Assembly: GCA_947259735.1 (NCBI GenBank)
Contig: CAMYNN010000001.1
Span: 40,409-104,408 of the forward strand
From: Thermodesulfovibrionia bacterium
GTDB taxonomy: Bacteria; Nitrospirota; Thermodesulfovibrionia; UBA6902
Length of the DNA: 64,000 nt
Direction of reading: 5' to 3'
Position numbers and translations under genes: made by a program
In this document: piece by piece, positions 1-64,000 of the stretch
Numbering within the stretch: position 1 is the first letter of the stretch
Layout of the letters: the number at the start of each line of letters is the position of its first letter
The notes under the pieces: model-generated
What the model saw: only the letters and a program-made list of their open reading frames with translations
Told to the model about the DNA's origin: nothing
Database searches by the model: none

Positions 1-125
1 TTCTGTCATTGAATGAGATAAAAGGCTATCTGTTGCGATTTAGTGAGATCGTAGAAAACCTGGGTATATGTGACAGGAACTCCCTTGAAATGAAACGTTA
101 GCAGCGCCCCGGAATGCTGTCCTTC

Positions 126-156
126 TTGGATTTAAGTTCTCGCAAACTGTTATAAT
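126..156 (+). promoter_or_regulatory. Possible sigma-70 promoter upstream of the first ORF: TTGGAT, then a 19-nt spacer, then TATAAT. The spacer is long, so this is weak.
   Basis: Hexamers read directly; TATAAT lies about 33 nt upstream of the ATG at 189. Confidence 0.25.
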
Positions 157-188
157 GAGCATTCAATTTTTTTAATCAAGGAGCCACT

Positions 189-977
189 ATGAGCAAAATG
201 GATGTAGTAGTACCGACAAAGCTGACCCTGGAATCAAAATTTAAATTTCGATGCCACAAAGGAATAAAGTGCTTTACCCATTGTTGCAGAAATATCGAAA
301 TCCTTTTGACTCCCTATGACATTGTGAGGTTAAAAAACAGATTGGGAATGTCTTCCGAAGTTTTTCTTGATACCTATACGCATATGAAAATCGATGAAAA
401 ATCCTCCCATCCCCATGCCATACTCAAAATGACCGACGATAAGGACAAAAAATGTCCCTTTGTGACGGAAGAAGGGTGTACTGTGTATACTGACCGCCCC
501 GCTAACTGCCGTTATTATCCTATCGGGCAGGGGACGTTTAAAAAAGAAGGGGAAGACGGGCCGGTGGAAGAGGAGTTTTATTTTTTCATTAAAGAGGATC
601 ATTGTTACGGATATCATGAGAAGAAGGAATGGACAATTGAATCATGGCGGAAAGACCAGGAAGTCGATTACTATGACAGCGTGAACAGGGAGTGGAAAGC
701 GCTTCAGTTGCGGAAGAACCTCCCCGGACATGCAGAACTTAGTGAAAGTAAACAGTTTCAGTTTTATATGGCCAGCTACGATCTCGACAGGTTCAGAAGG
801 TATATATTTGAGAGTGATTTTTTGAATGTTTTTGATATAGATGATGAGACGATAGAAAAAATCAGGGACGATGAAGTTGAGTTGATCCAGTTCGGAGTCA
901 AATATATAAAATACGTGATGATGCTCGAAGAAACTCTGAAACTGAAAGAGGGCGCTAAAAAGAACAAGAAGAAGTAA
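189..977 (+). CDS. Cys-rich protein with a C-x5-C-x3-CC cluster near the N-terminus. Possibly a YkgJ/UPF0153-type Fe-S or zinc-binding domain protein.
   Basis: N-terminal motif CHKGIKCFTHCC in a 262-aa ORF. An AAGGAG RBS precedes the ATG. The family call is tentative. Confidence 0.45.
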   Translation: MSKMDVVVPTKLTLESKFKFRCHKGIKCFTHCCRNIEILLTPYDIVRLKNRLGMSSEVFLDTYTHMKIDEKSSHPHAILKMTDDKDKKCPFVTEEGCTVYTDRPANCRYYPIGQGTFKKEGEDGPVEEEFYFFIKEDHCYGYHEKKEWTIESWRKDQEVDYYDSVNREWKALQLRKNLPGHAELSESKQFQFYMASYDLDRFRRYIFESDFLNVFDIDDETIEKIRDDEVELIQFGVKYIKYVMMLEETLKLKEGAKKNKKK

Positions 978-1043
978 ACCCTGTTTCGATGTAACATGTC
1001 ATTTCTTTTTTAAAAAAATATATAAATTCAAGGAGGTCTAAAT

Positions 1044-1844
1044 ATGGACTGGGGAATGAAAAACCGTATGGCACACGTAACGAAACCGGATGGGAAGTGT
1101 TTCTTTCTACCCATTGATCATGGATATTTTCTCGGGCCCACGAGCTGTCTTGAGAAGCCGGGAGATACTATCAAACCCATACTGTCATATGCGGACGCGC
1201 TTTTTGTAACGAGGGGGGTATTGCGTAATTCGATTGACCCATTAAAGAGCAAGCCCATAATCCTGAGGGTATCGGGCGGGAGCAGCGTGATTGGTGAGGA
1301 TCTTGCGAATGAAGAAATTACAACATCCGTTGAAGAAGCTCTTCGATTGAATGCAATGGCGGTTGGCATGTCAATATTCGTTGGAAGTAAATATGAGAAG
1401 CAGACGATTACAAACCTTGGAAAACTTGTGAACGAATGTGAGAGATATGGCATACCTGTGATGGCGGTTACCGCGGTCGGAAAGGAGCTTGCAAAACGTG
1501 ATGCACGGTACCTTTCCCTGTGTTCGAGAATTGCCGCCGAGCTGGGTGCCCGCGTTGTGAAAACATACTGGTGTGAGGATTTTGATAAGGTTACAAATGC
1601 CTGCCCGGTGCCTATAGTCATAGCTGGAGGGCCGAAATGCAAGACCGAGCTTGAAGTTTTCAAGTTTGTCCATGATGGTTTGCAGAAAGGCGCCATAGGT
1701 GTGAATCTTGGAAGGAATGTATGGCAGCACAAATTCCCTGTCGCAATGATGAAGGCGCTTCATGCTGTTATTCATAAGAAAGCGAGTCCGAAAGAGGCGG
1801 ATGAAATCTTCAAGGATATGAAGAATAAATCGAAAAGCAGGTAA
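1044..1844 (+). CDS. Class I (DhnA-type) aldolase, either fructose-bisphosphate aldolase or 2-amino-3,7-dideoxy-D-threo-hept-6-ulosonate synthase.
   Basis: Strong AAGGAGG RBS. The sequence (LPIDHG...VKT...AGGPK...GRNVWQ) aligns to the archaeal-type class I aldolase family. Confidence 0.75.
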   Translation: MDWGMKNRMAHVTKPDGKCFFLPIDHGYFLGPTSCLEKPGDTIKPILSYADALFVTRGVLRNSIDPLKSKPIILRVSGGSSVIGEDLANEEITTSVEEALRLNAMAVGMSIFVGSKYEKQTITNLGKLVNECERYGIPVMAVTAVGKELAKRDARYLSLCSRIAAELGARVVKTYWCEDFDKVTNACPVPIVIAGGPKCKTELEVFKFVHDGLQKGAIGVNLGRNVWQHKFPVAMMKALHAVIHKKASPKEADEIFKDMKNKSKSR

Positions 1845-1948
1845 TTGTACAGATCCTTCCCGAGCAGGGGGAGAGATAACTGTTTCTGACGCAATCGGCG
1901 CAAGAGCACGGCTATTTATCAGAGGTATCAGTCGCAGTAAGGGGCGTT

Positions 1949-2989
1949 ATGAATGTTTTGATGTATTACAGTAACAGTGACGTCAGGGTTGAAGAACTTC
2001 CTGTACCGAAGATAGGTGCAGGAGAGTTGCTTATCAAGGTTCATGCGAGCGGCATATGTGGAAGTGATGTGATGGAGTGGTATCGCATCAAAAAAGCCCC
2101 CCGTGTTCTCGGCCATGAAATTACCGGAGAAATTGTTGAAACAGGTGAGGGGGTGGAGAAGTTCAAAAAAGGAGACAGGGTATTTGTATCCCATCATGTC
2201 CCCTGCAACACATGTTTCTATTGTCTCAATGGATATCACACTGCCTGTGAGACATTGCACAGTACCAATTATGACCCCGGGGGGTTTGCCGAATATATTC
2301 GCATTCCCGAAATAAATGTTCGGAGCGGTGTATACATTCTTCCTGACACCATGTCATATGATGAGGGTACCTTTATTGAACCTCTTGCCTGTGTCGTTCG
2401 CGGGCAGAGATTGTCAGGGCTGAAACCGGGAAACTCGGTTCTGGTTCTTGGCAGTGGAATATCAGGGCTGATTCACATAAACCTGGCAAGGGCCCTTGGA
2501 GCAGGCCGGATTATTGCCACTGATATAACCGGATACCGACTGGATGCGGCACAGCGTTTCGGAGCTGATGCTGTGATAAATGCCGGGGAGGACGTCAGGG
2601 CGAGATTGCTGGAAGTGAACGATAACAGGCTGGCTGACCTCGTTATTGTCTGCGCGGGAGCCCTTTCAGCGTCAACTGCCGCACTGAATTGCGTTGAAAG
2701 GGGGGGCACCGTTTTATACTTTGCCGTTCCCGAACCGGAAATAATGGTTCCCGTTCCGATGAATGAGCTGTGGCGGAATGAAATAACCTTAATGACTTCC
2801 TACGGAGCAAGTCCCGTTGATCTCGAAGTAGCCCTGAAGATGATGGAGAATGAACGGGTCCAGTTAAGGGACATGATTACGCACAGACTGCCCTTTAAGG
2901 ACGGTACCCTTGGTTTTCAACTTGTTTCTGAAGCAAAAGAATCAATAAAAGTAATCTTTGAACCCCAGGGAAAATCGGACAAAAAATAA
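1949..2989 (+). CDS. Zinc-dependent medium-chain alcohol/polyol dehydrogenase.
   Basis: GHE...GxxV catalytic zinc motif and a structural-zinc CxxCxxCx7C cluster (CNTCFYCLNGYHTAC). A GxGxxG Rossmann motif (VLGSGISG) is present. Confidence 0.8.
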   Translation: MNVLMYYSNSDVRVEELPVPKIGAGELLIKVHASGICGSDVMEWYRIKKAPRVLGHEITGEIVETGEGVEKFKKGDRVFVSHHVPCNTCFYCLNGYHTACETLHSTNYDPGGFAEYIRIPEINVRSGVYILPDTMSYDEGTFIEPLACVVRGQRLSGLKPGNSVLVLGSGISGLIHINLARALGAGRIIATDITGYRLDAAQRFGADAVINAGEDVRARLLEVNDNRLADLVIVCAGALSASTAALNCVERGGTVLYFAVPEPEIMVPVPMNELWRNEITLMTSYGASPVDLEVALKMMENERVQLRDMITHRLPFKDGTLGFQLVSEAKESIKVIFEPQGKSDKK

Positions 2990-3011
2990 TAAACCTTTTG
3001 GAGGAGAGTAT

Positions 3012-3923
3012 ATGTCATTAGTAGTGGTTGGCTCGGTTGCATTTGATTCTGTTAAAACCCCTTTTGGGGAAGTGGATGAAGTCCTTGGCGGATCGGGGAC
3101 ATATTTCTCGACGGCGGCAAGTTATTTTACCGACGTTTCGCTCGTCGCAGTTGTGGGCACCGATTTTCCTGAAAAGCATCTCACATTCCTGAAGAGCAGA
3201 AAGATTGACATAGAAGGGATTGAAAAGTCGGAAGGGAAAACATTCAGGTGGAAAGGTGAATATGGATATGAATTAAATGAAGCCCGTACACTGGATACAC
3301 AACTTAATGTATTTCAGACGTTTAAGCCGAAACTTCCCGAGACCTACAAAGATAAAAAAGTAGTCTTTCTTGCAAATATAGACCCTGACCTGCAGAGAGA
3401 TGTGTTGAAGCAGGTGAAAAAACCGGACCTCATTGCCTGTGACACCATGAATTTCTGGATAGAAGGGAAAAGAGATTCATTGCTGGAGACCCTGAAACTG
3501 GTTGATATCCTCCTTATCAACGATGGCGAAGCCCGGGAGCTGTCAGGGGAGCCCAATCTGGTCAAGGCTGCCGCAGTTATACATTCATTTGGTCCGAAAA
3601 CGCTGATCATAAAGCGGGGGGAATACGGTGCGCTCATGTTCAGGGACGGAAAAATATTTTCGGCCCCGGCATATCCCCTTGAGTCGGTTTTTGACCCTAC
3701 CGGAGCGGGAGACTGCTTTGCCGGGGGCTTCATGGGATACCTGTCCAGCACAATGAATTTTGAAGAAACAAACATTCGAAAGGCCATAATATTCGGAAGT
3801 GTAATGGCTTCGTTTAATGTTGAAGCCTTCAGTCTTGAAAAGATTAAGAGCCTGGACTACGGGGAAATTGAAAGCCGTTACAAGGAATTTAAGAGACTGA
3901 CCCATTTTGAAGACTTGATCTGA
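3012..3923 (+). CDS. PfkB/ribokinase-family carbohydrate kinase.
   Basis: N-terminal VVGSVAFD and C-terminal DPTGAGDCFAGGF, the PfkB signature. A GGAGGAG RBS precedes the ATG at 3012; the longer upstream extension was rejected. Confidence 0.75.
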   Translation: MSLVVVGSVAFDSVKTPFGEVDEVLGGSGTYFSTAASYFTDVSLVAVVGTDFPEKHLTFLKSRKIDIEGIEKSEGKTFRWKGEYGYELNEARTLDTQLNVFQTFKPKLPETYKDKKVVFLANIDPDLQRDVLKQVKKPDLIACDTMNFWIEGKRDSLLETLKLVDILLINDGEARELSGEPNLVKAAAVIHSFGPKTLIIKRGEYGALMFRDGKIFSAPAYPLESVFDPTGAGDCFAGGFMGYLSSTMNFEETNIRKAIIFGSVMASFNVEAFSLEKIKSLDYGEIESRYKEFKRLTHFEDLI

Positions 3924-4068
3924 ACTTTCACATTTGAAGGATAAATGCCGTGCCGGTGTGTGAAAACGGTGATGCATTATGTATAGCGCTTCGTTAGATC
4001 GTTGAATATTCTTTCGACCTGCGCCCTTGTTTTTTTCAATGTGTCATTATTATTCACCCGGTAATCGG

Positions 4069-4548
4069 CTATTTTTTTCTGTTTTGTATTCGTGAAAACC
4101 CTTTTTCAGAGAGCCTTCGTATGGCAGTTTCACGACTGCAGTAAACGACAACGGTCCTGTCAAAATGAATATCATAGCCTGCCTCGAAGAGGAGGGGGAC
4201 TTCAATGACTATCGTGGCTGTCGTCTCTTTTTTTACAAGCTTTGTAATTTCAGCCTTCATACAATTCAAAACTTCAGGGTGTATTATCATTTCAACAGCT
4301 TTGCGTTTGACTGGGTCGTTAAATATGATGTCGGCTACCCTTTTTTTATCGAGGGCATATTCATTTGATTTCTGCATGATATCATCAGTGCCGAGAACTC
4401 CTGCAATTGATTCGATAATATGATTATTTTCCAGGATACTATGGACAAAACGATCCACATCAAAGGTGGATGCCCCCAGCTCTCTGAATAGATCTAATAC
4501 TGTAGATTTCCCCATTCCAAAATTGCCTGTAAGCCCTATTGTTGGCAT
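4069..4548 (-). CDS. coaE: Dephospho-CoA kinase.
   Basis: MPTIGLTGNFGMGKST P-loop start. The ATG at 4548 has no RBS but a TGnTATAAT extended -10 immediately upstream, so it may be leaderless. Confidence 0.7.
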   Translation of the reverse strand: MPTIGLTGNFGMGKSTVLDLFRELGASTFDVDRFVHSILENNHIIESIAGVLGTDDIMQKSNEYALDKKRVADIIFNDPVKRKAVEMIIHPEVLNCMKAEITKLVKKETTATIVIEVPLLFEAGYDIHFDRTVVVYCSRETAIRRLSEKGFSRIQNRKK

Positions 4549-4554
4549 ACAGGG

Positions 4555-4563
4555 ATTATAACA
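4555..4563 (-). promoter_or_regulatory. Extended -10 (TGtTATAAT) 6 nt upstream of the coaE ATG. A leaderless transcript is a candidate.
   Basis: Read directly on the minus strand. Confidence 0.3.
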
Positions 4564-4745
4564 AACTTTGATCAATACTATTCTTGACTTACGACTATTG
4601 TGCTGATAATATATTCTCTCTTGCTGAAGTGGAATAATTCCTGAAAAGAATGAGCAAAAGAGAGACATCTGGCAAAGCTGGAAAATAAGCTGATATATCT
4701 GGTTTTAACCAAAACTGTCAAAATATAATTTTCATGGAGAAATAA

Positions 4746-5204
4746 ATGAAAGTTGCTATTGGGTGTGACCATGCAGGACTGGAAATGAAAAACGCAATAA
4801 CACCGTTACTTGAAGATCTTGGCATAAAGTGGCAGGATTTTGGTACATGCAGCAGTGAATCCTGTGACTACCCTGAGTACGGCGAAAAGGTATCTGCAGA
4901 AGTATCGGAGGGCCGTATGGATCGAGGCATATTAATATGCGGGACAGGGATCGGGATGTCTATCGTTGCAAACAAGTTCCCCGGTGTACGGGCGGCATTG
5001 TGCAGTGAAGACTATTCTGCAAAAATGAGCAGGATGCACAATGATGCCAATATTCTGGTTCTTCCGGGGAGAATTATCAATAGTGCGACTGCCCAGGATA
5101 TAATCAAAATATGGTTTAAAACTGATTTTGAAGGCGGCCGCCACCAGCGGAGGCTCGACAAAATTACGGCAATTGAATCAAAAATTAACAAACAACAGGT
5201 ATGA
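4746..5204 (+). CDS. rpiB: Ribose-5-phosphate isomerase B.
   Basis: [11 protein letters not shown]...[14 protein letters not shown] motif. Overlaps glyA by 4 nt. Confidence 0.85.
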
Positions 5205-6454
5205 GTATGAAAGCACTGAAGAAATCAGATCCCGAGGTCTACAATGCGATAACCGGAGAGATAAAGCGTGAACAGGACAAGATTGTCCTGATAGCATCAG
5301 AAAACTATGCCAGCACGGCAGTGATGGAAGCTCAGGGATCAGTGCTCACAAATAAGTATGCGGAAGGCTACCCCGGTAAGCGCTACTATGGCGGATGCGA
5401 GAATGCGGATATTGTCGAAAATCTGGCTATAGCGAGGGCAAAAGAGATCTTTGGTGCCGAACACGTAAACGTTCAACCTCATTCAGGTTCCCAGGCAAAT
5501 ATGGCGGTATATTTTGCAATGCTCAAACCGAAAGACAGGGTCCTCGGTTTAAGCCTGAATCATGGCGGGCATCTCTCCCATGGAGTAAAGGTTAATTTCT
5601 CCGGGCAGATCTACAAGGCGTTTTCTTATGGCGTTGAAAGGAAGACGGGCCTGATTGATTATGACAAGGTGCGGAAAATGTCTATAAGGCACAAACCAAA
5701 CCTAATAGTATCAGGGGCGAGCGCCTATTCAAGAATCATTGACTTTCAAGCGTTATCAGAAATTGCAAAAGAAGTGAATGCGTACCTCCTTGCCGATATT
5801 GCCCACATTTCCGGATTAATTGCCACAGGGAATCATCCATCCCCGGTGCCATATGCTGATTTTGTAACCACAACAACGCATAAGACTCTCAGGGGACCGA
5901 GAGGCGGAATGGTTATGTGTAAGGCGGAATATGCAAAAGCAATCGATAAAATTGTATTTCCCGGAATACAGGGCGGGCCGCTGATGCATGTAATTGCAGC
6001 AAAAGCAGTTGCATTGAAAGAAGCCCTGACAGAAGATTTTAAGCGCTATCAGTTGCAAATAGTAAAAAATGCCAGAGAACTGGCGGGTGCCCTTATGGAA
6101 AGAGGTATTACAATATTTTCGGGAGGAACTGATACGCATCTCATGCTCATCGATCTGAGAAAGAAAAAGATTACCGGCCGAGACGCTGAAAACGCTCTTG
6201 ATCGTGCCGGTATAACGGTAAATAAAAATTCAATCCCCCACGATACGATGCCTGCCACGGTAACAAGCGGCATCAGGATCGGAACCCCCATCGTGACGAG
6301 CAGGAGGATGCGGGAACCTGAAATGGTGATTATTGCTGATCTTATTTCCAAAATTCTGGATAATCCCGAAAACGATGGGACCATTAAACAGGTCAGGGAC
6401 AAAGTTAAAACGCTTTGCAAAAAATTTCCTGTTTACGAGGATATTGAAATATAA
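5201..6454 (+). CDS. glyA: Serine hydroxymethyltransferase.
   Basis: LIASENY...[17 protein letters not shown]-lysine region. Confidence 0.95.
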
Positions 6455-6543
6455 ACACAGTCTGTTTTTTCAGAGTACTATCCTCTCACGCACTACTTTT
6501 TAGAGCACTAGTATCAAAAGTCAGATGAAATCCGGAATATAAT

Positions 6544-7008
6544 ATGCGGTGTCCTTTCTGTAATCATATTGAAGACAAGGTAATTGACTCGCGGCAGAGC
6601 AGGGATGGTGATGTTATCCGGCGGCGGCGGGAATGCCTGAAATGTGAAGGCCGGTTTACCAGTTACGAGAGAATTGAAAATATCATGCCTCAGATTATTA
6701 AGAAGGATAATACCAGAGTTCCTTTTGACAGATTAAAAATACTGCAGGGGCTCGAAAAAGCATGTGAAAAAAGACCTGTGAGTGTAGAGTCACGGGAAGC
6801 CCTGGTCACGAAAATCGAAAAAAGCCTGCAGGCTGCCGGGGAAAAGGAGATCGCAAGTTCAGTAATTGGTGAACAGATTATGGATGGTCTTCGGGAAATT
6901 GATGAAATAGCATATGTCAGGTTTGCTTCAGTCTACAGACAATTTAAGGACGTCAAAGAATTTATGCAGGAAATTAAAGAAATTGCATATAACAGGAAGA
7001 AGGGATAA
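6544..7008 (+). CDS. nrdR: Transcriptional repressor NrdR.
   Basis: MRCPFCN...CLKC zinc ribbon followed by an ATP-cone domain. Confidence 0.9.
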
Positions 7009-7134
7009 CCTTTTTTCTGTTCTTTCCAGAGCTGTCTGCTCCTTTCATTATTCCATCATTTTTCCAGTCGGTTAAGATTTCTTCCTGTTTTTCCGATTAA
7101 ACCATTATATGCACTGCGTATAAGGCATGTTACC

Positions 7135-7163
7135 TTGACAATAGAAGATGGAAACGATATATT
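7135..7163 (+). promoter_or_regulatory. Sigma-70 promoter: TTGACA, 17-nt spacer, TATATT, upstream of clpC.
   Basis: Exact consensus -35, a 17-nt spacer and a good -10. An AGGAG RBS then the ATG at 7181. Confidence 0.5.
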
Positions 7164-7180
7164 AAATTTAGGAGCTAGAT

Positions 7181-9616
7181 ATGTTTGAGAAGTTTACCGA
7201 AAGAGGAAGAAAAGTAATTATTTATGCCCGTGAAGAAGCTGAAAAGCGGCAAAATGACTATCTTGGCACTGAGCATTTACTCCTTGGATTGTTGAGAGAA
7301 GAAGAGAGTCTTCCCATGGTAATTCTCAAAAAAATGGGTCTCTCCGCAGAAGAACTCCGCATGGAAGTAGAAAGAAATCTGCCCACAGGTTCCAATATTC
7401 TTACGTTTGGTGATATCCCCTTTACTCCCAGAGCGAAAAAGGTCCTTGAACTGGCAGTTGAGGAAGCGCGTCTGCTTGGACACAGCTATATCGGAAGCGA
7501 ACATCTGCTCATTGGCCTGATCAGGGAAGATGCGGGAATAGCAGGAAAGATACTGAGAAGTCTCGGGGCGAATCTGCTCGGGGTCCGGCAGCTTGCCATA
7601 AACCTTTCGATGAGGAAGGCACAGTCGGGAGGAAAAGAAAAAAAGTCACACACTCCTGCACTTGATGAGTTTGGTCGGGATGTTACACAGCTTGCACGTG
7701 AAGGCAAACTCGATCCCGTTGTTGGAAGAGAGCCTGAAATAGAGAGGGTGCTCCAGATCCTGGGAAGAAGAGTAAAAAACAACCCCGTTATTATCGGAGA
7801 ATCCGGCGTCGGCAAGACAGCAATTGTGGAAGGACTTGCACAAAGGATAATTGCAGAAGAAATACCGGAAAACCTTCTTGATAAAAGGATTGTAAGTCTT
7901 GATCTTGGCGCTCTTATAGCCGGAACGAAGTACAGGGGTCAGTTTGAAGAGAGACTGAAACTGGTTATGAAGGAGATTGTTCAGACCGACAATGTAATTT
8001 TGTTTATTGATGAACTTCACACATTGGTAGGAGCAGGGGCAGCGGAAGGCTCAATTGATGCTTCCAATATGCTGAAACCAGCCCTTTCGAGGGGTGAGAT
8101 ACAATGTATCGGTGCTACGACTCCGGATGAATTCAGAAAATACATTGAAAAAGACGGAGCATTTGAGAGACGTTTTCAGTCCATATATCTGCAGCCGCCT
8201 TCATTGGACGAAAGCATCGAGATTCTTGAAGGGCTGAAAACACGGTACGAAGTACATCATAAAGTAAAGGTTAGTCCGGAAGCTCTGAAAGCATGTGTGA
8301 ACCTGTCTGACCGATATATTACAGAGAGATATCTGCCTGACAAAGCCATAGATGTTATGGATGAAACTGGTGCGCGGATTAAGCTGAAACGGTATACCAT
8401 GCCGCCTGAACTTCGTGAACTTGAAAAGGAGTTGAAACGTCTCGGAAAAGAAAAAAATCTCTACGTAAAACTTCATGACTTTGAAAAAGGGGCATCTGTC
8501 AAGAGCGAAGAGGAAAGAGTACGAAAACTGTACGACAATCTCAACAGCAAATGGCGTGAAAATCAGCATAAGGACACACCCCTTCTTCTTGATGATGATG
8601 TAGCGTATACGGTTTCAAAAATTACGGGTATTCCCCTTTCCAAACTTGAGGAAAAAGAGTCGGAAAAGCTGCTTCGCCTGGAAGAAGAGCTTCACAGACG
8701 GATAATTTCTCAGGATGAAGCGGTGAAAGCTATTGCAAAAGCGATCAGAAGATCCCGTGCCGGATTAAAGGCACGCACTAGGCCAATCGGGTCATTTTTC
8801 TTTTTGGGACCGACGGGAGTCGGGAAGACTGAACTCGCAAAGGCATTGACAGAATTTCTTTTCAATGATGATAATGCCCTCATTAAAATCGATATGTCTG
8901 AATACATGGAGCGGTTCAATGTTTCAAGACTGACAGGTGCACCTCCAGGATATGTTGGATATGAGGAAGGCGGCCAGTTGACTGAAAAAGTGCGCAGAAG
9001 GCCGTACTCTGTTGTTCTCTTTGATGAAATAGAAAAGGCCCATCCTGACGTGTTCAACCTGTTACTGCAGGTCCTTGATGAAGGTGTGATTACCGACAAT
9101 CTTGGAAGAAAAGTTGATTTTAAGAATACCGTAATTATAATGACGTCCAATGTTGGCACAAAGTATATAGAGAATGCCACTCCCCTTGGTTTTCAGCAGC
9201 CTTCTACAAAAAATACGTACGGAAAAATCAAGGACGCTGTTCTCAGTGAATTGAAAAACAAGTTTAATCCTGAATTTTTAAATCGAATTGATGAAATTGT
9301 TGTTTTTCATCAGCTTGAAAAAGAACATCTTGTCAGTATAGTAAATCTGCTGGTGGATGAGCTGAACAAGCAGCTCCTTGATCAGGACCTTGCGATTGAA
9401 CTCTCCGAGGAAGTGATCGAATGGTTAATTGACAAAAATTACCAGCCTTCATACGGTGCCAGGCCTATGAGGCGGGCTATTCAAAGATATGTCGAAGACC
9501 CCCTGTCAGAAGAAATTCTGAAGGGCAAGTTTAAAGATGTAAAAAAAGTAAATGTCGTTCTTAAAGATAACGAAGCCGCCTTTATTGAAAGTGAAATTGA
9601 AGCGCTTGTCAATTAA
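7181..9616 (+). CDS. clpC: Clp ATPase of the ClpC type, with two Clp_N repeats and two AAA+ modules.
   Basis: N-terminal Clp_N repeats ([10 protein letters not shown] / [10 protein letters not shown]). Two Walker A motifs ([16 protein letters not shown]). Length 811 aa. Confidence 0.85.
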
Positions 9617-9693
9617 GCATACCGCTGGGAACTGATGTATTCTGAAAATCCCATCCTTTCTACCAGGTGAATCTAATAATTAAACGCCCATGT

Positions 9694-9722
9694 TTGACTT
9701 TATTTGTCATGTATTATATATT
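9694..9722 (+). promoter_or_regulatory. Sigma-70 promoter: TTGACT, 17-nt spacer, TATATT, upstream of yicC.
   Basis: Hexamers and spacing read directly. Confidence 0.45.
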
Positions 9723-9782
9723 GATATGTTCTGCTATTAATTTAATACTATTAAGAGCTTACGCTAAATATTTTAGGTTTAT

Positions 9783-10637
9783 ATGATTATGCCACAGTCG
9801 ATGACAGGGTATGGAAGAGGGCAGACTGATAGCTTTAAGGTCGAAATTCGGTCTTCTAACCACAAGAATATCGATATTAGCGTCAATTTACCCTATTATC
9901 TATTTTCCCATGAACCTGAAATTAAAAAAATAGTAAAAAATAAATTCAATCGCGGCCGCATAGAAATATTCATCCCGAAGCAGGAAATAGGCACTGTGAA
10001 ACTGAAAGTCAACAAATCGCTTGCAAGGGAATACTTTAACGCACTTACTTCATTAAAAGAGGAATTATCTATTTCCGACAACGTAGGTATTGAAATGGTG
10101 GCATCACAAAGAGACATTTTTTTGCTCGATGAACAGGAAATTGATAGTAACGGACTTTATAGCGCACTCGAGGCGGCCCTGGAAGAGTTAAGCAAAAGCA
10201 GGTCTCAGGAGGGCTCAAATCTCGTGCAGGACATCAATGAAAGAGTCAGGCTCGTTCAGGATGGAATTGCTGCTATTGAACAGAAAAGAGAGGAGTTTGC
10301 GAACTCCGCAAAAGAAAAACTTATGGAGCGGCTCAGGGAATTTCTCGGCGAGATAGAGCTTGATGAAATACGTCTGATTCAGGAAGCTGCTGTCATGATT
10401 GAAAGGTCTGACATTACAGAGGAGATTGTCAGGATTCACAGTCACCTGAAGCATTTTGAAGAGGTGCTGAAATCAGATGATTCTATAGGGAAGAAAATGG
10501 ACTTTATCCTTCAGGAGCTGCGCAGAGAGATAAATACCATAGGTTCAAAAGCGCAGAATTATGGAATTTCCAATAAAGTTGTTGATGTGAAACATGAGCT
10601 GGAAAAAATAAGGGAACAGGTACAGAACCTTCAGTGA
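9783..10637 (+). CDS. yicC: YicC/YloC-family protein.
   Basis: N-terminal SMTGYGRG motif and the conserved C-terminal DxxEExxRxxxH region. Sits at the head of the yicC-remA-gmk-rpoZ-coaBC synteny. Confidence 0.85.
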   Translation: MIMPQSMTGYGRGQTDSFKVEIRSSNHKNIDISVNLPYYLFSHEPEIKKIVKNKFNRGRIEIFIPKQEIGTVKLKVNKSLAREYFNALTSLKEELSISDNVGIEMVASQRDIFLLDEQEIDSNGLYSALEAALEELSKSRSQEGSNLVQDINERVRLVQDGIAAIEQKREEFANSAKEKLMERLREFLGEIELDEIRLIQEAAVMIERSDITEEIVRIHSHLKHFEEVLKSDDSIGKKMDFILQELRREINTIGSKAQNYGISNKVVDVKHELEKIREQVQNLQ

Positions 10638-10672
10638 ACCATGATCACTGTTAATAGTGTGAGGTCTGTGGA

Positions 10673-10930
10673 ATGAAAAAATCAGGCAAAGGACTGGTGC
10701 TCATAAACATTGGATTTGGCAATGTAGTTTCATCATCTCGCGTGGTAGCTGTTGTTGCGCCCGGCTCATCACCGATTAAGAGATTGCGGGAAGATGCCGG
10801 AGAGCGGGCCAAGCTCATTGACGCGACACAGGGCCGTAAAACGAGAGCAATAATTATTACAGACAGTGACCATGTCATTTTATCGGCGCTCCAGGTTGAG
10901 ACTATTACACAACGGTTTTCATCGGAATAG
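10673..10930 (+). CDS. remA: DUF370/RemA-family regulatory protein.
   Basis: [29 protein letters not shown]...[23 protein letters not shown], close to Bacillus RemA. Confidence 0.85.
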
Positions 10931-10951
10931 TAAAGTAAGGAATGCAGTATC

Positions 10952-11581
10952 GTGCAAAAAAGGACGGAACGTAGAACAAAAGGGACACTGTTTGTGATTT
11001 CTGCCCCGTCAGGAGCAGGGAAGACAACACTCTGCAAAAGATTATTAAATAAGAAGAGTGACCTCCGACTTTCTGTTTCCTATACGACACGATCACCGAG
11101 AAAAGGCGAAACCAATAACGTTGACTATACATTCATCACAAAATCACGATTTATGAAAATGCTCGAGAAAGGGGCCTTTGCCGAGTGGGCGTCAGTGCAT
11201 GGTAATCTGTATGGCACTTCGGTAAGGAGAATGGAAGAATTAAATAGGGATGGATATGATATACTACTTGACATTGATATTCATGGTGCCATGCAGATGA
11301 AAAAGAGCTGCGAGAATGCAGTTTTTATTTTTATTCTTCCTCCATCAATAGATACCCTGCAAGACAGATTGGTAAAACGCGGGACAGATTCGAAAGAGGT
11401 GATAGCGCAGCGCCTTGATAATGCGAAAGCTGAAATTGCATACTATAAAGATTATGACTACATTATCGTCAATGACAGCATTGACAGGGCGTACAGGGAG
11501 CTTGAGAGTATAATTACTTCATCGAGGCTTCTGATGTCGAAAGTTAATCCGAAATGGATAAAAAAAGTATATAACGTTTAA
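10952..11581 (+). CDS. gmk: Guanylate kinase.
   Basis: SAPSGAGKTT P-loop and overall Gmk pattern. Confidence 0.9.
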   Translation: MQKRTERRTKGTLFVISAPSGAGKTTLCKRLLNKKSDLRLSVSYTTRSPRKGETNNVDYTFITKSRFMKMLEKGAFAEWASVHGNLYGTSVRRMEELNRDGYDILLDIDIHGAMQMKKSCENAVFIFILPPSIDTLQDRLVKRGTDSKEVIAQRLDNAKAEIAYYKDYDYIIVNDSIDRAYRELESIITSSRLLMSKVNPKWIKKVYNV

Positions 11582-11599
11582 TGGAGGTATGGAGGTTTT

Positions 11600-11983
11600 A
11601 TGGATATGATTACATTGCCGATTCAGTATGATAAAAAGAAAATTGATGGTGCGTACAGACTGGTAATAGCATCCGTAAAGAGGGCCAAGGATTTGTCGCA
11701 GGGATCGCTTCCTGTCATATCATCGAAGGCACAGAAAATTACAACACTTGCCATAGAAGAAGTTGCCACAGGCGCGGTGAAGGTGATGATCGGTGAAGAA
11801 GCAGTCAAAGCCAGTGAAGAGGCAAAGAAAATGACTCACAAGAAAATGATGGATGAAGCTCAGCAGAAGGAAACAATGCCTGAAGATATGACGGAGCTTG
11901 AAAAGGACTTAAAAGTATACCTTAGTGAGAAAGGTGAAACAGAACAGAAGAAGTCAATTGAGGATATATTTGGAGATAGCTAA
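11600..11983 (+). CDS. rpoZ: RNA polymerase omega subunit with an acidic C-terminal extension.
   Basis: YRLVIASVKRAKDL core. Position between gmk and coaBC, as in Firmicutes. Confidence 0.7.
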   Translation: MDMITLPIQYDKKKIDGAYRLVIASVKRAKDLSQGSLPVISSKAQKITTLAIEEVATGAVKVMIGEEAVKASEEAKKMTHKKMMDEAQQKETMPEDMTELEKDLKVYLSEKGETEQKKSIEDIFGDS

Positions 11984-11988
11984 ACTCA

Positions 11989-13173
11989 GTGGTGAAAGGT
12001 CGAAATATCCTCCTTGGAGTCACCGGCAGCATTGCAGCATACAAATCTGTTGAGATAGCACGTCGCCTGGTAGAAGAGGGAGCATCTGTGAAGGTTGTCC
12101 TGACCGGGGCGGCCCAGCGTTTTATCACTCCTTACATGTTTGAAACAATCAGCAGCAACCCCGTTTATACAGACATGTTTTCAGATCCATTCAGCCATAT
12201 TAACCTCTCCAGAGAAGCAGATCTTTTCCTTATAGCACCTGCAACAGCAAATACAATCAATAAATTATCATGTGGAATTGCTGATAATCTCCTGAGTAAC
12301 CTCTGGCTGACATACGAGGGACACGCGCTGATGGCTCCGGCCATGAATTTCAGGATGTACCGCAACAGTACGGTGAAAAAACACATCAGGAACCTGACAC
12401 AACAGGGAGTTCAGTTTGCTGGTCCGGTATCAGGCAGTCTTGCCTGTGGAGAAGAGGGTGTGGGCAGAATGCTGGAAGTCCCGGAGATACTCGAGGAGGC
12501 GGCTTCCCTCTTTATAGAAAAAGACTTGAAGGGCGAGAATGTTCTCGTGACTGCAGGCCCTACGATTGAACCTGTTGATCCCGTGCGCTTTATTTCAAAC
12601 CGTTCTTCAGGGAAGATGGGGTATGCGATTGCCCGGGCCGCTTTGCGGCGTGGAGCCGAAGTTACCTTAATCAGTGGCCCATCAGCTCTTACACCGCCCC
12701 GGGGAGCATCTTTCATTCCGGTAGAAAAAACGACGGAGATGGATAAGGCGGTCTTTCAGTGTCTGAAAAAGTCGACAGCGGTAGTGATGGCTGCTGCGGT
12801 TTCTGATTATTCTCCCGTTGAAGTATCTAAGGTAAAACGGAAGAAAGAAGACTCTAATACATTGAATTTAAAGGTTAATAAAGATATAATTAAGTCTCTT
12901 GGGAAGAAGAAAGGAAAAAGATATCTCATTGGTTTTGCCGCGGAATCGGGCAAAGATATCGAAAGTGCCAGGAGTAAGTTAATGGGGAAAAATCTTGACC
13001 TCATAGTTCTCAATGACATTTCGAGAAAAGATGTCGGATTTAATGTTGATACGAATGTGGTTACTTTAATTGACAGGAATGGGCGGATTGCAGATTATCC
13101 AAAGATGAAAAAGATTGAAGTTGCAGATGTTATTCTTGACAGGATAGTTAAATTTAAGAAGGGAAAACCATGA
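11989..13173 (+). CDS. coaBC: Bifunctional phosphopantothenoylcysteine decarboxylase/synthetase.
   Basis: Flavoprotein N-domain ([10 protein letters not shown]) plus the DFP C-domain. Confidence 0.9.
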
Positions 13174-13619
13174 AAATACTCATTCTGAACGGCCCCAACC
13201 TGAACCTCCTCGGGACGAGGGAATCTGACGTATATGGGACGAAAACGCTTGAAGAAATAAATGCGTCTCTTAAAGGTCTTGCTGAGGAGCTTGGTGTGCG
13301 TATTGATATGAGGCAATCCAATCATGAAGGCGAATTGGTAGATATTATTCAGAATTCAAAGAATTATGCGGCTCTTGTCATCAATCCGGCGGCCTACACC
13401 CATACGAGTGTTGCAATAAGAGATGCGATCGCTGCTGTTGAAATTCCCACTGTTGAGATCCATCTTTCTAATATTTACAGCAGAGAGGAATTCAGACATA
13501 CATCGCTCATTTCACCGGTGGCATCCGGACAGATATCAGGTTTTGGACCGGACAGTTACCTTCTCGGCCTGAGGGCCGCCGTATCCATAGCATCCCATGC
13601 AAAAAAAAGCTCGTCTTAG
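13170..13619 (+). CDS. aroQ: Type II 3-dehydroquinate dehydratase.
   Basis: [18 protein letters not shown] start. Overlaps the coaBC stop by 4 nt. Confidence 0.9.
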
Positions 13620-14664
13620 AAAACAATTTAAGAAGCACAAAATCGATGGTTTCCTTGTCACAGATCTTGCGAACGTAAGATATCTCTCGGGCTTCACCGG
13701 TTCGTCCGGATTTCTTGTTATCACAGATAAGAAGGCGCTATTCGTGACCGATTTCCGTTATCAGGAGCAGGCTGAACAGGAGGTGAAAGGGTTCAGAATC
13801 AAGATTGAAAACACAGAACGTGCAAAGGAAATCAGGAATATCTGCGATGTCCTGGGCATAAAATCTCTCGGATGTGAAGAGCAGAACATAACCTATGGAT
13901 TTTATAAGAGACTGATTAAGGCCAAAGTGAGACTTAAACCATTAACTGACTTTGTGGAATCCCTTCGAATCATTAAAAATCAAAAAGAGCTGTCCTATAT
14001 TAAATCTTCCATAAAGCGGGCCGAGTCAGCCTATAGAAAATTGATCCCCCATATAAGGACAGGCTCGACCGAACGGAAACTTGCCTTAAAATTTGAGGAG
14101 TTACTGAAACAAAGCGGTTGCAAATTATTGCCTTTTGAGGTTATATTAGCATCTGGTCCTATGGCCGCCCTTCCGCATGCCAAACCTTCGAACAGGGTGT
14201 TAAAAAAGGGAGATCTTGTAGTAATAGACTGGGGAGGAGAATACAGGGGCTATTTTTCTGACATGACGAGAACGCTGCTTATTAAAGGCCCTGATGTTTC
14301 CCGGCAAAAAGCATTATATTCCTATGTCCTCGAGGCACAGAAGAGGGCAATTGAATGTATTCGCTCAGGGATCGAATCAGCACGTATAGATGCTGCTGCG
14401 CGGGGTTATATACAGCAGCTGGGATATGATGATTATTTTGGTCACGGAACAGGACACGGCGTTGGACTTGCAGTTCACGAAAAACCTGTTGTATCATGGC
14501 GGAGCAAGGAACACATTTCTGAGAATATGGTATTTACCGTTGAGCCAGGAATCTACCTGCCGGGATTTGGAGGCGTGAGAATAGAGGATATGGTAGTTGT
14601 GAAAAAAAACAAGGCTGAAGTGTTAACAACGCTCCCGAAAAAATTAAAAATAATAGAGGGATAA
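13597..14664 (+). CDS. M24-family Xaa-Pro aminopeptidase/dipeptidase.
   Basis: Metal-binding motifs DxG...HGxGHxxG...E...E ([13 protein letters not shown]). The aroQ-pepP-efp order matches Bacillus. Confidence 0.8.
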
Positions 14665-14667
14665 TGT

Positions 14668-15228
14668 ATGATATCTACGAGTGATTTCAGAAAAGGCGCA
14701 AAAATAGAATATAAAGGTGCACCCCACGAAATAATTGATTATCAGCATCACAAGATGGGAAGAGGTGGTGCCATAGTGAGGACAAAACTGAAGAACCTGA
14801 TTACGGGAAGTATTTTTGACGATTCCTTCAAGGGAGGGGAAAAATTCAGCCCCCCGAATCTTGAAGAAAAATCGATGCAGTATCTTTACAATGACGGCGA
14901 TTATTACCATTTTATGGATAATGAAAACTATGAACAGACCCCACTGACGGAAGATCAGTTGGGAGACGCGAAAAGATTTCTTAAAGAAAATATGGAAGCA
15001 AAAATACTTTTTTACAGCGGATCTCCAATTGCAGTTGAAGTCCCGATGTTTGTAGAACTGGCGATTGTAAAAACGGACCCCGGATTTAAGGGTGATACTG
15101 CAAGCGGTGGCAGCAAACCGGCCGTACTGGAATCGGGCGTTACTGTGAAAGTCCCCTTCCATCTCAATGAGGGTGATATAATTAAAGTAGACACGAGGAC
15201 TGCTGAATATATAGAGAGGGTAAAGTAA
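14668..15228 (+). CDS. efp: Elongation factor P.
   Basis: Canonical EF-P N-terminus including the KPG-less loop region (HHKMGRGGA). Confidence 0.95.
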   Translation: MISTSDFRKGAKIEYKGAPHEIIDYQHHKMGRGGAIVRTKLKNLITGSIFDDSFKGGEKFSPPNLEEKSMQYLYNDGDYYHFMDNENYEQTPLTEDQLGDAKRFLKENMEAKILFYSGSPIAVEVPMFVELAIVKTDPGFKGDTASGGSKPAVLESGVTVKVPFHLNEGDIIKVDTRTAEYIERVK

Positions 15229-15317
15229 GCTTTCAGCCCTCATTGTTCAGCTAAAAAAGTCATAATTATAGATCAAAAACGCTGCAACAAAAAGAGTGTC
15301 ATAAAGCGGGGAATGAT

Positions 15318-15761
15318 ATGGAATTAGATGAGATAAAAAGTCTTATAGAAATTTTGCAGGAGACTGATATTACAGAGCTTCAAATTGAAAGAGAAGGCTC
15401 AAAACTTAAAATTAAGAGAGAAAAGTTTTTTTCATCATTTGATACAGTTCCCAGTGTGACAAGACCTGTTTCCGAAGAAGCGGAACATACCATCGGGAAG
15501 GGAGAGGAGGATTCGGGGCTTACGACGATTAACTCTCCGATTGTCGGTATATTCCACAGGGCCCCTTCACCTGAATCACCCGCGTTCATTGAAGTTGGCA
15601 GTTCTGTCGGAAAGGGGCAGGTACTCTGCATTGTAGAGGCCATGAAATTAATGAATGAAATTGAGAGTGATACTGCCGGTACAGTAGTACAAATTCTGAT
15701 TGAAAACGGACATCCCGTCGAATACGGTGAGCCCCTGTTCAAAATAAAGCCCGCATCATGA
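15318..15761 (+). CDS. accB: Biotin carboxyl carrier protein.
   Basis: EAMKLMNEIE biotinyl-lysine motif. Confidence 0.85.
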   Translation: MELDEIKSLIEILQETDITELQIEREGSKLKIKREKFFSSFDTVPSVTRPVSEEAEHTIGKGEEDSGLTTINSPIVGIFHRAPSPESPAFIEVGSSVGKGQVLCIVEAMKLMNEIESDTAGTVVQILIENGHPVEYGEPLFKIKPAS

Positions 15762-17110
15762 AGTTATTCAAGAAGATTCTCATAGCCAATAGAGGCGAAA
15801 TCGCGTTAAGAGTTATCAGGGCCTGTCATGAACTCGAGATCGAGACAGCCATTGTTTATTCCGATATAGACAGGAATACTCTTCCTGTCAGGCTGGCAGA
15901 TGAAGCCATTTGTATAGGACCTGCGGCGGCGAGGCAGAGCTATTTAAACATCCCGGCAATCATAAGCGCTGCAGAAATTACCGATGCCGAGGCAGTCCAT
16001 CCCGGATATGGATTCCTTGCTGAAAATCCACATTTTGTAGAGGCCTGTGATGCATCGCAAATAACATTTATCGGCCCTTCTGCAGAGAACATTCGAAGTG
16101 GCGGTGACAAATCAATGGCCCGTCAGATAATGATGAAAAATAAGATTCCCGTGGTTCCGGGCAGTGAGGAGCCCGTGTTGAATGAAGACGAGGCAATGAA
16201 AGTGTCCAGGAGCATAGGATTTCCTGTCATTTTTAAGGCATCTGCCGGCGGAGGCGGGAAGGGAATGAGAGTTGTTGAAAGTGAGAGAGACTTGAGTCGC
16301 CTCTACCACATGGCTCAGAAGGAAGCCCTTGCAGCGTTCGGAAACGGAGACCTGTATATTGAGAAGTATGTTCATGATATGAGGCACATTGAAGTCCAGA
16401 TCCTTGCCGACAATGAGGGCGCAATGGTTCATCTGGGTGAACGAGACTGTTCAATCCAGCGGAGACATCAGAAGCTTATTGAAGAAGCCCCTTTTATATT
16501 TGCAGATGCAAAGTTCAGGAAAAAAGTTGGAGATCTTGCGATAAAGGCGGCGAAGGCCTTCAAATACAGGAATGCCGGCACAATTGAATTTATTCTTGAC
16601 AAGACAGATAACAGTATCTATTTTATGGAAATTAACACGAGAATTCAGGTTGAACATCCTGTGACGGAGATGATTACGGGCGTTGATATTATAAAAGAAC
16701 AGATCAAAATTGCTGCCGGGCTACCTTTGTCATTAAAGCAACAGGGCATAAAATTCACCGGTCACAGCATAGAATGCAGGGTCAACGCAGAAGACCCTGA
16801 GAATTTTATTCCTTCTCCCGGAAAGGTTACCCTGTTTGTCCCGCCCGGGGGACAGGGGGTCAGAACAGATTCGGCTGCCTATTCAGGATGGACAGTCCCT
16901 GCGCACTATGACTCACTCATAGCAAAAGTAATTGTCCACGGAACAGATAGAAGTGACGCTCTTGTAAAAATGAAGCGGGCATTGAACGAATTTATTATTG
17001 ATGGTATTAAATCTACTATTCCATTTTTCCTGAAAATACTGGATGATTCTGATTTTAAAAAGGGGGACATTAACACCCACTTTCTGGAGAGGATAAATAA
17101 AAAAGTATAG
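15758..17110 (+). CDS. accC: Biotin carboxylase.
   Basis: ATP-grasp domain. The MKLFKKILIANRGEIA N-terminus is typical of AccC. Overlaps accB by 4 nt. Confidence 0.95.
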   Translation: MKLFKKILIANRGEIALRVIRACHELEIETAIVYSDIDRNTLPVRLADEAICIGPAAARQSYLNIPAIISAAEITDAEAVHPGYGFLAENPHFVEACDASQITFIGPSAENIRSGGDKSMARQIMMKNKIPVVPGSEEPVLNEDEAMKVSRSIGFPVIFKASAGGGGKGMRVVESERDLSRLYHMAQKEALAAFGNGDLYIEKYVHDMRHIEVQILADNEGAMVHLGERDCSIQRRHQKLIEEAPFIFADAKFRKKVGDLAIKAAKAFKYRNAGTIEFILDKTDNSIYFMEINTRIQVEHPVTEMITGVDIIKEQIKIAAGLPLSLKQQGIKFTGHSIECRVNAEDPENFIPSPGKVTLFVPPGGQGVRTDSAAYSGWTVPAHYDSLIAKVIVHGTDRSDALVKMKRALNEFIIDGIKSTIPFFLKILDDSDFKKGDINTHFLERINKKV

Positions 17111-17163
17111 GATTCAGGACTGTGCGCTTCATGTTTATCAATTAAAAATTTCACTGCAATGTA

Positions 17164-17817
17164 TTGTTCATCGTGACGTACAAGAAAAAGCTATTGAACA
17201 TCAGGGAAAATCCTCTCTACCTTCTTACCGATACCAATATTTCAGGCCTGTCACATATTCAGATAGTACGAAAAGCTGTAAGAGCGGGGATCAGGACCAT
17301 TCAGCTGAGAGAAAAAAATATTTCGAGAAAGGAATTGCACAAAATCGCGGCAGCCGTAAGGGATGTTACGGAACGGTATAATGTCATCTTCATAATGAAT
17401 GATTATGTTGACATAGCGCTTTCCGTGAATGCCGATGGCATTCATCTCGGGCAGGATGATATGCCTCTTGAAGAGGCAAGGAAATTAATGGGGAACAGGA
17501 AATTAATCGGCATTTCAACACACAGCTTAAAACAGGCCATGAAAGCTGAAGAGGGTGGTGCTGATTATATTGGTTTCGGTCCTCTCTATAATACCCTGAC
17601 AAAGGATGCCGGCCACGCAAAGGGAGTGAAAACCTTAAGGCACATTCGATTGCATATAGACATCCCGATTGTGGCAATCGGAGGAATTACGTGGAAGAAT
17701 GTAAATGAAGTAGTGCAGTCCGGAGCGGATGCAGTAGCGGTGGCTTCAGGAATTCTGGCAGGCAATATGAAGCAGAATGTGAACAGATTTCTGGAGGCGG
17801 TCCGCAATAAGAAATAA
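17164..17817 (+). CDS. thiE: Thiamine-phosphate synthase.
   Basis: LYLLTD...GADYIGFGPLY...IGGI motifs. Confidence 0.8.
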   Translation: MFIVTYKKKLLNIRENPLYLLTDTNISGLSHIQIVRKAVRAGIRTIQLREKNISRKELHKIAAAVRDVTERYNVIFIMNDYVDIALSVNADGIHLGQDDMPLEEARKLMGNRKLIGISTHSLKQAMKAEEGGADYIGFGPLYNTLTKDAGHAKGVKTLRHIRLHIDIPIVAIGGITWKNVNEVVQSGADAVAVASGILAGNMKQNVNRFLEAVRNKK

Positions 17818-17967
17818 GCGTGCCGTGTATTGTCAGACAGGTGCTCTCATAACAGAGACAAATAAAGATCCCGGTTTCTTCTAGATGGGATGAGTTACTT
17901 CGTACCAGTGGTCGGTAAAATGAGCGGACGTGAGGATTACTCCGGCAAAATTCTGCCTATTATCAAA

Positions 17968-17994
17968 ATACTATCATTTATGCTATGATAGTAT
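17968..17994. promoter_or_regulatory. Perfect 10-bp inverted repeat ATACTATCAT-N7-ATGATAGTAT in the thiE-rpsU spacer. Candidate operator.
   Basis: Read directly. Lies about 130 nt upstream of the rpsU start. Confidence 0.3.
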
Positions 17995-18123
17995 CACTTT
18001 TAAAGTTTAACTGCCTCAGAGCTTTAAAGGCTGAGAGGCTTTGTTTTGCATAACATGAAGTATTATAAAAGAAATTTAATATAGACACGTATCAAAAATT
18101 GAAGAGGGAGAAGGTAAAAGATA

Positions 18124-18318
18124 TTGGAAATTAGAGTGAGAGGGAATAACATAGAGAAAGCTATCAGGGATCTGAAAGTTAAACTTCAGAAAGAGGGTAT
18201 TTTCAAAGAGCTGAAGGCCAGACGGTTTTATGAGAAACCTTCTGTCAAAGAGAAGCGTAAGAGAATGGAAGCGCGCAAAAAGCGGATGAAGGCTTTCAAA
18301 TTTAAGAAATCATATTAG
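18124..18318 (+). CDS. rpsU: 30S ribosomal protein S21, with a TTG start.
   Basis: FYEKPS...KRKR S21 signature. A GAGGGAG RBS precedes the TTG at 18124. Confidence 0.85.
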   Translation: MEIRVRGNNIEKAIRDLKVKLQKEGIFKELKARRFYEKPSVKEKRKRMEARKKRMKAFKFKKSY

Positions 18319-18346
18319 AACAGGGATAAGTTGAATTACAGAGGAG

Positions 18347-18739
18347 TTATTTGGAACGCTTTTTCTTGCTGTATTTTACAGAGATTTCGTAAGTAATATT
18401 TGCATGGTCAGAAGCCTTTTCACCATTTTTCCCTTTACATACCATCTTTCCCTTAAAAGACTTTTTCTGCAGTTTTATGTTTTTTCTAATTACTGATTTT
18501 AAGTCATACCCCCCGCCTTCACACCCCTTTGTCATACATTCCATATTAAAATAGGCGTAACTGGAAGGAAATACGTTGACTGTTCGCTGCATAAGAAGGG
18601 GGTTTTCCGCTTTGTGATAATAGGTCATATGAATAACCATTCCGGCTACGCGCGGGAAGCGTTCAGAAACAAGACCTGCCTCCTGCCTCATCTGTTTCTT
18701 TAACTCCATTTTTTTTAGGTGATCCTGTCTTTGTATCAT
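18347..18739 (-). CDS. Hypothetical protein with a Lys-rich C-terminus.
   Basis: ORF with an AGGAG RBS before the internal ATG at 18739. No recognisable domain. Confidence 0.4.
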   Translation of the reverse strand: MIQRQDHLKKMELKKQMRQEAGLVSERFPRVAGMVIHMTYYHKAENPLLMQRTVNVFPSSYAYFNMECMTKGCEGGGYDLKSVIRKNIKLQKKSFKGKMVCKGKNGEKASDHANITYEISVKYSKKKRSK

Positions 18740-18994
18740 ATCTCCTATCCTCAAAAAACGAAAAAGACCACAATTTTTTATGCATTTGAGGCCTCTTTTC
18801 AGGGTGCAAGTCTTTTAAACAGCACTATAATAACAATTTATAGCAATAAAGTCCAATGTATGCATCAAATTATGCGTCAAAAAACGATTTATTCAGCTTG
18901 ATGTACTTGTGATTATTGTCACATCATCTTAAAAATAAGGGCCATAATTAAAGAAAAAATTTATTTTGTCGAATAAATATACATGGAGTACAAA

Positions 18995-19141
18995 ATGATC
19001 GTACAGGAAACGGAAAGATTGGGGAATATTTATATTCGTCAACTTCCTCTTGAGGCAGAGTTTGTTCAGGAAGCAATGAGAGTCAGGGCAGCTCAGGGTA
19101 ACTCCTGTTGCCTCTTCATCCTGGAATACTGCGGGAACTGA
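18995..19141 (+). CDS. Small ORF of 48 aa (MIVQETERLGNIYIRQLPLEAEFVQEAMRVRAAQGNSCCLFILEYCGN). Hypothetical.
   Basis: GGAG lies 6 nt upstream. Sits in a 617-bp gap on the strand opposite both flanking genes. Confidence 0.25.
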   Translation: MIVQETERLGNIYIRQLPLEAEFVQEAMRVRAAQGNSCCLFILEYCGN

Positions 19142-19188
19142 TTATTGATGTAAATGGACTATAACCAGAACAAGGGAGGAGAATCCAC

Positions 19189-19314
19189 ATGCATGAGTAT
19201 GACGAAATGAGAACAGAAGGAACAGAAAACATCAGAGTAAGGCTTACGCAGTTAATTAAAGCGATTGAAGAAGTCCCGGAACCAGAAGTCGATTATGTTC
19301 TGTCCTGCGCATGA
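19189..19314 (+). CDS. Small ORF of 41 aa (MHEYDEMRTEGTENIRVRLTQLIKAIEEVPEPEVDYVLSCA). Hypothetical.
   Basis: Strong GGGAGGAG RBS 9 nt upstream. The stop abuts an 8-bp-stem hairpin (19314..19335) and a 10-bp palindrome TATTGCAATA. Confidence 0.35.
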   Translation: MHEYDEMRTEGTENIRVRLTQLIKAIEEVPEPEVDYVLSCA

Positions 19315-19371
19315 AATTGTGACTGCACACAATTTATTGCAATAGCGTTTCAATAGAGCTCCTATACCTGG

Positions 19372-20760
19372 CTAGAACTTAATTGACTGGGGGGTCCTGG
19401 GGCATGGGATGACGTCACGGATATTGGGCATGCCGGTAATATATTGCACCATTCTTTCAAATCCGAGACCGAACCCGGCATGAGGTGCTGAACCATATCT
19501 TCGGAGGTCGAGATACCACTGCATGCTTTCGAAGGGTATCGCCAGATCCTGCATTCTGTTTTCTAAAACATCAAGCCGTTCTTCCCGCTGGCTGCCGCCG
19601 ATAATCTCGCCTACTTTCGGGAGCAGAACATCCATGGCTGCAACGGTTTTCATATCAGGGTTTAGTCTCATATAGAAGGCTTTTATTTCCTTTGGATAAT
19701 CAACTACAATCACAGGCCCCCTGAATACAGTGTCTGTAAGGTACCGCTCATGTTCTGACTGCAGATCCAGACCCCATTCAACGGGGAATTCAAATTTCTT
19801 CTTTGCCTTTAAGAGCTCTGTAATCGCATCAGTATAAGAAATACGTACAAATGGTTTCTCAGACAGATCAGCGAGTTCATTCATTGAAGTGTTTTTGTAG
19901 AACTTCTCGAAGAAGGCGATCTCTTTTTCGCATTTCTCAAGTACTTTTCTGCACAGAGTACGAATGAAATCTTCAGCAAGATCCATGTCATCATCAATGT
20001 CGGCAAAAGCCATTTCAGGTTCTATCATCCAGAACTCGGAAAGATGCCTTGAGGTATTTGAATTCTCTGCCCTGAACGTAGGGCCAAAGGTATAGACATC
20101 GCCAAGGGACATGGCCAGAAATTCTGCCTCAAGCTGTCCGCTTACCGTCAAATAGGCACGTCTGCCGAAGAAGTCCTGGCAGAAATCAATTTCACCATTC
20201 TTTCCGGTCGGGATCTTGTCGAGCTCAAGGGAGGTTACGGTAAAGAGGTCACCGGCACCCTCGCAATCGCTCGAGGTAATGATGGGGGTATGTACCCACA
20301 TAAATCCCCGTTTCTGAAAAAAATCGTGAACTGTATCGGCCATTATATTGCGCACCCTGAATACTGCTCCAAATGTGTTTGTTCTCGGTCTGAGATGTCC
20401 TATTTCACGGAGGAACTCAAGACTGTGCCCTTTCTTCTGCAATGGATAGTTTCCAGAATCGGCGCTGCCGAATATTTTGAGTTCAGAAACCTCTATTTCC
20501 TGGTTCTGTCCTTTCCCCGGAGACTCCTTAAGAAGCCCCGAGACTTTGACGGCTGCACCGGTATTACAGTCCTGTAATTTGTTAAAAGCAGGAGATTCGG
20601 CAGAGACGACCAGCTGGAGAGTGTCCTGTGTTGAGCCGTCGTTCAAAGCAATAAACGCTACTCCTTTCGATTCCCGCTTTGTCCGTATCCACCCGCAGAC
20701 AGTGACTGTCTGCCCGACATTACCGTCAGATAATATATTTTTTATGCGAACAGGTCTCAT
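19372..20760 (-). CDS. asnS: Asparagine-tRNA ligase.
   Basis: OB-fold anticodon-binding N-terminus and class II catalytic motifs (GLGFER). Confidence 0.9.
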
Positions 20761-20778
20761 TGTGGTATCCTCTTTAAT

Positions 20779-21648
20779 TTAAAAGGCTCTTACGCGGAAG
20801 CGGACTCCCTGATAGCTGAATACAACACCGGACACGGTAATCTCATCAACTTTCAATCCCTTCTTCACATTTTCACCTTCCCGGAGGATGGAGCCGTTAA
20901 TGCTGGCCAGCCGTGAAGAAGGATCGTTGGAATATATGTGGCTGGAGATGGATATATCCGGTATGTCATCTTTTATTTCAGCTGAGAGTTCACTCAGTTC
21001 CAGAATGGTATCATTCGATTTCACTTCTTTGTCTTCAGCGGGAATTGTCATCGCTCCTTCGCTTTCTTCAACCGTTGATGCCCGTTCTTCCTTTATCTTG
21101 CTGCGGAGATTGTCCAGCTCTTCTTTCGACGGGTTCAGCCTGAGCGACGCCATTGGAGATCGGAGGTCCCGCGCAGCTTCATTCTGCAATGTGTCTGTTT
21201 CCTCTTCCTGTCCGTTCTTTATCTCAATATCATGAGATGTTTCATGGACTGGACCTTCGTCTGACAATAGAGCCTGAGCCGCAGTTTCGGTCTCATGTGT
21301 TGTTACTTCCGCAAAGGGCTGGTGAATTTCTGAATCCTGAGGTAGAGAAGCGTATGGTAGAGCCTCTCCCAGAACAATCTTCTTGCGATTCTGTTCTGCG
21401 CCTGCCGTTTGCACTTCTTCATCAGTGGATGATTTTGGGACGACAGCTGACTTATCGGACCCCCATGGGTTAAGCACTGCGGTTAAGATACCAGCGTTTA
21501 TAATCAATGCGCCAAAGAGCAGATAAATCCACAGGGGCCTTTTCCTGGTCTCTTTCTGCTCTGGGGCATGAACTGTCAACAGATCAGGCACAGCACCATG
21601 CTGCCGCTTCTGCTCCAGTTTTTTTAACGCTTCAAGAATAAATGACAT
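20779..21648 (-). CDS. GspB/ExeB-like protein.
   Basis: N-terminal MSFILEALKKLEQKRQ is a GspB-type motif, followed by one TM segment. RBS AGGGGAAATAGG. Overlaps the upstream exeA-like stop. Confidence 0.5.
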   Translation of the reverse strand: MSFILEALKKLEQKRQHGAVPDLLTVHAPEQKETRKRPLWIYLLFGALIINAGILTAVLNPWGSDKSAVVPKSSTDEEVQTAGAEQNRKKIVLGEALPYASLPQDSEIHQPFAEVTTHETETAAQALLSDEGPVHETSHDIEIKNGQEEETDTLQNEAARDLRSPMASLRLNPSKEELDNLRSKIKEERASTVEESEGAMTIPAEDKEVKSNDTILELSELSAEIKDDIPDISISSHIYSNDPSSRLASINGSILREGENVKKGLKVDEITVSGVVFSYQGVRFRVRAF

Positions 21649-21649
21649 C

Positions 21650-23266
21650 CTATTTCCCCTTATTTCCGTCGTGCAGAGTGGGTATCTCAGAGTCAATGGC
21701 AGAATTGAGGTGAATCAGTGTCTGAGTGCCTGCGACCCCTTCGGGGATGAGGCCTTTGGAGAGCTGAAATTTTTTCACCTGTGTTACAATCGTGCTATCG
21801 TAAATATTCGTTCCCCGCGGTTCAGTTGTTCCCCCCTTGATAATCGAAAGCTGTTTCTCAAGCCAGAGAACGACAGGGTCGTAGGTTCCCGGCTGTAAAG
21901 CATGACGGTAGCCCGGAGGGGGACGCCAGAGCAGTGTATACTCGCCGAGCCAGAATGGCTCAATACTTTCAAACGATACTTCTCTGACCTCGCTGCCAAG
22001 AACAAATCTGGCTGAGTTTTCCTTTATGTCCGTTAAAGCGGCGTAGTAGATGTTCTCGTTGCTGTCATATAATTTCATGATGGCAGGCCTGCTTATGTGG
22101 CGAAGGGTGTTCATGCTGCCCAGGTTTTCATAACATTTCAAATTGTGCTTCTTGGCCTGACTGCAGGGCGAAAGACCGTCCTGGCTGGTAAAAGGGATAC
22201 CCCATAACCGGAACAACTCCTGAAAGGCCATCTCTCGGCTGCTCTCTACAGGCTGGTCTGCGGGCCAGTTTAAAGTTTCAAGATTGAAAGGCTCTCTCTC
22301 ATCAGATTCTGCTATTTCAACATTTTCATGAACAGTTTTTTTCTGTGGTTCGTCATTATAATAGGATGCCGCCAGGACTACACCAACTACAATCAGTAAT
22401 AATACAGAAAGTATCCATGCCACCGTCTTTCTGGAGGGGACTTTGCTCCGCGCATTTAACTCTCCCAGCACTTCCTGTGCTGCCTTTGACAGTGTTGATG
22501 AATTAACCACGTGTTTATTCTGGGTGTATGTACCGAGCAGCGCCCTGTCACATAATACATTAATTAACCTCGGGATTCCTCCGCTCAGGTGGTAAATCCT
22601 GTTGACCGTCGAGGGAGGAAAAAGATTATGATTCAATCCTGCAATTGAGAGGCGGTGTGCAAGATATTCATTGACTTCTCTTTTTGAAAGAGAACCAAGA
22701 TGGTAGCGTGCTATTATCCGCTGAGACAGCTGCCGCAATTCAGGTTTTGATAATTTGGCCCGCAGTTCAGGCTGCCCTATCAGCATTATCTGGAGCAGTT
22801 TTTTCTGGTTTGTCTCGAGATTTGTCAGGAGACGCAATTGCTCAAGAACATCTGAACTCAGGTTTTGCGCCTCATCTATAATGAGAACGGCCCTGCGTCC
22901 TGAGTTGTGGGCATCAAGGAGATATGCATTGATCAGGTCTACGTATCTTTTTACGCTGTTCCTGTCATCAGGGTACTGAATTCCGAACTCATCGCATATG
23001 GTGGCCAGCAGTTCCTCAACCGACAGTTTCGGATTGAGAATAAAGGCTATTGCAGTATTTTCCGGAACTTGCTCCAGCAGGCATCGGCAGACAGTTGTTT
23101 TACCGGTCCCGACTTCCCCCGTAAGCAGTACAAACCCTCCGTCACTGTTGAAACCATAAACCAGATGTGCCAGTGCTTCCCGATGCTGATTACTCATGTA
23201 GAGGTAACGGGGATCGGGTGCAATGGAGAATGGTGATTCGTTTAAACCGAAATATTCGTTATACAT
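21650..23266 (-). CDS. ExeA/GspA-like AAA ATPase with a C-terminal peptidoglycan-binding domain.
   Basis: GEVGTGKTT Walker A, a central TM segment and a C-terminal PG-binding-like region. ExeA-like N-terminus (MYNEYFGLNESPF). Confidence 0.8.
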   Translation of the reverse strand: MYNEYFGLNESPFSIAPDPRYLYMSNQHREALAHLVYGFNSDGGFVLLTGEVGTGKTTVCRCLLEQVPENTAIAFILNPKLSVEELLATICDEFGIQYPDDRNSVKRYVDLINAYLLDAHNSGRRAVLIIDEAQNLSSDVLEQLRLLTNLETNQKKLLQIMLIGQPELRAKLSKPELRQLSQRIIARYHLGSLSKREVNEYLAHRLSIAGLNHNLFPPSTVNRIYHLSGGIPRLINVLCDRALLGTYTQNKHVVNSSTLSKAAQEVLGELNARSKVPSRKTVAWILSVLLLIVVGVVLAASYYNDEPQKKTVHENVEIAESDEREPFNLETLNWPADQPVESSREMAFQELFRLWGIPFTSQDGLSPCSQAKKHNLKCYENLGSMNTLRHISRPAIMKLYDSNENIYYAALTDIKENSARFVLGSEVREVSFESIEPFWLGEYTLLWRPPPGYRHALQPGTYDPVVLWLEKQLSIIKGGTTEPRGTNIYDSTIVTQVKKFQLSKGLIPEGVAGTQTLIHLNSAIDSEIPTLHDGNKGK

Positions 23267-23521
23267 AGATTACTTATACGGACCTTTTTGTCTCTTTTTA
23301 AAGGTTAATACAAGAATAAGTGAAAATACAACTGCCATGAGCGGCTTCATGAAGATACCTGGATATGATATACAGGTGCCCTATCTGTACTTGTGCACAT
23401 AAAAGGGATAAAACATATGATTTATATTTTCTGTATTTCCATGGTTATGAGCATGTAGGTCTTAGGAAGTAAATTACTGCAGAATGGTAATGTAGCCTGA
23501 CTATGTCAGCCTGTTAATCCT

Positions 23522-23845
23522 TTACCCGCTCACTGGCCTGCGGCCGCGCATCTGCTGATATTTTCGACGCGCTTTAGGTGAGATTGTTACCTTATCTTTA
23601 ATAAACCAGTCGTCAAAGTGATCTCCACCATTCTCTTCCGAATGAACAGGCGACAAGGAAGAAATTCTATTGACAGGCTTAAGCGCTTTCTTCCTTTGCG
23701 GAGAGGGAACACCTGAGGGGACCTTGGGGCCGCTGATTTCTTCTATATCCAATCCCGACTCCTTACATCCACTGCAGCCTGTTTCCGTATTTCCGGCATG
23801 ATGGTTAAAAACATCATATTCTATTTTAATTTTTTTCTTATCCAA
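23522..23845 (-). CDS. Hypothetical 107-aa protein, probably with a TTG start.
   Basis: ORF with an AAGGAT RBS. No recognisable domain. Confidence 0.3.
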   Translation of the reverse strand: MDKKKIKIEYDVFNHHAGNTETGCSGCKESGLDIEEISGPKVPSGVPSPQRKKALKPVNRISSLSPVHSEENGGDHFDDWFIKDKVTISPKARRKYQQMRGRRPVSG

Positions 23846-23972
23846 ATGTCATCCTTTTTTTCCCCGAAGCACGAATGAAACAAACATAATTTTCATGAAC
23901 CTATGTACTCCCCTATTCAAGGATTAGCGCACTTATTCCGATTCTAAATGCAATTAATAAAGCTATGGACAG

Positions 23973-25217
23973 ATGCAGGAGAGAGCTCGTTTCATACAGA
24001 TGATCAAGAAGATTGAATCCAGTCAATTAAAGCCGGGCATGTATATTCATGACGTGGATGCTCAGTGGACGGAGGGCCCTTTCTTCGGAAAGGGGGTAAA
24101 GATCAGCAATGTTGAGACTGTTGAGCAGATTGTCAAGCTTGGTATCCCTGAAGTGTACATCGATACAGATAAAGGGCTTGATATAGATGGAAATTTTCAG
24201 ACAGAAGCAGGAGAAAGGGAGGATCGTAAAGAACCTGTACAAAGAGCTGACATACAATACGCGTCCATTCTGCCTGTGTCGGTGGGTGAGGAGATTATGC
24301 AGGCAAAGAAGGTTCAGCATCAGGCAATGGAAACAGTAAAAAATACCATGGATGATATCAGATCAGGAAGGCAGATCGAAAAGGAAAATGTAGAAGATAC
24401 CGTTGATGATATCATTGTATCGGTTCTCCGGAACCAGGGGGCCCTTTCCAGTCTCGGAAGGCTCAGAAAGACAAATGAATATTTTTACAAGCATTCCATA
24501 AGCGTTTGCGTTATGATGGTGTCCTTTGGCAGGTATCTTGAATACGAACCGCAGGTGCTCAGAGAAGTTGCAGTTGGCGCATTGCTGCATGATGTGGGGA
24601 CTTTGAAGGTTTCTCCTCACATTCTCAATAAAACGAGTAAATTAAATGAAGAAGAATACAATGAAATAAAGAAGCATGTTGAATATAGCCGTGAAATACT
24701 TGAACAAACAGAAGGGATCAGCGGAAAATCTATTATGACTGCCTGCGAACATCATGAGCGGATTGATGGTTCGGGATATCCGAAGGGTCTGAAAGGCGAT
24801 GAAATATCACCTGTTGGGCAGGCAATTGCAATAGTTGATACCTATGACGCCCTCTCAACAAAGCGATGTTACCGCCGGAAAATACCCCCCACACAGGCAT
24901 TACATATGATCTATGAAATGAGCGACACTCACTTCAACCGGGATCTGGTCCAGAAGTTTATTCGCTGTATCGGTATTTATCCGATTGGTTCCCTTGTGCG
25001 CCTGGAGAGCGGCCTGATAGGCGTAGTAGTAAAGCATAGCGAAGATAATCTGCTCCAGCCGGTAATACGCGTTATATATGACACAAAAAGAGACCGGTAT
25101 ATGATTGTTCCCTTTGACATCGACCTGGCAAGCCCTGAGGGAAGTGAAAAGGGAGGCCGGATTGTAACATATGCATTGCAGGAAGACTTTAATGTCCAGC
25201 CCGAAATGTATTTATAA
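23973..25217 (+). CDS. HD-GYP phosphodiesterase.
   Basis: HDVG...HHERIDGSGYP motifs. Confidence 0.85.
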   Translation: MQERARFIQMIKKIESSQLKPGMYIHDVDAQWTEGPFFGKGVKISNVETVEQIVKLGIPEVYIDTDKGLDIDGNFQTEAGEREDRKEPVQRADIQYASILPVSVGEEIMQAKKVQHQAMETVKNTMDDIRSGRQIEKENVEDTVDDIIVSVLRNQGALSSLGRLRKTNEYFYKHSISVCVMMVSFGRYLEYEPQVLREVAVGALLHDVGTLKVSPHILNKTSKLNEEEYNEIKKHVEYSREILEQTEGISGKSIMTACEHHERIDGSGYPKGLKGDEISPVGQAIAIVDTYDALSTKRCYRRKIPPTQALHMIYEMSDTHFNRDLVQKFIRCIGIYPIGSLVRLESGLIGVVVKHSEDNLLQPVIRVIYDTKRDRYMIVPFDIDLASPEGSEKGGRIVTYALQEDFNVQPEMYL

Positions 25218-25299
25218 GAGCGAAGATTTCGAAAACAAGAGGGAAGGAGCAGTACTATAGGACACAAATAAGTTTGTGTACGCCGCGCTGTTCCATCTC

Positions 25300-26031
25300 T
25301 CAATGAGCAGTTTTTACAGGGTATTTGTCACAATTATCAGAGTTTCCCGGATCCATATGCCACTTCCCTTGAATTGACGGTGCTGCCAGTGATGATTTCA
25401 GGATATTCAGAAAATCGGTGCGGGGAATTTCCCGTGCCCCAAGGCTCATCAGGTGCGGGGTCGTGATCTGACAGTCAATGACGGTGACATTATGCTGAAT
25501 CAGGAATTGTACAAGCCTCACAAATGCAACTTTCGAAGCATTGCTCACTATAGTAAACATGGATTCCCCGAAAAAAGAAGATCCGAGACATATCCCGTAA
25601 ATCCCGCCGACCAGTTCTCCATCAGACCAGGCTTCCACTGAGTGGGCCAATCCTGAGTGATGAAGGCGGGTGTATGCTTCAACCATATTGTCATTGATCC
25701 ATGTATCGCCATCATCTTTTCGATGCACTTGAGAACAGGTGCTTATGACTTTCTCAAATGCTGTATCCATCGTGATCCGGAAAATATTTTTATGCATGGT
25801 CTGTTTGAGACTTCGTGATATTTTCAATTCCTCGGGGAAGAGCACCAGCCGGGGATCGGGGGACCACCACAGGATTGGGTCATCGTCAGCATACCATGGA
25901 AAAATCCCCATTGAGTACGCGAGGAGCAGCCGGGATTCGCTGAGATCTCCTCCAACTGCAAGCAGGCCATTGTCCTCAGCAAGATCAGGAGGGGGGAATA
26001 TAAGGTCTTCTGGTAGTTGAAAAACGGGCAT
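25300..26031 (-). CDS. aat: Leucyl/phenylalanyl-tRNA-protein transferase.
   Basis: GIFPWY...WWSPDPR motifs. Confidence 0.9.
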   Translation of the reverse strand: MPVFQLPEDLIFPPPDLAEDNGLLAVGGDLSESRLLLAYSMGIFPWYADDDPILWWSPDPRLVLFPEELKISRSLKQTMHKNIFRITMDTAFEKVISTCSQVHRKDDGDTWINDNMVEAYTRLHHSGLAHSVEAWSDGELVGGIYGICLGSSFFGESMFTIVSNASKVAFVRLVQFLIQHNVTVIDCQITTPHLMSLGAREIPRTDFLNILKSSLAAPSIQGKWHMDPGNSDNCDKYPVKTAH

Positions 26032-26086
26032 AATTAGCTATCAGCTTTCAGCGGTCAGCAGGGAAAAAAGGAACTGTGGAGACTGA

Positions 26087-28336
26087 CTATGAATAGTGAA
26101 AAACCAGTTTATCTTTCTCCACGTCAATGAACACCTTTCCTCCTTTATAGAGTCTCCCAAAGAGTACTTCCTCGGACAATACATCTTTTATTTCATTCTG
26201 GATGAGCCTTCCCAGTGGCCTTGCTCCGTACTGCGGATCATAGCCGCCCTCTGCAAGCCAGTCTTTTGCTTTCACACTCAGGGTAATCAGTACTTTTTTC
26301 TGTTTAAGCTGCTGAAGAAGTTCATTGATAAATTTATCGACGACCAACCGCATTATTCCCTGGTTCAGCGGATTAAATGTGATAATGGAATCAAGGCGGT
26401 TTCTGAATTCTGCGCTGAAAAGTTTATTCACCGCATCCATTCCCTTTCGGAGGGTATCTCCACTCCTGTCCCCAAATCCGACAGAGCTTCTGCTCATCTC
26501 GTTTGTGCCCGCATTTGACGTCATGATCAGAATTACATTCCTGAAGTCGGCCTTTTTGCCGTTGTTGTCTGTCAGGGTTGCATAGTCCATCACCTGAAGA
26601 AGAATGCTGAATATGTCGGGATGGGCTTTTTCGATCTCATCCATCAGGAGAACACTGTATGGATGCTTTCTGATTGCGTCTGTCAAAAGGCCGCCCTGGT
26701 CGAATCCCACATATCCGGGAGGTGCCCCTATCAGACGGGCAACGGTATGTTTTTCCATATATTCGCTCATGTCAAAGCGTATGAACTGGATCCCAAGCAC
26801 TGCCGCCATTGTTTTGGATGCTTCCGTCTTTCCGACACCCGTCGGTCCCGTAAAAAGGAAAGAACCGATCGGCTTTTCAGGCGCCCCGAGTCCTGCGCGG
26901 GAACGTTTTATTGAAGAGGCCAGTGTGTGGATGGCTTCGTCCTGGCCGAATACCGCCTTCTTTAACTCATCTTCCAGGTTTCTCAGCTTCTCCATATCCG
27001 ATGATGATATGTTGCGCTTCGGTATCTTTGCAATTTTCGAAACAACAGATTCGATCTCAGCCTGACCAACGGTCTTTTTCCGGATATAAGAAGAAGAAAG
27101 TCTGAGCGATGCACCAGCTTCATCTATTACATCGATTGCCTTGTCAGGAAGGTATTTGTCATTAATATACTTTGAGGAGAGTTCAGACGCTGCTTTAAGG
27201 GCCGTATCCCTGTATTTCACCCCGTGGTGTTTCTCATAATAGGATTTTAATCCTTTCAGAATGCGGAATGTTTCCTGTACGTCGGGCTCTGAAATTTCTA
27301 TTTTCTGGAAACGCCTTGACAATGCCCTGTCTTTTTCAAAATAGTTTTTGTATTCTTCATAGGTGCTGGCGCCAATGCAGCGAAGTTTCCCTGTACTCAG
27401 GATGGGCTTGAGAATATTGGATGCATCCATGGAACCTCCACTTGTTGCACCGGCTCCAACGACAGTATGTATCTCATCGATAAAGAGTATTGCATCAGGT
27501 ATGGACTCAAGTTTTTTTGTGGTGGATTTGAGGCGCTCTTCAAAATCACCTCGGTATTTAGTGCCTGCTATGAGACTTCCCATATCCAGGAGAAATATCC
27601 GTGCATGTTTAAGGAGGGCAGGGACTTCATTCTTATGGATTTTCAGTGCCAGTCCTTCAACGATGGCGGTTTTCCCTACCCCCGGCTCGCCGACAAAAAT
27701 GACGTTGTTTTTTCGTCTTCTGCACAATACCTGAATTGTTCTTTTTACTTCCTTGTCCCGGCCTACAAGAGGGTCAATTCTGCCCTCGGCCGCTTTTTGA
27801 ATCAGGTCTACTGTAAACTCAGTCAGAGGCTTCTTGCTGTGGTCCTCTTTTCTACGGGGAGCTTTTTTTGTTTCAAGGGGTGCTTCCATGAGAGGCTCTG
27901 CAATGTCTTTCGATATCCCGTGAGAGATGTAGTTTAATACATCTATCCTTGACACGCCTTCGCCCAAAAGAAAGTGAACGGCGTGCGAGTCTTTCTCAAG
28001 AAAAATTGCAGAAAGGATGTCACCTGCGTCGGCTTCAGGTTTTTCAGCTGATCTGACATGGTTCACTGCAGTCTGAAATACGCGCCTGAACGCAATGGTT
28101 GGTTCGGGATAGCCCTCAGAGGTATCCGACAGTTTAGGGATTTTAGTGTCGAAAAATTCTTCCAGTTGTACATTGAGATTTTCCACATTCCCGCCGCAAT
28201 GAGCAAGAATGTCACGTCCCCACTCGTCATGAATGATGGCAAAAAGTATATGTTCAACAGTCAGGTATTCATGGCGTCTTGTTTCGGCATCCCTTACCGT
28301 TGCTTCGATCGTTATTTCCAGTTCCTTGTTAATCAT
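26087..28336 (-). CDS. clpA: Clp protease ATP-binding subunit ClpA.
   Basis: Start set at MINKELEI by comparison with E. coli ClpA. Two AAA+ modules ([16 protein letters not shown]). Overlaps the clpS stop. Confidence 0.9.
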   Translation of the reverse strand: MINKELEITIEATVRDAETRRHEYLTVEHILFAIIHDEWGRDILAHCGGNVENLNVQLEEFFDTKIPKLSDTSEGYPEPTIAFRRVFQTAVNHVRSAEKPEADAGDILSAIFLEKDSHAVHFLLGEGVSRIDVLNYISHGISKDIAEPLMEAPLETKKAPRRKEDHSKKPLTEFTVDLIQKAAEGRIDPLVGRDKEVKRTIQVLCRRRKNNVIFVGEPGVGKTAIVEGLALKIHKNEVPALLKHARIFLLDMGSLIAGTKYRGDFEERLKSTTKKLESIPDAILFIDEIHTVVGAGATSGGSMDASNILKPILSTGKLRCIGASTYEEYKNYFEKDRALSRRFQKIEISEPDVQETFRILKGLKSYYEKHHGVKYRDTALKAASELSSKYINDKYLPDKAIDVIDEAGASLRLSSSYIRKKTVGQAEIESVVSKIAKIPKRNISSSDMEKLRNLEDELKKAVFGQDEAIHTLASSIKRSRAGLGAPEKPIGSFLFTGPTGVGKTEASKTMAAVLGIQFIRFDMSEYMEKHTVARLIGAPPGYVGFDQGGLLTDAIRKHPYSVLLMDEIEKAHPDIFSILLQVMDYATLTDNNGKKADFRNVILIMTSNAGTNEMSRSSVGFGDRSGDTLRKGMDAVNKLFSAEFRNRLDSIITFNPLNQGIMRLVVDKFINELLQQLKQKKVLITLSVKAKDWLAEGGYDPQYGARPLGRLIQNEIKDVLSEEVLFGRLYKGGKVFIDVEKDKLVFHYS

Positions 28337-28653
28337 TCCTTCTCCATAGAGCACTTGAGCGGGAAACTGCTCTGTTGGGCAAGTTCATGTACCCTGTTTA
28401 TTTTTGTTTCGGCAATTCCGTGCGTGTAAACTCCTGCGAGGCCCTTCCCGCTATTATGAACATGAAGCATTATCCGGGTAGCCTCGACGGGCGGCTTGTG
28501 GAATACTTTTTCAAGCACATGAACGACAAATTCCATGGTGGTATAGTCGTCATTCATGAGAAAAACCTTGTACATTGGAGGGGACTTGGTTTCCCCCCGC
28601 TCTTTTACCAGGAGCTCTTCGTCAAATCCATATTTAATATTATCGTCGGTCAT
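28333..28653 (-). CDS. clpS: Clp adaptor ClpS.
   Basis: PMYKVFLMNDDYTTMEFVVHVL core. Confidence 0.9.
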   Translation of the reverse strand: MTDDNIKYGFDEELLVKERGETKSPPMYKVFLMNDDYTTMEFVVHVLEKVFHKPPVEATRIMLHVHNSGKGLAGVYTHGIAETKINRVHELAQQSSFPLKCSMEKE

Positions 28654-28692
28654 CTTTTCACCTTATAAATAGTTTAGCTCGAATAAATAAGA

Positions 28693-28734
28693 AGTGCAAA
28701 AGGGGAATAGTGCAAAAGAGCAGAAGTGCAATAG
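28693..28734. repeat. Three direct repeats of AGTGCAA(A/T)AG with a 16-bp period, about 40 bp upstream of the clpS start.
   Basis: Copies start at 28693, 28709 and 28725. Confidence 0.6.
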
Positions 28735-28859
28735 TTCCGAAGGAAAATCATTTATAAATATGGAAGAAAATATCCAGTCTGTTCATTTCAATGAAACGGG
28801 ATTGAAGAGTAAGATAGTAAAAAATATTTAACAGGATAGTGACGGAGAAAAGTTGCTCT

Positions 28860-29822
28860 TTATCTTTCTGCACTTTTGCTCTTTTGCACTTCCGCGCTGT
28901 CTTTAAGAACATTCCTTATCTCTGATATGTCCTTCTTCATCTGGGCTCCAAGTTCGTCTACTCCTGAAAACTTCATTTCATCTCTGATTCTTTTAATGAA
29001 CGATACACGTAACGTTTTGCCCAGAAGCTGTTTGTCAAAATCGAGGACATGGGTCTCAAAGCTGAATTTCTTATCTTCGAAGGTAGGGTTATGCCCGATA
29101 TTGGTAGCCCCTCCGTATATTTTGCCATCAATTTCAACAGTTACGGCATATACCCCGTCTTTCGGCAAAAGTTCGTTTGCGGTAAGCAGATTGGCCGTCG
29201 GGGTGTTCAGGAGACTCTTTCCTCTCTTTGCGCCTTCAACGACAATTCCTTCAACAGAATAGTCTCTGCCCAGCAATGTTGCTGCTTCTTGAACTTCTCC
29301 TTTCGCAACAAGTGTACGGATTCGGGAACTGCTTAGTGTTGAATCCTCAGACAGGATTTCCTCTATAATCGTTACACTGAAGCCGCAGCTTTTTCCCAGT
29401 TCCTGGAGAAATACAGGAGAGCCTTTTCTCTCTTTTCCGAAAAGATAGTTGGCTCCTATAAATATTTCCCTCACGCCAATGGTTTTGCATAAAACTTCCC
29501 TGACAAAGTCTTCAGCGCTGATATTTGCAAACTCCCTGGTGAAATTAGCGCATATTATGACATCGATTCCCGCTTCTTCGATCAGTTTGATCTTGTCCTT
29601 ATAAGTTGTGAGCAGTTTCGGGGCCCTCTCCGGTGCAATTACCCTCAAGGGGTGGGGAACAAACGTGTATACGATGGAAGTCCCCTTTTTCTCCCTGGCC
29701 CTGTCATGGAGCATTCGAAAGATCGCTCTATGCCCCAGGTGGACACCGTCAAAGTTGCCGAGTGTCAACACAGGGTACGGTAACTTCTGATGAACGTTGT
29801 CTATGCCGTCAATTATTTTCAT
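28860..29822 (-). CDS. ribF: Bifunctional riboflavin kinase/FAD synthetase.
   Basis: LTLGNFDGVHLGHR nucleotidyltransferase motif plus the flavokinase C-domain. Confidence 0.9.
   Translation of the reverse strand: MKIIDGIDNVHQKLPYPVLTLGNFDGVHLGHRAIFRMLHDRAREKKGTSIVYTFVPHPLRVIAPERAPKLLTTYKDKIKLIEEAGIDVIICANFTREFANISAEDFVREVLCKTIGVREIFIGANYLFGKERKGSPVFLQELGKSCGFSVTIIEEILSEDSTLSSSRIRTLVAKGEVQEAATLLGRDYSVEGIVVEGAKRGKSLLNTPTANLLTANELLPKDGVYAVTVEIDGKIYGGATNIGHNPTFEDKKFSFETHVLDFDKQLLGKTLRVSFIKRIRDEMKFSGVDELGAQMKKDISEIRNVLKDSAEVQKSKSAER
28866..28893. repeat. Inverted copy of the clpS-upstream repeat block. It lies inside the last 11 codons of ribF and matches 22 of 23 nt of AGTGCAAAAGAGCA[G/A]AAGTGCA.
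   Basis: The reverse complement of 28866..28893 aligns to 28709..28732, about 133 bp away. Confidence 0.6.
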
Positions 29823-29922
29823 TTCACAGTCGTTGCAATAAGCTACTCGTATTATACGTTATGAGCATATGGGGTGACAGCTCTTGTATAGAAGTAAGGT
29901 GAAAATTTTTTCTTATAAGTTA

Positions 29923-29951
29923 TTGACAAAATTGTTTTACTTCCATAAAAT
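29923..29951 (+). promoter_or_regulatory. Sigma-70-like promoter: TTGACA, 17-nt spacer, TAAAAT.
   Basis: Read directly. About 220 nt upstream of the 30174 gene. Confidence 0.3.
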
Positions 29952-30053
29952 TCCTGAAAATGGTTGGAATATTGTTGAAAAGACAAAAAAGTATGATAGA
30001 AGGAAGAGTTCTTTTTGTCAATAATTAGCCTGACATGTCCAGTAAATTTACAG

Positions 30054-30082
30054 TTGATGTAAATAAATATAGAAGGTATAAT
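30054..30082 (+). promoter_or_regulatory. Sigma-70-like promoter: TTGATG, 17-nt spacer, TATAAT.
   Basis: Read directly. About 90 nt upstream of the 30174 gene. Confidence 0.4.
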
Positions 30083-30173
30083 AAATAGTACTTGTATCGA
30101 ATATCAAAAGACTGAGTTCTCCTCATTATTTCGAAATCGGATAACTTGGGACTCCTGACGGGAAAAAGTCGAA

Positions 30174-31751
30174 ATGTCGAAAGAAAGCATATCCATTTTA
30201 ATTGCCGAGAGCAATACTCCTGATATCAATTTCATTAAGAGCTCCTTAAAAAATTACGATGACGTCACATATACTATTGATTCTGCTCGTTCCGGGACGG
30301 ATGTGCTTACCAAGGCAACTGACAACAAGTTTGATCTTCTCCTTGTGAATCAGGACCTGCCCGACGCCAAAGGAATTAAGATGGTTCAGGAGCTAATAAA
30401 AAGGAAACTGGGTGTTCCCATCATAATGATTATCGCGGAGGGAGAAGAAAAAATGGGTGTTAAGGCCCTGGATAAAGGCGCCTATGACTATTTGACGAAA
30501 AATGAGGTGAAGACTGTTGCATTGAACCGGGCAATCCGCAGGGCAATGCAGCGGAAAAAATTGGAAAGCAGTGTCCGGGAGTCTTTTGAAAAGCTGGAAA
30601 AACTCGCCATACGCGACGGACTAACAGGATTGTATAATCACCGTCATTTCCGTGAAGTACTCAAGAATGAATTTAAAAAATCGAAAAGGCATGTGCAGCC
30701 TCTGTCATGTATCATGATTGATCTTGATTATTTCAAGGCTGTAAATGACAATCATGGACATCAGTTCGGAGACATTGTTCTTGTCAAGGCAGCCAAAATT
30801 CTGATGAAACTGGTGAGGGATACCGACTTCGTGGCAAGGTACGGGGGGGAGGAATTTTTTATTGTTCTTCCGAATACGGACCTTCAGGGAGCATTCATCC
30901 TCGCAGAAAGAATACGGAAAGAATTCGAAAACAACGCTTTCAAGAAAGATAAAATATCTGAAAAAGTAACTATAAGCACCGGATTGTCATCAACATCCGA
31001 TGATAATGTGATGAATGATGAAGATATGATTACCAATGCAGACAAAGCTCTGTATCTTGCAAAGTGGAGGGGGAGAAATAATGTCTGCTATTATGATGAG
31101 GTAGAATCTGAGGAGACATTCAGTTTCAAGGAGGAATTGCAAAAGATAGAGGATTTTTACGCGAGATTTGAGGCAATTCGAGAAAATATAAAAACTACCT
31201 GTATTGAATCTGCCCATGATATACTGCGCGAGTTAGACAGAGGTTGGGAATTTACCAATGAGCATTCTGTGAGGGTAAGCAGGTATGCCGAAAAAATGAG
31301 CAAAGAACTGTCCCTTTCAGATGAAGAAGTGAGGATTATAAAAAGTGCTGCACTGCTCCATGATATAGGTATGGCAGGGATCAACTCAAAAATCGTCAGG
31401 AAAAAGGGACAATTAACGGAGAGAGAGTACCGGCTGATTAAAAGACATTCCAGCATCGGGGTAAAAATAATCGAGAGGACAAAACTGTTTCAAAAGGAAC
31501 TGCCCTTAATACTTCATCATCATGAGAGATTTGACGGGTCAGGATATCCTCACAAGCTCAAGGGGGAATCCATTCCCGTTGGAGCTCGAATACTGGCCAT
31601 AGCTGAAGCCTATGATGTAATGAAATCGACGACGGGATATAAAAAAGCTCTCTCTACAGAGAGTTCAATCTCAGAGCTGAAGGACTGTGCAGGGAGCCAG
31701 TTCGATCCAGACCTGGTCAGTACATTTGTCAGAGTTATAGAAAAAACGTGA
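30174..31751 (+). CDS. Response regulator with REC, GGDEF and HD-GYP domains.
   Basis: REC domain with a D-pocket. RxxD I-site and GGEEF. HD...HHERFDGSGYP. Confidence 0.85.
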   Translation: MSKESISILIAESNTPDINFIKSSLKNYDDVTYTIDSARSGTDVLTKATDNKFDLLLVNQDLPDAKGIKMVQELIKRKLGVPIIMIIAEGEEKMGVKALDKGAYDYLTKNEVKTVALNRAIRRAMQRKKLESSVRESFEKLEKLAIRDGLTGLYNHRHFREVLKNEFKKSKRHVQPLSCIMIDLDYFKAVNDNHGHQFGDIVLVKAAKILMKLVRDTDFVARYGGEEFFIVLPNTDLQGAFILAERIRKEFENNAFKKDKISEKVTISTGLSSTSDDNVMNDEDMITNADKALYLAKWRGRNNVCYYDEVESEETFSFKEELQKIEDFYARFEAIRENIKTTCIESAHDILRELDRGWEFTNEHSVRVSRYAEKMSKELSLSDEEVRIIKSAALLHDIGMAGINSKIVRKKGQLTEREYRLIKRHSSIGVKIIERTKLFQKELPLILHHHERFDGSGYPHKLKGESIPVGARILAIAEAYDVMKSTTGYKKALSTESSISELKDCAGSQFDPDLVSTFVRVIEKT

Positions 31752-31961
31752 AATTTCTTTGTGCTGTCTTTTCCCCTTTCATCGCAACAGCGCCTCCAAT
31801 TATTTCATTCGTAAAAATTATCTGCTAAACTAGTTAAGAGTTCATATAAAGAGCACCGTGTCTGTCTTTCAATGAGGAAATTTGGGATTCCTCCTCCAGG
31901 TCGGATGGACTGTTCTTCATAGGTAAATTTATAGAGCGGCTCCCGGCCGCGAGGGTAAGTC

Positions 31962-32552
31962 ATGAAAAGATCAAAAATGAACGTTATTGTATTTATGGGA
32001 AGTCCGAGAAGGAACGGAAACACAGATCTGCTGTTGAAAGAGACCGTCAGGGGGATCGAGGATGCCGGTGTGGCGGTAAAAGTGTTCAATCTTAATTTAA
32101 TGAAAATCAAGGCATGTCAGGATTGCGGCGGCTGTAATGAAACGGGGAAATGCATATTTGATGATGAAATGAATATGATCTATGATGAGATAAGGGCAGC
32201 CGACAGAATCGTCCTGGCTTCACCCATATTCTTTTTCGCACTGAGTGCACAGGCAAAAGTTATGATAGACCGGTGCCAGAGCTTCTGGTGTGAAAAGTAT
32301 CTCATGGATAAACCTCTTGAGCCGGGCCCATTTGGAAGAAAAGGGCTTCTCCTGCTTGTAGGCGGCATGAAGCAGGATATCGGCATCAAGTGCGGTGAAG
32401 CCTGTGCAAAAGCTTTTTTCAGGACCGTAAGTGTTACGGAGCATGAATCTCTTTTCTATCTGAATATTGATCAGAAGGGGGATATTTTGAAACATCCGAC
32501 AGCACTGAAAGACGCATATGAAGCAGGGAAAAGGCTCCTATTGACCGAATAG
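31962..32552 (+). CDS. Iron-sulfur flavoprotein (Isf-like NADPH-dependent FMN reductase family).
   Basis: Flavodoxin-like N-terminus (VIVFMGSPRRNGNT) and a compact CQDCGGCNETGKC cysteine cluster. Confidence 0.6.
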   Translation: MKRSKMNVIVFMGSPRRNGNTDLLLKETVRGIEDAGVAVKVFNLNLMKIKACQDCGGCNETGKCIFDDEMNMIYDEIRAADRIVLASPIFFFALSAQAKVMIDRCQSFWCEKYLMDKPLEPGPFGRKGLLLLVGGMKQDIGIKCGEACAKAFFRTVSVTEHESLFYLNIDQKGDILKHPTALKDAYEAGKRLLLTE

Positions 32553-32587
32553 TGGCTGTGTTTGATGTACCTTTCTGGCTAATTCTG

Positions 32588-33640
32588 TCAGCGAAAAGCG
32601 GCCTTTAACTGCCCGCATGCTGCTGAAATGTCGGAACCCATGCTTTTTCTGATCATTGCAGTCATTCCCGCCTTTCTGAGAATGTCCTGAAATTCAGCAA
32701 TTCTCTTATCTGAAGGCTGTCTTAATTCTCCGGTATCACAGGAAGGATTAAAGGGTATCAGATTGACTTTCGATTTAATCCCTTTTAAGAGACGCACAAG
32801 TCGAACAGCGTCGTCTTTTGTGTCATTGAGTTTGCCCAATAACACATATTCAAAGGTAATGCTTCTGTTCGGCGATAAAGGGAAATCGCGGCAGGCCCTG
32901 ATAAGTTCCTTCAGTGGATATTTCCTGTTGATGGGCATAATACTTGAACGGACTTTATCGGTTGTCGCGTTCAATGATATGGCGAGGTTCACAGGAGGGC
33001 CGGTTTCGGCAAGGTTCTGAATTCCCGGTACTATGCCGGACGTTGAAAGGGTAATTTTCCTCCTGGAAATTCCCATCAGCTCAATGAGTTTTCTTAGAGC
33101 GATGGAGACTTCGGTGAAGTTGTTGAATGGTTCACCCATGCCCATCAACACAAGGTTGGAAACCTCGCGCCCCCCATCTTCGTCAGACTGGGCAGCATGC
33201 CTTTGAACCGCAATGACCTGGTCGACTATTTCATAGGCTCTCATGTTTCTTTTCAGTCCAAGGCTGCCGGTAACGCAGAATTTACATCCAACAGCGCAGC
33301 CGACCTGTGATGAGATACAGAGAGTGCACTTTCCCTTTCCCCGGCCATTTGGAATCAAAACGCTCTCTATTGACTCACCGTCTTCAAGTTCAAAGAGAAA
33401 TTTTTCTGTCCCGTCTTTTGAGATCAGTTTTTGGACAAGCTTCGAGTTGCTGATAAAAGCCTTTTCATTGAGTTCTTCCCGAAAGGCCTTTGAAAAATCA
33501 GTCATGTCATCAAAGGAGGTAGCATGTTTTCTGTATATCCAGTGTGTAAGCTGGTTCGTCCTGTAGGTTTTCTGCCCCAGCCTTTCCATAAACAGAGACA
33601 ATTCATTTTTTGATAAATGCTTAAGGTTGGTTTTCATCTG
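32588..33640 (-). CDS. rlmN: Radical-SAM 23S rRNA/tRNA adenine-C2 methyltransferase RlmN.
   Basis: CxxxCxxC (GCAVGCKFC) and the RlmN pattern. Start set at MKTNLKH; the upstream extension was rejected. Confidence 0.8.
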   Translation of the reverse strand, partial: QMKTNLKHLSKNELSLFMERLGQKTYRTNQLTHWIYRKHATSFDDMTDFSKAFREELNEKAFISNSKLVQKLISKDGTEKFLFELEDGESIESVLIPNGRGKGKCTLCISSQVGCAVGCKFCVTGSLGLKRNMRAYEIVDQVIAVQRHAAQSDEDGGREVSNLVLMGMGEPFNNFTEVSIALRKLIELMGISRRKITLSTSGIVPGIQNLAETGPPVNLAISLNATTDKVRSSIMPINRKYPLKELIRACRDFPLSPNRSITFEYVLLGKLNDTKDDAVRLVRLLKGIKSKVNLIPFNPSCDTGELRQPSDKRIAEFQDILRKAGMTAMIRKSMGSDISAACGQLKAAFR

Positions 33641-33828
33641 ATTTTCATGCAGAAACAATTGTGTTTTTATTATATCCGACTGACGCAGTCTTTTGCTCTC
33701 TGCTGTGTCAGTGAAAAGAATTGCAGTGTGAATGCCGGGCATGATCGGCCTGTTTTCCTTCGTCAGTACTATAGGATTTCTGATGCAAAAATATATTAAA
33801 GGATTAATAAAAAAAAACCGTAGTTAAT

Positions 33829-33839
33829 ATTGATAATCA
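33829..33839. promoter_or_regulatory. Perfect palindrome TTGATAATCAA, 30 nt upstream of the cheY-like gene.
   Basis: Read directly. Confidence 0.2.
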
Positions 33840-33869
33840 ACAGAAAAAAATGGCGAAGAAGAAGGGGTA

Positions 33870-34250
33870 ATGATAAAGAAAATATTAATTATTGACGACT
33901 CTCCTATTGCGAGGAAGATGCTGAAAAGCTGCATGCCAAAGGATCAGGAATTTGAGTATCATGAGGCAGGAGACGGACAGGAAGGCCTTGATAAATATAA
34001 AGAAATAAACCCGGATGTGACATTTATGGATTTGACCATGCCTGTTATGACAGGGGATGAGTCAATCGGGAAAATAATAAATTATGACCGGAATGCAGTC
34101 ATAATTGTCGTAACTGCTGATATCCAGATGAAACAAATTATGAAAGTTATGGAATTGGGCGCATGTCTTGTGTTAAAGAAGCCGGTGAAAAAAGATGATA
34201 TTCTGACTGCCCTGTCAGACGTAGACGAACTCCTTAACAGAGTAATTTAA
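33870..34250 (+). CDS. Single-domain CheY-like response regulator.
   Basis: REC fold with conserved DD...D...T...K positions. Confidence 0.8.
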   Translation: MIKKILIIDDSPIARKMLKSCMPKDQEFEYHEAGDGQEGLDKYKEINPDVTFMDLTMPVMTGDESIGKIINYDRNAVIIVVTADIQMKQIMKVMELGACLVLKKPVKKDDILTALSDVDELLNRVI

Positions 34251-34251
34251 T

Positions 34252-34896
34252 ATGTACATTGATACCGAGAAAATATTTACCGTCGAGGAGACATACACTC
34301 TCCAGGAAATAATGAATATTGCCTTCGGACAAGCTGCAGCCGATCTGGCAGAAGTCATTGATACCTATGTTGTCTTAAATGTTCCCTATCTGAAAATAAT
34401 GCACATGACAGAGCTTTCTCACTATTTCAGTGAAAATATGCAGGAGTATAAAAAGATCAGCATTGTTGAACAAAAGTTCCGGGGGAAGTTCAAAGGTGAT
34501 GCACTCCTTGTTTTTTCTTCCGGAGCGGGAAAAGAATTGATGGATATGCTCCAGCAGGATGAGTCTTTCGGTTCTGGTTCTGATCCTGTGGAAATCGTGG
34601 AGAGAGAAACATTAATGGAAGTCGGGAATATCCTTATTGGGGCCTGTGTAGGAAGGCTCGCAGAACTGCTGAAAGATGTGGTGAACTATACTCCTCCCAG
34701 GGTCATTGTGGAAACGGATTACAATGAAGATGTACTTGAGAGCAGGTATAAGGGGAGTCAGACGGTAATTGTTTTGAAAACAAACTTTACTTTTGATAAG
34801 GGAAATGTGAGCGGGTTACTTTTTCTGGTTACCGATCAGGAATCCATAAGCTGGTTGAAGGACGCATTGCGTTTATTCATCGAACAGTATGAATGA
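34252..34896 (+). CDS. CheC-family CheY-P phosphatase-like protein.
   Basis: Two E-x2-N-x(20-22)-P CheC motifs (QEIMNIAFGQ..NVP and MEVGNILIG..TPP). Starts 2 nt after the cheY-like stop. Confidence 0.6.
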   Translation: MYIDTEKIFTVEETYTLQEIMNIAFGQAAADLAEVIDTYVVLNVPYLKIMHMTELSHYFSENMQEYKKISIVEQKFRGKFKGDALLVFSSGAGKELMDMLQQDESFGSGSDPVEIVERETLMEVGNILIGACVGRLAELLKDVVNYTPPRVIVETDYNEDVLESRYKGSQTVIVLKTNFTFDKGNVSGLLFLVTDQESISWLKDALRLFIEQYE

Positions 34897-35795
34897 TTTT
34901 AAATCAGGTTTTCGACGAAATAAATATCGGTCTTGTCATTCTTGACAGAGACATGAAGGTTCAGAAATGGAACCGGTGGATGGAACTTCACAGCGGTTTC
35001 GGTGCAGACAGGATCGTGGGCTCTTCCATTTTTGACTACTTCCCCGACCTGAACAATAAAAAATTCCACCGCAGCTGCAAGTCAGTATTTTCCTTCGGCA
35101 ACTGCTGTTTTTTCTCGCAGAAGCTCCACCACTATCTGTTTCCTTTTAAATCATCAGGCTACATTGATTCAGGCTTTGAATATATGCAGCAGAGTTGTTC
35201 TATGGGGCCTCTCCGTGATGAAAATAACGTCATTCAGTATTTGTTTATCCACGTTCAGGATGTAACAGAAGTTGCGCTCTATGAGCAAAAACTTGTGGAC
35301 ATGAACCTGAAAGACGGTCTTACGGGAATTTATAACAGGCGTTTCATGGAAGTGAAGCTCAGAGAAGAGTTTGACCGGTGCAGAAGGTATAACAGGGATT
35401 TCAGCATAATAATGTTTGACATCGATCATTTTAAAAATGTGAATGATGAGTACGGCCATCAATGCGGAGACTTTATTTTAAAGTCCATCAGTTCCAGGGT
35501 TTTGTCCATAATCAGAAACGTTGATTATCTTTTTCGGTATGGAGGGGAGGAGTTCTGTTGTCTCCTTCCTGAAACACAAATGAACAACGCCTTTATTGTT
35601 GCAGAGAGATTCAGGACAGCCATCATGGCAATGGAGAATGATTATGCCGGGTCAATTGTAAAGGTCACAATAAGTCTTGGAGTTGCCGGAATGGATAAAG
35701 ATATTGATTCCTCTGACAATATGGTCAAGATGGCTGATGATGCCCTCTATAAAGCGAAAAGGGAAGGGCGTAACAGGGCCCTGATCATGGGCTGA
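34893..35795 (+). CDS. PAS-GGDEF diguanylate cyclase.
   Basis: N-terminal PAS-like region, RxxD I-site and GGEEF. Overlaps the upstream gene by 4 nt. Confidence 0.8.
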   Translation: MILNQVFDEINIGLVILDRDMKVQKWNRWMELHSGFGADRIVGSSIFDYFPDLNNKKFHRSCKSVFSFGNCCFFSQKLHHYLFPFKSSGYIDSGFEYMQQSCSMGPLRDENNVIQYLFIHVQDVTEVALYEQKLVDMNLKDGLTGIYNRRFMEVKLREEFDRCRRYNRDFSIIMFDIDHFKNVNDEYGHQCGDFILKSISSRVLSIIRNVDYLFRYGGEEFCCLLPETQMNNAFIVAERFRTAIMAMENDYAGSIVKVTISLGVAGMDKDIDSSDNMVKMADDALYKAKREGRNRALIMG

Positions 35796-35897
35796 CTTTT
35801 ATTTCTCTTCAACACAGGTCCTGCCCTGTATTTCCCGCCTTTTTATTTCTCCTGTCAAACTGTTGACGTTGTTACCATATTATGGCAATATAGTCCT

Positions 35898-37367
35898 ATG
35901 TATCGAATACTGGTTATAGACGACGAAGAATCAATCCGGGAATTGCTGTCAGATTTTCTCCCGGAAAAGGGAACTGACGTTGTCACTGCATCAAGCGGTG
36001 AAAGGGGTCTGAGTCTCCTCAAAGAAGAAAAATTCGACCTTTTTCTGCTCGATTTAATGATGCCGGGAATAAGCGGCCTTGATGTTCTCAGAGAGGCTGC
36101 AGCGGAAAATATTGAGGTGCCTTCAATTGTAATAACTGCCCATGCGACTGTTCAGACTGCCGTTGAGGCAATGAAGCTGGGCGCCTTTGATTATATTACG
36201 AAACCCTTTAACCTTGAAGAATTATACCTGTCAATAAAAAGGGCGATTGATCATTCCAGATTGCAGGAGGAAAATGCCCGCCTGAAAAAAGAACTCAAGA
36301 AAAGAAGAAATAGTGTTTCCAAACTTCGGGAAGAAAATAAAGTACTGAAAACAGAGTTGCAGAAAGGTGTAAGTCAAAACAAAAGGGCCCTCGACAAGAT
36401 AGTAGGAAAGTCAAAGACGATTCAGGATGTTATTACCTTTATCGAGAAAATTGCAGATACTGACAGCACTGTTCTTGTTACAGGGGAAAGCGGTACAGGA
36501 AAGGAACTTGTCGCCAAGACAATACACTTCAACAGTTCACGGTCGAATAAGCCATATGTTCCACTTAATTGCGCGGCTATCCCGAGGGATATTCTTGAGT
36601 CCGAACTTTTCGGCCATGAAAAAGGAGCTTTTACCGGAGCAATCAACACGAGAATAGGGCGTTTTGAACTTGCCAATCATGGAACTATTTTCCTTGACGA
36701 GATTGGAGAACTTGCACCCGCGCTTCAGGTCAAACTGCTGCGAATTCTCCAGGAAAGGGAATTTGAACGGGTAGGCGGGATCAAGACGTTAAAAGTGGAT
36801 GTACGGGTAATTGCCGCCACGAACAGAGACCTCGAAAAAGCGGTGAGCGAAGGAATGTTCAGGGAGGACCTTTATTACCGATTGAATGTAATTCCTCTCC
36901 AATTACCTCCTTTAAGAAAGATGAAGGGTGATGTGCCGCTCTTAGTTGAACATTTCCTTACCCATATGTCGAAGAGAAAGGGAAAGACACGGCCTCATAT
37001 TTCAGCAGAAGTAATGAAATCCCTTTCAAGTTACATTTGGCCGGGAAATGTCCGTGAGCTTGAAAATATTATTGAGAGAATGTTGATACTGAAAGAGGGC
37101 GAAGACGTTACCGTCGATGATCTTCCGGACAGGATTCGTGATCAGCACCTTCCTCAGGGTGGATCTTTGAAGGGACAGTCTCTCTCTGCTGATGGTGTGA
37201 ATCTTAACATGATGCTCGATGAGATAGAGAATAAGATGATTATTCAGGCCCTGGAGCTATCAAAAGGGGTGAAGAGTAAGGCAGCAAACCTCCTGGGACT
37301 GAATCGAACGACACTCATTGAGAAGATGAAGAAAAAAGCGATAGAATACGGCATGTCGCAAAAATAG
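35898..37367 (+). CDS. Sigma-54-dependent response regulator of the NtrC family.
   Basis: REC domain, AAA+ module with GAFTGA (EKGAFTGA), C-terminal HTH. An unusual ~60-aa coiled-coil/Lys-rich insert lies between REC and AAA+. Confidence 0.85.
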   Translation: MYRILVIDDEESIRELLSDFLPEKGTDVVTASSGERGLSLLKEEKFDLFLLDLMMPGISGLDVLREAAAENIEVPSIVITAHATVQTAVEAMKLGAFDYITKPFNLEELYLSIKRAIDHSRLQEENARLKKELKKRRNSVSKLREENKVLKTELQKGVSQNKRALDKIVGKSKTIQDVITFIEKIADTDSTVLVTGESGTGKELVAKTIHFNSSRSNKPYVPLNCAAIPRDILESELFGHEKGAFTGAINTRIGRFELANHGTIFLDEIGELAPALQVKLLRILQEREFERVGGIKTLKVDVRVIAATNRDLEKAVSEGMFREDLYYRLNVIPLQLPPLRKMKGDVPLLVEHFLTHMSKRKGKTRPHISAEVMKSLSSYIWPGNVRELENIIERMLILKEGEDVTVDDLPDRIRDQHLPQGGSLKGQSLSADGVNLNMMLDEIENKMIIQALELSKGVKSKAANLLGLNRTTLIEKMKKKAIEYGMSQK

Positions 37368-37472
37368 CATAGTTGGATCCAGCCGCTCCAGTATAGGGAG
37401 CGCACCCGCCACCCGCGTCATATAAATGACGTGTCTATGAATCAATACCTATATTAAATGGACAGTTAGAAG

Positions 37473-37487
37473 TGGCACACTTATTGC
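37473..37487 (+). promoter_or_regulatory. Sigma-54 promoter TGGCACactta-TTGC with exact GG-N10-GC spacing, 13 nt upstream of the AMIN-TPR ATG.
   Basis: GG at 37474-75 and GC at 37486-87. Confidence 0.55.
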
Positions 37488-37499
37488 TCAGACAGGGGC

Positions 37500-39794
37500 A
37501 TGATTTATTTGCGTGCAATGAGCCTCTTCATCCTTGGTGCGACGCTGCTGCTGACGGGCATTGCACATGCGATAGTTCAGGGCGATGGATCAGACTCGCT
37601 GGCTATCAGGGCAGGGGACCATGACGATTTTCTGAGAATTGTGTTTGAAGGGAATAAAGAAGTGATTTCAAGGGGAAAGGCAATCCTGGAAGAAAAGGAA
37701 GTTACTGTTCGTTTTTCCGGTCTGGATATTAACGTAAAAAAGGCAGAACTGACTGTTGCATACAGTATTGAGAAGGATGTTGTCAGGTTTACATTAAAAA
37801 AGGAAGGACGGCTTGAGAGTTTTATCCTCGATAATCCAAGCCGGCTTGTCATTGACATCTACGGGAAGAAAGAGGAAAAAACAGACGAAAAAACACCAGA
37901 AAACGGGTCGATTGAAAAAAAGGAACCAATCAGCAGGGAAGGAAGGAAAGAAACGGTGCTCCAAAAAAGAGAAGTCCCGGACCCTTCGGAAGTGACTGAC
38001 ACGACCAGTCCGGAAAAGCCCGTAACCAGGCAGACAGAAGGAGACTTTATTCCCGAGAGATATAAAGCAATGTGGTCTCTTCTGGAATCAGGTAATTTTT
38101 TTGCTGTTCTGAAAGAGCTTCCAGCTTATGAACCGAAGGAGGTTGAGCTGCGTGCGGCATTTTATTATATCTATGCCGGGGCAAACATCAAGGCGAAACA
38201 ATATATGGATGCCGTCAAGTACCTGAGGCTTGCCTATATATTCTCAAATAATCATGCATTGAAGGAACATGCATTGATAAAAAGAGCGGTGATGTACAAG
38301 CAGATGAAGCTGGACCATGAGGCAAGGGCTGACTATATTGTTTTCATCAGAGATTTCCCATCTTCCGAATTTATCGAAAGCGCGCATTTTGGACTGGCAG
38401 AAAGTCTTTACCGTATCGGCCTTTACCAGGAAGCTGTCGAGCACTACAGGAAAGCTGGTCATGAACCCAAAGTCCTCTATAGCATGGCCAATGCCTTGCA
38501 GAGGCTTGAGAAGACCGGGGATGCAGAAAAAGTTTACGAGACGGCAAAGCTTAAGGATATGAAATATCCGAGAAGCTCTCCCGAAACGTATTATCTCATG
38601 GGTGAAAATATGCGTATTATGGGCAAATACGAAGAAGCAAAGAAACACATGTCAGTTATCAATTTAGGCCCCTTTCGCGATAGTGCTTCTATCAGCCTTG
38701 GTCTGATAGCGATGGAAGAGACTGATACAAATGAGGCTTTCAGCAAGTTTCAGGAAGCAGCCCGTTCAATAGATCCGAAAATACAGGTGCAGGCACTCTT
38801 CCATTTATCGCTGGCATTAATAAAGTCCGGTAAATTCAAGGAGGCTACGCAGAGCCTCGAAAAAATAAGAAGAGAACATATTGATTCAAACATGTATAAA
38901 GATACTCTTCTTGTCCTGGCAAAACTGTACAAGAAGGAAGACCGGTTAAAAGAATCAGTCTCTTTGCTGAAAGAACTTGTGTACGGAAAAAAACCTCCGC
39001 GAGAAGCCTTTGATGAGCTTGAGAGAATTGTAATTAAGGCCGGAAACTCATCGAAAGAAAGCGATTTGAAACTCGTAGATTTATGGAATCAGGTTGGTCA
39101 ATGGCTCATTGACGAGAGCAGAGAAGACTTCCTGGTTACTGTAGCCGGGAAGTTGAGAAATGAAGGGAAGCCATTTATTGACTTGTGCTTATGGCTTGTG
39201 GCGAACGGGTCTCAACATGCGAAGGGAACTGCAGCAGTGGCCCTGGCAGACTATAACATCGGGATAGGGAACAATGAAATGTCCAAGAAGTATATCGCCA
39301 TAGCAAAGGAATCGGAAAAGTCCGGTGATGATGTATTAAGGGTCGAGGCAAGAATTTATCTTTCAGAAGACAGGAAAGAAGCTGCACTTAAGAAGATACT
39401 GATGATAAAAAATATTGAAAAAGAAGATCTTGGTCAGCTGGCAGGCATAATATCTGATCTGAGACAGAGGGGATCTGTCAAAGTAAAGGATGCTCTTGTC
39501 TTTTACGAAGGTGCACTGAAAAAATCAGACGGGAATGCTGAGGACTATACGAATCTGGCCGATATTCTCTATTCCATGGGGGAACGGGGAAAGGCGCTTG
39601 AGTACTATAAACTTGCCTACGCCAGACAGCCTGATGACGAATGGGCGATGTACCGGGTGGGAAGGGATGCTAGTAACCCGGAATCCAGGGATATTCTCGA
39701 TCGATTACAAAACGGGGATACTCTTTTCGGACGTCTTGCAAAATCCAAACTGATGGAAATAACACTCCAGAGCAGAGTTCAGGAGGTGTTTTAA
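37500..39794 (+). CDS. Secreted AMIN-domain protein with multiple TPR repeats.
   Basis: Signal-peptide-like N-terminus. AMIN-like beta-region (SLAIRAG...RLVIDIYG). TPR-like helical repeats. The stop overlaps the histidine-kinase ATG (TAATG). Confidence 0.6.
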   Translation: MIYLRAMSLFILGATLLLTGIAHAIVQGDGSDSLAIRAGDHDDFLRIVFEGNKEVISRGKAILEEKEVTVRFSGLDINVKKAELTVAYSIEKDVVRFTLKKEGRLESFILDNPSRLVIDIYGKKEEKTDEKTPENGSIEKKEPISREGRKETVLQKREVPDPSEVTDTTSPEKPVTRQTEGDFIPERYKAMWSLLESGNFFAVLKELPAYEPKEVELRAAFYYIYAGANIKAKQYMDAVKYLRLAYIFSNNHALKEHALIKRAVMYKQMKLDHEARADYIVFIRDFPSSEFIESAHFGLAESLYRIGLYQEAVEHYRKAGHEPKVLYSMANALQRLEKTGDAEKVYETAKLKDMKYPRSSPETYYLMGENMRIMGKYEEAKKHMSVINLGPFRDSASISLGLIAMEETDTNEAFSKFQEAARSIDPKIQVQALFHLSLALIKSGKFKEATQSLEKIRREHIDSNMYKDTLLVLAKLYKKEDRLKESVSLLKELVYGKKPPREAFDELERIVIKAGNSSKESDLKLVDLWNQVGQWLIDESREDFLVTVAGKLRNEGKPFIDLCLWLVANGSQHAKGTAAVALADYNIGIGNNEMSKKYIAIAKESEKSGDDVLRVEARIYLSEDRKEAALKKILMIKNIEKEDLGQLAGIISDLRQRGSVKVKDALVFYEGALKKSDGNAEDYTNLADILYSMGERGKALEYYKLAYARQPDDEWAMYRVGRDASNPESRDILDRLQNGDTLFGRLAKSKLMEITLQSRVQEVF

Positions 39795-40990
39795 TGGAAA
39801 AAGCGGTAAAACTCAATGAAGCTTTTCACAACTTTACACAGGCATCAAAAAGTCTTGAAACATACTACGGAAAGCTTCAAAAACGGGTCCGGTACCTGAC
39901 AGAGGAGCTTGAGAAAAAAAATACCCAGCTGAGCGGAGCGATTTCTGAAGTGAAGGAATCAAAAGATTACCTGCAGGCGGTTTTGCAGAGCATTGGAGAA
40001 GCAATTATAGTACTCGACAGTGAAGATAGAATCACCATTATCAACAGGGCTGCAGAGAAACTTCTCGGTGCTGATGTTCAGAGGGTTACAAACAAAATGT
40101 TTCACCAGCTGAATATTAGTATTGAAGACAACAATTCCGGTACGAGACTGACAGTCGATGGGAGAGTGTCAGACGTAATTGTTTCCCGGTCTACAATATC
40201 CGGACCGGAAGGAGCGGAAAGGGGCTTTGTAATACTGGTAAAAGACATTACGCGGCTGAAAGAACTTGAGAGGCAGAATGAGAGAAATCAAAGGTTAATT
40301 GCAATGGGTGAAATGGCTGCGAAAATAGTCCATGAAATTAGAAGCCCCTTATGCAGCATAGAGCTCTTTTCAAACATGCTCTCAAAAGATTTGGAAAATA
40401 CAACCCATTCTGACATGGCAAATGGAATCTCAACGGGAATTAAAAGCCTCAACAATATTCTTACGAACATGCTGTTTTTTGCAAAAGCACAAAAGCCTTC
40501 GTTCAGGGAAGTACGACCTTCCGAAGCGGTTGAAGAATCGGTGAAAATGCTCTTCCCGCTTGTTCAGATTCGTGGAATTAAGATTTCAAAGAAACTGTCC
40601 AATGATGCAGTGAGCGGGGATCTTGAACTCATGAAGCAGGTATTTATGAACATAATTCAGAATTCCATCCAGGCTATGCCTGACGGGGGAATACTGAACA
40701 TAAAAATGGAGGAATACGGAGAATGGATAAAGGTTTCCGTAACAGACAGCGGAAGCGGGATCAGTCAGGAAAATATCGAAAAAATATTTGATCCCTTCTT
40801 CAGTACAAAAGATAACGGAACCGGGTTGGGGCTTGCTATTGCCAATAAAATTATGCAGAGCCACGGCGGCATAATCAAGGCCTTCGGAAAAGAGGGTGAG
40901 GGCAGTACCTTCGACCTCTGCTTCCCTAAACAAAAAGTATCAGACAGTGAAATATCCGCAGAAATCTTATATGAAAAAGCAGGTATATAA
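39794..40990 (+). CDS. Cytoplasmic sensor histidine kinase (PAS-HisKA-HATPase), FleS/FlgS-like.
   Basis: H-box (IVHEIRSPL) and N/G1/G2 boxes. No TM segment. Confidence 0.8.
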   Translation: MEKAVKLNEAFHNFTQASKSLETYYGKLQKRVRYLTEELEKKNTQLSGAISEVKESKDYLQAVLQSIGEAIIVLDSEDRITIINRAAEKLLGADVQRVTNKMFHQLNISIEDNNSGTRLTVDGRVSDVIVSRSTISGPEGAERGFVILVKDITRLKELERQNERNQRLIAMGEMAAKIVHEIRSPLCSIELFSNMLSKDLENTTHSDMANGISTGIKSLNNILTNMLFFAKAQKPSFREVRPSEAVEESVKMLFPLVQIRGIKISKKLSNDAVSGDLELMKQVFMNIIQNSIQAMPDGGILNIKMEEYGEWIKVSVTDSGSGISQENIEKIFDPFFSTKDNGTGLGLAIANKIMQSHGGIIKAFGKEGEGSTFDLCFPKQKVSDSEISAEILYEKAGI

Positions 40991-40991
40991 C

Positions 40992-42299
40992 ATGAATGAA
41001 AATATGAATTCAGTCCTCGTTGTAGACGATGATCCCCAGATGAGAGCAGCGCTGAAGGAGGCCGTGGACAGAATGGGATGTTCAGCGATAGTTGCTGAAG
41101 ATCCTGTTCATGCACTGAAGACACTTGATAACAATGCTGTTTCCATGATTGTCACTGACATGAAGATGCCAAAAATGGACGGACTCTCCTTTATTAAGGA
41201 AGCAAGGAAAAAGCTCGGGGATTTGCCAATACTGGTTATTACAGGCTATGCAACGGTAGAAAATGCCGTGGATGTCATGAAAGAAGGTGTGTGCGACTAT
41301 CTGATGAAGCCCTTTTCCTTTGAGGCACTGACGGGCAAGATTGAATCAATAATGTCCCGGAAGCGCAATAAAGGAAGGGATATTATTTCCTCTGACGAGA
41401 AGATGAAAAATATTCTTCAGCTAGCCGGAAACGTTGCATCAAGCGACATGACCGTCCTCATACTGGGCGAAAGCGGAACAGGGAAAGAAATGCTCGCCCA
41501 GTATATCCATACATCAAGCCGGAGAAGCAAAAAACCTCTTATTGCAGTCAACTGCGCCGCAATTCCCGATAACCTTCTTGAGTCCGAGCTTTTCGGATTT
41601 GAGAAGGGTGCCTTTACCGGGGCTGCAGAGAAGAAAGTGGGAAAATTTGAGCTTGCCCATGGAGGGACTATTTTACTTGATGAAATAGGGGAAATGTCTT
41701 CGATTTTGCAGGCAAAACTGCTCAGGGTACTTCAGGAAAAAGAAATAGACAGAATTGGTGGAAAGCAGCCTGTACCTGTTGATGTGCGGGTCATAGCGAC
41801 TACAAACAGGGACCTGCAGACGGAAATAACAGAAGGGAGATTCAGGGAAGATCTTTATTTCAGGATTAGTGTATTCCCCATCGAACTGCCTCCATTGAGG
41901 GAGCGGCCCGATGACATTGAAGTGCTGGCAGAGCACTTTGCAGATAAATTTGCACTCGAGCTCAACAAGAAGGTACATGGTTTTCGTGATGAGGCTATCG
42001 ATTTGCTGAAATCGAGAGCATGGAAAGGAAACATAAGAGAACTTGAGAATGTAGTCCACAGGGCGGTGCTGATTTCACGGGATGAATCTATAGGAGTTGA
42101 TGACTTCATGATGGATGGGAGCAATCCCCAGAATGCAGCGGGCAAGGGAAGCATCAAGGATATGGAAATGGACCTGATAATGAAAACTCTTGAAAACACA
42201 AATGGCAATAAAACGAAGGCGGCGCGGCTCCTTGGAGTAAGCGTGAGAACTATACGGAATAAACTCAACGGATACGGGAAAAATTTTCCTGTAGTGTGA
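40992..42299 (+). CDS. Sigma-54-dependent response regulator, FleR/FlrC/FlgR-like.
   Basis: REC, AAA+ with GAFTGA, HTH. ATG at 40992, 1 nt after the kinase stop. Confidence 0.85.
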   Translation: MNENMNSVLVVDDDPQMRAALKEAVDRMGCSAIVAEDPVHALKTLDNNAVSMIVTDMKMPKMDGLSFIKEARKKLGDLPILVITGYATVENAVDVMKEGVCDYLMKPFSFEALTGKIESIMSRKRNKGRDIISSDEKMKNILQLAGNVASSDMTVLILGESGTGKEMLAQYIHTSSRRSKKPLIAVNCAAIPDNLLESELFGFEKGAFTGAAEKKVGKFELAHGGTILLDEIGEMSSILQAKLLRVLQEKEIDRIGGKQPVPVDVRVIATTNRDLQTEITEGRFREDLYFRISVFPIELPPLRERPDDIEVLAEHFADKFALELNKKVHGFRDEAIDLLKSRAWKGNIRELENVVHRAVLISRDESIGVDDFMMDGSNPQNAAGKGSIKDMEMDLIMKTLENTNGNKTKAARLLGVSVRTIRNKLNGYGKNFPVV

Positions 42300-42423
42300 A
42301 AGAATGTACCGTCAAGAACATGACATCAGAGCGTGGAACCGATACAATGTCCACTTCTCGATAAAGTGGGCTAACTATACAAAATATAAGCTAAAAACAT
42401 ATTTGTTCGCAGGGAATCCATGG

Positions 42424-42438
42424 TGGCATGATTTTTGT
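42424..42438 (+). promoter_or_regulatory. Candidate sigma-54 promoter TGGCATgattt-TTGT (the -12 element is GT, not GC), 38 nt upstream of flgB.
   Basis: Spacing is correct. One mismatch in the -12 element and one in the -24 element. Confidence 0.3.
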
Positions 42439-42475
42439 ATATTTAGGTATAGAAAACAGTATGAGGTGATAAGAA

Positions 42476-42844
42476 ATGGATAGAACTTTCGGTGTACTGC
42501 ACAAAATTCTGCAGGCCACGAACATGAGGCAGAAAGTGCTTGCTTCTAATGTTGCAAACGCAGAAACTCCCGGCTATAAGGCCAGGGATATAAAGTTCGA
42601 GAGTTTTCTGAAAAATGAAATGAAGCTTAAGTCCACAGACCCTAAGCACGTCAGTAATAGCAAAAGCGCCAAAATAAGCGGTTCTATCGTTCATGAAAGT
42701 AATCTGTCCTGGGGTGACCGTAACAATGTGGAGCTAAATTCTGAAGTAGCCAAAATGACGGAAAATTCACTGAAACATGATGCTGCTATAAAAATATTGA
42801 ACTCTAAAATAAAAATGTTCAGGAATGCAATAAGAGGGAGGTAA
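42476..42844 (+). CDS. flgB: Flagellar basal-body rod protein FlgB.
   Basis: SNVANAETPGYKA motif. Confidence 0.9.
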   Translation: MDRTFGVLHKILQATNMRQKVLASNVANAETPGYKARDIKFESFLKNEMKLKSTDPKHVSNSKSAKISGSIVHESNLSWGDRNNVELNSEVAKMTENSLKHDAAIKILNSKIKMFRNAIRGR

Positions 42845-42847
42845 TCA

Positions 42848-43255
42848 ATGAATCTCTTCAAAGTAAGCGCTTCGGCCCTTGAGGCCCACCGTGTAAGAAT
42901 GAACACAATAGCCTCAAACATGGCGAATGCGCAATCTACCAAAACTCAGGAAGGCGGGCCTTATGTGAAAAAAAGTGTCCTATTCCAGACAATGCCGGTC
43001 AACATGAATGCTGAAGAAGGTCTGGAAGGAGTACGGGTATCGGGAATCGTTGAAGAGGAAAAGCCCCCGATTATTGTATATGATCCCGCACATCCTGATG
43101 CAGACGGTGAGGGATACGTAAAAATGCCGAACATCAATGTTCTTGAAGAAATGGTGAATATGATGATGGCTTTAAGGGCCTATGAAGCCAATGTAAGGGC
43201 ATTTAATATTTCAAAGGGCATGTATCAGAAAGCCCTTGAAATCGGGAGGGTATAA
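42848..43255 (+). CDS. flgC: Flagellar basal-body rod protein FlgC.
   Basis: SNMANA...Y motif and the C-terminal rod motif. Confidence 0.9.
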   Translation: MNLFKVSASALEAHRVRMNTIASNMANAQSTKTQEGGPYVKKSVLFQTMPVNMNAEEGLEGVRVSGIVEEEKPPIIVYDPAHPDADGEGYVKMPNINVLEEMVNMMMALRAYEANVRAFNISKGMYQKALEIGRV

Positions 43256-43554
43256 TGTCTGATATTCCAGTAAAAAATATCGGTGAAACCATCAATCTTG
43301 ATGAAATGAAGCAGTCCACCTCTGTTCAAAATGAACCGGGAGGCAGCTTTGATGCGGTCATTAATGAAGCACTCAGCACGGTTTCCCAGGTACAGGAGAA
43401 TGTCGACAAAGCTGTCAATGAGCTCGCAAATGGAGGTGACATCACCGATGCAGTGCTTGCAATAGAAAAAGCTGACATGTCATTTCAGTTAATGGTTGAA
43501 ATAAGGAACAAACTCATAACTACCTATGAAGAAGTAATGAAGATGCAGGTCTAG
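43255..43554 (+). CDS. fliE: Flagellar hook-basal body protein FliE.
   Basis: Size, position and the conserved C-terminal helical region. Confidence 0.8.
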   Translation: MSDIPVKNIGETINLDEMKQSTSVQNEPGGSFDAVINEALSTVSQVQENVDKAVNELANGGDITDAVLAIEKADMSFQLMVEIRNKLITTYEEVMKMQV

Positions 43555-43631
43555 CATGACGCCCATCAATTCCCCTTTTGATAAGGATTTGACCGCAGAA
43601 ATTATTATACAGAGATTAAGAAAGGATCCTA

Positions 43632-45179
43632 ATGGCTGCTCTTGATAATATTTCACAACAGATTAAAGCGATGCCTGCAAGCAGAATGACCGCTCTTCTT
43701 TCGGTTATTGTCATTTGCATTGCAGGTATGCTGCTTTTGTTTACCTGGCTCCAGAAAGCCGATTATCAGGTTCTCTACGCCAACCTTTCAGAAGAAGACG
43801 CAGGAAGGATAACTGAGGAATTAAAAGCCGGGAACATCCCCTACCAGCTTGCATCAACGGGGACCATTCTCGTGTCATCGGAGAAAGTATACGATCTCCG
43901 GCTTCAGCTTGCGTCCCAGGGTATGCCACAGGGCGGGGGGGTCGGATTTGAAATATTTGACAATACAAGTTTCACAACCAGTGAATTTGTTACAAAACTG
44001 AACTACCGGAGGGCACTTGAAGGCGAACTGGCCCGTACTGTTAAATCACTTTCAGGAGTACGGCAGGGAAGAGTCCATCTTGTCATTCCCGATAAAACGG
44101 TTTTTGCATTTCAGGAAGACAAGCCAAAAACATCGGCCGCCGTATTCGTCACTCTTGAAAAAGGCAGAAAACTGAACAGGGGCGAGGTTCAGGGGATCGT
44201 TCACTTTGTGTCGAGCAGTGTAGAAGATCTCGATCCGGTAAACATTACAGTCATTGACAATGAGGGAAACCTTCTCACAAGACCTAGTGATGATGGAGAG
44301 ATGAGCCTTACGGGATCACGAATGGAATATCAGCATAATTTCGAGAAGAACCTGATGTCCAAGATAGTGAGCATTCTTGAGCCAGTTGTCGGGAGAGGGA
44401 AAGTAAATGCGCGGGTTACGGCATCCTTCGACTTTACAAGGAGTGAAAGGACTGAAGAAACCTATGATCCCGAGGGAGTTGTTGTAAGGAGCGAGCAGAA
44501 AAGCACCGAAAAATCAACGTCAGGCGGTCAGGGTGGTGTGCCCGGTGTAACGGCGAACCTGCCTGGAGGCAGTTCTTCACAGGGTTCATCTCTGTTTGGA
44601 CAATCTCAGAAGCAGGACGAGATGATCAACTATGAAACAAGCAAGACGATTACAAGAGTTGTGGATTCACCTGTTTCCCTGGAACGAATTTCCGTTGCAA
44701 TTCTCATCGACGGTATTGTATCTACCCAGAAAGGCATAGGTGAAAACGCGGATAAGTATATAGAACGTTCGGAAGAGGACATCAAGTATTACGAAGACAT
44801 TGTCAAGAAATCAGTCGGCTTTACCGAGGACAGGGGAGATGAAATCAGTGTCACGGTAATGCCATTTGAAACAGAGGCCGTAGAGGAGATGGTTATAGAA
44901 AAGGATTATATGCCGATGATCATGAGCGTACTTAAATATATCGCGCCCCTCATCGTGGCACTCCTGTTTTTTCTCTTTGTTATCCGTCCTCTGATGACAT
45001 CATTGACGAAACCGGTAAGGGCAGGGTCCCCAGGAAGCATGGTTCCTCAGGAGCAGAACCAGCTGGCGTCTCCTCTTGAGGCAAAAGAAATCCCGCTTGA
45101 GAAAAAGGTGATTGAGTGGGCGAACAGCAACACGGGGCAGGCTGCCGGCTTAGTCAAGGGCTGGCTGGAGGAAAAATAG
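43632..45179 (+). CDS. fliF: Flagellar MS-ring protein FliF.
   Basis: N-terminal TM segment, YscJ/FliF domain and a C-terminal TM segment. Confidence 0.9.
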   Translation: MAALDNISQQIKAMPASRMTALLSVIVICIAGMLLLFTWLQKADYQVLYANLSEEDAGRITEELKAGNIPYQLASTGTILVSSEKVYDLRLQLASQGMPQGGGVGFEIFDNTSFTTSEFVTKLNYRRALEGELARTVKSLSGVRQGRVHLVIPDKTVFAFQEDKPKTSAAVFVTLEKGRKLNRGEVQGIVHFVSSSVEDLDPVNITVIDNEGNLLTRPSDDGEMSLTGSRMEYQHNFEKNLMSKIVSILEPVVGRGKVNARVTASFDFTRSERTEETYDPEGVVVRSEQKSTEKSTSGGQGGVPGVTANLPGGSSSQGSSLFGQSQKQDEMINYETSKTITRVVDSPVSLERISVAILIDGIVSTQKGIGENADKYIERSEEDIKYYEDIVKKSVGFTEDRGDEISVTVMPFETEAVEEMVIEKDYMPMIMSVLKYIAPLIVALLFFLFVIRPLMTSLTKPVRAGSPGSMVPQEQNQLASPLEAKEIPLEKKVIEWANSNTGQAAGLVKGWLEEK

Positions 45180-46166
45180 ATGGCCATGAATGGACTGGAA
45201 AAAGCCGCAATTTTTCTCAGCTCTGTAGGTGAGAATGCCGCGTCCGAAATATTAAAGGAACTAGATCCCGCCGATATAGGCAAAATTTCCTCTTACATGT
45301 CAAAGACCCAGAAGATAGATCACAATAAACTGGAGAGTGTCCTGAAGGAAACACTGGAGAAGGTAGTAAGCGGTGATGTCAATATTGCCGGTGAGGAATA
45401 CGTGAAAAAAATACTTACCAAAGGATTGGGAGATGACAATGCAGTAAAGATACTCGATATGGTTTCAAAAGAGAGTCCGCTGGAGTCTCTGAAGTGGGTC
45501 AACCCGAAGATCTTATCGAGCTTTCTCATAACTGAACACCCTCAGACAATCGCCCTCATTCTGTGCCTTCTGGATTCGGATCAGGCGGCAGAAATAATGT
45601 CAGAATTGCCTGAGCATGTGAGGAGTGATGTTGCCCTGAGGGTTGCGTCAACGGAAAGGATTCCAGAGAGTGCTCTGGTGGAAATAGAGGAAGTTCTCAA
45701 GGGACAGCTCGACATAAATAAAGGGAATGAGGGCAAATCCTTTGAAGGGACAAAGATGCTTGCCGAGATTCTGAATCAATGTGATCGGAGTGTGGAGCAG
45801 GGCATACTTGAAAAAATAGAGACATCGAATGAGACACTGGCAGATTCGATACGGGAGCTGATGCTCGTTTTTGATGATCTTGAGAAGATTGATGACAGAG
45901 GAATACAGATGATCCTGAAAGAAATTGCATCAGAGGACCTCTCTCTTGCTCTCAAAACTGCATCAAATGAGCTGAAGGAAAAAATATTCAGGAACATGTC
46001 ACAGAGGGCGGTCCAGATATTGAAAGAAGATATGGAGAGCAAAGGGCCTGTAAAAGTATCAGAGGTGGAAGGTGCCCAGCAGAACATTGTCAGGCTTGCC
46101 AGGAGACTTGATGATGAAGGAAAGATTGTCATAGCTGGACGAGGAGGAGAAGAACTTATTGTATAA
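45180..46166 (+). CDS. fliG: Flagellar motor switch protein FliG.
   Basis: FliG middle and C-terminal domains (EHPQTIALIL...). Confidence 0.9.
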   Translation: MAMNGLEKAAIFLSSVGENAASEILKELDPADIGKISSYMSKTQKIDHNKLESVLKETLEKVVSGDVNIAGEEYVKKILTKGLGDDNAVKILDMVSKESPLESLKWVNPKILSSFLITEHPQTIALILCLLDSDQAAEIMSELPEHVRSDVALRVASTERIPESALVEIEEVLKGQLDINKGNEGKSFEGTKMLAEILNQCDRSVEQGILEKIETSNETLADSIRELMLVFDDLEKIDDRGIQMILKEIASEDLSLALKTASNELKEKIFRNMSQRAVQILKEDMESKGPVKVSEVEGAQQNIVRLARRLDDEGKIVIAGRGGEELIV

Positions 46167-46887
46167 CAACAAGGTGATCAGCAACAGCGATGCATTACTG
46201 TACAGCATGCCGGCGCTGGAAGACGAAAGGGAATCGAGAACAAAGGAAGAGATCCTGCATGAGGCCGCGGATATACAGAGAAAGGCCTATGAAGAGGGCT
46301 TTGGGGCCGGTGAAAAAGCAGGCTTTGCCGAAGGAGAGCAAAAAGTATCTGCGCTCATGGAAAGACTCGAAAATATTATTGGGGAAATCGCTAGATTTAA
46401 GGAGAATCTGGTGACTGAAGTCGAAAGCCAGGTTGTTGGGCTTGCAGTTGCCATGGCGAGAAAAATTGTCCTTGATGAAATCCGGACAGGGCCGGAGGTG
46501 ATGGTACCGATTGTAAAAGAGGCGTTGCGGAAAATGCAGAGAATGGGTTCCATTACGATCAAGATCAATCCTGCCCTCCATGACATTTTTTTGAAGAAGA
46601 AGTCTGAACTGACTGATATACATGAAGACATAATTATTGATATTGACTCCAGCGTTTCAATAACAGGACCACATGTGATTAGTCAGACAGAGGAGGTAGT
46701 CACCGAAATTAACTCCCTTATACAGAACATTGTTGATGATATGAATGCTGCTGGTTCTGAGAAAGTACGGGAGCGTGTACAGTTAAAGGCAGAGGCAGGA
46801 ACCCTGCGGAATAATGAAGAAGAACAGAATGTTGAAAAGACGATAGGTGCAGAAAGAGGCGGAGCGGAGGAAGAGATCAGGGAATGA
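46159..46887 (+). CDS. fliH: Flagellar assembly protein FliH, with a TTG start.
   Basis: FliH-like helical pattern. A GGAGGAG RBS precedes the TTG. Sits between fliG and fliI. Confidence 0.7.
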   Translation: MYNNKVISNSDALLYSMPALEDERESRTKEEILHEAADIQRKAYEEGFGAGEKAGFAEGEQKVSALMERLENIIGEIARFKENLVTEVESQVVGLAVAMARKIVLDEIRTGPEVMVPIVKEALRKMQRMGSITIKINPALHDIFLKKKSELTDIHEDIIIDIDSSVSITGPHVISQTEEVVTEINSLIQNIVDDMNAAGSEKVRERVQLKAEAGTLRNNEEEQNVEKTIGAERGGAEEEIRE

Positions 46888-48221
46888 TGAATATAGACCT
46901 TGAAGAGTATATGAGTGCTGTTGATAATTCGGAATGCCTGAAGGTGTATGGGCGAATAGTTGAAATAACGGGCCTTACTATTAAAGCAACCGGTCTGGAT
47001 GTCAGTATTGGAGAGGCATGCAAGATATACTCCGATAATGCCCCGTCAATAGATGCCGAAGTCGTAGGCTTTAAAGAGGGGAAAATAATTTTGATGGCAA
47101 CGGGAGAAGTCTCGGGAATCAGACACGGGAGCAGGGTATTACCGCAGGATAAGAGTATCTCCGTAAAAGTGAGTGATGAGCTTATCGGTAGAGTAATTGA
47201 TGCCACAGGCAATCCCATAGACGGCAAGGGACCGGTGCACGGAAAAGAATGCTCCCTTATCGGAATGTCTCCGAATCCTCTCATGAGACAGAGAATTGTG
47301 GAACCCATTGACATAGGCATAAGGGCCATAAACGGGCTTCTTACATGCGGCAAAGGGCAGAGGATCGGTATTATGGCCGGATCTGGTGTGGGGAAAAGCG
47401 TCTTGTTGAGTATGATTGCAAAGTACTCGGAAGCGGCAGTTAATGTGATCGCCCTGATCGGAGAGCGAAGCCGTGAGGTCAGGGAATTTGTCGAAAAGAA
47501 TCTGGGTGAGGAGGGACTGAAAAAATCAATCGTCGTTGTGTCCACCTCGGAGCAGGCACCTCTGGCAAAAGTAAGGGGGGCCTTTACAGCAACGGCAGTA
47601 GCCGAGTATTTCAGAGAGCGCGGACAGAACGTGCTCCTTCTTATGGACTCTCTGACCAGGGTTGCCATGGCACAGAGGGAAATCGGTCTTGCTGTTGGCG
47701 AACCGCCCACAACACGGGGGTACACTCCATCCGTATTCGCGCTGCTGCCGAAGCTGCTTGAGCGGGTGGGAACATCGGAGAGCAGCGGAAGCATAACCGG
47801 TCTCTATACCGTCCTTGTTGAAGGCGATGATATGCTTGAACCGGTTGCAGACATGTCCAGGTCTGTTCTTGACGGTCACATTGTACTTTCAAGGGATCTG
47901 GCAATGGAAAATCATTATCCATCAATTGACATCCTTCAGTCTGTGAGCAGGGTGATGCCCCATGTGATTGATGACAGGCATAAAGAGTATGCCGGCAAGT
48001 TTGTAGAGGCTCTTTCCATATATAAAAAATATGAGGATATGATCAATCTCGGCGCCTATAAGCAGGGATCAAATTTCAAGGTTGATTATTCGATAAAATT
48101 AATCGAAAGACTGAAGCATTACCTGAAGCAGGACATGAATGATTTGATCGATTTCACGGACAGCCTTCAGGGTCTCTATGCCATATTCGATCAGATGGAG
48201 AAGGTTAATGCCCAGGAATAA
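46884..48221 (+). CDS. fliI: Flagellum-specific ATPase FliI.
   Basis: Walker A GSGVGKS and the F1-ATPase-like fold. Confidence 0.95.
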   Translation: MMNIDLEEYMSAVDNSECLKVYGRIVEITGLTIKATGLDVSIGEACKIYSDNAPSIDAEVVGFKEGKIILMATGEVSGIRHGSRVLPQDKSISVKVSDELIGRVIDATGNPIDGKGPVHGKECSLIGMSPNPLMRQRIVEPIDIGIRAINGLLTCGKGQRIGIMAGSGVGKSVLLSMIAKYSEAAVNVIALIGERSREVREFVEKNLGEEGLKKSIVVVSTSEQAPLAKVRGAFTATAVAEYFRERGQNVLLLMDSLTRVAMAQREIGLAVGEPPTTRGYTPSVFALLPKLLERVGTSESSGSITGLYTVLVEGDDMLEPVADMSRSVLDGHIVLSRDLAMENHYPSIDILQSVSRVMPHVIDDRHKEYAGKFVEALSIYKKYEDMINLGAYKQGSNFKVDYSIKLIERLKHYLKQDMNDLIDFTDSLQGLYAIFDQMEKVNAQE

Positions 48222-48645
48222 AACAATATCAAAGATTCTGAAAATGAAAGACAGCAGGAAAAAGGAACTCGAACTTGACGTGAAAAAGGCCCATGACAGA
48301 GCAGATAAAGAGAAATCCAAATTGCATTCCATCGAACAAGACTACAAGGATACGGTACAGTGCTTTAATGAAAAGAGCGGTGATAGCGCAATGAATGTAA
48401 ACAAGATAAATTCCTATTACGATTACTTTGCTCGCATTCAGGGGAAAATAGATGAGCAGAAAAAGGTTCACGACCAGCGTGAAAGTGAACTGGAAGCATT
48501 AAAAAATAATCTGGTAGACGCCCATAAAGAAAAAAGGGCTTTTGAAATATTAAATGAAAAGGAAATTCGAAAAGATTTAAAGGAGAAACTGGATTCGGAA
48601 CAGAAAGAGGCCGACTTTCTTGCTCTCTACAGGAGAATTAAATGA
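48208..48645 (+). CDS. fliJ: Flagellar export chaperone FliJ.
   Basis: Coiled-coil protein of about 145 aa directly after fliI. Confidence 0.6.
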   Translation: MPRNKTISKILKMKDSRKKELELDVKKAHDRADKEKSKLHSIEQDYKDTVQCFNEKSGDSAMNVNKINSYYDYFARIQGKIDEQKKVHDQRESELEALKNNLVDAHKEKRAFEILNEKEIRKDLKEKLDSEQKEADFLALYRRIK

Positions 48646-49088
48646 AAAGAATTATTCTCAGCTTCATTGGTATTCTGATTTTCGTCGTCACCGCATACGG
48701 AGCGGAAGATATTGTCAGTGGTATTGAAAGACAGCGCAGTGAGCTGAACCAGAAAGAGGAAATCATAAGAAAAGAGACGGAGCGGTTGAAAACAATAAAG
48801 AAAGAAGTGGAAGAGGATATAGCCAAATATACTGACCTTCTCAATCAGATCGACAAGTCTCTGCAAAAAGCAGAGGAAGCGGGGAATAAAAGACTGAAAC
48901 CTGTAGCAAAGGCATATGAAGCGATGCCTCCGGAAGATGCTGCATCAAGGATTTCCGGACTTGATAATCTGACAGCAGTTCAGATTCTTCTGAAAATGAA
49001 CAGTAAAAAAGCGGGACTGGTCATTGGAATGATGGAAGCCCCGAAGGCTACAGTGCTGACAAAGGAAATCGCAAAACTGAAGAAGTAA
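48642..49088 (+). CDS. FlbB/MotE-like flagellar protein with an MgtE-N-like domain.
   Basis: Signal/TM N-terminus, then a coiled coil, then an MgtE_N-like segment. Positioned between fliJ and fliK. Confidence 0.45.
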   Translation: MKRIILSFIGILIFVVTAYGAEDIVSGIERQRSELNQKEEIIRKETERLKTIKKEVEEDIAKYTDLLNQIDKSLQKAEEAGNKRLKPVAKAYEAMPPEDAASRISGLDNLTAVQILLKMNSKKAGLVIGMMEAPKATVLTKEIAKLKK

Positions 49089-49444
49089 ACCAGAAGTAAC
49101 CCCTCCGTGAACTCCTTCCATAGCCGGAAGGGGTATGGAAATTTATCCCACCATTGAATACACATCAGAAGTTCAATTTTTGTATCAGCATGATATATGG
49201 GACTGATAGAATTATCGTTAGTGGGAAAAAAGTTTCTTCCGGGAAAGGAAAAACTTTCCTGTTGCTGAAAATATTTGTGTCTCTCTTCCAAAAACGATAG
49301 TGCATTCAAAGCTGTGCTGCATTACAGAAAAGAGACTATAAAAAAAATATTAGGTCCTAACCTTTTGAATATTTGCAATAATAAATAACATCCTCCTCCT
49401 TACTTTTATGAAAATTGGACAGTCAGTTAAGAATGTAAATAATT

Positions 49445-49459
49445 TGGCACGACTCTTGC
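49445..49459 (+). promoter_or_regulatory. Sigma-54 promoter TGGCACGactc-TTGC with exact GG-N10-GC spacing, ending about 13 nt before the fliK ATG.
   Basis: GG at 49446-47 and GC at 49458-59. Confidence 0.55.
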
Positions 49460-49472
49460 TTTTAAGCATGAC

Positions 49473-50684
49473 ATGGAGTTCTTACAGAACAGTCTAGCTT
49501 CATTGGAATTAATTCCGCAGAAAGGTACAGTGCAGGATTATAAACTGTACAACAGGTCTGATTCCGGTATATCGCGCTTTGAGTCGCTATTGCAGGGAAA
49601 ACGTGCAGTCCCTGAAAATAACCAGTTGTCCAGGAAAGATAACCGCTCCGAACCGGACATGAAACGGGCTGATGAATTAAAAGATGCTCATTCGTCCTGT
49701 TCACACTGTGCAGAGGACGATGATCGCTCTATACATGACAGGAATGAAGAGTTGAACCGGCAGAGCGATGAGAGGGCGGATAATCGTTCCAGGGAAACAG
49801 ATCAGACAGAAAATCATGCCGCAACTGAAAATGGTCAGGGGAATGAAGCCATTACAGTGGACAGTACGGCTCACATCGAGGCTGTATCTCATATGATTGC
49901 TGCCGGTGACGATAGTGATGTTACTGCAGGTGATGCCAGTGAGGGTGAATTAGAGGCCATATCTGATAATGAGAATGCTGCAGAAGAATTTCTCGATGAC
50001 CTTTCTGGTAAGTCTGTTTCAAAAACTGAGGCTGACAACTACGGGAAGTATTTTCCTGGCGGAGGATCGTCCGGTCTGGACTCTCAGGTAAAACAGGGAA
50101 ATACTCAAGATCCGGGCAACAGGATGATGGCAGAGCTCGCAGCTATGATGAACAGGAACAACGATGCCAGGAATATTTCTTTACAATCGCCGACTCTCCC
50201 TCAGGGGTTCTCAGCAGAGACGGAGACGGCCAATGTAAACTTTATAAATAATTCTACGACCGTCATGGAAAACAGGTCGGTGGAAAATCTTTTCTCAACG
50301 AATATATCCAGGGCCTCAGGATTTCAGGAAACGCTTGATAGCATTATATATGTGATCAAGGGCAAAAGCAGAATGGGTGTGGCCGTTGAGCATGAAAGTC
50401 TCGGAAAGTTAAATATCAATTTGAGTATGGACAAAGGCCTGGTAAATGTTCAGATAAGCGCAGCTGACAGGGTGGTCAGGGAAATGCTCGAAAACAATAT
50501 GCAGAATATTGTGGACAGGTTGAATGAGGAGGGAGTCAGCATTGGTGAGTTTTCCATAGCCCAGGAAGAACACCAGGAGAGGGAAGAGGGAAATTCATTT
50601 TTAGAGGGTGAAAATAATTCAAATAACAGCTATGAACCGGCAAGAGTATACAGCCAAAGCGGTCTTGTAAACATTTTTGCCTGA
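49473..50684 (+). CDS. fliK: Flagellar hook-length control protein FliK.
   Basis: Acidic and Gln-rich variable N-region. Conserved C-terminal FliK domain. An alternative GTG start at 49530 has an AAAGG RBS. Confidence 0.7.
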   Translation: MEFLQNSLASLELIPQKGTVQDYKLYNRSDSGISRFESLLQGKRAVPENNQLSRKDNRSEPDMKRADELKDAHSSCSHCAEDDDRSIHDRNEELNRQSDERADNRSRETDQTENHAATENGQGNEAITVDSTAHIEAVSHMIAAGDDSDVTAGDASEGELEAISDNENAAEEFLDDLSGKSVSKTEADNYGKYFPGGGSSGLDSQVKQGNTQDPGNRMMAELAAMMNRNNDARNISLQSPTLPQGFSAETETANVNFINNSTTVMENRSVENLFSTNISRASGFQETLDSIIYVIKGKSRMGVAVEHESLGKLNINLSMDKGLVNVQISAADRVVREMLENNMQNIVDRLNEEGVSIGEFSIAQEEHQEREEGNSFLEGENNSNNSYEPARVYSQSGLVNIFA

Positions 50685-50711
50685 CGCTGACGGTAGAGAG
50701 GAAGGAGTAAA

Positions 50712-51359
50712 ATGGACATATCAACAATAGGTGGAATCAGTGACAGCACAAAAAGTGCCATGGGAGCAAACATAATGGGTAAGGAGGATTTCCTCAATCT
50801 TCTCCTCCAGCAGCTGAGTCATCAGGATCCACTTAACCCCATGGACAGCACACAGTTTACCACTCAGCTTGCCCAGTTTACCTCACTGGAAGAGTTGAGC
50901 AATATTAATACTACCTTAAATGACGTCCTTTCATTTCAACAGTCAATGCAGAATGCCTCCGTCGCCGAACTCATCGGGAAGACAGTGAGCATGGAAGGGA
51001 ACACTTCAATATTGACAGACAGAGCAGAGTTTAATTATGAACTTGCAGACGATGCTTCTACTGTGGAAATATCAATCTATGATGGAACTGGAAGACTGGT
51101 ACGAACAGTAGAGAGCGCTTCTCAGGGCGCAGGATCACAGCAGTATGTGTGGGACGGAAAAGACAGTTTCGGGAACCAGATGAGTGAAGGATCCTACACA
51201 TTTGAAGTCAATGCCATGGATTTGTCCGGGAATCCCGTACAGGTACTGAGCACGGCATCGGGTATAGTGAAGGAGGTCATGTTCGAGGACGGACTCACCT
51301 TCATTCTGCTCAATAATGGTGTGAAAATTAATCTTAGTGATATCAAGTCTATAGGATAA
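50712..51359 (+). CDS. flgD: Flagellar hook capping protein FlgD.
   Basis: FLNLLLQQLSHQDPLNPMD N-terminal motif. Confidence 0.85.
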   Translation: MDISTIGGISDSTKSAMGANIMGKEDFLNLLLQQLSHQDPLNPMDSTQFTTQLAQFTSLEELSNINTTLNDVLSFQQSMQNASVAELIGKTVSMEGNTSILTDRAEFNYELADDASTVEISIYDGTGRLVRTVESASQGAGSQQYVWDGKDSFGNQMSEGSYTFEVNAMDLSGNPVQVLSTASGIVKEVMFEDGLTFILLNNGVKINLSDIKSIG

Positions 51360-51374
51360 AGGAGGCTACACACG

Positions 51375-52661
51375 ATGATGAGTTCATTATTTACAGGGGT
51401 CAGCGGCATGTACGCACATGGTACAGCCCTGTCAGTTATTGGAGACAATGTGGCCAATATGAACACCGTTGGATTCAAATCCAGCAGGGCGGCGTTCGGG
51501 GACATTCTCAGTCAGCAGGTCGGTCATTCCCAGGTGGGACGGGGAGTACAGCTTACTGATGTTTCACCCATATTTACGCAGGGTGCATTTGAGAATACAT
51601 CGAATGTATTTGACATGGCCGTTGACGGTGACGGTTTATTTATGATCAATGACGGGGGAGGTGCCTTCTACACGAGACAGGGGCAGTTTAACGTGGACAA
51701 GAACGGTGATGTGGTGAATCCCAGCGGGCATCAACTGCAGGGCTACCTCTATAACACGACCGGTACACAGACAAACGTAATAGGTGATATCAATGTTGCG
51801 GCCATTAACAGTCCACCAAACCCGACTTTGAATGTGTCCTTGACATCCAATCTTGATTCACGGGAGACCATCCCTGCAGCATTTGATGTAAACAATCCTG
51901 ACTCTACATCAAATTACTCAAGTTCCCTGACAGTATATGATTCACTGGGGAATGGACATGTAATTGAGCTTTACTTCAGAAAGTCAGCAGTTGCTGCTAC
52001 AGGGAACACATGGGAATGGTTTTCGGTGGTGAACGGGAATGACTCAGCGAGTGCAGCCACGGAGATACAGGCCCAGGGTACGCTCGGATTTGACAACAGC
52101 GGACGTCTGGACACGGAAAGTGCGGTTGCCTATCCCCTTGCTTCGGGCGGCTTTGATTTTAATGGTCTTGCAGCTCCGGGACAGGCGATTGACTTTGACT
52201 TTGGTACTTCAATAACAACAGACGGCGGCTCAGGACTGGACGGAGCGACACAGTATGGTAACGACTCAAGCACTGCGTTCCAGGACCAGGACGGATATTC
52301 TTCAGGATCCATGATGGAGATTACAATTGGTCCCGATGGAATTATTACCGGCATATTTACCAATGGACAGACGAGAGGCATTGCACAGGTTGCAATTGCG
52401 AAGTTTATATCGCCCACGGGCCTCACAAAAGTAGGGAAGGGTCTTTACGCTGAGTCAGTTGAGTCCGGACAGGCCCTGATCGGTACACCGGGAACATCGG
52501 GTACAGGACAGGTAATAGCAAACTCGCTGGAGATGAGCAATGTTGATCTCGCAGAGGAGTTTGTTAAAATGATTATGGCTCAGAGAGGATTCCAGGCAAA
52601 TTCCAGAGTAATATCAACATCAGATGAACTTCTGGTAGAACTCGTGAATCTGAAGAGATAG
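51375..52661 (+). CDS. flgE: Flagellar hook protein FlgE.
   Basis: N-terminal SGM...NVANMNTVGFK and the C-terminal ANSLEMSNVDL...EF rod/hook motifs. Confidence 0.9.
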   Translation: MMSSLFTGVSGMYAHGTALSVIGDNVANMNTVGFKSSRAAFGDILSQQVGHSQVGRGVQLTDVSPIFTQGAFENTSNVFDMAVDGDGLFMINDGGGAFYTRQGQFNVDKNGDVVNPSGHQLQGYLYNTTGTQTNVIGDINVAAINSPPNPTLNVSLTSNLDSRETIPAAFDVNNPDSTSNYSSSLTVYDSLGNGHVIELYFRKSAVAATGNTWEWFSVVNGNDSASAATEIQAQGTLGFDNSGRLDTESAVAYPLASGGFDFNGLAAPGQAIDFDFGTSITTDGGSGLDGATQYGNDSSTAFQDQDGYSSGSMMEITIGPDGIITGIFTNGQTRGIAQVAIAKFISPTGLTKVGKGLYAESVESGQALIGTPGTSGTGQVIANSLEMSNVDLAEEFVKMIMAQRGFQANSRVISTSDELLVELVNLKR

Positions 52662-52697
52662 CATCGGCTGACATGAGAGCGCGAACCAGTGCATAAG

Positions 52698-52735
52698 AAA
52701 AAAAGGTGCAGGAATAAATCCTGCACCTTTTTTTA
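52698..52735. terminator. Bidirectional rho-independent terminator: GGTGCAGGA-ataaa-TCCTGCACC flanked by an A-run and a T-run.
   Basis: 9-bp perfect stem, 5-nt loop, T8 downstream and A7 upstream. Confidence 0.75.
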
Positions 52736-53071
52736 TGGAGGTTCATCAAAATAAAAAATGCTCTGAACACTAAAATCATTTACAATAAGTGTACACTTTT
52801 TCTCGATATTACAATTTCAAGCATCAAAATACAATAAATTACAAATATAAAATCTAAAAAAACAGCTATGATTATTTTGGGAGTTTGAGGCTTTGGTTGC
52901 TGTGAATTTATATTAATTTGTAATGTGAGACTTGGTACTTGGAATTTTTTAAAGTAAAACGGCAGTAGGCAATAGATGCGTTTGCATCTGCTGTAAAATA
53001 AATCCTGACTATTGCTCATCAAAGAAGGGAACATACCGTGCCTTTCCCTCCTGAAAAAAATGCTTCTGTCT

Positions 53072-53383
53072 CTATCTGCTAACAGCCTGATAGACCTGGC
53101 CCGGTTTAAGCAGGACAAACTGCTCTGAGCCTTCTTCAGATTTTATTTGCTTGAATACTTCGCAGGACATGCATGACACTGACTTTTGGGCGAAATCACC
53201 CTGAACCATCCCGTCACAGAACGTGCCGGCTATTGACCAGCATATGCGCCCACCGTTTTTTCCGCTGTTCACGCCATTACTTGATACATTTGTTGATGCA
53301 GGACAGATTCCCAGGCTTCCGACATTCACTCCGCCCTGTTCCCTGCCGCATTTTTTGATCTCCCAGCAGTTTCGCTTATTCAT
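53072..53383 (-). CDS. Small Cys-rich protein (8 Cys) with a repeated CW motif (NCWEIKKCG...ICWSIAGTFC). Possibly a 'two-CW' sensory domain protein.
   Basis: GGGGGGAAG RBS. The CWxI...C module occurs twice. Own 177-bp upstream region. The family name is recalled from memory and was not checked. Confidence 0.5.
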   Translation of the reverse strand: MNKRNCWEIKKCGREQGGVNVGSLGICPASTNVSSNGVNSGKNGGRICWSIAGTFCDGMVQGDFAQKSVSCMSCEVFKQIKSEEGSEQFVLLKPGQVYQAVSR

Positions 53384-53560
53384 ACATCGCTTCCCCCCAT
53401 TCTTATCGGATCGTGATTATTCATAGCCATTCACATCAGCGTGTCTGTTTTCTCTTAAGAAAGTTATCGGCATTTATGAATAAACCTTTAGAGAAGAGCA
53501 GGAAATATCTCAGTGATGATGATAAAGTGACAGGGGGAAAGGTGAAGGGAGAATAAGAGG

Positions 53561-54601
53561 CTAGACTGAATTTATAATATACCCCGCAATTTCATCGATG
53601 GGAAGAATCTGGTCGGCAGCACCTGATTCCACAACTGACTTGGGCATTCCGTAAACGACACAGGTCTGCTCGCTCTCCGCGATTGTCCTTCCCCCCTTGT
53701 TCTTGATTTCCTTCATACCCTTGGAGCCGTCGTTCCCGAGGCCCGTAAGAATTACGCCGAGCACATGGCCGGAGAAACTTTCAACCGCTGAAAGCATGAG
53801 GACATCAACGGAGGGTCTGTAGATATATTCCCCTCTTTCCTCAGAAATACGTAGCACTGATTCTGTTATTTTTTTTCGTTCTATGCTCATATGACCTCTG
53901 CCGGGCGCGATATATATTGTGCCTTTTTTCACCAGGTCCCCCTCTTCGGCTTCTTTTACTTTAAGAGCGCTCAGTTGATTGAGCCTTTCAGCAAAGGGAC
54001 CGGTAAATGCAGGCGGCATATGCTGGGCAATGATAATTGGAACAGGAAAGTCTTCCGGTAAGCAGGTTAATATTTTTTGCAATGCCCTGGGACCGCCTGT
54101 TGAGGAACCTATAGCGACGACATTGATTTTCCTCTGCGCTATATAATTTGTCTTTTCGGGCATTTTCAGAGGTCCCGAAAGTTTATTGTTGAAGCCCTGG
54201 GACAGACCTTTGCTGCCGATATTCTTTATTTTTTCAATGAGTATTTCTTTAATTTTAACTATATTGATAGAAAGGTCTGATAAATTTTTGGGGATATAGT
54301 CTACGGCCCCTATGTCAAGGGCATCCAGTGTTAAATTGGCCCCTTCAGTAGTCAATGAACTGACCATCAGCACAGGCAGGGGATTCTTGTCCATTATCTG
54401 CTTCAGTGCCTCGATACCGTCCATCCGGGGCATCTCAACATCAAGTGTAACTAAATCAGGCTTCAGTGAAACAACTTTTTCCACAGCCTCAATTCCGTCA
54501 CGCGCAAAACCGACCACCTCAATTTCAGGATCGGAAACGATCATGCTTGAGAGAGTGTTCCTCATAAAAGCGGAGTCATCGACTATTAAAACCCTAATCA
54601 T
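53561..54601 (-). CDS. cheB: Chemotaxis methylesterase CheB (REC plus methylesterase domain).
   Basis: REC N-domain. Catalytic Ser/His/Asp methylesterase region. Confidence 0.9.
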   Translation of the reverse strand: MIRVLIVDDSAFMRNTLSSMIVSDPEIEVVGFARDGIEAVEKVVSLKPDLVTLDVEMPRMDGIEALKQIMDKNPLPVLMVSSLTTEGANLTLDALDIGAVDYIPKNLSDLSINIVKIKEILIEKIKNIGSKGLSQGFNNKLSGPLKMPEKTNYIAQRKINVVAIGSSTGGPRALQKILTCLPEDFPVPIIIAQHMPPAFTGPFAERLNQLSALKVKEAEEGDLVKKGTIYIAPGRGHMSIERKKITESVLRISEERGEYIYRPSVDVLMLSAVESFSGHVLGVILTGLGNDGSKGMKEIKNKGGRTIAESEQTCVVYGMPKSVVESGAADQILPIDEIAGYIINSV

Positions 54602-54639
54602 GAAAATTCCTCATTCTATTCATTTAGCGTTGTTTTTGG

Positions 54640-55107
54640 CTACGGTAATTGAACTGCTTCTCCCATCAGTTTATTGATGTCAATGATAATAATAAGCCTG
54701 TCATCAAGATTGGCAAGGCCTTCAATAAACTTGCTGCTCATGTCTGATGACATTGGCGGAGCAGCTTCTATCCTGCTTGCAGGAACTCTCAGCACTTCTG
54801 ACACGGAATCGACAACGAGACCATTTGTAATTCCTTCCAGTTCCATTATTATGATTCTTGATGTATCATCTGCGGGTTTGTCGTCAAAGGCAAATTTTTT
54901 TCTGAGATTTATTACTGGAATTACCTTGCCCCTCAGATTGATGACACCCTCAATGTAATCTGCCGAATTCGGAACCTTTGTGATCTCCGTTATCCTGTTT
55001 ATTTCCTGAACGTTCAGAATATCAACTGCGTACTCTTCATTGTTCAGAGTGAACGTTACAAACTGAAGGACTTCCTCCACTACTGATGTGTCGACTGATG
55101 CGTCCAT
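54640..55107 (-). CDS. cheW: CheW coupling protein.
   Basis: Single CheW domain of 155 aa. Confidence 0.85.
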   Translation of the reverse strand: MDASVDTSVVEEVLQFVTFTLNNEEYAVDILNVQEINRITEITKVPNSADYIEGVINLRGKVIPVINLRKKFAFDDKPADDTSRIIIMELEGITNGLVVDSVSEVLRVPASRIEAAPPMSSDMSSKFIEGLANLDDRLIIIIDINKLMGEAVQLP

Positions 55108-55181
55108 GGGTTTGCCTCCTGTTTATTTAATAAATTTATACTCTTCATATCTACTGGCAGCATTACCATCAATAATAAATA

Positions 55182-56423
55182 TTAAAAACCGAAATCATTG
55201 AGCATGGCCTCTACATCTGACTGGCTCACTTTTTCTTCCTCTTCAGCGTTATCTCTCTCAGTTAATTCCTCAGGTGATGATTCAGATTTCCCGGCTGCTT
55301 CGATTGCCTCTGTTTTTACGGACATCCCAAACTTGCTGACAAGGCTCAAAAGTTCAGATTCAACATTATTCACAAGGTTGATGACTTTTTTTATCGTCTG
55401 CCCGGTTATGTCCTGAAACTGTTGCGCTGTGAGTATGGAAGTCATATCATCATCGAGAGCGGACTTAAAGGATTCAAGGTAGCTGACTCTGTCATTGTCA
55501 TTCCCTATTTCTCTGACCTGCCTGGCAAATTCATCAGATTCCTCAAAATATCTCTCAACTATGCCCATTGTCCTGTTCGCGGCGTCTTCTGTCTTTGACA
55601 TGACAAACTGGAGTTTGTCAACGGCACTCGGGACGTCGTCCTTTGTTAACCGTTGAATACCGTTATCGAGCGATCCTTTGAACTCTTCGAGTGAAGTATG
55701 CAATTTTCTTGTGATATTTCCGACTTCCCTGAAAAGCCCGCCCTCTGTTTCCCTGCCGAGCTGCTCAACAATTACTTCAACCTGTTCGTATTCCTGTGCT
55801 TCGAGAGCATTGATGAAATTAATCATCAGATCACCGACGTTATGCTTTGGATTCTCCCTGTCGAGTTTACCGCGGAAGTATTCCTTTGCATTATGCAGCT
55901 CCGTTACCCTTACTTTTCCTGCGATGGAATCCACTTCCTTTGTAACTTCAACATTTACCCCATCTGACGATTCCTCTACATTAATTATGTTCTCTTCTAA
56001 AAGACTCATATCCTCAAGAGGCAGAAGATTTCTTGTATTCAGCAGAACAATCAGCTTATTGTCCAGTTTTGCTACACCTTCGACAGCGTCTGCATTGTTT
56101 TTGAAAAAACTATCGGGAGGCTCGATATCTGATTCATCAGCATTAACGACCCCGGTAATTTCATCAACGATGATTCCAAAGGTAATTTTCCCTGTTGCGA
56201 GGACGATGACGATATTTCCATTACATTCATTGCACTCTGAATCAAGGAGATTCTTAAGATTTACAATCGGGATGATATTCCCTCTCAGGTTTGATATTCC
56301 CCGAACATATCCTGGCATGTGCGGAAGGGCAGTTACGGACGGCATTCCGATTATTTCGCGAACCTTTAATATGGGAATCATATATTCGCTGGAATTTACG
56401 CTGAACCCTATATACTGATTCAA
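55182..56423 (-). CDS. Fusion of an N-terminal CheW domain to a C-terminal CheZ phosphatase. TTG start.
   Basis: N-terminal CheW-like domain. C-terminal TAQQFQDITGQTIKKV matches the E. coli CheZ catalytic AQDFQDLTGQVIKR. The final MLNDFGF matches the CheZ CheY-binding tail LLDSLGF. An AGGAGG RBS precedes the TTG. Confidence 0.75.
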   Translation of the reverse strand: MNQYIGFSVNSSEYMIPILKVREIIGMPSVTALPHMPGYVRGISNLRGNIIPIVNLKNLLDSECNECNGNIVIVLATGKITFGIIVDEITGVVNADESDIEPPDSFFKNNADAVEGVAKLDNKLIVLLNTRNLLPLEDMSLLEENIINVEESSDGVNVEVTKEVDSIAGKVRVTELHNAKEYFRGKLDRENPKHNVGDLMINFINALEAQEYEQVEVIVEQLGRETEGGLFREVGNITRKLHTSLEEFKGSLDNGIQRLTKDDVPSAVDKLQFVMSKTEDAANRTMGIVERYFEESDEFARQVREIGNDNDRVSYLESFKSALDDDMTSILTAQQFQDITGQTIKKVINLVNNVESELLSLVSKFGMSVKTEAIEAAGKSESSPEELTERDNAEEEEKVSQSDVEAMLNDFGF

Positions 56424-56515
56424 TGAGTCCTCCTGTTCGGCATAGGTAGTATCATTATTTTTTCATTCTTCAGCTGATTGTTCACTTCTCTCTGTATCAT
56501 GCCTGTCTTTCCGTA

Positions 56516-58393
56516 TCAATTTGCTGCTGCACCAAGGAGATTTCTTGACATACCTGTTACATCAAGAATGAATACCACTTTACCGTCACCTGTAATGGTC
56601 GCACCAAGAACATGTGATGATGATGTGTCAACACCGTCCAGTGTTTTTATGACAACCTCCTCCTGTCCGAGGAGTTTATCAACAGCCACACAGAACCTCT
56701 TTTCACCGAGGGCAACGACGACAAGGTATTTATGATCAGGATTTGTATCGCTGCTTTCATTCATTCCATTTCCGAGTATGCTGCCTAATTCGTAAAGTGG
56801 ACATACTTTGCCGCGGATAACAACTACGCTCTGCCCTGTGACATTATCTATTTCTTCATTTGATAATCTGAGAGTTTCTTCTATTGGGGAGAGTGGTATC
56901 GCATATTTTGCTCCTTTCACCTCTACCATGAGTGCCTGCATAATTGCGAGTGTTAAAGGAATGCAAATTTTGAATGTAGTTCCCTCATCCTTTTTTGTTG
57001 CTATTTCGACAAAACCATTCAGGAGGGATATATTTGTCTTAACAACATCCATGCCGACACCACGGCCGCTTAACTCCGTGGCTTCCTTTTTAGTGGAAAA
57101 TCCGGGCATGAAAATTATTTCGGCAGCTGCCTCGTCACTCATTTTATTGGCTTCCTCTTCAGTGAGAATGCCTTTCTTAAGAGCGGTCTTTTTCAACATT
57201 TCCACATCCAGCCCTTTGCCGTCATCAGAAATTTCAATGATGATCTGGTTGCCCTGCTGGAATATATTAATAACGACTTTTCCTTTTGGTGGCTTGCCTT
57301 TGGCAATGCGCTCCTCGGTGGACTCCAGCCCATGGTCAATGGAGTTTCTTAAAATGTGTGTCATGGGATCACCGATATGTTCAATAACAGATTTGTCAAC
57401 TTCTGTGTTTTCTCCGACGATGAGGAGTTCCACGTCTTTGTTGACCGATGCAGACATGTCCCTGATCAGCCTCGGGAATTTACCGAGGACTTTCTTTATG
57501 GGCTGCATTCTTATTTTCATTACAGCAAGTTGCATATCGGAGGTTACCCTGTCCAGAAATGAAACAGTTTCCGTCAGTGTTTCCACCTGAGGGTCCTGGG
57601 AATACTTCTGATCAAAATATCGTGATATGTTCAAAAGTCTGTTTCTTACCAGAACAACCTCCCCTGCTAGATCCATAACCTTGTCGATGCGGTCAACGTC
57701 TACCCGCAGGTTCTGGGCAGTATCCTTCCCCTTGTGACCCGGTGTCTGCTGGACCTTTCCTTTCGTCTGCTCAATGGCAGGACCGCTGTCAATACTTTTT
57801 TCATCGATCATATTTCTGATTGTTACGTCTTCCGCTAATTCAGGGACTGATTGTTCCGTTTCAGAACTTTGAGGCACTTCATTTATCTCCTGCTCTGTAT
57901 GGGACGATTTCTCTGCTTCGGGTTCTTCCAGTTTCACCTCCTGGGTACCGGTAGTCTCCTTTCCTTCCGGATTAGTATTGCTTTGAGTATCATGAGAAAT
58001 TTCGGATGCGTCATTTAATGTTGATTCCAGTTCATGAACGAGTGGTGAAACGTCCTCTTCAATACCGTCTTTTGACTTCAAATGTCCGAGGAGAAGGCGA
58101 AGCATATCAATGGATTTAAGAATAACGTCCATAAGCTTTTTTGATAGGGAGATGTCGCCGTCTCTAAGCTTCTTCATTATATTTTCAGATGTGTGCGCAA
58201 CATCCACAAGACGCTGAAAACCCAGAAACCCTGCCGCACCTTTGATCGTATGCATTGAACGAAATATATCATTCAGAAGGTCGACGTCTTCCCCTTTTTG
58301 CTCCAGTTCCACAAACAGAGGCTCGATCCTGTCAAGTGACTCTTCGGCTTCTGTAATAAACTCCGATATTATTTCATCCATTTCATCATTCAT
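56516..58393 (-). CDS. cheA: Chemotaxis histidine kinase CheA (P1/Hpt, linker, P3, P4, P5). No obvious P2 domain.
   Basis: Hpt motif HTIKGAAGFLG. HATPase G-boxes. C-terminal CheW-like domain. Confidence 0.9.
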   Translation of the reverse strand: MNDEMDEIISEFITEAEESLDRIEPLFVELEQKGEDVDLLNDIFRSMHTIKGAAGFLGFQRLVDVAHTSENIMKKLRDGDISLSKKLMDVILKSIDMLRLLLGHLKSKDGIEEDVSPLVHELESTLNDASEISHDTQSNTNPEGKETTGTQEVKLEEPEAEKSSHTEQEINEVPQSSETEQSVPELAEDVTIRNMIDEKSIDSGPAIEQTKGKVQQTPGHKGKDTAQNLRVDVDRIDKVMDLAGEVVLVRNRLLNISRYFDQKYSQDPQVETLTETVSFLDRVTSDMQLAVMKIRMQPIKKVLGKFPRLIRDMSASVNKDVELLIVGENTEVDKSVIEHIGDPMTHILRNSIDHGLESTEERIAKGKPPKGKVVINIFQQGNQIIIEISDDGKGLDVEMLKKTALKKGILTEEEANKMSDEAAAEIIFMPGFSTKKEATELSGRGVGMDVVKTNISLLNGFVEIATKKDEGTTFKICIPLTLAIMQALMVEVKGAKYAIPLSPIEETLRLSNEEIDNVTGQSVVVIRGKVCPLYELGSILGNGMNESSDTNPDHKYLVVVALGEKRFCVAVDKLLGQEEVVIKTLDGVDTSSSHVLGATITGDGKVVFILDVTGMSRNLLGAAAN

Positions 58394-58425
58394 TCGTGGT
58401 CCTCCATACCGGTCAACGGTAAGAA

Positions 58426-58821
58426 TTAACTCTGTGCCTGCAGTCTTTCATATATTTTTTCCATTTTTTCTTTTAACACTTCTGCTGTAAATGGTTTTAC
58501 GATGTAGTTGTTGACGCCAGCCTGTATCGCTGCGATAACTTTTTCTTTCTCTGCTTCTGCGGTGACCATGAGAATTGGAGTGTCTTTCAATTCAATGTTG
58601 CCCCGTACCGCTTTTACAAGTTCAAGCCCATCCATGTTGGGCATGTTCCAGTCGCTGACAACGAACCCAAAGCCTCCTCCCTGAAGTTTTGAAAACGCCT
58701 GAGCACCGTCTTCTGCTTCTTCTATGCTTTCAAATCCAATTTGTCTGAGTAGATTTTTTACGATTCTTCTCATAGTTGAAAAATCGTCAACCACAAGCAC
58801 TTTTGCCTTAAGATCAATCAT
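58426..58821 (-). CDS. cheY: CheY, very close to enterobacterial CheY.
   Basis: [15 protein letters not shown]...[12 protein letters not shown]...PILMVTAEA...[11 protein letters not shown]. Confidence 0.9.
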
Positions 58822-59206
58822 GTTGTATACCTCCTTTGGCGAACATTTCTTGAATAATGTTTTTTATGTTTTGTGCAATTACATCTCCCGTAACAGGTTT
58901 TATCAGATAACCGTTCGCTCCATAACGAAGAGCCTTTTCCCGCTCTTCATCATCGCTCTCTGTGGTTACCATGAGGATCGGGAGTTCTTTCAGATCGGAG
59001 TTCGATCGAACTGCTTTAATCAGTTCAAGGCCGTCCATATAGGGCATGTTCAGATCTGCCATAATGAGATTGACCGGATCGGTGCCGAGTTTTTCAAGGG
59101 CGTCAAGACCGTTCTCAGCGAACACTACCGAATATCCTCGTGTCTTTAAATAGTGTCCAAGCAGTTTTCTTGTTGTCTGACAATCATCGACAATCATGAT
59201 TTTCAT
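58814..59206 (-). CDS. Second CheY-like single-domain response regulator.
   Basis: REC domain. Overlaps the downstream cheY by 8 nt. Confidence 0.85.
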
Positions 59207-59271
59207 GGTGTTACCTCAAATATATTAAATAATGTAATCTCTCTCTCTAATTTCATTTCACATTACCGCGT

Positions 59272-60096
59272 TTACACCTTTTGATAGAAAATGACTTTAT
59301 TTATAACAGTCGGTCTGAATGCCTTCGTTACATTGTGGAGACTCTCAGAGGTGCCGATTATAAGGTAGCCCTCCGGATTTAATCGATCATAAAGGTTGGA
59401 AACTGCTGCCTGCTTCGCCTTTGCATCAAAGTAAATGAGCACGTTTCTGCAAAAAATAACATCCATTCTTTGTATTGAATTAAGATAGTTTCCGTTAAAC
59501 AGGTTCCCATTGATGAATTTGACAGATTCTCTTATGTCTGAATTCAGAGCAAAGGATTGTCCGCCTCCGGTAAAATGTTTTTTCATGTAATGCTCCGGAA
59601 TGTTTCTCACAGAGTAGGAGTTGAATACAGCATTCTTTGCAGAGTCCAAAACTCCCGTGCTCAAATCAGAAGCATGGATTTCATAATCTGACGATCCCCT
59701 TCGGTTTTTCAGAAGCATCATGGAAATTGTGTAAGGTTCTTCGCCAGTAGAACAAGCCGCTGACCATATTTTTACCGGTTTAGAGCCCTTCTTCTCTTTC
59801 AGTAATTCGGGAAACAGTTCATCGGTAAAGACGCTTAACTGGTGGGGTTCTCTGAAAAAATAGGTTTCATTTGTGGTAATCGCATCAAAGAGTCTTGTCA
59901 ATTGATTGCCGTTTGAACTGATCTTTATAAGTCTTAGATAGTCGTCAAAACTGTCAAGCTTGTTTTCCTGCAATATTCTTGTCAACCGGTTTGTAATGAG
60001 ATATTTTTTTGAATCCGAAATATAGATACCGCTATTGTCGTATATAATGGCTCTCAGCTCTTTGAATGTGGAATCAGAGAGAGACATCATCGGCAT
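59272..60096 (-). CDS. cheR: Chemotaxis methyltransferase CheR.
   Basis: CheR N-helical domain plus a SAM-dependent methyltransferase domain. Confidence 0.85.
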   Translation of the reverse strand: MPMMSLSDSTFKELRAIIYDNSGIYISDSKKYLITNRLTRILQENKLDSFDDYLRLIKISSNGNQLTRLFDAITTNETYFFREPHQLSVFTDELFPELLKEKKGSKPVKIWSAACSTGEEPYTISMMLLKNRRGSSDYEIHASDLSTGVLDSAKNAVFNSYSVRNIPEHYMKKHFTGGGQSFALNSDIRESVKFINGNLFNGNYLNSIQRMDVIFCRNVLIYFDAKAKQAAVSNLYDRLNPEGYLIIGTSESLHNVTKAFRPTVINKVIFYQKV

Positions 60097-61514
60097 GCAA
60101 CTCCGGAGTTGAAATCCTGTGCAAGCCTTTCAGCGACTTCCTTGAGGTCATCATTTAATTCGTCCATGGAAGAGATGAAGCGTTTTAAATCAATACGCAT
60201 AAGCGCATGTATGCATTCGTAGATGACATCGTCATATGGCTCGTTCTGAATCATGCTCATAAGTGGATCAAATGCTGTTTTCTCACAGATCTTTCCGAGT
60301 GCCGTTGCAGCAGTTTTTCTGACATGACTGTCGGAGTCATCAATCGCTTCGATGAAACAATCTTTTTCCTGCCCGTCGGATGTTTGAGACAGTGAAGTGA
60401 TGCTTGCCCGTCTTATGTCTCTGAAATCATGATTTGTCAGAAAGATGAGATCGGGCACGGCATCTTTGCACCCTAATTCACCGACTATCTCAATAGCTAT
60501 TGTTTTCCCTCTGTATCTAAGAGAATCGTTCCGCAGTAAAGATATGAGTGCTCCACTGCATCCGAAACTGTAAATGGCCTCTTTGATGAAACTCAGTTTC
60601 TCTTCATTTTCAGGATAAGAGAGATCGAAGGAACCTGCCGCATCCACCAGATGATACAGTGCCTGCTCATCTCTTAATGAAACCAGTCCTCTTACAGCCG
60701 ATGTTATATCGTTCCAGTCGCCTTCTTTCATCATGCCAATCAGAAAGTCTGTGATCCCCGGAATCGGAGGAACGGATCCCATCATACATAAACTCTTTAT
60801 TGTTGCAGTCTTTTCAATTCCTTTGGCTGTTCTCAAATGATCGGTAAGACTTTGAACAGCTTCAGGAGTGTTAAATGTACAGAGTGTGTCAATTGCTGCA
60901 AACCTGACTGGATCAGAAGAGCTTTTTATGAGATGTGCAATTGAATCTGTGACACTGACCTCTTTCATGTCCACAAGTGCTTCCAGTGCTGAGAAACAGA
61001 CCCACTCCTCATCGCTTAAAGCATGCACCAGCTGGGGGACTGCCTTTTTGTACTTTAATCTCCCGAGGGTTCTGGCAGCTGACGCCCTCACATTTGCGTT
61101 TTCATCACTGGTGAGCATTTCAACAATTTTTTCCGGATAAGTGCAGTACTGAATGTCATAGATGAGGTCAACGGCGAATTTTCTTATATCATGGTCCTTA
61201 TCTCTCAGAAGGACGTACAAAAGAGGCACGGCAACCCGCTCCATTTCTTTCAGAATTATGATCGCTGTATTTCTCAGAAATGCCTCCTCTCTCAATAGGG
61301 GGAGGAGCATATATACCGTTGATTCCTTTTTTAATTTCATAAGAGAACGCATAGCTGCATCCTGAACACCGAGGTTTTCATCCCTCAGTGCCTTGATCAG
61401 CGGATAAAGCACCCTGTCGTCACCGTCGGAAAGCGCCTCGGCTGCGGCACGCCTCTTTGAGGAATCAGCATCGTTCAGATTCCTGAGGTACTTGTTGAGC
61501 GTTGTCGAATGCAT
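60087..61514 (-). CDS. HEAT-repeat protein (PBS-lyase HEAT-like repeats).
   Basis: Repeated ...VRxxAxxALG... helical repeats across 475 aa. Overlaps the cheR start by 10 nt. Confidence 0.65.
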   Translation of the reverse strand: MHSTTLNKYLRNLNDADSSKRRAAAEALSDGDDRVLYPLIKALRDENLGVQDAAMRSLMKLKKESTVYMLLPLLREEAFLRNTAIIILKEMERVAVPLLYVLLRDKDHDIRKFAVDLIYDIQYCTYPEKIVEMLTSDENANVRASAARTLGRLKYKKAVPQLVHALSDEEWVCFSALEALVDMKEVSVTDSIAHLIKSSSDPVRFAAIDTLCTFNTPEAVQSLTDHLRTAKGIEKTATIKSLCMMGSVPPIPGITDFLIGMMKEGDWNDITSAVRGLVSLRDEQALYHLVDAAGSFDLSYPENEEKLSFIKEAIYSFGCSGALISLLRNDSLRYRGKTIAIEIVGELGCKDAVPDLIFLTNHDFRDIRRASITSLSQTSDGQEKDCFIEAIDDSDSHVRKTAATALGKICEKTAFDPLMSMIQNEPYDDVIYECIHALMRIDLKRFISSMDELNDDLKEVAERLAQDFNSGVACR

Positions 61515-61838
61515 TGTTATCCTTACTGTGGTACAGAATCTCCACTGATGGATGATCCAATTACCTATGCGAAGCAGACCATGTATTTATTTGAATGTAT
61601 TACCGTTCATCTATGTTTAAATTATCGGAATAAAAGGGGGATATCTTTAGCATCAAAGCATTGTTCTCAATGTTTGAATGTCAGAGAGAAAGGACGGTGG
61701 GTGAATTATATGATTAGCTTGCTTAGCGAGCTTCATGGAGGACGTTGTGAGCCCAGCAACGGTAAGGCAGCGGGGTATGTCACATGGTGCAGCAGGGAAG
61801 AATAAACAGAATACCTGCAGGGAAGCACTGCACCCTGT

Positions 61839-63143
61839 TTACCCTGTCTCATTTAAGGCCGTCATATCGCCGGGTACATCATTTTCTGTCATTACCATGT
61901 TTCTCCCCGACCGCTTGGCGAAGTAAAGAGCTGTATCAGCTCTTTCAAATACCCGCGTAGAGTCATCGCCTTCCCTGAATGTGCTGATACCGACGCTTAC
62001 CGTGAGGGGTATGTCCTTCCCTTTATAGGAAAAGATGGCTTCATCTATATATTCCCTTATGCCTTCTCCAGCCTTCTCGGCACCGGTGAGATCCGTATGG
62101 GGAAGAATAGCCACAAATTCTTCCCCCCCGTATCGTGCTACATAATCATTTGTCCGCAAGCGTTTTTTCAGCAGAGAAGCTATTTTAACAAGGGCAAGGT
62201 CCCCAACTTTGTGGCCGAAGGTGTCGTTAATGTTCTTGAAAAAATCTATGTCGCAGATCAACAGAGATGCCTGCACATTATACCTGTCGAGATTGGCCAG
62301 TGTTTCTGTTATTCTTTGATCATAGGCTTTCCGGTTAAAGAGGCCGGTGAGATTGTCACGGAATGATTCATACTGCATTTCCCGTGCTTTTCTACGCATC
62401 TCTTCAGCTTCAGCTCTAATGGCTTCTATCTGAACATTCATGTATTTCAATGAATCCTCTGTCTCTTTAAGGCGCACTATGTCCTGATCTCTCCTCTTTT
62501 TGATGCATTTGTTGATATTGCCGATCTTGCTTAACACGGCATTTTTGATGCTGTCGATGCTCCCCTCGGTGTCAAAATCCTTTTTAATGGAAGAGATGTC
62601 AGAATAGATAAATTCATCGGCCTGCCTGTCACTGCTGTATTTTTTCTGCTGGGTATATACTTCTTTTGACAACTGCCGTTCCGTTTCACCAAGATACTGC
62701 ATAGTCTGAACGATGAAGTTTTCCATTTCATTGTTGCGTACCGAAATAGAATCAATATATTTCTTTATTATCTGGATTGGTGAATCGAGCCAGTCTGTAG
62801 ACTTGCCGGCAAGTACTTTATCATCCAGCTTTCCTTTCAGATCATCGAGGTTGTCAATCATGGAGCTTGGCACCAGTTCAGAAAACCTGTCCAGTATCTT
62901 TGTTGATAATTCCCTCAGATATTGAGGGGTTATATCACTCTGTGGCGTTATTGATGTGGTGCCTGAAAGAAGTTTCTTTACAGGATCACTCCAGAACATT
63001 TTATCGGCTATGAGTTTGCTGTCAATCTGTTTTCTGTTATCATGTGAAAGCTCTTTCAGTATTTTAAGGACTTCATCGGCAAAAACAGATATTTTTTCCT
63101 CGTAATGAAGGTTCTGATCGAAAAGTTCAGCTGATTGATTCAC
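61839..63143 (-). CDS. GGDEF diguanylate cyclase with an uncharacterised ~270-aa helical N-terminal domain. GTG start.
   Basis: RxxD I-site and GGEEF. An AGGAGG RBS precedes the GTG at 63143. Confidence 0.8.
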   Translation of the reverse strand: MNQSAELFDQNLHYEEKISVFADEVLKILKELSHDNRKQIDSKLIADKMFWSDPVKKLLSGTTSITPQSDITPQYLRELSTKILDRFSELVPSSMIDNLDDLKGKLDDKVLAGKSTDWLDSPIQIIKKYIDSISVRNNEMENFIVQTMQYLGETERQLSKEVYTQQKKYSSDRQADEFIYSDISSIKKDFDTEGSIDSIKNAVLSKIGNINKCIKKRRDQDIVRLKETEDSLKYMNVQIEAIRAEAEEMRRKAREMQYESFRDNLTGLFNRKAYDQRITETLANLDRYNVQASLLICDIDFFKNINDTFGHKVGDLALVKIASLLKKRLRTNDYVARYGGEEFVAILPHTDLTGAEKAGEGIREYIDEAIFSYKGKDIPLTVSVGISTFREGDDSTRVFERADTALYFAKRSGRNMVMTENDVPGDMTALNETG

Positions 63144-63176
63144 TTACGATACCTCCTGATTTGTCTTTTGCATGAG

Positions 63177-63204
63177 AAATCACTGCAGTAGTGCTTAGTG
63201 ATTT
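63177..63204. promoter_or_regulatory. Inverted repeat AAATCACT-N12-AGTGATTT in the 5' region of the GGDEF gene.
   Basis: Perfect 8-bp arms, 35-60 nt upstream of the GTG start on the minus strand. Confidence 0.3.
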
Positions 63205-63431
63205 ATCACACTTCAAATATAGGGGATAGCCCCATAATATTGTATCGGACTTTATTTTTAAAACTTGAATGCTATAAGAATATTATTTTTGAGATATTAG
63301 AAAACTACCCATATTTAAATGATAAAATAAGATATCAAAGACGGGATGGAGAGTGAAATCCTCGCAGGCACTCGTTAAACGATTGATGAGGAATTCAAGT
63401 GGATATCACAAATTGAAGGAGGACGATACTC

Positions 63432-64000
63432 TCAGACAGTGTTTGCGCTGTCTTTATGTAAAACATCATTCTCGCTTTTAACCTGGTTTCTGCCCGAACT
63501 CTTGGCAAGGTACAGAGCTTTGTCGGCTCTTTCAAAAGCGGTGCTGCTGTCATCTCCTTTTTGGAAAGAACTGACGCCGACACTTATTGTCAGAGGAATT
63601 TTCTCGTCCCTATAAGAAAACACCGATTTGTCAATGTATGCGCGGATCCCGTCTCCTGCCTTTACTGCACCGTCCAGATCGGTATCATAAAGAATAATGG
63701 CAAATTCCTCACCGCCGAACCGTGATATGAAGTCGATTGTCCGAAGACGTTCTGTAAGCAGGGCCCCCAGCTTTTTCAGGGCAAGGTCTCCTATCTTATG
63801 GCCGTAGGTGTCGTTTATTTTTTTGAAATAATCAATGTCGCAGATTAACAGAGAGGCCACCACATCATCATCTTCCAGGGTAGTAAGAAGTTCCTTCATT
63901 CTCTGGTCATAGGCCCGCCGGTTATAAAGACCCGTAAGTTTATCATGGACAGCGTCATATTCAATCTCATCAGACCTCTTTTGAATTTCATCAGCTTCAC
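63432..64000 (-). CDS. Paralogous GGDEF diguanylate cyclase. The N-terminus runs off the window.
   Basis: GGEEF, RxxD and a DKLTGLYNRRAYDQR domain start. The frame stays open to position 64000. Confidence 0.8.
   Translation of the reverse strand, partial: EADEIQKRSDEIEYDAVHDKLTGLYNRRAYDQRMKELLTTLEDDDVVASLLICDIDYFKKINDTYGHKIGDLALKKLGALLTERLRTIDFISRFGGEEFAIILYDTDLDGAVKAGDGIRAYIDKSVFSYRDEKIPLTISVGVSSFQKGDDSSTAFERADKALYLAKSSGRNQVKSENDVLHKDSANTV

Follow-up and report, generated by a model that had tools for sequence, protein, structure and literature searches.

A conserved signalling cassette of a CheY-like receiver, a CheC-type phosphatase homologue and a PAS-GGDEF protein in a Thermodesulfovibrionia bacterium

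Described relatives and layout of the locus

Response regulators that join a receiver (REC) domain to an enzymatic CheC output form a recognised class in the Galperin classification, the REC-CheC or "CheC-like" regulators such as Psyr_0886 / PSPTO1039 (PMC2222644). In the literature searched, this class has not been described as tied to a specific PAS subfamily or to GGDEF or histidine kinase outputs. In the REC-GGDEF proteins WspR, PleD and Rrp1, and in the Wsp pathway, a phosphorylated receiver controls a diguanylate cyclase that bears an I-site. CheC itself belongs with FliY and CheX to a family known from chemotaxis, and a 2008 review by Muff and Ordal reportedly proposed non-chemotaxis "class II" CheCs.

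Here we describe a locus in which a receiver, a CheC-like protein and a PAS-GGDEF protein are encoded by three consecutive genes (Table 1). The window, that is, the whole stretch of DNA analysed, comprises 64,000 nucleotides from a Thermodesulfovibrionia bacterium. An earlier note made from the sequence had described the three ORFs as tightly spaced, and both junctions are as it reported. A single base (34251) separates the REC stop codon from the CheC-like ATG, the note's "+2" being start minus end, and its "−4" junction is a 4-nt ATGA overlap between the CheC-like and cyclase genes. The cyclase gene is followed by a gap of 102 nt before the next gene; together with the hairpin at its end, this gap suggests that the cassette is a separate transcription unit.

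The cassette differs from its closest relatives in how the parts are joined. Unlike the Galperin REC-CheC regulators, its REC and CheC are separate, translationally coupled proteins. As in WspR, PleD and Rrp1, a phosphorylated receiver would act on an I-site diguanylate cyclase, but here receiver and cyclase are separate, a PAS domain stands in place of the REC stalk, and a predicted dedicated phosphatase is encoded within the cassette. The Wsp system has its MCP, CheW, CheA, CheR and CheB, whereas no dedicated CheA/MCP/CheW cluster is adjacent to the cassette. The absence of an adjacent cognate kinase, also claimed in the earlier note, stands: the nearest histidine kinase lies ~4 kb downstream, where a sigma-54 regulator forms a pair with it, and CheA lies ~20.7 kb from the cassette.

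Table 1. Positions of the cassette and of the surrounding features discussed in the text
Feature	Position	Strand	Size, basis or remark
Sigma-28 (FliA)-like motif TAAAG-N15-ACCGTAGTT	33797-33825	+	~45 nt upstream of REC start; consensus match and phylogenetic footprint
Shine-Dalgarno-like AAGGGG	33862-33867	+	2 nt 5' of REC ATG; read from sequence
REC ORF	33870-34250	+	126 aa
CheC-like ORF	34252-34896	+	214 aa
PAS-GGDEF ORF	34893-35795	+	300 aa
N-terminal PAS domain	34893-35290	+	~residues 1-132; Pfam PAS_4 1e-08
GGDEF domain	35291-35795	+	Pfam GGDEF 2.6e-46
Weak terminator-like hairpin	35777-35793	+	overlaps end of cyclase ORF; consensus scan
Sigma-54 activator (REC-AAA+-HTH)	35898-37367	+	first downstream flagellar regulatory gene; Pfam
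PAS-histidine kinase	39794-40990		
che operon	53561-61514	−	
CheA	56516-58393	−	
che operon motif TAAAG-N15-TCCGATA	61623-61649	−	

Receiver, CheC-like protein and cyclase

The first protein is a stand-alone CheY-like receiver, as previously proposed. It matches Pfam Response_reg (1.6e-22) and keeps the phospho-acceptor Asp along with the rest of the D-D-D-T-K quintet (D9, D10, D54, T82 and K104-P105, read from the sequence), which is likewise kept in 73–76 of 76 orthologues. Its best PDB matches are CheY proteins, the closest being Thermotoga maritima CheY (1tmy, 2.3e-19). Motor-binding CheYs, however, are encoded in che operons and carry an aromatic switch residue (Y106 in E. coli, F101 in T. 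maritima), and the cassette REC has neither property, its gene lying 20 kb from the che operon. Its identity to the two CheYs of the che operon is 24–30%. Because the switch position is Val101 (Val in 64 of 76 orthologues) and the che operon has a CheY pair and a CheW-CheZ protein of its own, we conclude on sequence grounds that the cassette REC is not a motor-binding CheY.

The middle ORF scored above the cutoff with the Pfam models of both CheC (PF04509; 1.6e-11, 44.4 bits, cutoff 22) and CheX (PF13690; 2.9e-07, 30.9 bits, cutoff 27), and it matched the CheC structure 1xkr at 3e-07. The reference active-site motif, D/S-x3-E-x2-N-x22-P, occurs twice in CheC and FliY. Both E-x2-N...P motifs that the earlier reading had recognised are intact, as E19-x2-N22-x22-P45 in site 1 and E119-x3-E123-x2-N126-x21/22-P148/P149 in site 2, and their six catalytic residues are invariant in 75/75 orthologues. 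One deviation occurs in site 1, whose position −4 holds Tyr15 here but Asp or Glu in 70/75 orthologues. The AF2 model (pLDDT 89.9, pTM 0.86) has a repeated helix-strand-strand-helix-strand-strand-helix arrangement, and a Foldseek search of the PDB placed FliY (4hyn) and CheC (1xkr/2f9z) on top (E 1e-11 to 1e-13, TM 0.65–0.72), along with a CheC-like protein, followed by CheX and FliM. By predicted fold and motifs, then, the middle ORF is a CheC-type phosphatase homologue and a predicted phosphatase. Neither outcome that the earlier note had named as refuting it, a middle ORF of another fold or a receiver lacking its phospho-acceptor Asp, was seen.

Within this family, the cassette protein shares the fold of T. 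maritima CheC (1XKR), FliY (4HYN) and Borrelia CheX (3HZH), but structural alignments give only ~17–19% identity. Its two sites are pseudo-symmetric like those of CheC and FliY, its length matches that of CheC (~205–215 aa), and, like members of that family, it is paired with a CheY-type receiver whose nearest structural relative is T. maritima CheY. FliY carries a C-terminal FliN/SpoA domain and an N-terminal CheY-binding peptide, whereas the cassette protein is a CheC domain only; the NCBIfam FliY model matches in its middle domain alone (51 bits, cutoff 218). Lacking a FliN domain, the protein is therefore not FliY, and with two sites and 214 aa it is not CheX. It also falls far short of the CheC_Thtogales equivalog (NF041093; 62.2 bits, cutoff 250), and we therefore place it in a separate subfamily. 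Unlike classical (class I) CheC, whose partner is CheD, it is encoded outside a chemotaxis operon and away from any CheD, none of which was seen in the annotated parts of the window, the che operon included. Furthermore, its fixed genetic partner is a PAS-output protein, not the receptors or the motor.

The third protein was described in the earlier note as a PAS-GGDEF cyclase with intact GGEEF and I-site, and both motifs can be read directly. R208-N-V-D211 (the RxxD I-site) stands five residues before G217-G-E-E-F221, and the guanine-specifying pair is N184-D185. In Hypr (GacA-type) enzymes this pair contains a Ser, while N-D is canonical. The GGEEF, RxxD and N-D residues are kept in 72–73 of 73 orthologues, and the domain matches active cyclases in the PDB (3ign, 4.6e-54; PleD, 1.7e-48; WspR, also strongly). 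We infer from these motifs that the GGDEF domain is an active, product-inhibited diguanylate cyclase.

The PAS domain has many invariant residues, with bit scores about equal to those of the GGDEF domain and slightly higher per residue. A profile of this domain matched only the cyclase ORF within the window (236.9 bits), and over 165 loci it matched almost exclusively genes adjacent to REC/CheC. The nearest solved structure is 3mxq (3.6e-10, residues 2–129). A haem-type PAS was considered and rejected: within the GGDEF clade H79, M98 and C102 are kept, yet neither His79 nor Cys102 is conserved across the histidine kinase and PAS-only variants. No haem-PAS structure was found among the PDB matches of the cyclase or its PAS, and a search across output types revealed no conserved cofactor ligand.

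Conservation of the cassette and its genomic context

We compared 80 GTDB species-level loci from Nitrospirota, Geobacterales/Desulfuromonadales, Syntrophales, Desulfocapsaceae and Brocadiales. Apart from the CheC-like protein (74 loci), PAS-GGDEF (72) and REC (71), no family is common to nearly all of them; the rest are lineage-specific. The order is REC-CheC-DGC (DGC, the diguanylate cyclase gene) in 50 loci and DGC-REC-CheC in 18, and the tight spacing is kept, with a CheC-to-DGC junction of −4 or −5 nt in 40 of the 50. Joint occurrence of all three families in about 70 of the 80 loci, with spacing just as tight, puts the arrangement far beyond chance. When all neighbours within ~6 kb were clustered, no conserved kinase emerged in the 80 loci, and no che genes are conserved beside the cassette. 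In other organisms REC and CheC are naturally fused, and these fusions, orthologous to the split pair as in the Galperin class, are followed by PAS-GGDEF with a 4-nt overlap. The predicted model of one fusion (P0131) has a pTM of 0.56 and a disordered linker. Cross-phylum linkage, permuted gene order and fusions thus strongly back the earlier idea of a self-contained module. The best 120 homologues of the Nitrospirota-type and Geobacter-type queries all come from MAGs or metagenomes, with no cultured host among them.

A metagenomic set seeded on REC-CheC fusions (84 loci, the partner being determinable in 72) points beyond the cyclase. The same PAS subfamily adjoins REC/CheC in 59 of the 72; no PAS partner lies nearby in the other 13. 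The partners comprise 32 PAS-GGDEF proteins, 7 PAS-histidine kinases (HisKA-HATPase), 11 PAS-only proteins and 9 other or truncated forms, and PAS residues are kept across all output types. Eight loci carry, after a REC-CheC fusion, a free-standing PAS protein (140–154 aa) that has no output domain. The conserved third partner of REC/CheC is therefore one PAS subfamily, not GGDEF as such.

The same subfamily includes PDB 3MXQ, a structural-genomics entry for the PAS domain of a Vibrio cholerae "sensor protein". It shares with the cassette PAS the signature FP(E)...W(E)Q.P.L.PF...RP..G...M.Q...P...YDVT, although Trp26 of the PAS WN motif is Val in 3MXQ. Universal PAS residues (W/N, M-x-Q and D-x-T) line the 3MXQ pocket. 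On a Vibrio-like contig encoding a protein 90% identical to 3MXQ, REC and CheC-like genes precede the PAS gene; here, unlike in the cassette, the output is a histidine kinase, with an H-box after the PAS. Carriers of the trio are found among Nitrospirota, Desulfuromonadales/Geobacterales, Syntrophales, Desulfobulbales, Brocadiales and Vibrio. No paper on such a cassette, whether REC-CheC-GGDEF or REC-CheC-PAS, turned up in full-text literature searches. The recurrence of the trio, built around one PAS subfamily, in Vibrio and numerous uncultured anaerobes shows that this signalling cassette of known families is real, though unstudied.

In this Nitrospirota genome the cassette is the head of the flagellar regulon. 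The sigma-54 activator downstream, syntenic in Nitrospirota only (23 loci), is followed by a TPR protein, the PAS-histidine kinase, an FlbD/FlgR-like regulator, flgB, flgC, fliE, fliF and more flagellar genes. The che operon encodes CheB, CheW, CheW-CheZ, CheA, two CheYs, CheR and a HEAT protein, and has no CheC or CheD. In the other lineages the cassette is flanked by housekeeping genes (for methylmalonyl-CoA mutase, fatty-acid synthesis, TerC, FeoB, cation efflux and DAHP synthase), and the flagellar link is for this reason local rather than general. The flagellar-regulon position with its sigma-28-like motif, the CheZ-type phosphatase of the che operon and the PAS subfamily as conserved partner were all absent from the first reading of the window.

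The sigma-28-like motif upstream of REC is the sole match in the window to YWAAG-N16-CCGWA. A regular expression for TAAAG/TTAAG-N15-xCCG(A/T)(T/A) found such motifs upstream of REC in 17 of 70 loci, mostly Nitrospirota; 1.3% of random 163-nt windows match the sigma-28-like expression. The −10 element of the window is degenerate, a CCGTAG variant that also occurs in one other locus (L014), and several loci have the canonical TAAAGTTT-N11-GCCGATA upstream of REC. Inspection by eye of 33743-33869 revealed no sigma-54 promoter upstream of the cassette. Judged by consensus matching, the cassette probably uses a sigma-28-type promoter, like the chemotaxis operon.

The sigma-54 activator was also considered as a FleQ-like c-di-GMP receptor. 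This idea is unsupported, as the activator has K-T after its Walker A motif (GESGTGKELVAKT) and a complete receiver domain; the corresponding FleQ residues are R185-N186.

Proposed mechanism, alternatives and significance

We propose, with moderate confidence, that the receiver, the CheC-type phosphatase and the PAS-gated cyclase form a three-gene signalling cassette with a resettable c-di-GMP output. Here the CheC-like protein would be the dedicated phosphatase of REC, and REC~P would control the output. The kinase acting on REC would be encoded at another site, with a CheA or an orphan histidine kinase as candidates; this step is assumed, since the GGDEF variants have no conserved kinase in their vicinity. 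The translationally coupled CheC-like protein would hydrolyse REC~P and keep the phosphorylated state short-lived, while the REC/CheC pair would communicate with the dedicated N-terminal PAS of the third protein, which in turn would gate its GGDEF domain. If CheC resets REC~P and PAS gates GGDEF in this way, c-di-GMP synthesis would track the upstream kinase and be rapidly resettable, making the cassette functionally a "split WspR/PleD with a built-in timer". In this genome, the c-di-GMP output would most likely feed motile-versus-sessile decisions. The 13 metagenomic loci that lack a PAS partner and the Tyr15 of site 1 count against this proposal.

Signal could also run in the opposite direction, with a ligand- or redox-sensing PAS modulating the CheC-type phosphatase, REC and CheC acting as a tunable sink that draws phosphate from an unlinked CheA or histidine kinase pathway, and GGDEF or histidine kinase serving as a second, parallel output. 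The PAS-only variants have no enzymatic output and fit PAS-to-CheC flow no less well than REC-to-PAS flow; the eight fusion loci with an output-less PAS protein are of this kind. Retention of PAS residues across outputs is likewise expected of a shared ligand or CheC contact, and the CheD-CheC pair of Bacillus and Thermotoga provides a precedent: Chao et al. are said to have found in 2006 that CheD binds CheC and raises its activity. We nonetheless judge such a reversal unlikely, given the direct fusion of GGDEF (32) or histidine kinase (7) to PAS among the 59 PAS-partner loci, the failure to find a conserved PAS cofactor ligand (His79 is not universal), and the absence of any visible sink-type relation to a particular CheA, as no kinase is linked. 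A related possibility is that the CheC-like protein is mainly a REC~P-dependent adaptor that binds PAS-GGDEF and sequesters or activates it, its phosphatase activity being feedback only. The ATGA overlap couples CheC and DGC translation in most loci, which suggests formation of a stoichiometric complex, and a parallel exists in the B. subtilis CheC/CheD/CheY-P paradigm (PMC3513319), where CheC captures CheD when CheY-P rises. The six catalytic residues, however, are invariant in all 75 orthologues, arguing that catalysis itself is under selection, and a CheC-PAS contact is only putative; we consider a mainly adaptor role quite improbable.

The genomic setting raises a further alternative, namely that the flagellar chemotaxis CheYs have the CheC-like protein as an auxiliary phosphatase, REC and the cyclase being merely co-expressed late flagellar genes. 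The sigma-28-like motif is common to the cassette and the che operon, the cassette lies within the flagellar/chemotaxis region, and CheX and CheZ coexist with distinct roles in Vibrio vulnificus (PMC12887009). Yet the triad is kept in loci without flagellar or che neighbours, many organisms have REC-CheC fusions, the che operon already has CheW-CheZ, and the low identity of the cassette REC to the che-operon CheYs also counts against this explanation, which we regard as very doubtful. Functional independence of the three genes, with nothing but a shared operon between them, is scarcely credible, given their co-inheritance over at least five phylum-level lineages with permuted order, fusions and changing flanks.

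Returning to the resettable cassette, its wider form is a proposal we make only tentatively: REC, a CheC-type phosphatase and a dedicated PAS subfamily may constitute an unrecognised three-part signalling core, widespread outside chemotaxis, in which PAS physically couples the phospho-state of a CheY-like protein to interchangeable outputs (cyclase, histidine kinase or none). If true, CheC proteins outside chemotaxis would gain their first defined role, and a single-domain receiver would be wired to c-di-GMP synthesis in a new manner.

The cassette addresses two persistent gaps in the understanding of two-component systems: how single-domain CheY-like receivers reach their targets, and how CheC-type proteins function outside chemotaxis. 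It is a compact, conserved and testable case, with three small soluble proteins whose catalytic motifs are all intact. The natural fusions mark REC and the CheC-like protein as a functional pair, and the output swaps point to PAS as the coupling element; a solved PAS structure, 3MXQ, is available, and the probable Vibrio homologue is open to genetic study. Finally, the cassette may link fast phosphorelay to c-di-GMP, and hence to attachment versus motility, in anaerobes of sediment and groundwater such as Thermodesulfovibrionia, Geobacter, Smithella and anammox bacteria.

Organization and conservation of the cassette

The three co-directional ORFs of the cassette encode a stand-alone CheY-type receiver (REC), a CheC-like protein and a PAS-GGDEF diguanylate cyclase (DGC). 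The ORF list, the sequence and Pfam searches bore out the coordinates and motif calls of an earlier note, which had described a CheY / CheC-like phosphatase / PAS-GGDEF tricistron. Its spacing was accurate for the ATGA overlap between the CheC-like and PAS-GGDEF ORFs, whereas the '+2' given for the first junction is start minus end, and the real spacer between the REC stop and the CheC-like ATG is one base. Together with a Shine-Dalgarno-like element (AAGGGG) that, among the three ORFs, precedes only REC, these junctions suggest that the ORFs are translationally coupled.

Features of the window and their Pfam matches (E-values where available)
Feature	Position	Strand	Length	Details
Clp_N-AAA+ chaperone gene	7181-9616	+
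DUF3391-HD-GYP protein	23973-25217	+
Clp_N-AAA+ chaperone gene	26087-28354	-		adjoined by clpS and Leu/Phe-tRNA protein transferase (N-end-rule set)
REC-GGDEF-HD-GYP protein	30174-31751	+	525 aa	GGEEF and HHE...GYP intact
Sigma-28-like site of cassette	33797-33825			TAAAG-N15-ACCGTAGTT; ~45 nt 5' of REC start
REC	33870-34250	+	126 aa	Response_reg 1.6e-22
CheC-like protein	34252-34896	+	214 aa	CheC 1.6e-11, CheX 2.9e-07; both above gathering score
PAS-GGDEF protein	34893-35795	+	300 aa	PAS_4 1e-08; GGDEF 2.6e-46
TPR protein	37500-39794	+	764 aa	weak AMIN-domain match
CheW-CheZ protein	55182-56423	-		CheW residues 3-134, CheZ 318-413
HEAT-repeat protein	60087-61514	-	475 aa	first che-operon gene
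Sigma-28-type site of che operon	61623-61649	-		TAAAG-N15-TCCGATA; TAAAGATATCCCCCTTTTATTCCGATA
GGDEF protein	61839-63143	-	434 aa
GGDEF ORF	63432-63899	-	155 aa	just upstream of che operon

Scanning by pattern, with each GTDB species represented by one genome, recovered 425 loci encoding relatives of the CheC-like protein, and the best 80 were retrieved. These derive from Nitrospirota (Thermodesulfovibrionia), Geobacterales and Desulfuromonadales, Syntrophales (Smithella), Desulfocapsaceae and anammox Planctomycetota. In essentially every one of the 80 with enough contig, orthologous REC and PAS-GGDEF genes flank the CheC-like gene. Clustering of neighboring ORFs in this set left only the CheC-like (74), PAS-GGDEF (72) and REC (71) families near-universal; the next commonest family occurs in 23 loci, and no conserved kinase was found near the cassette. 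The order is REC-CheC-DGC in 50 of these loci and DGC-REC-CheC in 18, with tight junctions throughout (CheC to DGC, -4 or -5 nt in 40 of the 50). Outside Nitrospirota the flanks are unrelated housekeeping genes.

A search of 1.84 billion representatives returned 2174 relatives, several of which are REC-CheC fusions whose receiver domain carries the DLTMP...VTADIQ signature of the stand-alone REC. For two of the fusions the downstream gene was looked up; in both it overlaps the fusion by 4 nt and encodes a PAS-GGDEF protein sharing 50-51% identity with that of the window. Linkage amid changing flanks, permuted gene order and these Rosetta-stone fusions constitute strong evidence that the three cassette proteins work together, and they support the self-contained module envisaged in the earlier note. 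Every close homologue among the matches listed belongs to an uncultured organism and bears no annotation beyond 'chemotaxis protein CheC'.

Properties of the three proteins

A confident AlphaFold model of the CheC-like protein (pLDDT 89.9, pTM 0.86) has as its Foldseek neighbors FliY (4hyn), CheC (1xkr and 2f9z) and a haloarchaeal CheC-like protein (3qta), with E-values of 1e-11 to 1e-13 and TM-scores of 0.65-0.72; CheX and FliM rank next. These neighbors and the Pfam matches agree with the CheC-type assignment originally made for this ORF, and Thermotoga maritima CheC 1xkr is also matched by sequence (3e-07). The catalytic residues of both sites, E19-x2-N22-x22-P45 and E123-x2-N126-...-P148/P149, show no variation across the 75 orthologues compared. 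The window protein departs from the motifs only at position -4 of site 1, where it has Tyr15 and 70 of the 75 have Asp or Glu. Low NCBIfam scores (62 bits against a cutoff of 250 for the CheC equivalog, and only 51 bits for FliY) place the protein by sequence in a distinct subfamily within the CheC superfamily. It is no orthologue of chemotaxis CheC, lacks the FliN domain of FliY and, unlike CheX, has two sites in its 214 aa.

The receiver has its phospho-acceptor Asp, D54, within a complete quintet (D9, D10, D54, T82 and K104-P105). Its closest solved structures are CheY proteins, headed by the CheY of T. maritima (1tmy, 2.3e-19), an organism whose CheC, CheX and FliY all act on CheY. At the aromatic switch position, Phe101 in T. 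maritima CheY, the cassette REC has Val101, and 64 of 76 REC orthologues likewise have Val. This residue, and an identity of only 24-30% to the two CheYs of the window's chemotaxis operon, indicate that the cassette REC is CheY-like in sequence and probably not a motor-binding CheY.

The cyclase has an intact GGEEF (217-221) and, five residues upstream, an RxxD I-site (R208-N-V-D211), both as noted earlier, along with the canonical pair N184-D185. These motifs are retained in 72-73 of 73 orthologues, and the protein scores strongly against solved active cyclases in the PDB. Bit scores for its PAS domain are similar to those for the GGDEF domain and slightly higher per residue. A profile of this PAS subfamily appears specific: in the window its one match is the cyclase (236.9 bits), with none to the nearby kinase's PAS, and over all retrieved loci it matches almost only REC/CheC-adjacent genes.

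The PAS domain as third partner

Gene neighborhoods identify the PAS domain as the conserved third partner of REC and CheC. Behind P0190, a more distant REC-CheC fusion, the same PAS type is fused to HisKA-HATPase, not GGDEF. A fusion-seeded metagenome scan contributed 80 more loci which, with fusion loci L088-L091, made 84 examined and 72 judgeable; partners were assigned by the PAS subfamily beside REC/CheC, with Pfam confirmation. The partner is PAS-GGDEF in 32 loci, a PAS-histidine kinase in 7, a short PAS-only protein in 11 (8 after REC-CheC fusions), PAS-PAS in 1 and a PAS cut by the contig end in 8; the 13 loci with no PAS partner are largely one clade. PAS residues universal across output types include G13, W26-N27, S34, M98-x-Q100, P106 and D123-x-T125. 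His79 is not universal, which makes a His-ligated haem unlikely.

One metagenomic clade (L093, L094, L095, L097, L101, L105, L106, L108 and L111) has a high-scoring REC and CheC-like pair with no PAS partner within several kb; in L105 a 145-aa GGDEF-like remnant lies just upstream of the pair. Judging by such loci, REC and CheC-like genes can evidently be maintained when the third gene is absent. Near fusions accompanied by a stand-alone PAS (L132, L144, L162, L165 and L171), large GGDEF-containing proteins of 650-850 aa are often encoded within 1-4 kb on either strand.

The nearest solved structure to the cassette PAS is 3MXQ (3.6e-10), a structural-genomics entry from a Vibrio cholerae 'sensor protein' that falls in the same PAS subfamily by sequence. 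Locus L172 (128-1686), on a Vibrio-like metagenome contig, is 90% identical to 3MXQ and encodes in order REC (121 aa), a CheC-like protein (193 aa) and PAS then an H-box, the PAS ORF ending after 201 aa, possibly through a frameshift. Given this contig, a kinase-output cassette probably exists in V. cholerae, presumably with the same synteny.

Flagellar setting and proposed mechanism

The window sequence is found without differences on a contig of Nitrospirota MAG GCA_947258725.1. On the same strand, 3' of the cassette, lie genes for a sigma-54 activator, a TPR/AMIN protein, a PAS-histidine kinase and a FlbD/FlgR-like sigma-54 regulator, followed by flgB, flgC, fliE, fliF, fliG, fliH, fliI, fliJ, a hook-length (Flg_hook domain) gene, flgD and flgE. 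The TPR protein, between the sigma-54 activator and the kinase/FlbD-like pair of flagellar regulatory genes, is kept in 16 Nitrospirota loci. Further on, a minus-strand che operon encodes a HEAT-repeat protein, CheR, two CheYs, CheA, a CheW-CheZ fusion (a scaffold protein joined to a CheY-P phosphatase), CheW and CheB. On the 5' side are a REC-GGDEF-HD-GYP protein and an HD-GYP protein. The former keeps its synteny with the cassette in 16 Nitrospirota loci and may be a c-di-GMP-degrading counterpart of the cassette's cyclase; by eye the receiver of this protein looks degenerate, reading 'AES' where a DD pocket would be expected and 'LLLVNQD' at the acceptor, with Ala replacing the Thr. This synteny and that of the sigma-54/TPR genes are common only to other Nitrospirota. 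The flagellar/chemotaxis region (40 kb) is unusually dense in c-di-GMP enzymes. The Clp_N-AAA+ genes and the multihaem cytochromes encoded on the contig upstream of the window are ordinary housekeeping context.

Sites related to that preceding the window's REC gene (TAAAG/TTAAG-N15-xCCGTAT or GCCGATA) were found by regex upstream of REC in 17 of 70 loci, mostly Nitrospirota; some are textbook TAAAGTTT-N11-GCCGATA, and the window shares a CCGTAG variant with locus L014. Only 1.3% of random windows match the sigma-28-like pattern. The che operon's own site, in the 324 nt of intergenic sequence preceding the operon, is near-consensus. Consensus match and phylogenetic footprinting suggest FliA-dependent, late-flagellar expression of the cassette in the Nitrospirota lineage; other Nitrospirota loci have a sigma-70-like TTGACA-N17-GATACT instead.

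A mechanism can be proposed around the observed identities, fold, intact and conserved catalytic residues and genetic coupling of the cassette. An unlinked kinase would phosphorylate REC, the CheC-like protein would hydrolyse REC~P to give a short-lived signal, and the PAS domain would link this pair to the GGDEF domain, with c-di-GMP synthesis tracking the kinase as a result. The cassette would in effect amount to a WspR/PleD that is split and carries its own enzyme for resetting; its expression in the window organism would go along with that of late flagellar genes, and it would feed motile-sessile decisions. Taken as a whole, we give this scheme an even chance of being right.

The main alternative reverses the flow: much as CheD tunes CheC, the PAS domain would sense a signal and tune the phosphatase, with REC and CheC forming a tunable phosphate sink. 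The PAS-only variants favor this arrangement, which we regard as unlikely but credible. An adaptor role for the CheC-like protein, modelled on CheC-CheD, seems rather improbable. More doubtful still is that it serves as an auxiliary phosphatase for the chemotaxis CheYs, since the CheW-CheZ fusion of the che operon already provides these with a CheZ-type phosphatase, and we give very little credence to mere co-expression of the three genes.

All three parts of the cassette come from well-known families, and Muff and Ordal are said to have proposed in 2008 a role beyond chemotaxis for some CheCs. PMC2222644, citing Galperin's classification, recognises REC-CheC response regulators as a class. 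Neither a REC-CheC-GGDEF nor a REC-CheC-PAS cassette was described in any paper reached by a full-text literature search. A connection between 'CheC-like' and c-di-GMP came up in one paper only, on CheX and a PilZ effector in V. vulnificus (PMC12887009), a relationship different from that of REC, CheC and cyclase here. The cassette is conserved and apparently unstudied, with a core of REC, a CheC-type phosphatase and a dedicated PAS domain, whose output in the window organism is a diguanylate cyclase of predicted activity. Its probable Vibrio version, with 3MXQ, offers a tractable entry point in a model organism.

Follow-up and report, generated by a model that had tools for sequence, protein, structure and literature searches.

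The receptor (MCP) genes of chemotaxis systems are commonly dispersed in genomes (PMC2577667), and the same source cites a precedent for localization of the phosphatase CheZ, which there proceeds via CheA-short. HEAT-type repeat proteins have also been tied to such systems. A HEAT_PBS protein of Halobacterium salinarum (OE2401F) is required for flagellar switching (PMC2666748), and Cpc7 of Myxococcus xanthus binds CheY7 (Darnell et al. 2014, summarized in PMC11514114). Here we analyzed a chemosensory gene cluster located at one end of a 64,000-nucleotide stretch of DNA (the window). The source genome is a MAG from an uncultured Nitrospirota.

The best explanation for this cluster is a late-flagellar (sigma-28-class) chemotaxis locus of a Thermodesulfovibrionia-like Nitrospirota that is arranged in separate, co-regulated units. 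We assign a probability of roughly 80% to the core of this reading, which is a flagellar, CheZ-type chemotaxis operon whose receptors are encoded elsewhere in the genome. The cluster also includes three uncharacterized accessories: a CheW-CheZ fusion, a HEAT-repeat protein, and a two-CW protein.

Table 1. Genes and candidate regulatory elements of the chemotaxis locus, given in window coordinates.
Feature	Coordinates	Strand	Evidence and remarks
GGDEF1, diguanylate cyclase of 431 aa, 3' part	63432..>64000	-	Pfam GGDEF 118 bits; frame runs off the window
GGDEF2, 434-aa diguanylate cyclase	61839..63143	-	Pfam GGDEF 154 bits
Terminator-like hairpin, a few bases past the GGDEF2 stop codon	61816..61832	-	Consensus scan only, weak
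Sigma-28 (FliA)-type promoter match TAAAGATATCCCCCTTTTATTCCGATA	61623..61649	-	HEAT start codon lies about 108 nt downstream
HEAT/PBS-lyase-type repeat protein, 475 aa, opens the che operon	60087..61514	-	HEAT_2 173 bits, HEAT_PBS 82 bits
CheR methyltransferase, 274 aa (272 aa from the ATG at 60090)	59272..60096	-	Pfam CheR 190.7 bits, CheR_N 51 bits
CheYa, second single-domain response regulator	58814..59206	-	Response_reg 98.5 bits
CheYb, E. coli-type CheY, single-domain receiver	58426..58821	-	NCBIfam NF007901 191.2 bits (cut-off 189)
CheA histidine kinase (P1 Hpt, P3, P4, P5)	56516..58393	-	Pfam Hpt, H-kinase_dim, HATPase_c, CheW
CheW-CheZ fusion, 413 aa	55182..56423	-	Pfam CheW 119 bits (cut-off 23.5), CheZ 120.5 bits (cut-off 30.7)
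Stand-alone CheW coupling protein, 155 aa	54640..55107	-	Pfam CheW 138 bits
CheB methylesterase with N-terminal receiver, last gene of the che operon	53561..54601	-	CheB_methylest 229.6 bits, Response_reg 78 bits
Sigma-28-type promoter match, perfect consensus TAAA-N15-GCCGATA	53465..53490	-	Two-CW start codon lies 81 nt downstream
Two-CW domain protein, 103 aa, seven Cys	53072..53383	-	NCBIfam NF045718 103.9 bits (cut-off 35)
Bidirectional intrinsic terminator (A-run, 8-bp GC-rich stem, U-run)	52698..52734	.	Between the convergent flgE and two-CW units; read from the sequence

As described in the initial annotation, all eleven open reading frames (checked against the ORFs of the 64-kb window) are carried by the minus strand in the order GGDEF1, GGDEF2, HEAT, cheR, cheYa, cheYb, cheA, cheW::cheZ, cheW, cheB, and two-CW. 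Domain identities were assigned by Pfam and NCBIfam profile searches, and these searches agree with every earlier domain call, including those for CheZ, HEAT, and the small Cys-rich protein first termed two-CW-like. The cluster is flanked by fliL and fliM on one side and by flgE, flgD, and fliK on the other, and the synteny of its core is kept in 53 Nitrospirota loci. Junctions had been called short or overlapping throughout. This is correct for the core block HEAT-cheR-cheY-cheY-cheA-cheW::cheZ-cheW-cheB, where they range from a 10-nt overlap to a 92-nt gap, and incorrect for GGDEF1/GGDEF2 (288 nt), GGDEF2/HEAT (324 nt), and cheB/two-CW (177 nt). Because the GGDEF genes are set off by gaps of about 300 nt, a hairpin follows GGDEF2, and a promoter-like site precedes HEAT, these genes are likely to be transcribed separately, and we do not place them in the che operon. 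These features argue for several transcription units rather than one operon, which would comprise the GGDEF gene(s), HEAT through cheB, and two-CW. The terminator located beyond the two-CW gene has a predicted fold of -24 kcal/mol (z = -6.3) and gives sub-threshold hairpin matches on both strands.

Matches to the exact sigma-28-type motif number three in the window, compared to 0.5 expected for 64 kb on both strands, and two of these fall, in the correct orientation, in the gaps that precede the HEAT and two-CW genes. Across 984 kb from related loci, the motif occurs 48 times on the cluster strand versus 8 times on the other strand, and 39 of the 48 cluster-strand matches have a HEAT, two-CW, or GGDEF gene no more than 200 nt downstream. 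The HEAT gene has the motif less than 200 nt upstream in 20 related loci, and the two-CW gene is preceded by it in 10 of the 19 related loci that have this gene. GGDEF1 has its own match beyond the window end (public contig L001), as do most GGDEF orthologues; a scan of the window revealed no exact match upstream of GGDEF2. A fliA gene was not identified within the 64-kb window. These promoter calls are consensus matches, and the function of the promoters is inferred.

The earlier report that no receptor gene resides in the cluster is borne out. A tblastn search (E ≤ 10) with a Tsr signaling domain as the query found no MCP signaling domain in six frames of the whole 64 kb and the 2.4 kb past its end. 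This adjoining region, where a receptor gene might have been located, instead holds the remainder of GGDEF1 followed by divergent fliL and fliM genes (public contig). The query is sensitive enough for this purpose, because in 25 of 53 related loci it picks up MCP genes (E ≤ 1e-23) that lie within the cluster or next to it. In eight related loci an MCP gene is situated between cheA and cheW::cheZ, and four of these (L002, L003, L005, and L049) are among the closest relatives. With receptor genes in or beside so many related clusters, the absence of one here is ordinary and is not a distinguishing feature of the pathway. Moreover, the presence and conservation of CheR and CheB imply that methylated receptors exist.

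The initial annotation had singled out the HEAT and GGDEF genes as nonstandard neighbors, an assessment we share and apply to the two-CW gene as well, and HEAT, GGDEF, and two-CW genes all recur in relatives. The HEAT protein matches alphaRep/PBS-HEAT designs in the PDB, and of the 43 loci whose flanks are long enough, 41 have its gene. In 46 of 48 loci, the HEAT stop codon and the start of cheR overlap. HEAT would be translationally coupled to CheR, and its most likely role is that of an alpha-solenoid that partners CheR, with CheYa as the alternative; we propose the CheR partnership only tentatively. The competing view is that HEAT is a target or adaptor of CheY-P rather than a partner of CheR, with CheYa as its dedicated partner, which would give the system a second output. 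CheYa falls below the CheY equivalog cut-off (NF007901, 96 bits versus 189) and is 40% identical to CheYb. This view draws on the H. salinarum HEAT_PBS protein and M. xanthus Cpc7 as precedents of the same repeat class, and on the presence of a second conserved CheY two genes downstream in every HEAT-bearing locus. However, the tightest genetic link of HEAT is to cheR, with cheYa located about 65 nt from cheR, and the likeness to OE2401F and Cpc7 is by repeat class only, in a group of proteins that cross-match nonspecifically. Furthermore, co-occurrence of HEAT and CheYa cannot discriminate between the two views because both are universal in the cluster. We therefore regard a CheY-directed role for HEAT as unlikely, though it deserves to be kept in mind.

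In the two-CW protein, residues C6, W7, C12, C27, C48, C71, and C74 are invariant, and conservation of C56 reaches about 90%. Its AF2 model (pLDDT 82.8) has no fold match in the PDB. In other bacteria the same domain is fused to CheW (L093 and L099) and to the C-termini of MCPs (L091 and L107), which points to a role at the receptor-kinase array, and in another five unrelated loci a stand-alone version adjoins MCP, CheW, or CheA genes. The protein is a Cys-rich module that probably binds a metal or cluster and would most likely dock on, or signal to, the array; we put its status as an array accessory at slightly short of even odds. It could instead be argued that the two-CW and GGDEF genes are mere neighbors, ordinary signaling genes that were inserted into gaps separating flagellar operons and are functionally unconnected with chemotaxis. 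Both are absent from many relatives that keep the core (9 of 25 close loci and 23 of 24 distant ones lack the two-CW gene), which makes them dispensable accessories, and both have their own promoters and long gaps. In addition, most two-CW members occur in non-che contexts and are fused to diverse signaling domains (histidine kinase, PAS, REC, PilZ, and GGDEF), and most metagenomic two-CW loci lack che neighbors, many of these being on short contigs. Against this interpretation, which we judge improbable, each gene has a conserved position (GGDEF lies between fliL and HEAT, and two-CW lies between cheB and flgE), the flagellar-type sigma-28 motif recurs before each gene in many genomes, and the two-CW/CheW and MCP/two-CW fusions are independent, with in-operon placements seen in unrelated lineages.

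Full-length GGDEF1 (L001) consists of a coiled-coil N-terminus and a GGDEF domain with the motifs RTID...GGEEF, and is 44% identical to GGDEF2. The latter has an N-terminus of about 255 aa that forms a helical coiled coil, a GGEEF active site, and an RxxD I-site (RTND). The Pfam DGCcoil model (PF20975) is passed by the GGDEF2 orthologues P0394 and P0396 and not by the window protein. Based on these motifs, both cyclases are predicted to be active and product-inhibited, and they appear to be expressed with late flagellar genes. An atypical or receptor-independent pathway has been considered in which signaling is coupled to c-di-GMP in a Wsp-like manner, with the GGDEF proteins encoded in the same operon and serving as its output. 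The two GGDEF genes are indeed directly upstream on the same strand, and 13 of 21 close relatives have an orthologue there; the 64 kb yielded no MCP; and elsewhere the window encodes another two GGDEF proteins, as well as two HD-GYP-type (HD_5) domains that belong to the REC-GGDEF protein and to a DUF3391 protein. This coupling is nonetheless very unlikely. A Pfam search found no receiver domain in the GGDEF proteins, and therefore CheA cannot signal to them by phosphotransfer, which leaves co-regulation at most. Among loci in which the che core is whole, 8 of 21 close ones and all 19 distant ones have no GGDEF gene, and the intergenic gaps, the hairpin, and the promoter match before HEAT separate this gene from the operon. 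Likewise, the MCP genes of related clusters, the conserved CheR and CheB, and the motor-type CheY and CheZ do not fit such a pathway. A scan of ORFs of at least 110 aa near the cluster revealed no PilZ effector, and no c-di-GMP riboswitch was found there. Of the coupling to c-di-GMP originally proposed, only co-regulation survives as a plausible link to motility, through which the cyclases may influence swimming.

The remaining components support control of the flagellar motor. CheYb, which had been called very close to enterobacterial CheY, is 64% identical to Salmonella CheY and retains D12, D13, D57, T87, Y106, and K109, and is the probable partner of the motor switch. CheA carries the phosphorylation motif HTIKGAAG and has no recognizable P2 domain, with residues of about 110 to 225 forming a low-complexity linker. 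We concur with the initial annotation on motor control because the E. coli-like CheY, the CheZ catalytic residues, the flagellar flanks, and the sigma-28-type promoters all agree. Many additional che clusters control nonflagellar processes, for example twitching motility, development, or biofilm formation. Such a role is highly improbable for this cluster, since the noncanonical HEAT protein and second CheY, accessories typical of alternative-function systems such as M. xanthus Che7, are set against flagellar structural genes on both flanks, sigma-28-type promoters, a canonical CheZ, and a CheYb that scores above the CheY equivalog cut-off and has retained Y106 and K109. In the flagellar pathway, receptors, CheA, and CheW would assemble into arrays, CheYb phosphorylated by CheA would act on the FliM/FliN switch, and CheR and CheB would provide methylation-based adaptation.

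The fusion protein begins with a CheW domain (residues 1 to about 135) that is 36% identical to the stand-alone CheW, and this is followed by a linker with a beta-rich segment. Its C-terminal part comprises a CheZ helical hairpin (about 229 to 364), a disordered linker (368 to 398), and the peptide QSDVEAMLNDFGF, which is a putative CheY-P-binding peptide. Sequence matches in the PDB are to CheW (2ho9) and CheZ (1kmi). In an ungapped alignment to E. coli CheZ, D338 and Q342 correspond to D143 and Q147, and in 65 homologues neither these two residues nor the C-terminal peptide varies. An AF2 model of moderate confidence (pLDDT 64.9) depicts the hairpin, the disordered linker, and a C-terminal helix. 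Its CheW fold resembles E. coli CheW from core signaling units (TM 0.83 to 0.86), and a Foldseek search with the model gave no hit to CheZ 1KMI for its helical part. A stand-alone cheW was not detected within the locus in 19 of 25 distant loci, and thus the fusion is the only in-cluster CheW in those 19. We consider it reasonably likely that the fusion docks on the receptor-kinase array, where the CheW domain would probably place the CheY-P phosphatase CheZ. The fusion of CheZ to a CheW domain is a lineage-specific twist: in E. coli, the same co-localization is achieved by CheZ binding to CheA-short, whereas here a CheW-CheZ fusion would take its place.

The locus is a flagellar, CheZ-type chemotaxis system. 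Reading the open reading frames of positions 53072..64000 bore out that eleven genes lie there on a single (minus) strand, and each domain assignment that had been made for them from the raw sequence, including CheZ and HEAT, was confirmed with Pfam and NCBIfam. Flagellar genes border the cluster on both sides. At one end the cluster converges on flgE, flgD and fliK, with fliJ, fliI, fliH, fliG, fliF, flgC and flgB farther upstream within the window. At the other end, a near-identical public contig carries the remainder of the GGDEF1 gene followed by fliL and fliM on the opposite strand. Therefore, the che cluster lies inside a flagellar region. The window is 99.16% identical to contig CAMYJE010000002.1 (assembly GCA_947258725.1), and positions 45182..64000 (18.8 kb) show 155 mismatches and 3 gaps relative to this public contig (L001), which may reflect a strain variant or an edited copy. 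One of the two single-domain receivers, CheYb, had been described as closely resembling enterobacterial CheY. As claimed, it exceeds the NCBIfam CheY equivalog NF007901 (191.2 bits versus 189, with CheYa below at 96 bits) and is 64% identical to Salmonella CheY, with D12, D13, D57, T87, Y106 and K109 all kept.

Genes, promoter matches and terminators of the chemosensory cluster, with other signalling features of the window
Feature	Position	Strand	Description	Junction to next gene
GGDEF1 (partial)	63432..>64000	-	431 aa in full; GGDEF 118 bits; frame leaves window end	288 nt gap
GGDEF2	61839..63143	-	434 aa; GGDEF 154 bits	324 nt gap
Sigma-28-type promoter match	61623..61649	-	gap upstream of HEAT gene	
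HEAT protein	60087..61514	-	475 aa; HEAT_2 173 bits, HEAT_PBS 82 bits	overlap
CheR	59272..60096	-	274 aa; CheR 191 bits	65 nt gap
CheYa	58814..59206	-	130 aa; Response_reg 98.5 bits	8 nt overlap
CheYb	58426..58821	-	131 aa; Response_reg 102.9 bits	32 nt gap
CheA	56516..58393	-	625 aa; Hpt, H-kinase_dim, HATPase_c, CheW domains	92 nt gap
CheW-CheZ fusion	55182..56423	-	413 aa; CheW 119 bits, CheZ 120.5 bits	74 nt gap
CheW	54640..55107	-	155 aa; CheW 138 bits	38 nt gap
CheB	53561..54601	-	346 aa; CheB_methylest 229.6 bits	177 nt gap
Sigma-28-type promoter match	53465..53490	-	gap upstream of two-CW; perfect TAAA-N15-GCCGATA	
Two-CW protein	53072..53383	-	103 aa; NF045718 103.9 bits vs cut-off 35	
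orf84	52780..53034	-	84-aa ORF called in public record	
Bidirectional terminator hairpin	52698..52734		between two-CW unit and flgE	
Sigma-54 promoter match	49445..49459		upstream of fliK	
Sigma-28 match	45253..45276	+	just inside fliG start	
Sigma-54 promoter match	37473..37487		upstream of TPR gene	
FlrA/FlrBC-like set	35898..42299	+	sigma-54 activator, TPR protein, PAS histidine kinase, REC-sigma-54 activator	
PAS-GGDEF cyclase	34893..35795	+	third of three touching/overlapping genes, 33870..35795	
CheC/CheX-type phosphatase	34252..34896	+	second of three	
Single-domain receiver	33870..34250	+	first of three	
REC-GGDEF-HD_5 (HD-GYP-type) protein	30174..31751	+	near flagellar region	
DUF3391-HD_5 protein	23973..25217	+	near flagellar region	

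The initial annotation had emphasized that the cluster holds no chemoreceptor gene. This observation stands, because a six-frame search for the MCP signalling domain returned nothing at E<=10 in the 64 kb window. The 2.4 kb beyond its end was likewise empty at this threshold; beyond the window lie the rest of GGDEF1, then fliL and fliM. The query, an MCP signalling domain, is sensitive enough, since 25 of the 53 related loci give an MCP match with it at E<=1e-23. No MCP remnant was found in the window: the cheA to cheW::cheZ gap measures only 92 nt, and tblastn at E<=10 gave no match.

Among relatives, eight carry an MCP gene between cheA and cheW::cheZ, and four of these (L002, L003, L005 and L049, with CheW-CheZ identities of 63-66%) are among the closest. 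The in-cluster receptor of L002 has 459 aa and scores 177.6 bits for MCPsignal. Read by eye, its sequence seems to contain two hydrophobic stretches as well as a HAMP-like region, and the roughly 280 aa that follow this region, by the same rough reading, are compatible with a 40-heptad receptor. In the distant group of loci, MCP genes are present in 16 of 26, mostly after cheB, and other bacteria normally have their MCP genes dispersed (PMC2577667). Because relatives carry MCPs in the locus and dispersed receptors are normal, the absence of a receptor gene does not define a pathway. CheR and CheB are intact, which implies methylated receptors, and therefore receptors encoded elsewhere in the genome are expected to provide the input. 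The missing gene is incidental, and the interpretation as a receptor-less pathway variant is not supported. An operon of this type without a receptor gene is ordinary.

The junctions within the cluster had been considered uniformly short or overlapping. However, gaps of 288, 324 and 177 nt separate GGDEF1 from GGDEF2, GGDEF2 from the HEAT gene, and cheB from the two-CW gene. The sigma-28 (FliA) consensus TAAA-N14-17-CCGATA has exactly three matches in the window compared to 0.5 expected, and a match to a promoter of the TAAA-N15-GCCGATAA type, as used in late-flagellar regulons, was found upstream of both the HEAT and the two-CW units. The window itself has no identified fliA gene. Across 984 kb of related loci, 48 instances of the motif were counted on the cluster strand versus 8 on the opposite strand, and 39 of the 48 lie within 200 nt upstream of a HEAT, two-CW or GGDEF gene. 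It precedes the HEAT gene in 20 loci, the two-CW gene in 10 of 19 and the GGDEF gene in 9 of 14, and GGDEF1 in the near-identical public contig also has such a match upstream. These promoter calls are consensus matches backed by conservation. The third match in the window, located on the flagellar-gene strand at fliG, may represent an internal promoter or have arisen by chance.

A terminator-like hairpin is located directly 3' of GGDEF2, and the bidirectional terminator hairpin between the two-CW unit and flgE is predicted at -24 kcal/mol (z = -6.3). Scans for the sigma-70 consensus and for generic terminators did not exceed shuffled expectation. The best reading of these sequence signals is that there are several separate late-flagellar-type units, namely the GGDEF gene or genes, an eight-gene operon from HEAT to cheB, and two-CW. 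The long gaps, the hairpin after GGDEF2 and the separate sigma-28-type match before the HEAT gene argue against the original inclusion of the GGDEF genes in the che operon. Downstream of two-CW, orf84 has no Pfam match, and none of the 53 related loci contains a homologue of it. We therefore regard it as a non-coding 3' region, probably a long 3' untranslated region that ends at the bidirectional terminator.

The 53 related loci were obtained by scanning species-representative genomes and are nearly all labelled Nitrospirota (Thermodesulfovibrionia, Dissulfurispiraceae). On one Methylococcaceae contig (L050), the match is confined to the CheZ part. Gene presence was counted only in loci with enough flank, drawn from 27 close and 26 distant relatives. 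Homologues of CheW-CheZ with the same two-domain architecture number in the hundreds and are 54-100% identical among the 120 matches listed.

Presence of cluster genes in related loci with enough flank
Gene	Close relatives	Distant relatives
HEAT	20/22	21/21
CheR	22/24	23/23
CheYa	22/24	25/25
CheYb	22/24	25/25
CheA	22/24	25/25
CheB	26/26	24/24
Stand-alone CheW detected in locus	27/27	6/25
Two-CW after cheB	16/25	1/24
GGDEF between fliL and HEAT	13/21	0/19

The distant loci (L023-L047, Dissulfurispiraceae-type) have a HEAT protein of about 615 aa with extra C-terminal repeats (for example, L024 4740..6587). They lack a stand-alone cheW after the fusion, and their MCP genes lie after cheB or are inserted before it. 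In the window, CheA has no recognisable P2 (CheY-binding) domain at residues ~110-225, and its P1-P3 linker is of low complexity and rich in E, Q, S and T.

The CheZ part of the fusion protein scores 120.5 bits with Pfam PF04344 (cut-off 30.7) in two stretches that cover the profile. With the NCBIfam CheZ equivalog PRK11166 it reaches 72.8 versus 257, which is below the cut-off, as one would expect of a distant member or a fusion. In an ungapped HMMER alignment, residues 317-362 pair with residues 122-167 of E. coli CheZ (1kmi_Z), and this alignment puts D338 on the catalytic D143 and Q342 on Q147. Both residues are invariant in 65 homologues. The C-terminus, QSDVE..L..FGF, is also invariant or nearly so in homologues and resembles the CheY-P-binding peptide of E. 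coli CheZ. The PF04344 score, D338 and Q342, and the flagellar flanks all agree with the initial annotation that a CheZ phosphatase is present and that the system controls the flagellar motor.

The N-terminal domain of the fusion is matched by Pfam CheW (PF01584, 119 bits) and, by sequence, by PDB entry 2ho9 (78.9 bits). An AF2 model of the whole protein, of moderate confidence (pLDDT 64.9), includes the CheW barrels. As a monomer, it has a long helical hairpin (229-305 and 310-364, pLDDT about 70-80), followed by a disordered linker (368-398) and a C-terminal helix (401-410). When this model was compared to the PDB with Foldseek, only CheW and P5 matches were obtained, and 1KMI was not returned for the helical part. 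The CheW domain matches E. coli CheW from core signalling units (6s1k_C, 8c5v_E) with TM 0.83-0.86 and rmsd 2.3-2.8 A. Residues 143-178, between the CheW domain and the CheZ helices, form a three-stranded beta segment in the model at low confidence, and G169, E175 and A179 in this region are invariant.

A stand-alone cheW was not detected in 19 of 25 distant loci, which leaves the fusion as the only in-cluster CheW there. Because it is the only CheW detected in the clusters of most distant relatives, we argue that the CheW domain of the fusion is probably functional. This domain would dock the phosphatase in the receptor-kinase array. Co-localisation of the kinase and the phosphatase that act on CheY is a long-discussed design principle of bacterial chemotaxis, and a natural, phylum-wide CheW-CheZ fusion would represent a genetically fixed version of this arrangement. 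The fusion is also a ready construct to test how phosphatase placement shapes the response. A full-text literature search found no paper on a CheW-CheZ fusion.

The HEAT protein belongs to the PBS-lyase HEAT class, and in 46 of 48 loci the stop codon of its gene and the start codon of cheR overlap (ATGnnTGA in 28 and ATGA in 18). This overlap is also kept in the distant group, where the HEAT protein has 615 aa. Such a pattern indicates translational coupling of the two genes and suggests that the HEAT protein acts in stoichiometric partnership with CheR. TPR domains fused to CheR, for example in FrzF and WspC, are familiar alpha-solenoid partners of the enzyme, and a CheR-TPR fusion is also present on a metagenome contig (L093). 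Alternatively, the HEAT protein would be a CheY-binding adaptor with the conserved extra receiver, CheYa, as its partner. There is precedent for this role in OE2401F of Halobacterium salinarum, a HEAT_PBS protein needed for switching (PMC2666748), and in Cpc7 of Myxococcus xanthus (Darnell et al. 2014, as cited in PMC11514114). Compared by repeat class, these are likewise alpha-solenoid HEAT_PBS-class proteins encoded inside che clusters. Unlike their genes, the HEAT gene described here overlaps cheR and is universal in the flagellar che operon of the lineage. The overlap in 46 of 48 loci suggests that the adaptation enzyme has a partner that has yet to be studied. HEAT proteins are not mentioned in the Geobacter che paper (PMC2577667).

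Both cyclases carry a GGEEF active site and an RxxD I-site five residues upstream, as in PF00990. The motifs read RTNDYVARYGGEEF in GGDEF2 and RTIDFISRFGGEEF in GGDEF1, and the Pfam GGDEF scores are 154 bits and 118-144 bits, respectively. The two proteins are 44% identical and are old paralogues, and it is GGDEF2 that relatives have conserved. At the N-terminus, both consist of helical coils. The DGCcoil profile (PF20975) gives no match for GGDEF2 and 12.8 bits versus 26.7 for GGDEF1, and the orthologues P0394 and P0396 pass with 28.6 and 32.2 bits. Judging from these profile scores, the window cyclases are probably divergent DGCcoil members that fall below the threshold. A word-indexed homologue search with the GGDEF2 N-terminus found only 7 relatives, and no paper on DGCcoil was found in a literature search.

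A coupling of motility control to c-di-GMP had been proposed, and one part of this proposal remains plausible, namely the co-regulation of the GGDEF and chemotaxis genes. Mechanistic coupling through Che proteins is unsupported, because neither cyclase has a receiver domain (Pfam) and the che core is kept without a GGDEF gene in many relatives. In the Wsp system, chemosensory control of c-di-GMP is exerted through WspR, a REC-GGDEF protein, and the class III flagellar regulon of E. coli includes the c-di-GMP genes pdeH and ycgR. Similar to both, genes for GGDEF enzymes lie next to che and flagellar genes here, apparently within the late flagellar regulon. Unlike WspR, the cyclases here are without a receiver, and therefore no Wsp-like phosphorelay operates. 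A Wsp-like system is unlikely, given that the cluster contains no REC-GGDEF or MCP and that the GGDEF genes are outside the tight operon. Unlike pdeH and ycgR, the genes here encode cyclases rather than a phosphodiesterase, and the scanned ORFs revealed neither a nearby PilZ brake nor any other PilZ effector. Searches of positions 52500-64000 for a c-di-GMP riboswitch or other RNA family gave only sub-threshold matches to the terminator hairpin.

The flagellar genes of this organism are clearly surrounded by genes for c-di-GMP enzymes, as the REC-GGDEF-HD_5 and DUF3391-HD_5 proteins demonstrate. An operon encoding a receiver, a CheC/CheX-type protein and a PAS-GGDEF cyclase adjoins the sigma-54 flagellar regulators of the FlrA/FlrBC-like set. 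Its CheC/CheX gene represents a second type of CheY-P phosphatase in the region, and its link between a CheY-like protein and c-di-GMP looks more direct than that of the cluster GGDEF genes. The TPR gene and fliK are each closely preceded by an exact match to the sigma-54 promoter TGGCAC-N5-TTGC. With one mismatch allowed, the whole-window count of this motif is not above chance.

The final gene encodes a Cys-rich protein of the two-CW family (NF045718), which has 1338 representatives at 50% clustering. Residues C6, W7, C12, C27, C48, C71 and C74 are invariant across 59 diverse members, and C56 is present in about 90%. The AF2 model is confident (pLDDT 82.8, pTM 0.72), and a fold search gave no significant match among solved structures. 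Fusion partners in 48 longer members include histidine kinase (11), PAS (9), REC (7), Ser/Thr kinase (5), cNMP-binding (5), PilZ (5) and GGDEF (2) domains, a range that marks a signalling input module. Scanning metagenomes with a query alignment of 9 sequences revealed two-CW-CheW fusions in other lineages (L093 4129..4947 and L099 104..919). The L093 fusion scores 111.9 bits with NF045718 and 110.4 bits with Pfam CheW, and its operon encodes CheW, CheR-TPR, two-CW-CheW, MCP and CheA. MCPs with a C-terminal two-CW domain were also found on metagenome contigs of other lineages (L091 2510..4708 and L107 25..1680), and stand-alone two-CW genes adjoin MCP, CheW or CheA genes at five loci (L070, L081, L085, L127 and L132). 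Most other two-CW loci, many of them on short contigs, have no che neighbour. The association with che genes is recurrent, not universal.

Given these che fusions and neighbours, a sigma-28-type promoter of its own and a constant location behind cheB, the two-CW protein of the window probably serves the chemotaxis system as an accessory, perhaps as a trans-acting module that senses metals or redox state. We tentatively propose, with a probability of about 0.3, that two-CW represents an undescribed class of cytoplasmic Cys-rich (metal/Fe-S, redox-responsive) input module for chemosensory arrays, supplied in trans here and fused elsewhere. The array would also include CheZ recruited via CheW and a HEAT-CheR partner, a composition unseen in studied model organisms. 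The fusions to CheW and MCPs provide a first testable functional context for this uncharacterised domain, for which no paper was found in a literature search, and two-CW could be a redox or metal input to arrays in anaerobes.

The closest functional analogy to two-CW is the CZB (chemoreceptor zinc-binding) domain of cytoplasmic chemoreceptors. CZB is a small metal-binding sensory module with a 3His/1Cys site that forms the C-terminus of MCPs such as H. pylori TlpD and also occurs in diguanylate cyclases such as DgcZ. Two-CW is likewise a small module at MCP C-termini and also occurs on CheW, histidine kinase, PilZ and GGDEF proteins, and because of this domain distribution a role as a cytoplasmic sensory input domain fits. 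Unlike CZB, to which it has no sequence or fold relationship, two-CW has six to seven invariant Cys residues and is a stand-alone protein of 103 aa in this cluster.

For the fusion, CheV (CheW-REC) and the spirochaete CheW-CheR fusion are examples of a CheW module used as an array-targeting part. In each case, the CheW module brings an adaptation or signal-termination activity to the receptor-kinase array. Kinase and opposing phosphatase are also co-localised in E. coli, where binding to CheA-short localises CheZ to arrays (Cantwell et al. 2003, cited in PMC2577667). The fusion differs from all three in that the cargo is CheZ and is covalently joined, and its docking is predicted from the CheW domain.

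As a whole, the cluster is best compared with the proteobacterial CheZ-type clusters, such as mocha and meche of E. coli and the cheY-cheZ-cheA-cheB...cheW arrangement in flagellar regions of Pseudomonas and Vibrio. Common to both are CheA, CheW, CheR, CheB, a motor-type CheY, and a CheZ with D143 and Q147 equivalents and the C-terminal peptide. They also share a site among flagellar genes, the late-flagellar promoter type and receptors encoded largely elsewhere. Furthermore, the CheZ part of the fusion is 43% identical to the stand-alone CheZ that follows cheY on the Methylococcaceae contig. In contrast to the proteobacterial clusters, the cluster described here belongs to the phylum Nitrospirota and has CheZ fused to CheW, a different gene order, an extra CheY, a HEAT gene coupled to cheR and a CheA without a recognisable P2 domain.

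Follow-up and report, generated by a model that had tools for sequence, protein, structure and literature searches.

A stand-alone two-CW domain gene with a conserved sigma-28-type promoter motif between cheB and flgE in Thermodesulfovibrionia

We analysed a 64-kb stretch of DNA from a Thermodesulfovibrionia bacterium, which is referred to here in its full length as the window. It carries a chemotaxis (che) operon, followed on the same strand by a small gene for a cysteine-rich protein of the two-CW family. The gene flgE converges on this small gene from the other side. The features of the che and two-CW genes are as follows.

53561-61514, minus strand: che operon encoding, in this order, HEAT, CheR, CheY, CheY, CheA, a CheW-CheZ fusion, CheW and CheB (Pfam scan)
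53561-54601, minus strand: cheB, with the two-CW gene downstream of it after a 177-nt spacer
53384-53560, minus strand: intergenic spacer between cheB and the two-CW gene, 177 nt, containing a promoter motif
53390-53398, minus strand: G-rich Shine-Dalgarno-like element GGGGGGAAG, 6 nt before the ATG, read from the sequence
53072-53383, minus strand: two-CW coding sequence, stand-alone, 103 aa, ATG start, seven conserved Cys, two CW motifs

A GGDEF gene lies upstream of the che operon (61839-63143; Pfam scan). Among the window ORFs of 150 aa or more, none encodes an MCP signalling domain, and the operon is without an MCP gene, in agreement with a preliminary description of this DNA in which the operon was said to lack a receptor. 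The first gene of the operon encodes a HEAT-repeat protein of 475 aa (60087-61514, minus strand) and overlaps the start of cheR; a HEAT gene stands at the operon head in all relatives with enough upstream sequence. The CheW-CheZ protein (55182-56423, minus strand; 413 aa) has a CheW domain at its N-terminus and a CheZ phosphatase domain at its C-terminus. This fusion is kept in relatives, with two separate genes in L006.

The preliminary description had placed a gene for a free-standing 103-aa protein at 53072-53383, behind a strong ribosome-binding site and a 177-bp upstream region of its own. The observation was confirmed: the ORF reads from an ATG on the minus strand, the upstream region runs from 53384 to the end of cheB at 53561, and the G-rich run at the Shine-Dalgarno place is kept in relatives, as GGGGG or AGGAG. 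The translated protein is MNKRNCWEIKKCGREQGGVNVGSLGICPASTNVSSNGVNSGKNGGRICWSIAGTFCDGMVQGDFAQKSVSCMSCEVFKQIKSEEGSEQFVLLKPGQVYQAVSR. It contains seven Cys (positions 6, 12, 27, 48, 56, 71 and 74), one fewer than the eight that had been counted, and both of the motifs that had been quoted, N-CWEIKKCG...GICP and R-ICWSIAGTFC. The Cys spacing is C6-W-x4-C12-x14-C27(P) in the first half and C48-W-x6-C56-x14-C71-x2-C74 in the second. We found 585 close homologues, 65-79% identical and nearly all exactly 103 aa long, mostly from Nitrospirota/Thermodesulfovibrionia MAGs. In comparison with 12 orthologues, the gene showed 0.15-0.21 non-synonymous differences per site and 0.74-0.91 (saturated) synonymous ones. 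Since pN is far below pS, the gene appears to be under strong purifying selection.

The similarity to a two-CW Cys-rich domain, which had been suggested earlier, was borne out by HMM searches. The NCBIfam model NF045718 ("two_CW_domain") matched the window protein with E=4.4e-30 and 103.9 bits, about three times the curated cutoff of 35, and aligned residues 5-82 with profile positions 2-79 of 80. The family-defining features are all present, namely C6-W7 and C48-W49 plus C12, C27, C56, C71 and C74. Across 101 diverse members, conservation is complete or reaches at least 90% at all seven Cys, both Trp and several Gly, Asn and Arg positions, and it is likewise 90% or more in the Gly-rich loops; no His was found among the conserved columns of these 101 sequences. 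Pfam has no model for the two-CW domain and gave no family for the window protein even at E up to 10, leaving NCBIfam as the source of the assignment. The Fer4-family, CZB, FlgM and HNOB models of Pfam did not match the window protein, which places it outside the ferredoxin-type, CZB and FlgM families. NCBI already labels the close homologues P0032 and P0086, and also P0273, as two-CW domain-containing. Judged by these matches, the window protein is a genuine stand-alone member of the two-CW family, whose domain spans about 80 residues, and nothing about it differs at the family level.

The family itself is already known, as a catalogued but unstudied signalling domain family. In the literature searched we found no published description of the two-CW domain or of NF045718, and nothing relevant to it among work on Cys-rich or Fe-S chemoreceptor domains. 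We took a census of the family by an exhaustive HMMER search of 1.84 billion representative proteins (E up to 1e-3), which gave 1338 representative clusters at 50% identity from bacteria and archaea. Of the best 150 family representatives, 90 do not exceed 150 aa. The domain therefore normally occurs free, as the only one in its protein, and most commonly in stand-alone proteins of about 100 aa. Thus the gene is separately encoded, as had been pointed out in the preliminary description, but this is usual rather than noteworthy. Tandem double two-CW proteins of about 185-265 aa also occur (P0121-P0123, P0272, P0273), one of which, from a Thorarchaeota MAG, carries the NCBI name 'two-CW domain-containing protein'.

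The CW/Cys motif had been described as duplicated. In a profile-profile comparison of the two halves (hhalign), C12-x14-C27 aligned with C56-x14-C71, with P=0.04 and a probability of 1.3%. These values do not demonstrate homology of the halves, and the internal duplication therefore seems to hold at the level of the motif but without significant support for common descent.

The domain had also been described as an N-terminal module of chemoreceptors, kinases and GGDEF proteins. We examined 46 long representatives of the family, whose partner domains were HATPase_c (11), PAS_9 (9), REC (7), HisKA (7), Pkinase (5), cNMP_binding (5), PilZ (5), GAF (3), GGDEF (2), PP2C (2) and STAS (2), with HDOD and Hpt also among them. 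Kinases, GGDEF proteins and chemoreceptors are indeed partners, and the domain is N-terminal in proteins of the types 2CW-PAS-GAF-HK, 2CW-HK-REC and 2CW-cNMP-Pkinase-PP2C. However, it also stands at the C-terminus (GGDEF-2CW, REC-...-2CW and a large hybrid kinase ending in Hpt-2CW), and always does so in the chemoreceptor fusions found. The latter, in which an MCP signalling domain is followed by a C-terminal two-CW domain, comprise four protein clusters (P0275, P0148, P0271 and P0276), all from short contigs, and are rare (one of the 46 long representatives).

Desulfobacterales have a conserved tandem pair in which a gene for a 2CW-cNMP_binding-Ser/Thr kinase (~540 aa) is followed by one for a 2CW-PP2C phosphatase (~335 aa). 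The pair was found in L074, L080, L082 and L083, and L059 has a truncated second gene. It amounts to an opposing kinase and phosphatase with the same input domain. Large two-CW fusion proteins were seen in the Desulfobacterales loci L059, L060, L066, L074, L080, L082 and L083, and P0124 is a single-chain fusion of the 2CW-cNMP-kinase and 2CW-PP2C halves. Fusion to kinases, phosphatases, cyclases, receiver proteins and chemoreceptors marks the two-CW domain as what is probably a signal-input or regulatory module. No fused two-CW protein was found in the Thermodesulfovibrionia loci retrieved, where all copies are stand-alone.

We compared the gene order around the two-CW gene in complete and draft Thermodesulfovibrionia genomes. 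The order is HEAT, cheR, cheY, cheY, cheA, cheW/cheZ, cheW, cheB, two-CW, convergent flgE, flgD, fliK. The succession of cheB, two-CW and convergent flgE was present in about 20 GTDB species genomes as well as in metagenome contigs, and in every close relative examined within Thermodesulfovibrionia the two-CW gene is fixed between cheB and the convergent flgE. The spacer between cheB and the two-CW gene measures 85-266 nt in relatives.

The preliminary description had named the absence of the gene from related genomes with the same operon as a result that would count against it. A metagenome scan anchored on CheB, and hence unbiased for the presence of the two-CW gene, gave an answer in two parts. 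With CheB at least 67% identical and at least 390 nt of downstream sequence, the two-CW gene was present in all contigs (4/4), in line with its presence in all close relatives. In contrast, it was found in none of the contigs with CheB 44-66% identical, many of which keep the cheR-cheY-cheY-cheA-cheW/Z-cheB order nonetheless. We conclude from this distribution that the two-CW gene is a lineage-specific, stably kept addition and not a core part of this chemosensory class.

Some variation was seen within the lineage. One subclade of relatives (L011, L020, L025, L026 and L030) has an MCP gene inserted between cheA and cheW-cheZ, which the window operon does not have. The inserted MCPs are 400-540 aa long; that of L025 (5523-6902) has 459 aa and an MCPsignal domain only, with no recognised sensor domain. 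An identical 103-aa two-CW protein (P0082) occurs in three assemblies (L004, L005 and L006) with differing neighbourhoods on both sides, and in L005 only a CheZ fragment and unrelated genes lie upstream of it. These differing contexts suggest assembly or binning chimeras or a recent rearrangement.

The spacer behind cheB contains a candidate promoter. Together with related motifs and a terminator, it defines the following features.

53464-53490, minus strand: sigma-28 (FliA)-type promoter TAAAGGTT-n11-GCCGATAA, 107 nt upstream of the two-CW ATG
61622-61649, minus strand: another sigma-28-type motif, TAAAGATATCCCCCTTTTATTCCGATAA, some 108 nt before the HEAT gene
63242-63268, minus strand: third sigma-28-like motif, about 100 nt upstream of the GGDEF gene
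52692-52737, both strands: bidirectional intrinsic terminator hairpin between flgE and the two-CW unit

The promoter sequence at 53464-53490 (TAAAGGTTTATTCATAAATGCCGATAA) matches 15 of the 16 positions of the sigma-28 consensus, TAAAGTTT-n11-GCCGATAA (PMC2859248), with the correct n11 spacing. It is the only exact match to TAAA-N15-GCCGATAA in the 64-kb window; with one mismatch there are three matches, compared with 0.36 expected by chance. We scored upstream regions of orthologues against both consensus halves at a spacing of 10-13 nt, using random 200-nt segments from the loci as background. Scores of at least 13 and at least 14 were reached by 1.1% and 0.3% of the background segments, respectively. 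Among the distinct che-linked orthologous upstream regions, 21 of 22 scored at least 13, always 59-120 nt before the start codon. Apart from the two-CW motif, the only sigma-28 matches in intergenic regions on the operon strand of the window are those before the HEAT and GGDEF genes. The motif before the HEAT gene recurs in L011, L020, L025, L027, L030 and L034, and relatives share the arrangement of one sigma-28-type motif before the che operon and one before the two-CW gene.

These motifs suggest three consecutive sigma-28 units, consisting of GGDEF, HEAT/che and two-CW. Because a conserved sigma-28-type motif lies in the spacer, we read the two-CW gene as a unit of its own and not as the last gene of the operon, and its earlier placement at the distal end of the che operon was given up. 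We infer that it is a separate late-flagellar-class gene and not the distal cistron of the che operon. Through its sigma-28-type motif, it would be co-expressed with the chemotaxis genes. A search with an E. coli FliA sequence found no FliA-like ORF in the 64-kb window.

The hairpin at 52692-52737 is likely to form the 3' end of the two-CW transcript, about 340 nt past the stop codon, and is common to flgE and the two-CW unit. Its sequence (GGUGCAGGA...UCCUGCACC) is perfect and flanked by A7 and U7, and the predicted fold has -24 kcal/mol on either strand (z = -6.3 and -5.9). The hairpin was not flagged by a consensus terminator scan, and an Rfam search of 52600-53620 gave sub-threshold matches only, on this same hairpin. 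Folding revealed no significant hairpin directly after the two-CW stop codon.

The stretch between the two-CW stop codon and the terminator (52738-53071, minus strand) is AT-rich and, at about 340 nt, unusually long; the distance from the two-CW gene to flgE is only 60-200 nt in most relatives. The source annotation gives an 84-aa ORF at 52780-53034 with a hydrophobic stretch near its C-terminus. This ORF is not conserved in L009, whose ORF at that place is repeat-derived, and we consider it doubtful. A long 3'UTR, what is left of an insertion, and a small orphan gene are all conceivable explanations of the stretch.

Two-CW genes also occur elsewhere in the same genomes. In a genome scan, single MAGs contained two to four two-CW genes, with products of about 103 aa that share 60-76% identity with the query. 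A neighbour-joining tree set the che-linked group apart from two further paralogue groups. Paralogues of the first of these (group i) follow a T2SS-like operon (gspC-D-E-F: T2SSC, secretin, T2SSE with an MshEN domain, and T2SSF) and carry their own sigma-28-like motif, TAAAGTTCC...GCCGTT, at -104 to -115 in conserved placement. Examples are L086 (QZIL01000083.1, 215-6312), L013, L015, L016 and L024. Those of the second (group ii) lie between PocR and DUF116 genes, mostly without a sigma-28 motif. Other paralogues follow a PAS-kinase/NarL-type pair.

When the consensus sequences of the three groups from Thermodesulfovibrionia were compared, almost no differences appeared across the 103 positions. 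The paralogous copies therefore look biochemically equivalent and probably differ mainly in regulation, no chemotaxis-specific interaction surface is visible, and a paralogue-specific surface could not be proposed. The occurrence of paralogues in unrelated contexts weakens a chemotaxis-specific reading. With two to four near-identical copies per genome in non-chemotaxis contexts, the earlier idea that the protein feeds specifically into the che pathway is thus plausible but no stronger than that.

Among more distant stand-alone members, some have signalling genes as neighbours. One lies 28 nt upstream of an MCP gene (L043), another 201 nt downstream of one (L037), and a third (L047) is 28 nt upstream of a gene for a hybrid histidine kinase without a recognised sensor domain. 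Other stand-alone members adjoin housekeeping genes, such as those for ribonucleotide reductase, gyrA, metG and the CCA-adding enzyme.

An AlphaFold2 model of the window protein, made with the family alignment, was confident (pLDDT 85.6, pTM 0.76) and is made up of short helices, one small hairpin and, at the C-terminus, a long helix. The family profile had no match among PDB sequences, and Foldseek with the model against the PDB returned noise only (best E=3.8). The predicted fold thus appears to have no solved structural relative at the sensitivity tested. A metal or redox role of the protein is something that we infer from the conserved Cys. For its putative cofactor, an Fe-S centre is more likely than zinc, to judge from the Cys spacing, the single CxxC pair, a ferredoxin-like C-P, the lack of a conserved His and the host range, as the lineages of the top genome matches are taken by us to be mostly anaerobic.

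Several known systems resemble the two-CW protein in part. One is the CZB domain, a cytoplasmic metal domain that depends on Cys and reports the redox or oxidant state; it occurs C-terminally in the chemoreceptor TlpD of H. pylori and also in DgcZ, a diguanylate cyclase of E. coli (PMC6715182, PMC8262984). The two-CW domain is likewise found at MCP C-termini and in GGDEF proteins, which would correspond to an analogous logic. Unlike the CZB domain, a four-helix bundle with a 3His/1Cys zinc site, it has seven Cys, no conserved His and a different predicted fold, is mostly stand-alone and shows no sequence relationship. H-NOX is a small cofactor-bearing sensor domain that is fused to chemoreceptors in some anaerobes and is elsewhere a free protein, encoded beside kinases or cyclases, which it controls in trans. 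The stand-alone two-CW genes situated 28 nt from the gene of an MCP or of a sensor-less hybrid kinase in some genomes may be comparable. The two proteins are not homologous, however, and the putative two-CW cofactor would be Cys-ligated, whereas that of H-NOX is heme.

WhiB-like (Wbl) proteins are small stand-alone Fe-S sensors of about 100 aa with idiosyncratic Cys spacing and several paralogues per genome. They have four Cys, bind sigma-A and are not known to be fused to signalling enzymes. Two-CW proteins seem similar to them in size (~100 aa), Cys content, stand-alone form and number of paralogues, but have seven Cys, are also fused to signalling enzymes and show no detectable similarity in sequence or fold. 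FlgM is disordered and is not known to have the two-CW Cys pattern, whereas the two-CW protein is Cys-rich and predicted to be folded. In functional terms, we regard the CZB domain of TlpD/DgcZ and stand-alone H-NOX as the probable closest analogues of the two-CW protein, which is a member of neither family.

Our best explanation, to which we give somewhat less than an even chance, is that the protein is a cytoplasmic metal or Fe-S sensor module that is co-expressed with the chemotaxis genes and acts in trans on the array or on another motility signalling protein. The gene would be transcribed as its own unit from the sigma-28 (late flagellar) type promoter, alongside the chemotaxis machinery. 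A metal centre, for which we favour an Fe-S cluster over zinc, would be ligated by the Cys of the protein, and the state of this centre would change the protein's conformation or oligomerisation. Acting in trans, the free protein would thereby influence the chemosensory array or a further protein of motility signalling, and so perform as a separate polypeptide the task that the C-terminal domain may have in the fused chemoreceptors. The conserved position, the sigma-28-type motifs, the signalling partners of the fused forms, the MCP::two-CW fusions and the adjacency to MCP or kinase genes in L043, L037 and L047 argue for this explanation. The paralogues in unrelated places, the housekeeping neighbours, the absence of a che-specific surface, the che operons with CheB 44-66% identical but without the gene, the rarity of the MCP fusions and the absence of a FliA-like ORF from the window argue against it.

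Alternatively, the protein may be a generic small cytoplasmic metal or redox protein (an electron, cluster or metal carrier, or a stress protein) with no specific tie to chemotaxis. We consider this less likely. In that case its place behind cheB would reflect frozen synteny, with the paralogues serving as copies for dosage or regulation that are expressed from different promoters. The presence of two to four nearly identical paralogues per genome in unrelated contexts would be expected on these terms, and so would the many stand-alone members beside housekeeping genes and the lack of the gene in more distant versions of the che operon. A gap of 85-500 nt also always lies between the gene and its upstream neighbour, as is usual for independent units. 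A generic carrier does not, however, account well for a domain fused almost only to signal-transduction domains and not to metabolic or redox enzymes, or for the MCP fusions and tight MCP or kinase adjacency. Moreover, the sigma-28-type promoter links the gene to the motility regulon in its expression, and a sigma-28-like motif is present at the T2SS-linked paralogues as well.

Another reading, which we hold to be improbable, makes the protein a trans regulator of non-array signalling proteins or of transcription. The protein might, for instance, associate with two-CW domains that are part of fused kinases or cyclases, but no fused two-CW proteins were found in the Thermodesulfovibrionia loci retrieved. 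It could also be a late-class regulator of the flagellar cascade or motor in the manner of FlgM or YcgR. The small size of the protein, the late flagellar-type promoter, the adjoining hook genes and the fusion of two-CW domains to PilZ and REC domains are consistent with such a role, as is the GGDEF gene with its own sigma-28-like motif at the head of the locus. Near-identical paralogues would be expected if they shared a target. Against this stands the lack of similarity to FlgM or any other Pfam family. An anti-sigma factor (FlgM or ZAS-like) was ranked low among the candidates, given that signalling enzymes carry the domain as a fusion and that no such family matched.

A more far-reaching form of the sensor explanation is one that we would not expect to prove right. 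In it, small Fe-S or metal redox sensors with an unseen fold would form a new class, represented by the two-CW proteins, and the sigma-28-controlled free copy would be a detachable sensor that docks on the array or on input-less receptors, giving redox or metal taxis in anaerobes. The paralogues would plug the same signal into T2SS-like and NarL-type systems. Finally, the ORF in the cheB-flgE spacer could be fortuitous or a gene-calling error, but its small size and the missing Pfam match are all that could be cited for this. Such a reading is refuted by the curated HMM (E=4e-30), the 585 homologues of nearly always 103 aa, pN<<pS and the confident AlphaFold2 fold prediction, and we give it practically no credence.

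Compared with NF045718 members, the window protein has all the family features. What is added here is its conserved placement between cheB and flgE, its own sigma-28-type promoter, the expansion to two to four paralogues and the C-terminal position of the domain in chemoreceptor fusions. The locus will not surprise a specialist; it is a clean, testable handle on a widespread signalling domain that has remained unstudied. The two-CW domain is wired into kinases, phosphatases, cyclases and chemoreceptors across bacteria and archaea whose habitats we take to be mostly anoxic, yet it has no published function in the literature searched. The free 103-aa form beside the chemotaxis genes offers an entry point to the domain in this lineage. 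Should the protein contain a redox-active centre and communicate with the array, it would represent a new kind of cytoplasmic chemotaxis input. If not, it would still be a compact model for what the two-CW domain senses.

Follow-up and report, generated by a model that had tools for sequence, protein, structure and literature searches.

Where a chemotaxis system places its phosphatase with respect to its kinase has long been debated as a matter of design; the placement bears on how even the level of phosphorylated CheY (CheY-P) is throughout the cell, as well as on signal gain and the speed of the response. In Escherichia coli, the contact between the short form of CheA (CheA-short) and the phosphatase CheZ is weak and indirect, and other bacteria use different partners. 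E. coli CheZ reaches the receptor clusters through CheA and its localisation influences signalling (PMC7750401; PMC1447658; PMC2014792). Two motifs, AXXFQ and DXXXQ, have been described for CheZ proteins (PMC7750401). In Leptospirae, CheA is found fused to CheC or CheX, and these proteins have been proposed to act as both kinase and phosphatase (PMC10542144). For the combination of CheW with CheZ, Vass and colleagues devoted one sentence of their analysis of CheW architectures to CheZ, which they named among the partners in rare architectures (bioRxiv 10.1101/2022.05.07.491035); the supplements of that paper contain no CheZ counts. Our literature search, which had some subscription papers outside its reach, returned neither the term "CheW-CheZ" or variants of it nor any work on the function, structure or localisation of a protein of this kind; the first-pass annotation of the DNA analysed here had likewise known of no characterised example.

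The gene under study lies on the reverse strand of a 64,000-nucleotide stretch of Thermodesulfovibrionia DNA (the window) and encodes a protein that is 100% identical to P0001 of the metagenome-assembled genome (MAG) GCA_947258725.1, in which the window lies on contig CAMYJE010000002.1. Its features, and those of its surroundings, are collected in Table 1. When the gene was scanned for start codons, a strong Shine-Dalgarno (SD) sequence was found at the TTG start only, and the single other SD-like match was one of 4 nt before a GTG at amino acid 399. By analogy with CheA-short, an internal start could yield free CheZ; no SD-preceded start was detected between the CheW and CheZ parts.

Table 1. 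Positions in the window of the cheW-cheZ gene and its parts, the che operon and other genes mentioned in the text.
Feature	Position	Strand	Basis or remark
cheW-cheZ fusion gene	55182..56423	-	413 codons plus stop (55184-55182); TTG start (56423-56421)
Shine-Dalgarno AGGAGG	56429..56434	-	5 nt ahead of the cheW-cheZ TTG start; read from the sequence
CheW domain, aa 1-144	55992..56423	-	Pfam PF01584, PDB CheW matches, AF2 model
Conserved linker, aa 145-185	55869..55991	-	predicted three-stranded beta meander (AF2, low confidence)
Two short helices before the CheZ hairpin, aa 186-226	55746..55868	-	AF2 helices 192-208 and 212-226
CheZ helical hairpin, aa 227-365	55329..55745	-	aligned to E. coli CheZ 14-167; AF2 helices 229-305 and 310-364
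Putative active-site motif AQQFQDITGQ, aa 333-342	55398..55427	-	D338/Q342 aligned with E. coli D143/Q147
Variable tether, predicted disordered, aa 366-398	55230..55328	-	pLDDT <50
C-terminal CheY-binding peptide (by alignment) VSQSDVEAMLNDFGF, aa 399-413	55185..55229	-	aligned to E. coli SQDQVDDLLDSLGF
GGDEF-domain gene	63431-64000	-	runs off the window
GGDEF-domain gene	61838-63142	-	
HEAT-repeat protein gene	60087..61514	-	475 aa; conserved first operon gene
cheR	59272..60096	-	
Second cheY-like gene	58814..59206	-	38% identical to E. coli CheY
Canonical cheY	58426..58821	-	63% identical to E. coli CheY; two genes upstream of the fusion
cheA	56516..58393	-	Hpt, dimerisation, HATPase and P5/CheW-like domains; directly upstream of the fusion
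Stand-alone cheW	54640..55107	-	directly downstream of the fusion
cheB	53561..54601	-	
Two-CW domain protein gene	53072-53383	-	small, cysteine-rich; NCBIfam NF045718, E=4.4e-30
Receiver-only protein gene	33870-34250	+	first gene of a three-gene set (33870-35795)
CheC-family phosphatase gene	34252-34896	+	CheC E=1.6e-11, CheX E=2.9e-07
PAS-GGDEF protein gene	34893-35795	+	third gene of the set
Clp-type AAA+ chaperone gene	26087-28354	-	adjoins clpS
Clp-type AAA+ chaperone gene	7181-9616	+	

A Pfam scan of the fusion returned CheW (PF01584) over amino acids 3-134 (E=1.5e-34, 119 bits, threshold 23.5) and CheZ (PF04344; E=1.1e-34, 120.5 bits, threshold 30.7), scores that far exceed chance. Searches of the PDB sequences matched E. 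coli CheW (2ho9, E=4.6e-21) and, with the C-terminal 265 amino acids alone, E. coli CheZ (1kmi, E=5.4e-11), the FQDITGQ of the fusion pairing with the FQDLTGQ of E. coli CheZ. An hhalign comparison of a 30-member family profile with E. coli CheZ, whose sequence agrees with the PDB alignment to 1kmi, aligned fusion residues 227-413 to CheZ 14-214 with a probability of 98.15% (E=6.5e-14). This alignment takes in the C-terminal peptide (SQSDVEAMLNDFGF against SQDQVDDLLDSLGF), and identity over the aligned part is 26%. Judged by these matches, the N-terminal part is a CheW-family domain and the C-terminal part a member of the CheZ family. Because the fusion scores far under the cut-offs of the enterobacterial NCBIfam equivalogs (72.8 bits against 257 for CheZ, NF008368; 81 bits against 260 for CheW), both halves are divergent, and by this measure the C-terminal part counts as a divergent CheZ rather than a strict orthologue.

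The first-pass annotation had read the N-terminal part as CheW-like, the string TAQQFQDITGQTIKKV as a CheZ catalytic signature with its Asp and Gln, and the terminal MLNDFGF as a likeness of the CheY-binding peptide of CheZ. Both strings are present in the translation, and the three readings hold: the Pfam and PDB matches identify the CheW domain, D338 and Q342 align with the two catalytic residues of E. coli CheZ at invariant positions, and the C-terminal peptide is aligned with that of E. coli CheZ by hhalign. It had also raised the prospect that the QDITGQ match was fortuitous; the motif sits inside an end-to-end alignment with CheZ. Its further suggestion, that the fusion would put the phosphatase directly into the array, is plausible.

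Conservation within the family was analysed part by part. Mean pairwise identity is 67% in the CheW domain and 71% in the CheZ hairpin, and 25% in the tether; therefore, both halves are under comparable selection. The C-terminal peptide is conserved at 81%, and in the alignments this succession of a variable tether and a conserved peptide copies the pattern of E. coli CheZ. Between the two domains, identity is 53% in the beta linker and 46% in the pre-CheZ helices, the latter falling outside the stretch that aligns with E. coli CheZ 14-214. The linker (amino acids 145-185) matched no Pfam family at E<=10 in the Pfam scan and is still recognisable in Thermodesulfovibrio at 43% overall identity; given its conservation, it seems to be more than a flexible spacer. 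In the CheW domain, residues E23, G42, R47, and G48 are the equivalents of E38, G57, R62, and G63 of E. coli CheW, with G42 and R47 invariant in the family and E23 and G48 conserved in at least 90%.

Among 30 homologues, the invariant residues include Q334, Q335, F336, Q337, D338, G341, and Q342 around the putative active site and Q401, S402, D403, V404, L408, and F413 of the C-terminal peptide. When 106 homologues were compared, D338, Q342, and the surrounding QQFQD.TGQTIKKV were invariant or nearly so, as is the pattern QSDVE.LLNDFGF of the peptide in homologues. This conservation argues against an inactive CheZ-like scaffold, in which the C-terminal half would bind or sequester CheY-P after loss of catalysis. 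Nothing specific speaks for such a scaffold apart from the score under the enterobacterial CheZ equivalog cut-off, and we consider it very improbable.

The AlphaFold2 (AF2) model of the full-length fusion has a mean pLDDT of 59.8 and is usable for the CheW part only. This part superposes on the CheW chains 6s1k_C and 8c5v_E, which come from core signalling units, with TM scores of 0.81-0.85 and rmsd values of 2.3-3.0, and a Foldseek search of the PDB with the full-length model returned CheW and CheA-P5 chains only. In a model of the CheZ part by itself from 106 aligned sequences, at a pLDDT of 69.0, the expected helices 229-305 and 310-364 are predicted with a turn between them. The C-terminal peptide is predicted to form a helix at 401-410. 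Foldseek found no match to the CheZ-part model at E<0.5, 1KMI included; because it discriminates long helical hairpins poorly, the CheZ assignment leans on the sequence profiles.

We then considered whether adjacent cheW and cheZ genes could have been joined artificially by a frameshift or mis-assembly, a concern that the first-pass annotation had raised and that the metagenome-assembled source of the window makes pertinent. A protein search found 597 relatives at E<=1e-5, of which the best 120 all carry both Pfam domains, are 386-420 amino acids long and are 54-68% identical to the fusion. A second protein search, with a query from a Thermodesulfovibrio MAG, gave the fused architecture in all of its best 120 matches, and more than 200 protein clusters have the CheW-CheZ architecture. 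In a scan of one genome per species, 369 genomes held a relative; the best 80 of these 369 gave full-length fusion matches with a single exception, and nearly all of these 80 are labelled Nitrospirota or Thermodesulfovibrionia. Cultured carriers include T. hydrogeniphilus, T. aggregans, T. thiophilus, and Thermodesulfovibrio sp. 3907-1M, and a RefSeq "MULTISPECIES" entry for the genus Thermodesulfovibrio has the fusion too. CP144373.1, CP070788.1 and OY760142.1 are complete genomes with the fusion. The protein sequence around the junction is conserved, and the two parts stay in frame in homologues down to 43% overall identity. Since the in-frame junction is conserved and the fusion recurs in hundreds of independent assemblies, complete isolate genomes among them, the artefact is ruled out, its probability being practically nil. 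As far as the homologues tell, the gene encodes a genuine two-domain protein made of CheW, a conserved linker of about 80 amino acids and a complete CheZ.

The exception among the 80 loci (L075, approximately 8757-10046) is the sole one with the CheW and CheZ parts on separate open reading frames. Its match ends at residue 371, at the end of the contig, and the split probably stems from a local fault of sequencing or assembly rather than from a naturally divided gene. More divergent proteins with CheW and CheZ are 30-38% identical to the fusion, one cluster being labelled Thermodesulfobacteriota.

Going by these genomes, the CheW-CheZ fusion is the norm in the class Thermodesulfovibrionia and is more widespread than "rare" suggests, and the rarity implied by the first-pass annotation was overstated. 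The architecture is already visible in databases (RefSeq, JGI and UniRef annotate it), where the proteins go under "protein phosphatase CheZ", "CheW-like domain-containing protein" or the two COG names together. Both domains are known, as is the chemistry that they perform. A rough neighbour-joining tree of CheZ domains, computed with no support values, places 17/17 CheW-fused sequences in one 30-leaf clade beside a group with an Hpt-like N-terminal region. One clade for all of them would agree with a fusion that arose once, long ago.

The most likely function of the fusion, which we judge probable from its domains and conserved residues, is to act as a CheY-P phosphatase that is either attached to the chemoreceptor array or incorporated in it. 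The CheW domain would dock on CheA-P5 and the receptor tips, occupying or binding at the CheW positions of the lattice, and the CheZ part would dimerise as in 1KMI to give a four-helix bundle below the baseplate. The tethered C-terminal peptide would capture CheY-P released by CheA, and D338 and Q342 would catalyse its dephosphorylation. The covalent link would co-localise kinase and phosphatase, the role played in E. coli by the CheA-short/CheZ interaction, and in operons that have no separate cheW the fusion may double as the main coupling protein. The canonical CheY encoded two genes upstream is the likely substrate of the CheZ part.

The che cluster of the window is co-oriented and tightly spaced, with flagellar genes on both sides. 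Mapping of 80 loci with phmmer gave the order HEAT-cheR-cheY-cheY-cheA-cheWZ-(cheW)-cheB essentially everywhere, the fusion gene always coming after cheA. Predicted promoters and terminators of the operon were as numerous as in the shuffled background, and none lay in the intergenic gaps. The HEAT-repeat gene, which shares 10 nt with the start of cheR in the window, heads the che operon in nearly every locus whose sequence extends far enough upstream. A two-CW domain protein, for which no Pfam family was found, is encoded after cheB in the window, as it is in many of the loci nearest to it by relationship. Two GGDEF-domain genes separate the che operon from fliL/fliM.

The loci differ in the gene that follows the fusion. 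A separate cheW stands directly 3' of it in the 22 closest loci, and cheB takes this place in the more distant group. Among distant loci with full 10-kb flanks (n=39), 17/39 have a cheW somewhere downstream and 22/39 have no other cheW. The complete genome of Thermodesulfovibrio sp. 3907-1M (CP144373.1) has the order flhA-flhF-flhG-fliA-HEAT-cheR-cheY-cheY-cheA-cheWZ-cheB-HDOD-flgFG, with no second cheW in 21 kb around the fusion. When stand-alone CheW proteins were searched with a Thermodesulfovibrionales CheW query, none of the best 120 matches was named Thermodesulfovibrio, going by name only. The loci that have no other cheW favour a structural role in the lattice, in which the fusion would be the principal CheW, its CheZ dimer would cross-link two CheW positions and its activity could couple to the state of the receptors. 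Such a role would also fit a CheW domain that is conserved as much as the CheZ part and a linker that is conserved and not merely flexible. The CheA dimer carries two P5 domains, to which the two CheW domains of a fusion dimer can be likened. However, the absence of cheW covers the 10-kb flanks of the loci and 21 kb in CP144373.1, so that a cheW may lie elsewhere in these genomes, and the window and its 22 closest relatives have a separate cheW right after the fusion. Because of this separate CheW directly downstream, the fusion of the window need not be a lattice component. We regard the structural role as possible but doubtful; it extends the best explanation, an array-bound phosphatase, rather than excluding it. 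In its fullest form, the CheZ dimer would link two CheW domains so that the phosphatase is a stoichiometric element of the lattice and the main coupling protein in operons with no cheW, its activity being modulated by the conformation of receptor and kinase. We think this unlikely; were it true, the array would control CheY phosphorylation and dephosphorylation alike.

The separate canonical CheW in the window operon points in another direction as well. Its identity to the CheW domain of the fusion is 30%, and the partners of the two may therefore differ. The CheW domain could then serve for docking on the kinase only, binding CheA-P5 or free CheA off the lattice and bringing CheZ with it as CheA-short does, with no coupling to receptors. 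However, the fusion keeps the hallmark CheW residues and many operons have no other cheW, and we find docking on the kinase alone distinctly unlikely. A CheY-P phosphatase held at the array remains our preferred reading of the protein.

Other N-terminal partners of CheZ were seen in the course of the analysis. About 29 of the 150 best CheZ representatives, P0149, P0171, and P0181 among them, are proteins of 400-530 amino acids with a non-CheW N-terminal region of approximately 240 amino acids. This region gives weak Hpt matches below threshold (PF01627, E=0.0012 and 0.0039) and contains a CheA-P1-like motif, ALKTFHTTSSMLGL. In E. coli, CheZ attaches to what remains of P1 in CheA-short, and these Hpt-like-CheZ proteins could, by analogy, be covalent versions of the CheA-short/CheZ complex. 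Two further proteins (692 and 538 amino acids) combine a CheA-like HATPase_c domain with CheZ, and one (367 amino acids) combines FKBP_C with CheZ (P0243, P0255, and P0148).

Elsewhere in the window, a three-gene set encodes a receiver-only protein, a CheC-family phosphatase and a PAS-GGDEF protein. Phosphatases of the CheZ type and of the CheC type are thus both present in this organism, their genes approximately 20 kb apart, and the CheC-type gene is linked to c-di-GMP genes. The window also holds two genes for Clp-type AAA+ chaperones, and the remainder of its first 20 kb consists of housekeeping genes.

A whole bacterial class in which CheZ is permanently joined to a CheW domain amounts to a natural experiment on phosphatase placement, and the fusion is present in cultured Thermodesulfovibrio strains. 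Such an experiment could reveal if an array may contain a phosphatase as a permanent part, and how that would affect the architecture of the array. Its practical value is modest.

Compared with the CheZ of E. coli (1KMI), the fusion shares, by alignment, the N-terminal helix, the DxxxQ hairpin, the flexible tether and the C-terminal CheY-binding peptide, and it would be expected to lead to the same result, in which phosphatase and kinase are found together. The means of localisation differ: E. coli CheZ is placed by a non-covalent contact with CheA-short, whereas the fusion would use its covalent CheW domain. The gaps in the hhalign alignment make the hairpin of the fusion approximately 21 residues shorter near the tip, a region reported to be necessary for the localisation of E. 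coli CheZ (PMC7750401), and the fusion has in addition the conserved linker of about 80 amino acids. With CheV it shares a CheW-type domain joined to a module through which phosphoryl groups are removed from the pathway or taken up, and both are encoded in che/flagellar clusters. However, the partner domain in CheV is a receiver and that in the fusion is CheZ, with no Response_reg match in the Pfam scan; hence, the protein is not a CheV. The Leptospirae fusions likewise carry a CheY-P phosphatase covalently on a core array component, but there it is CheC or CheX on CheA, and here CheZ on CheW. Finally, the CheZ proteins of Helicobacter pylori, which acts with ChePep, and of Azorhizobium are, like the CheZ part of the fusion, divergent orthologues that keep DxxxQ. 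Theirs are polar and have no CheW domain; their localisation needs neither CheA nor the arrays and depends on other partners or on the N-terminal helix of the protein itself.
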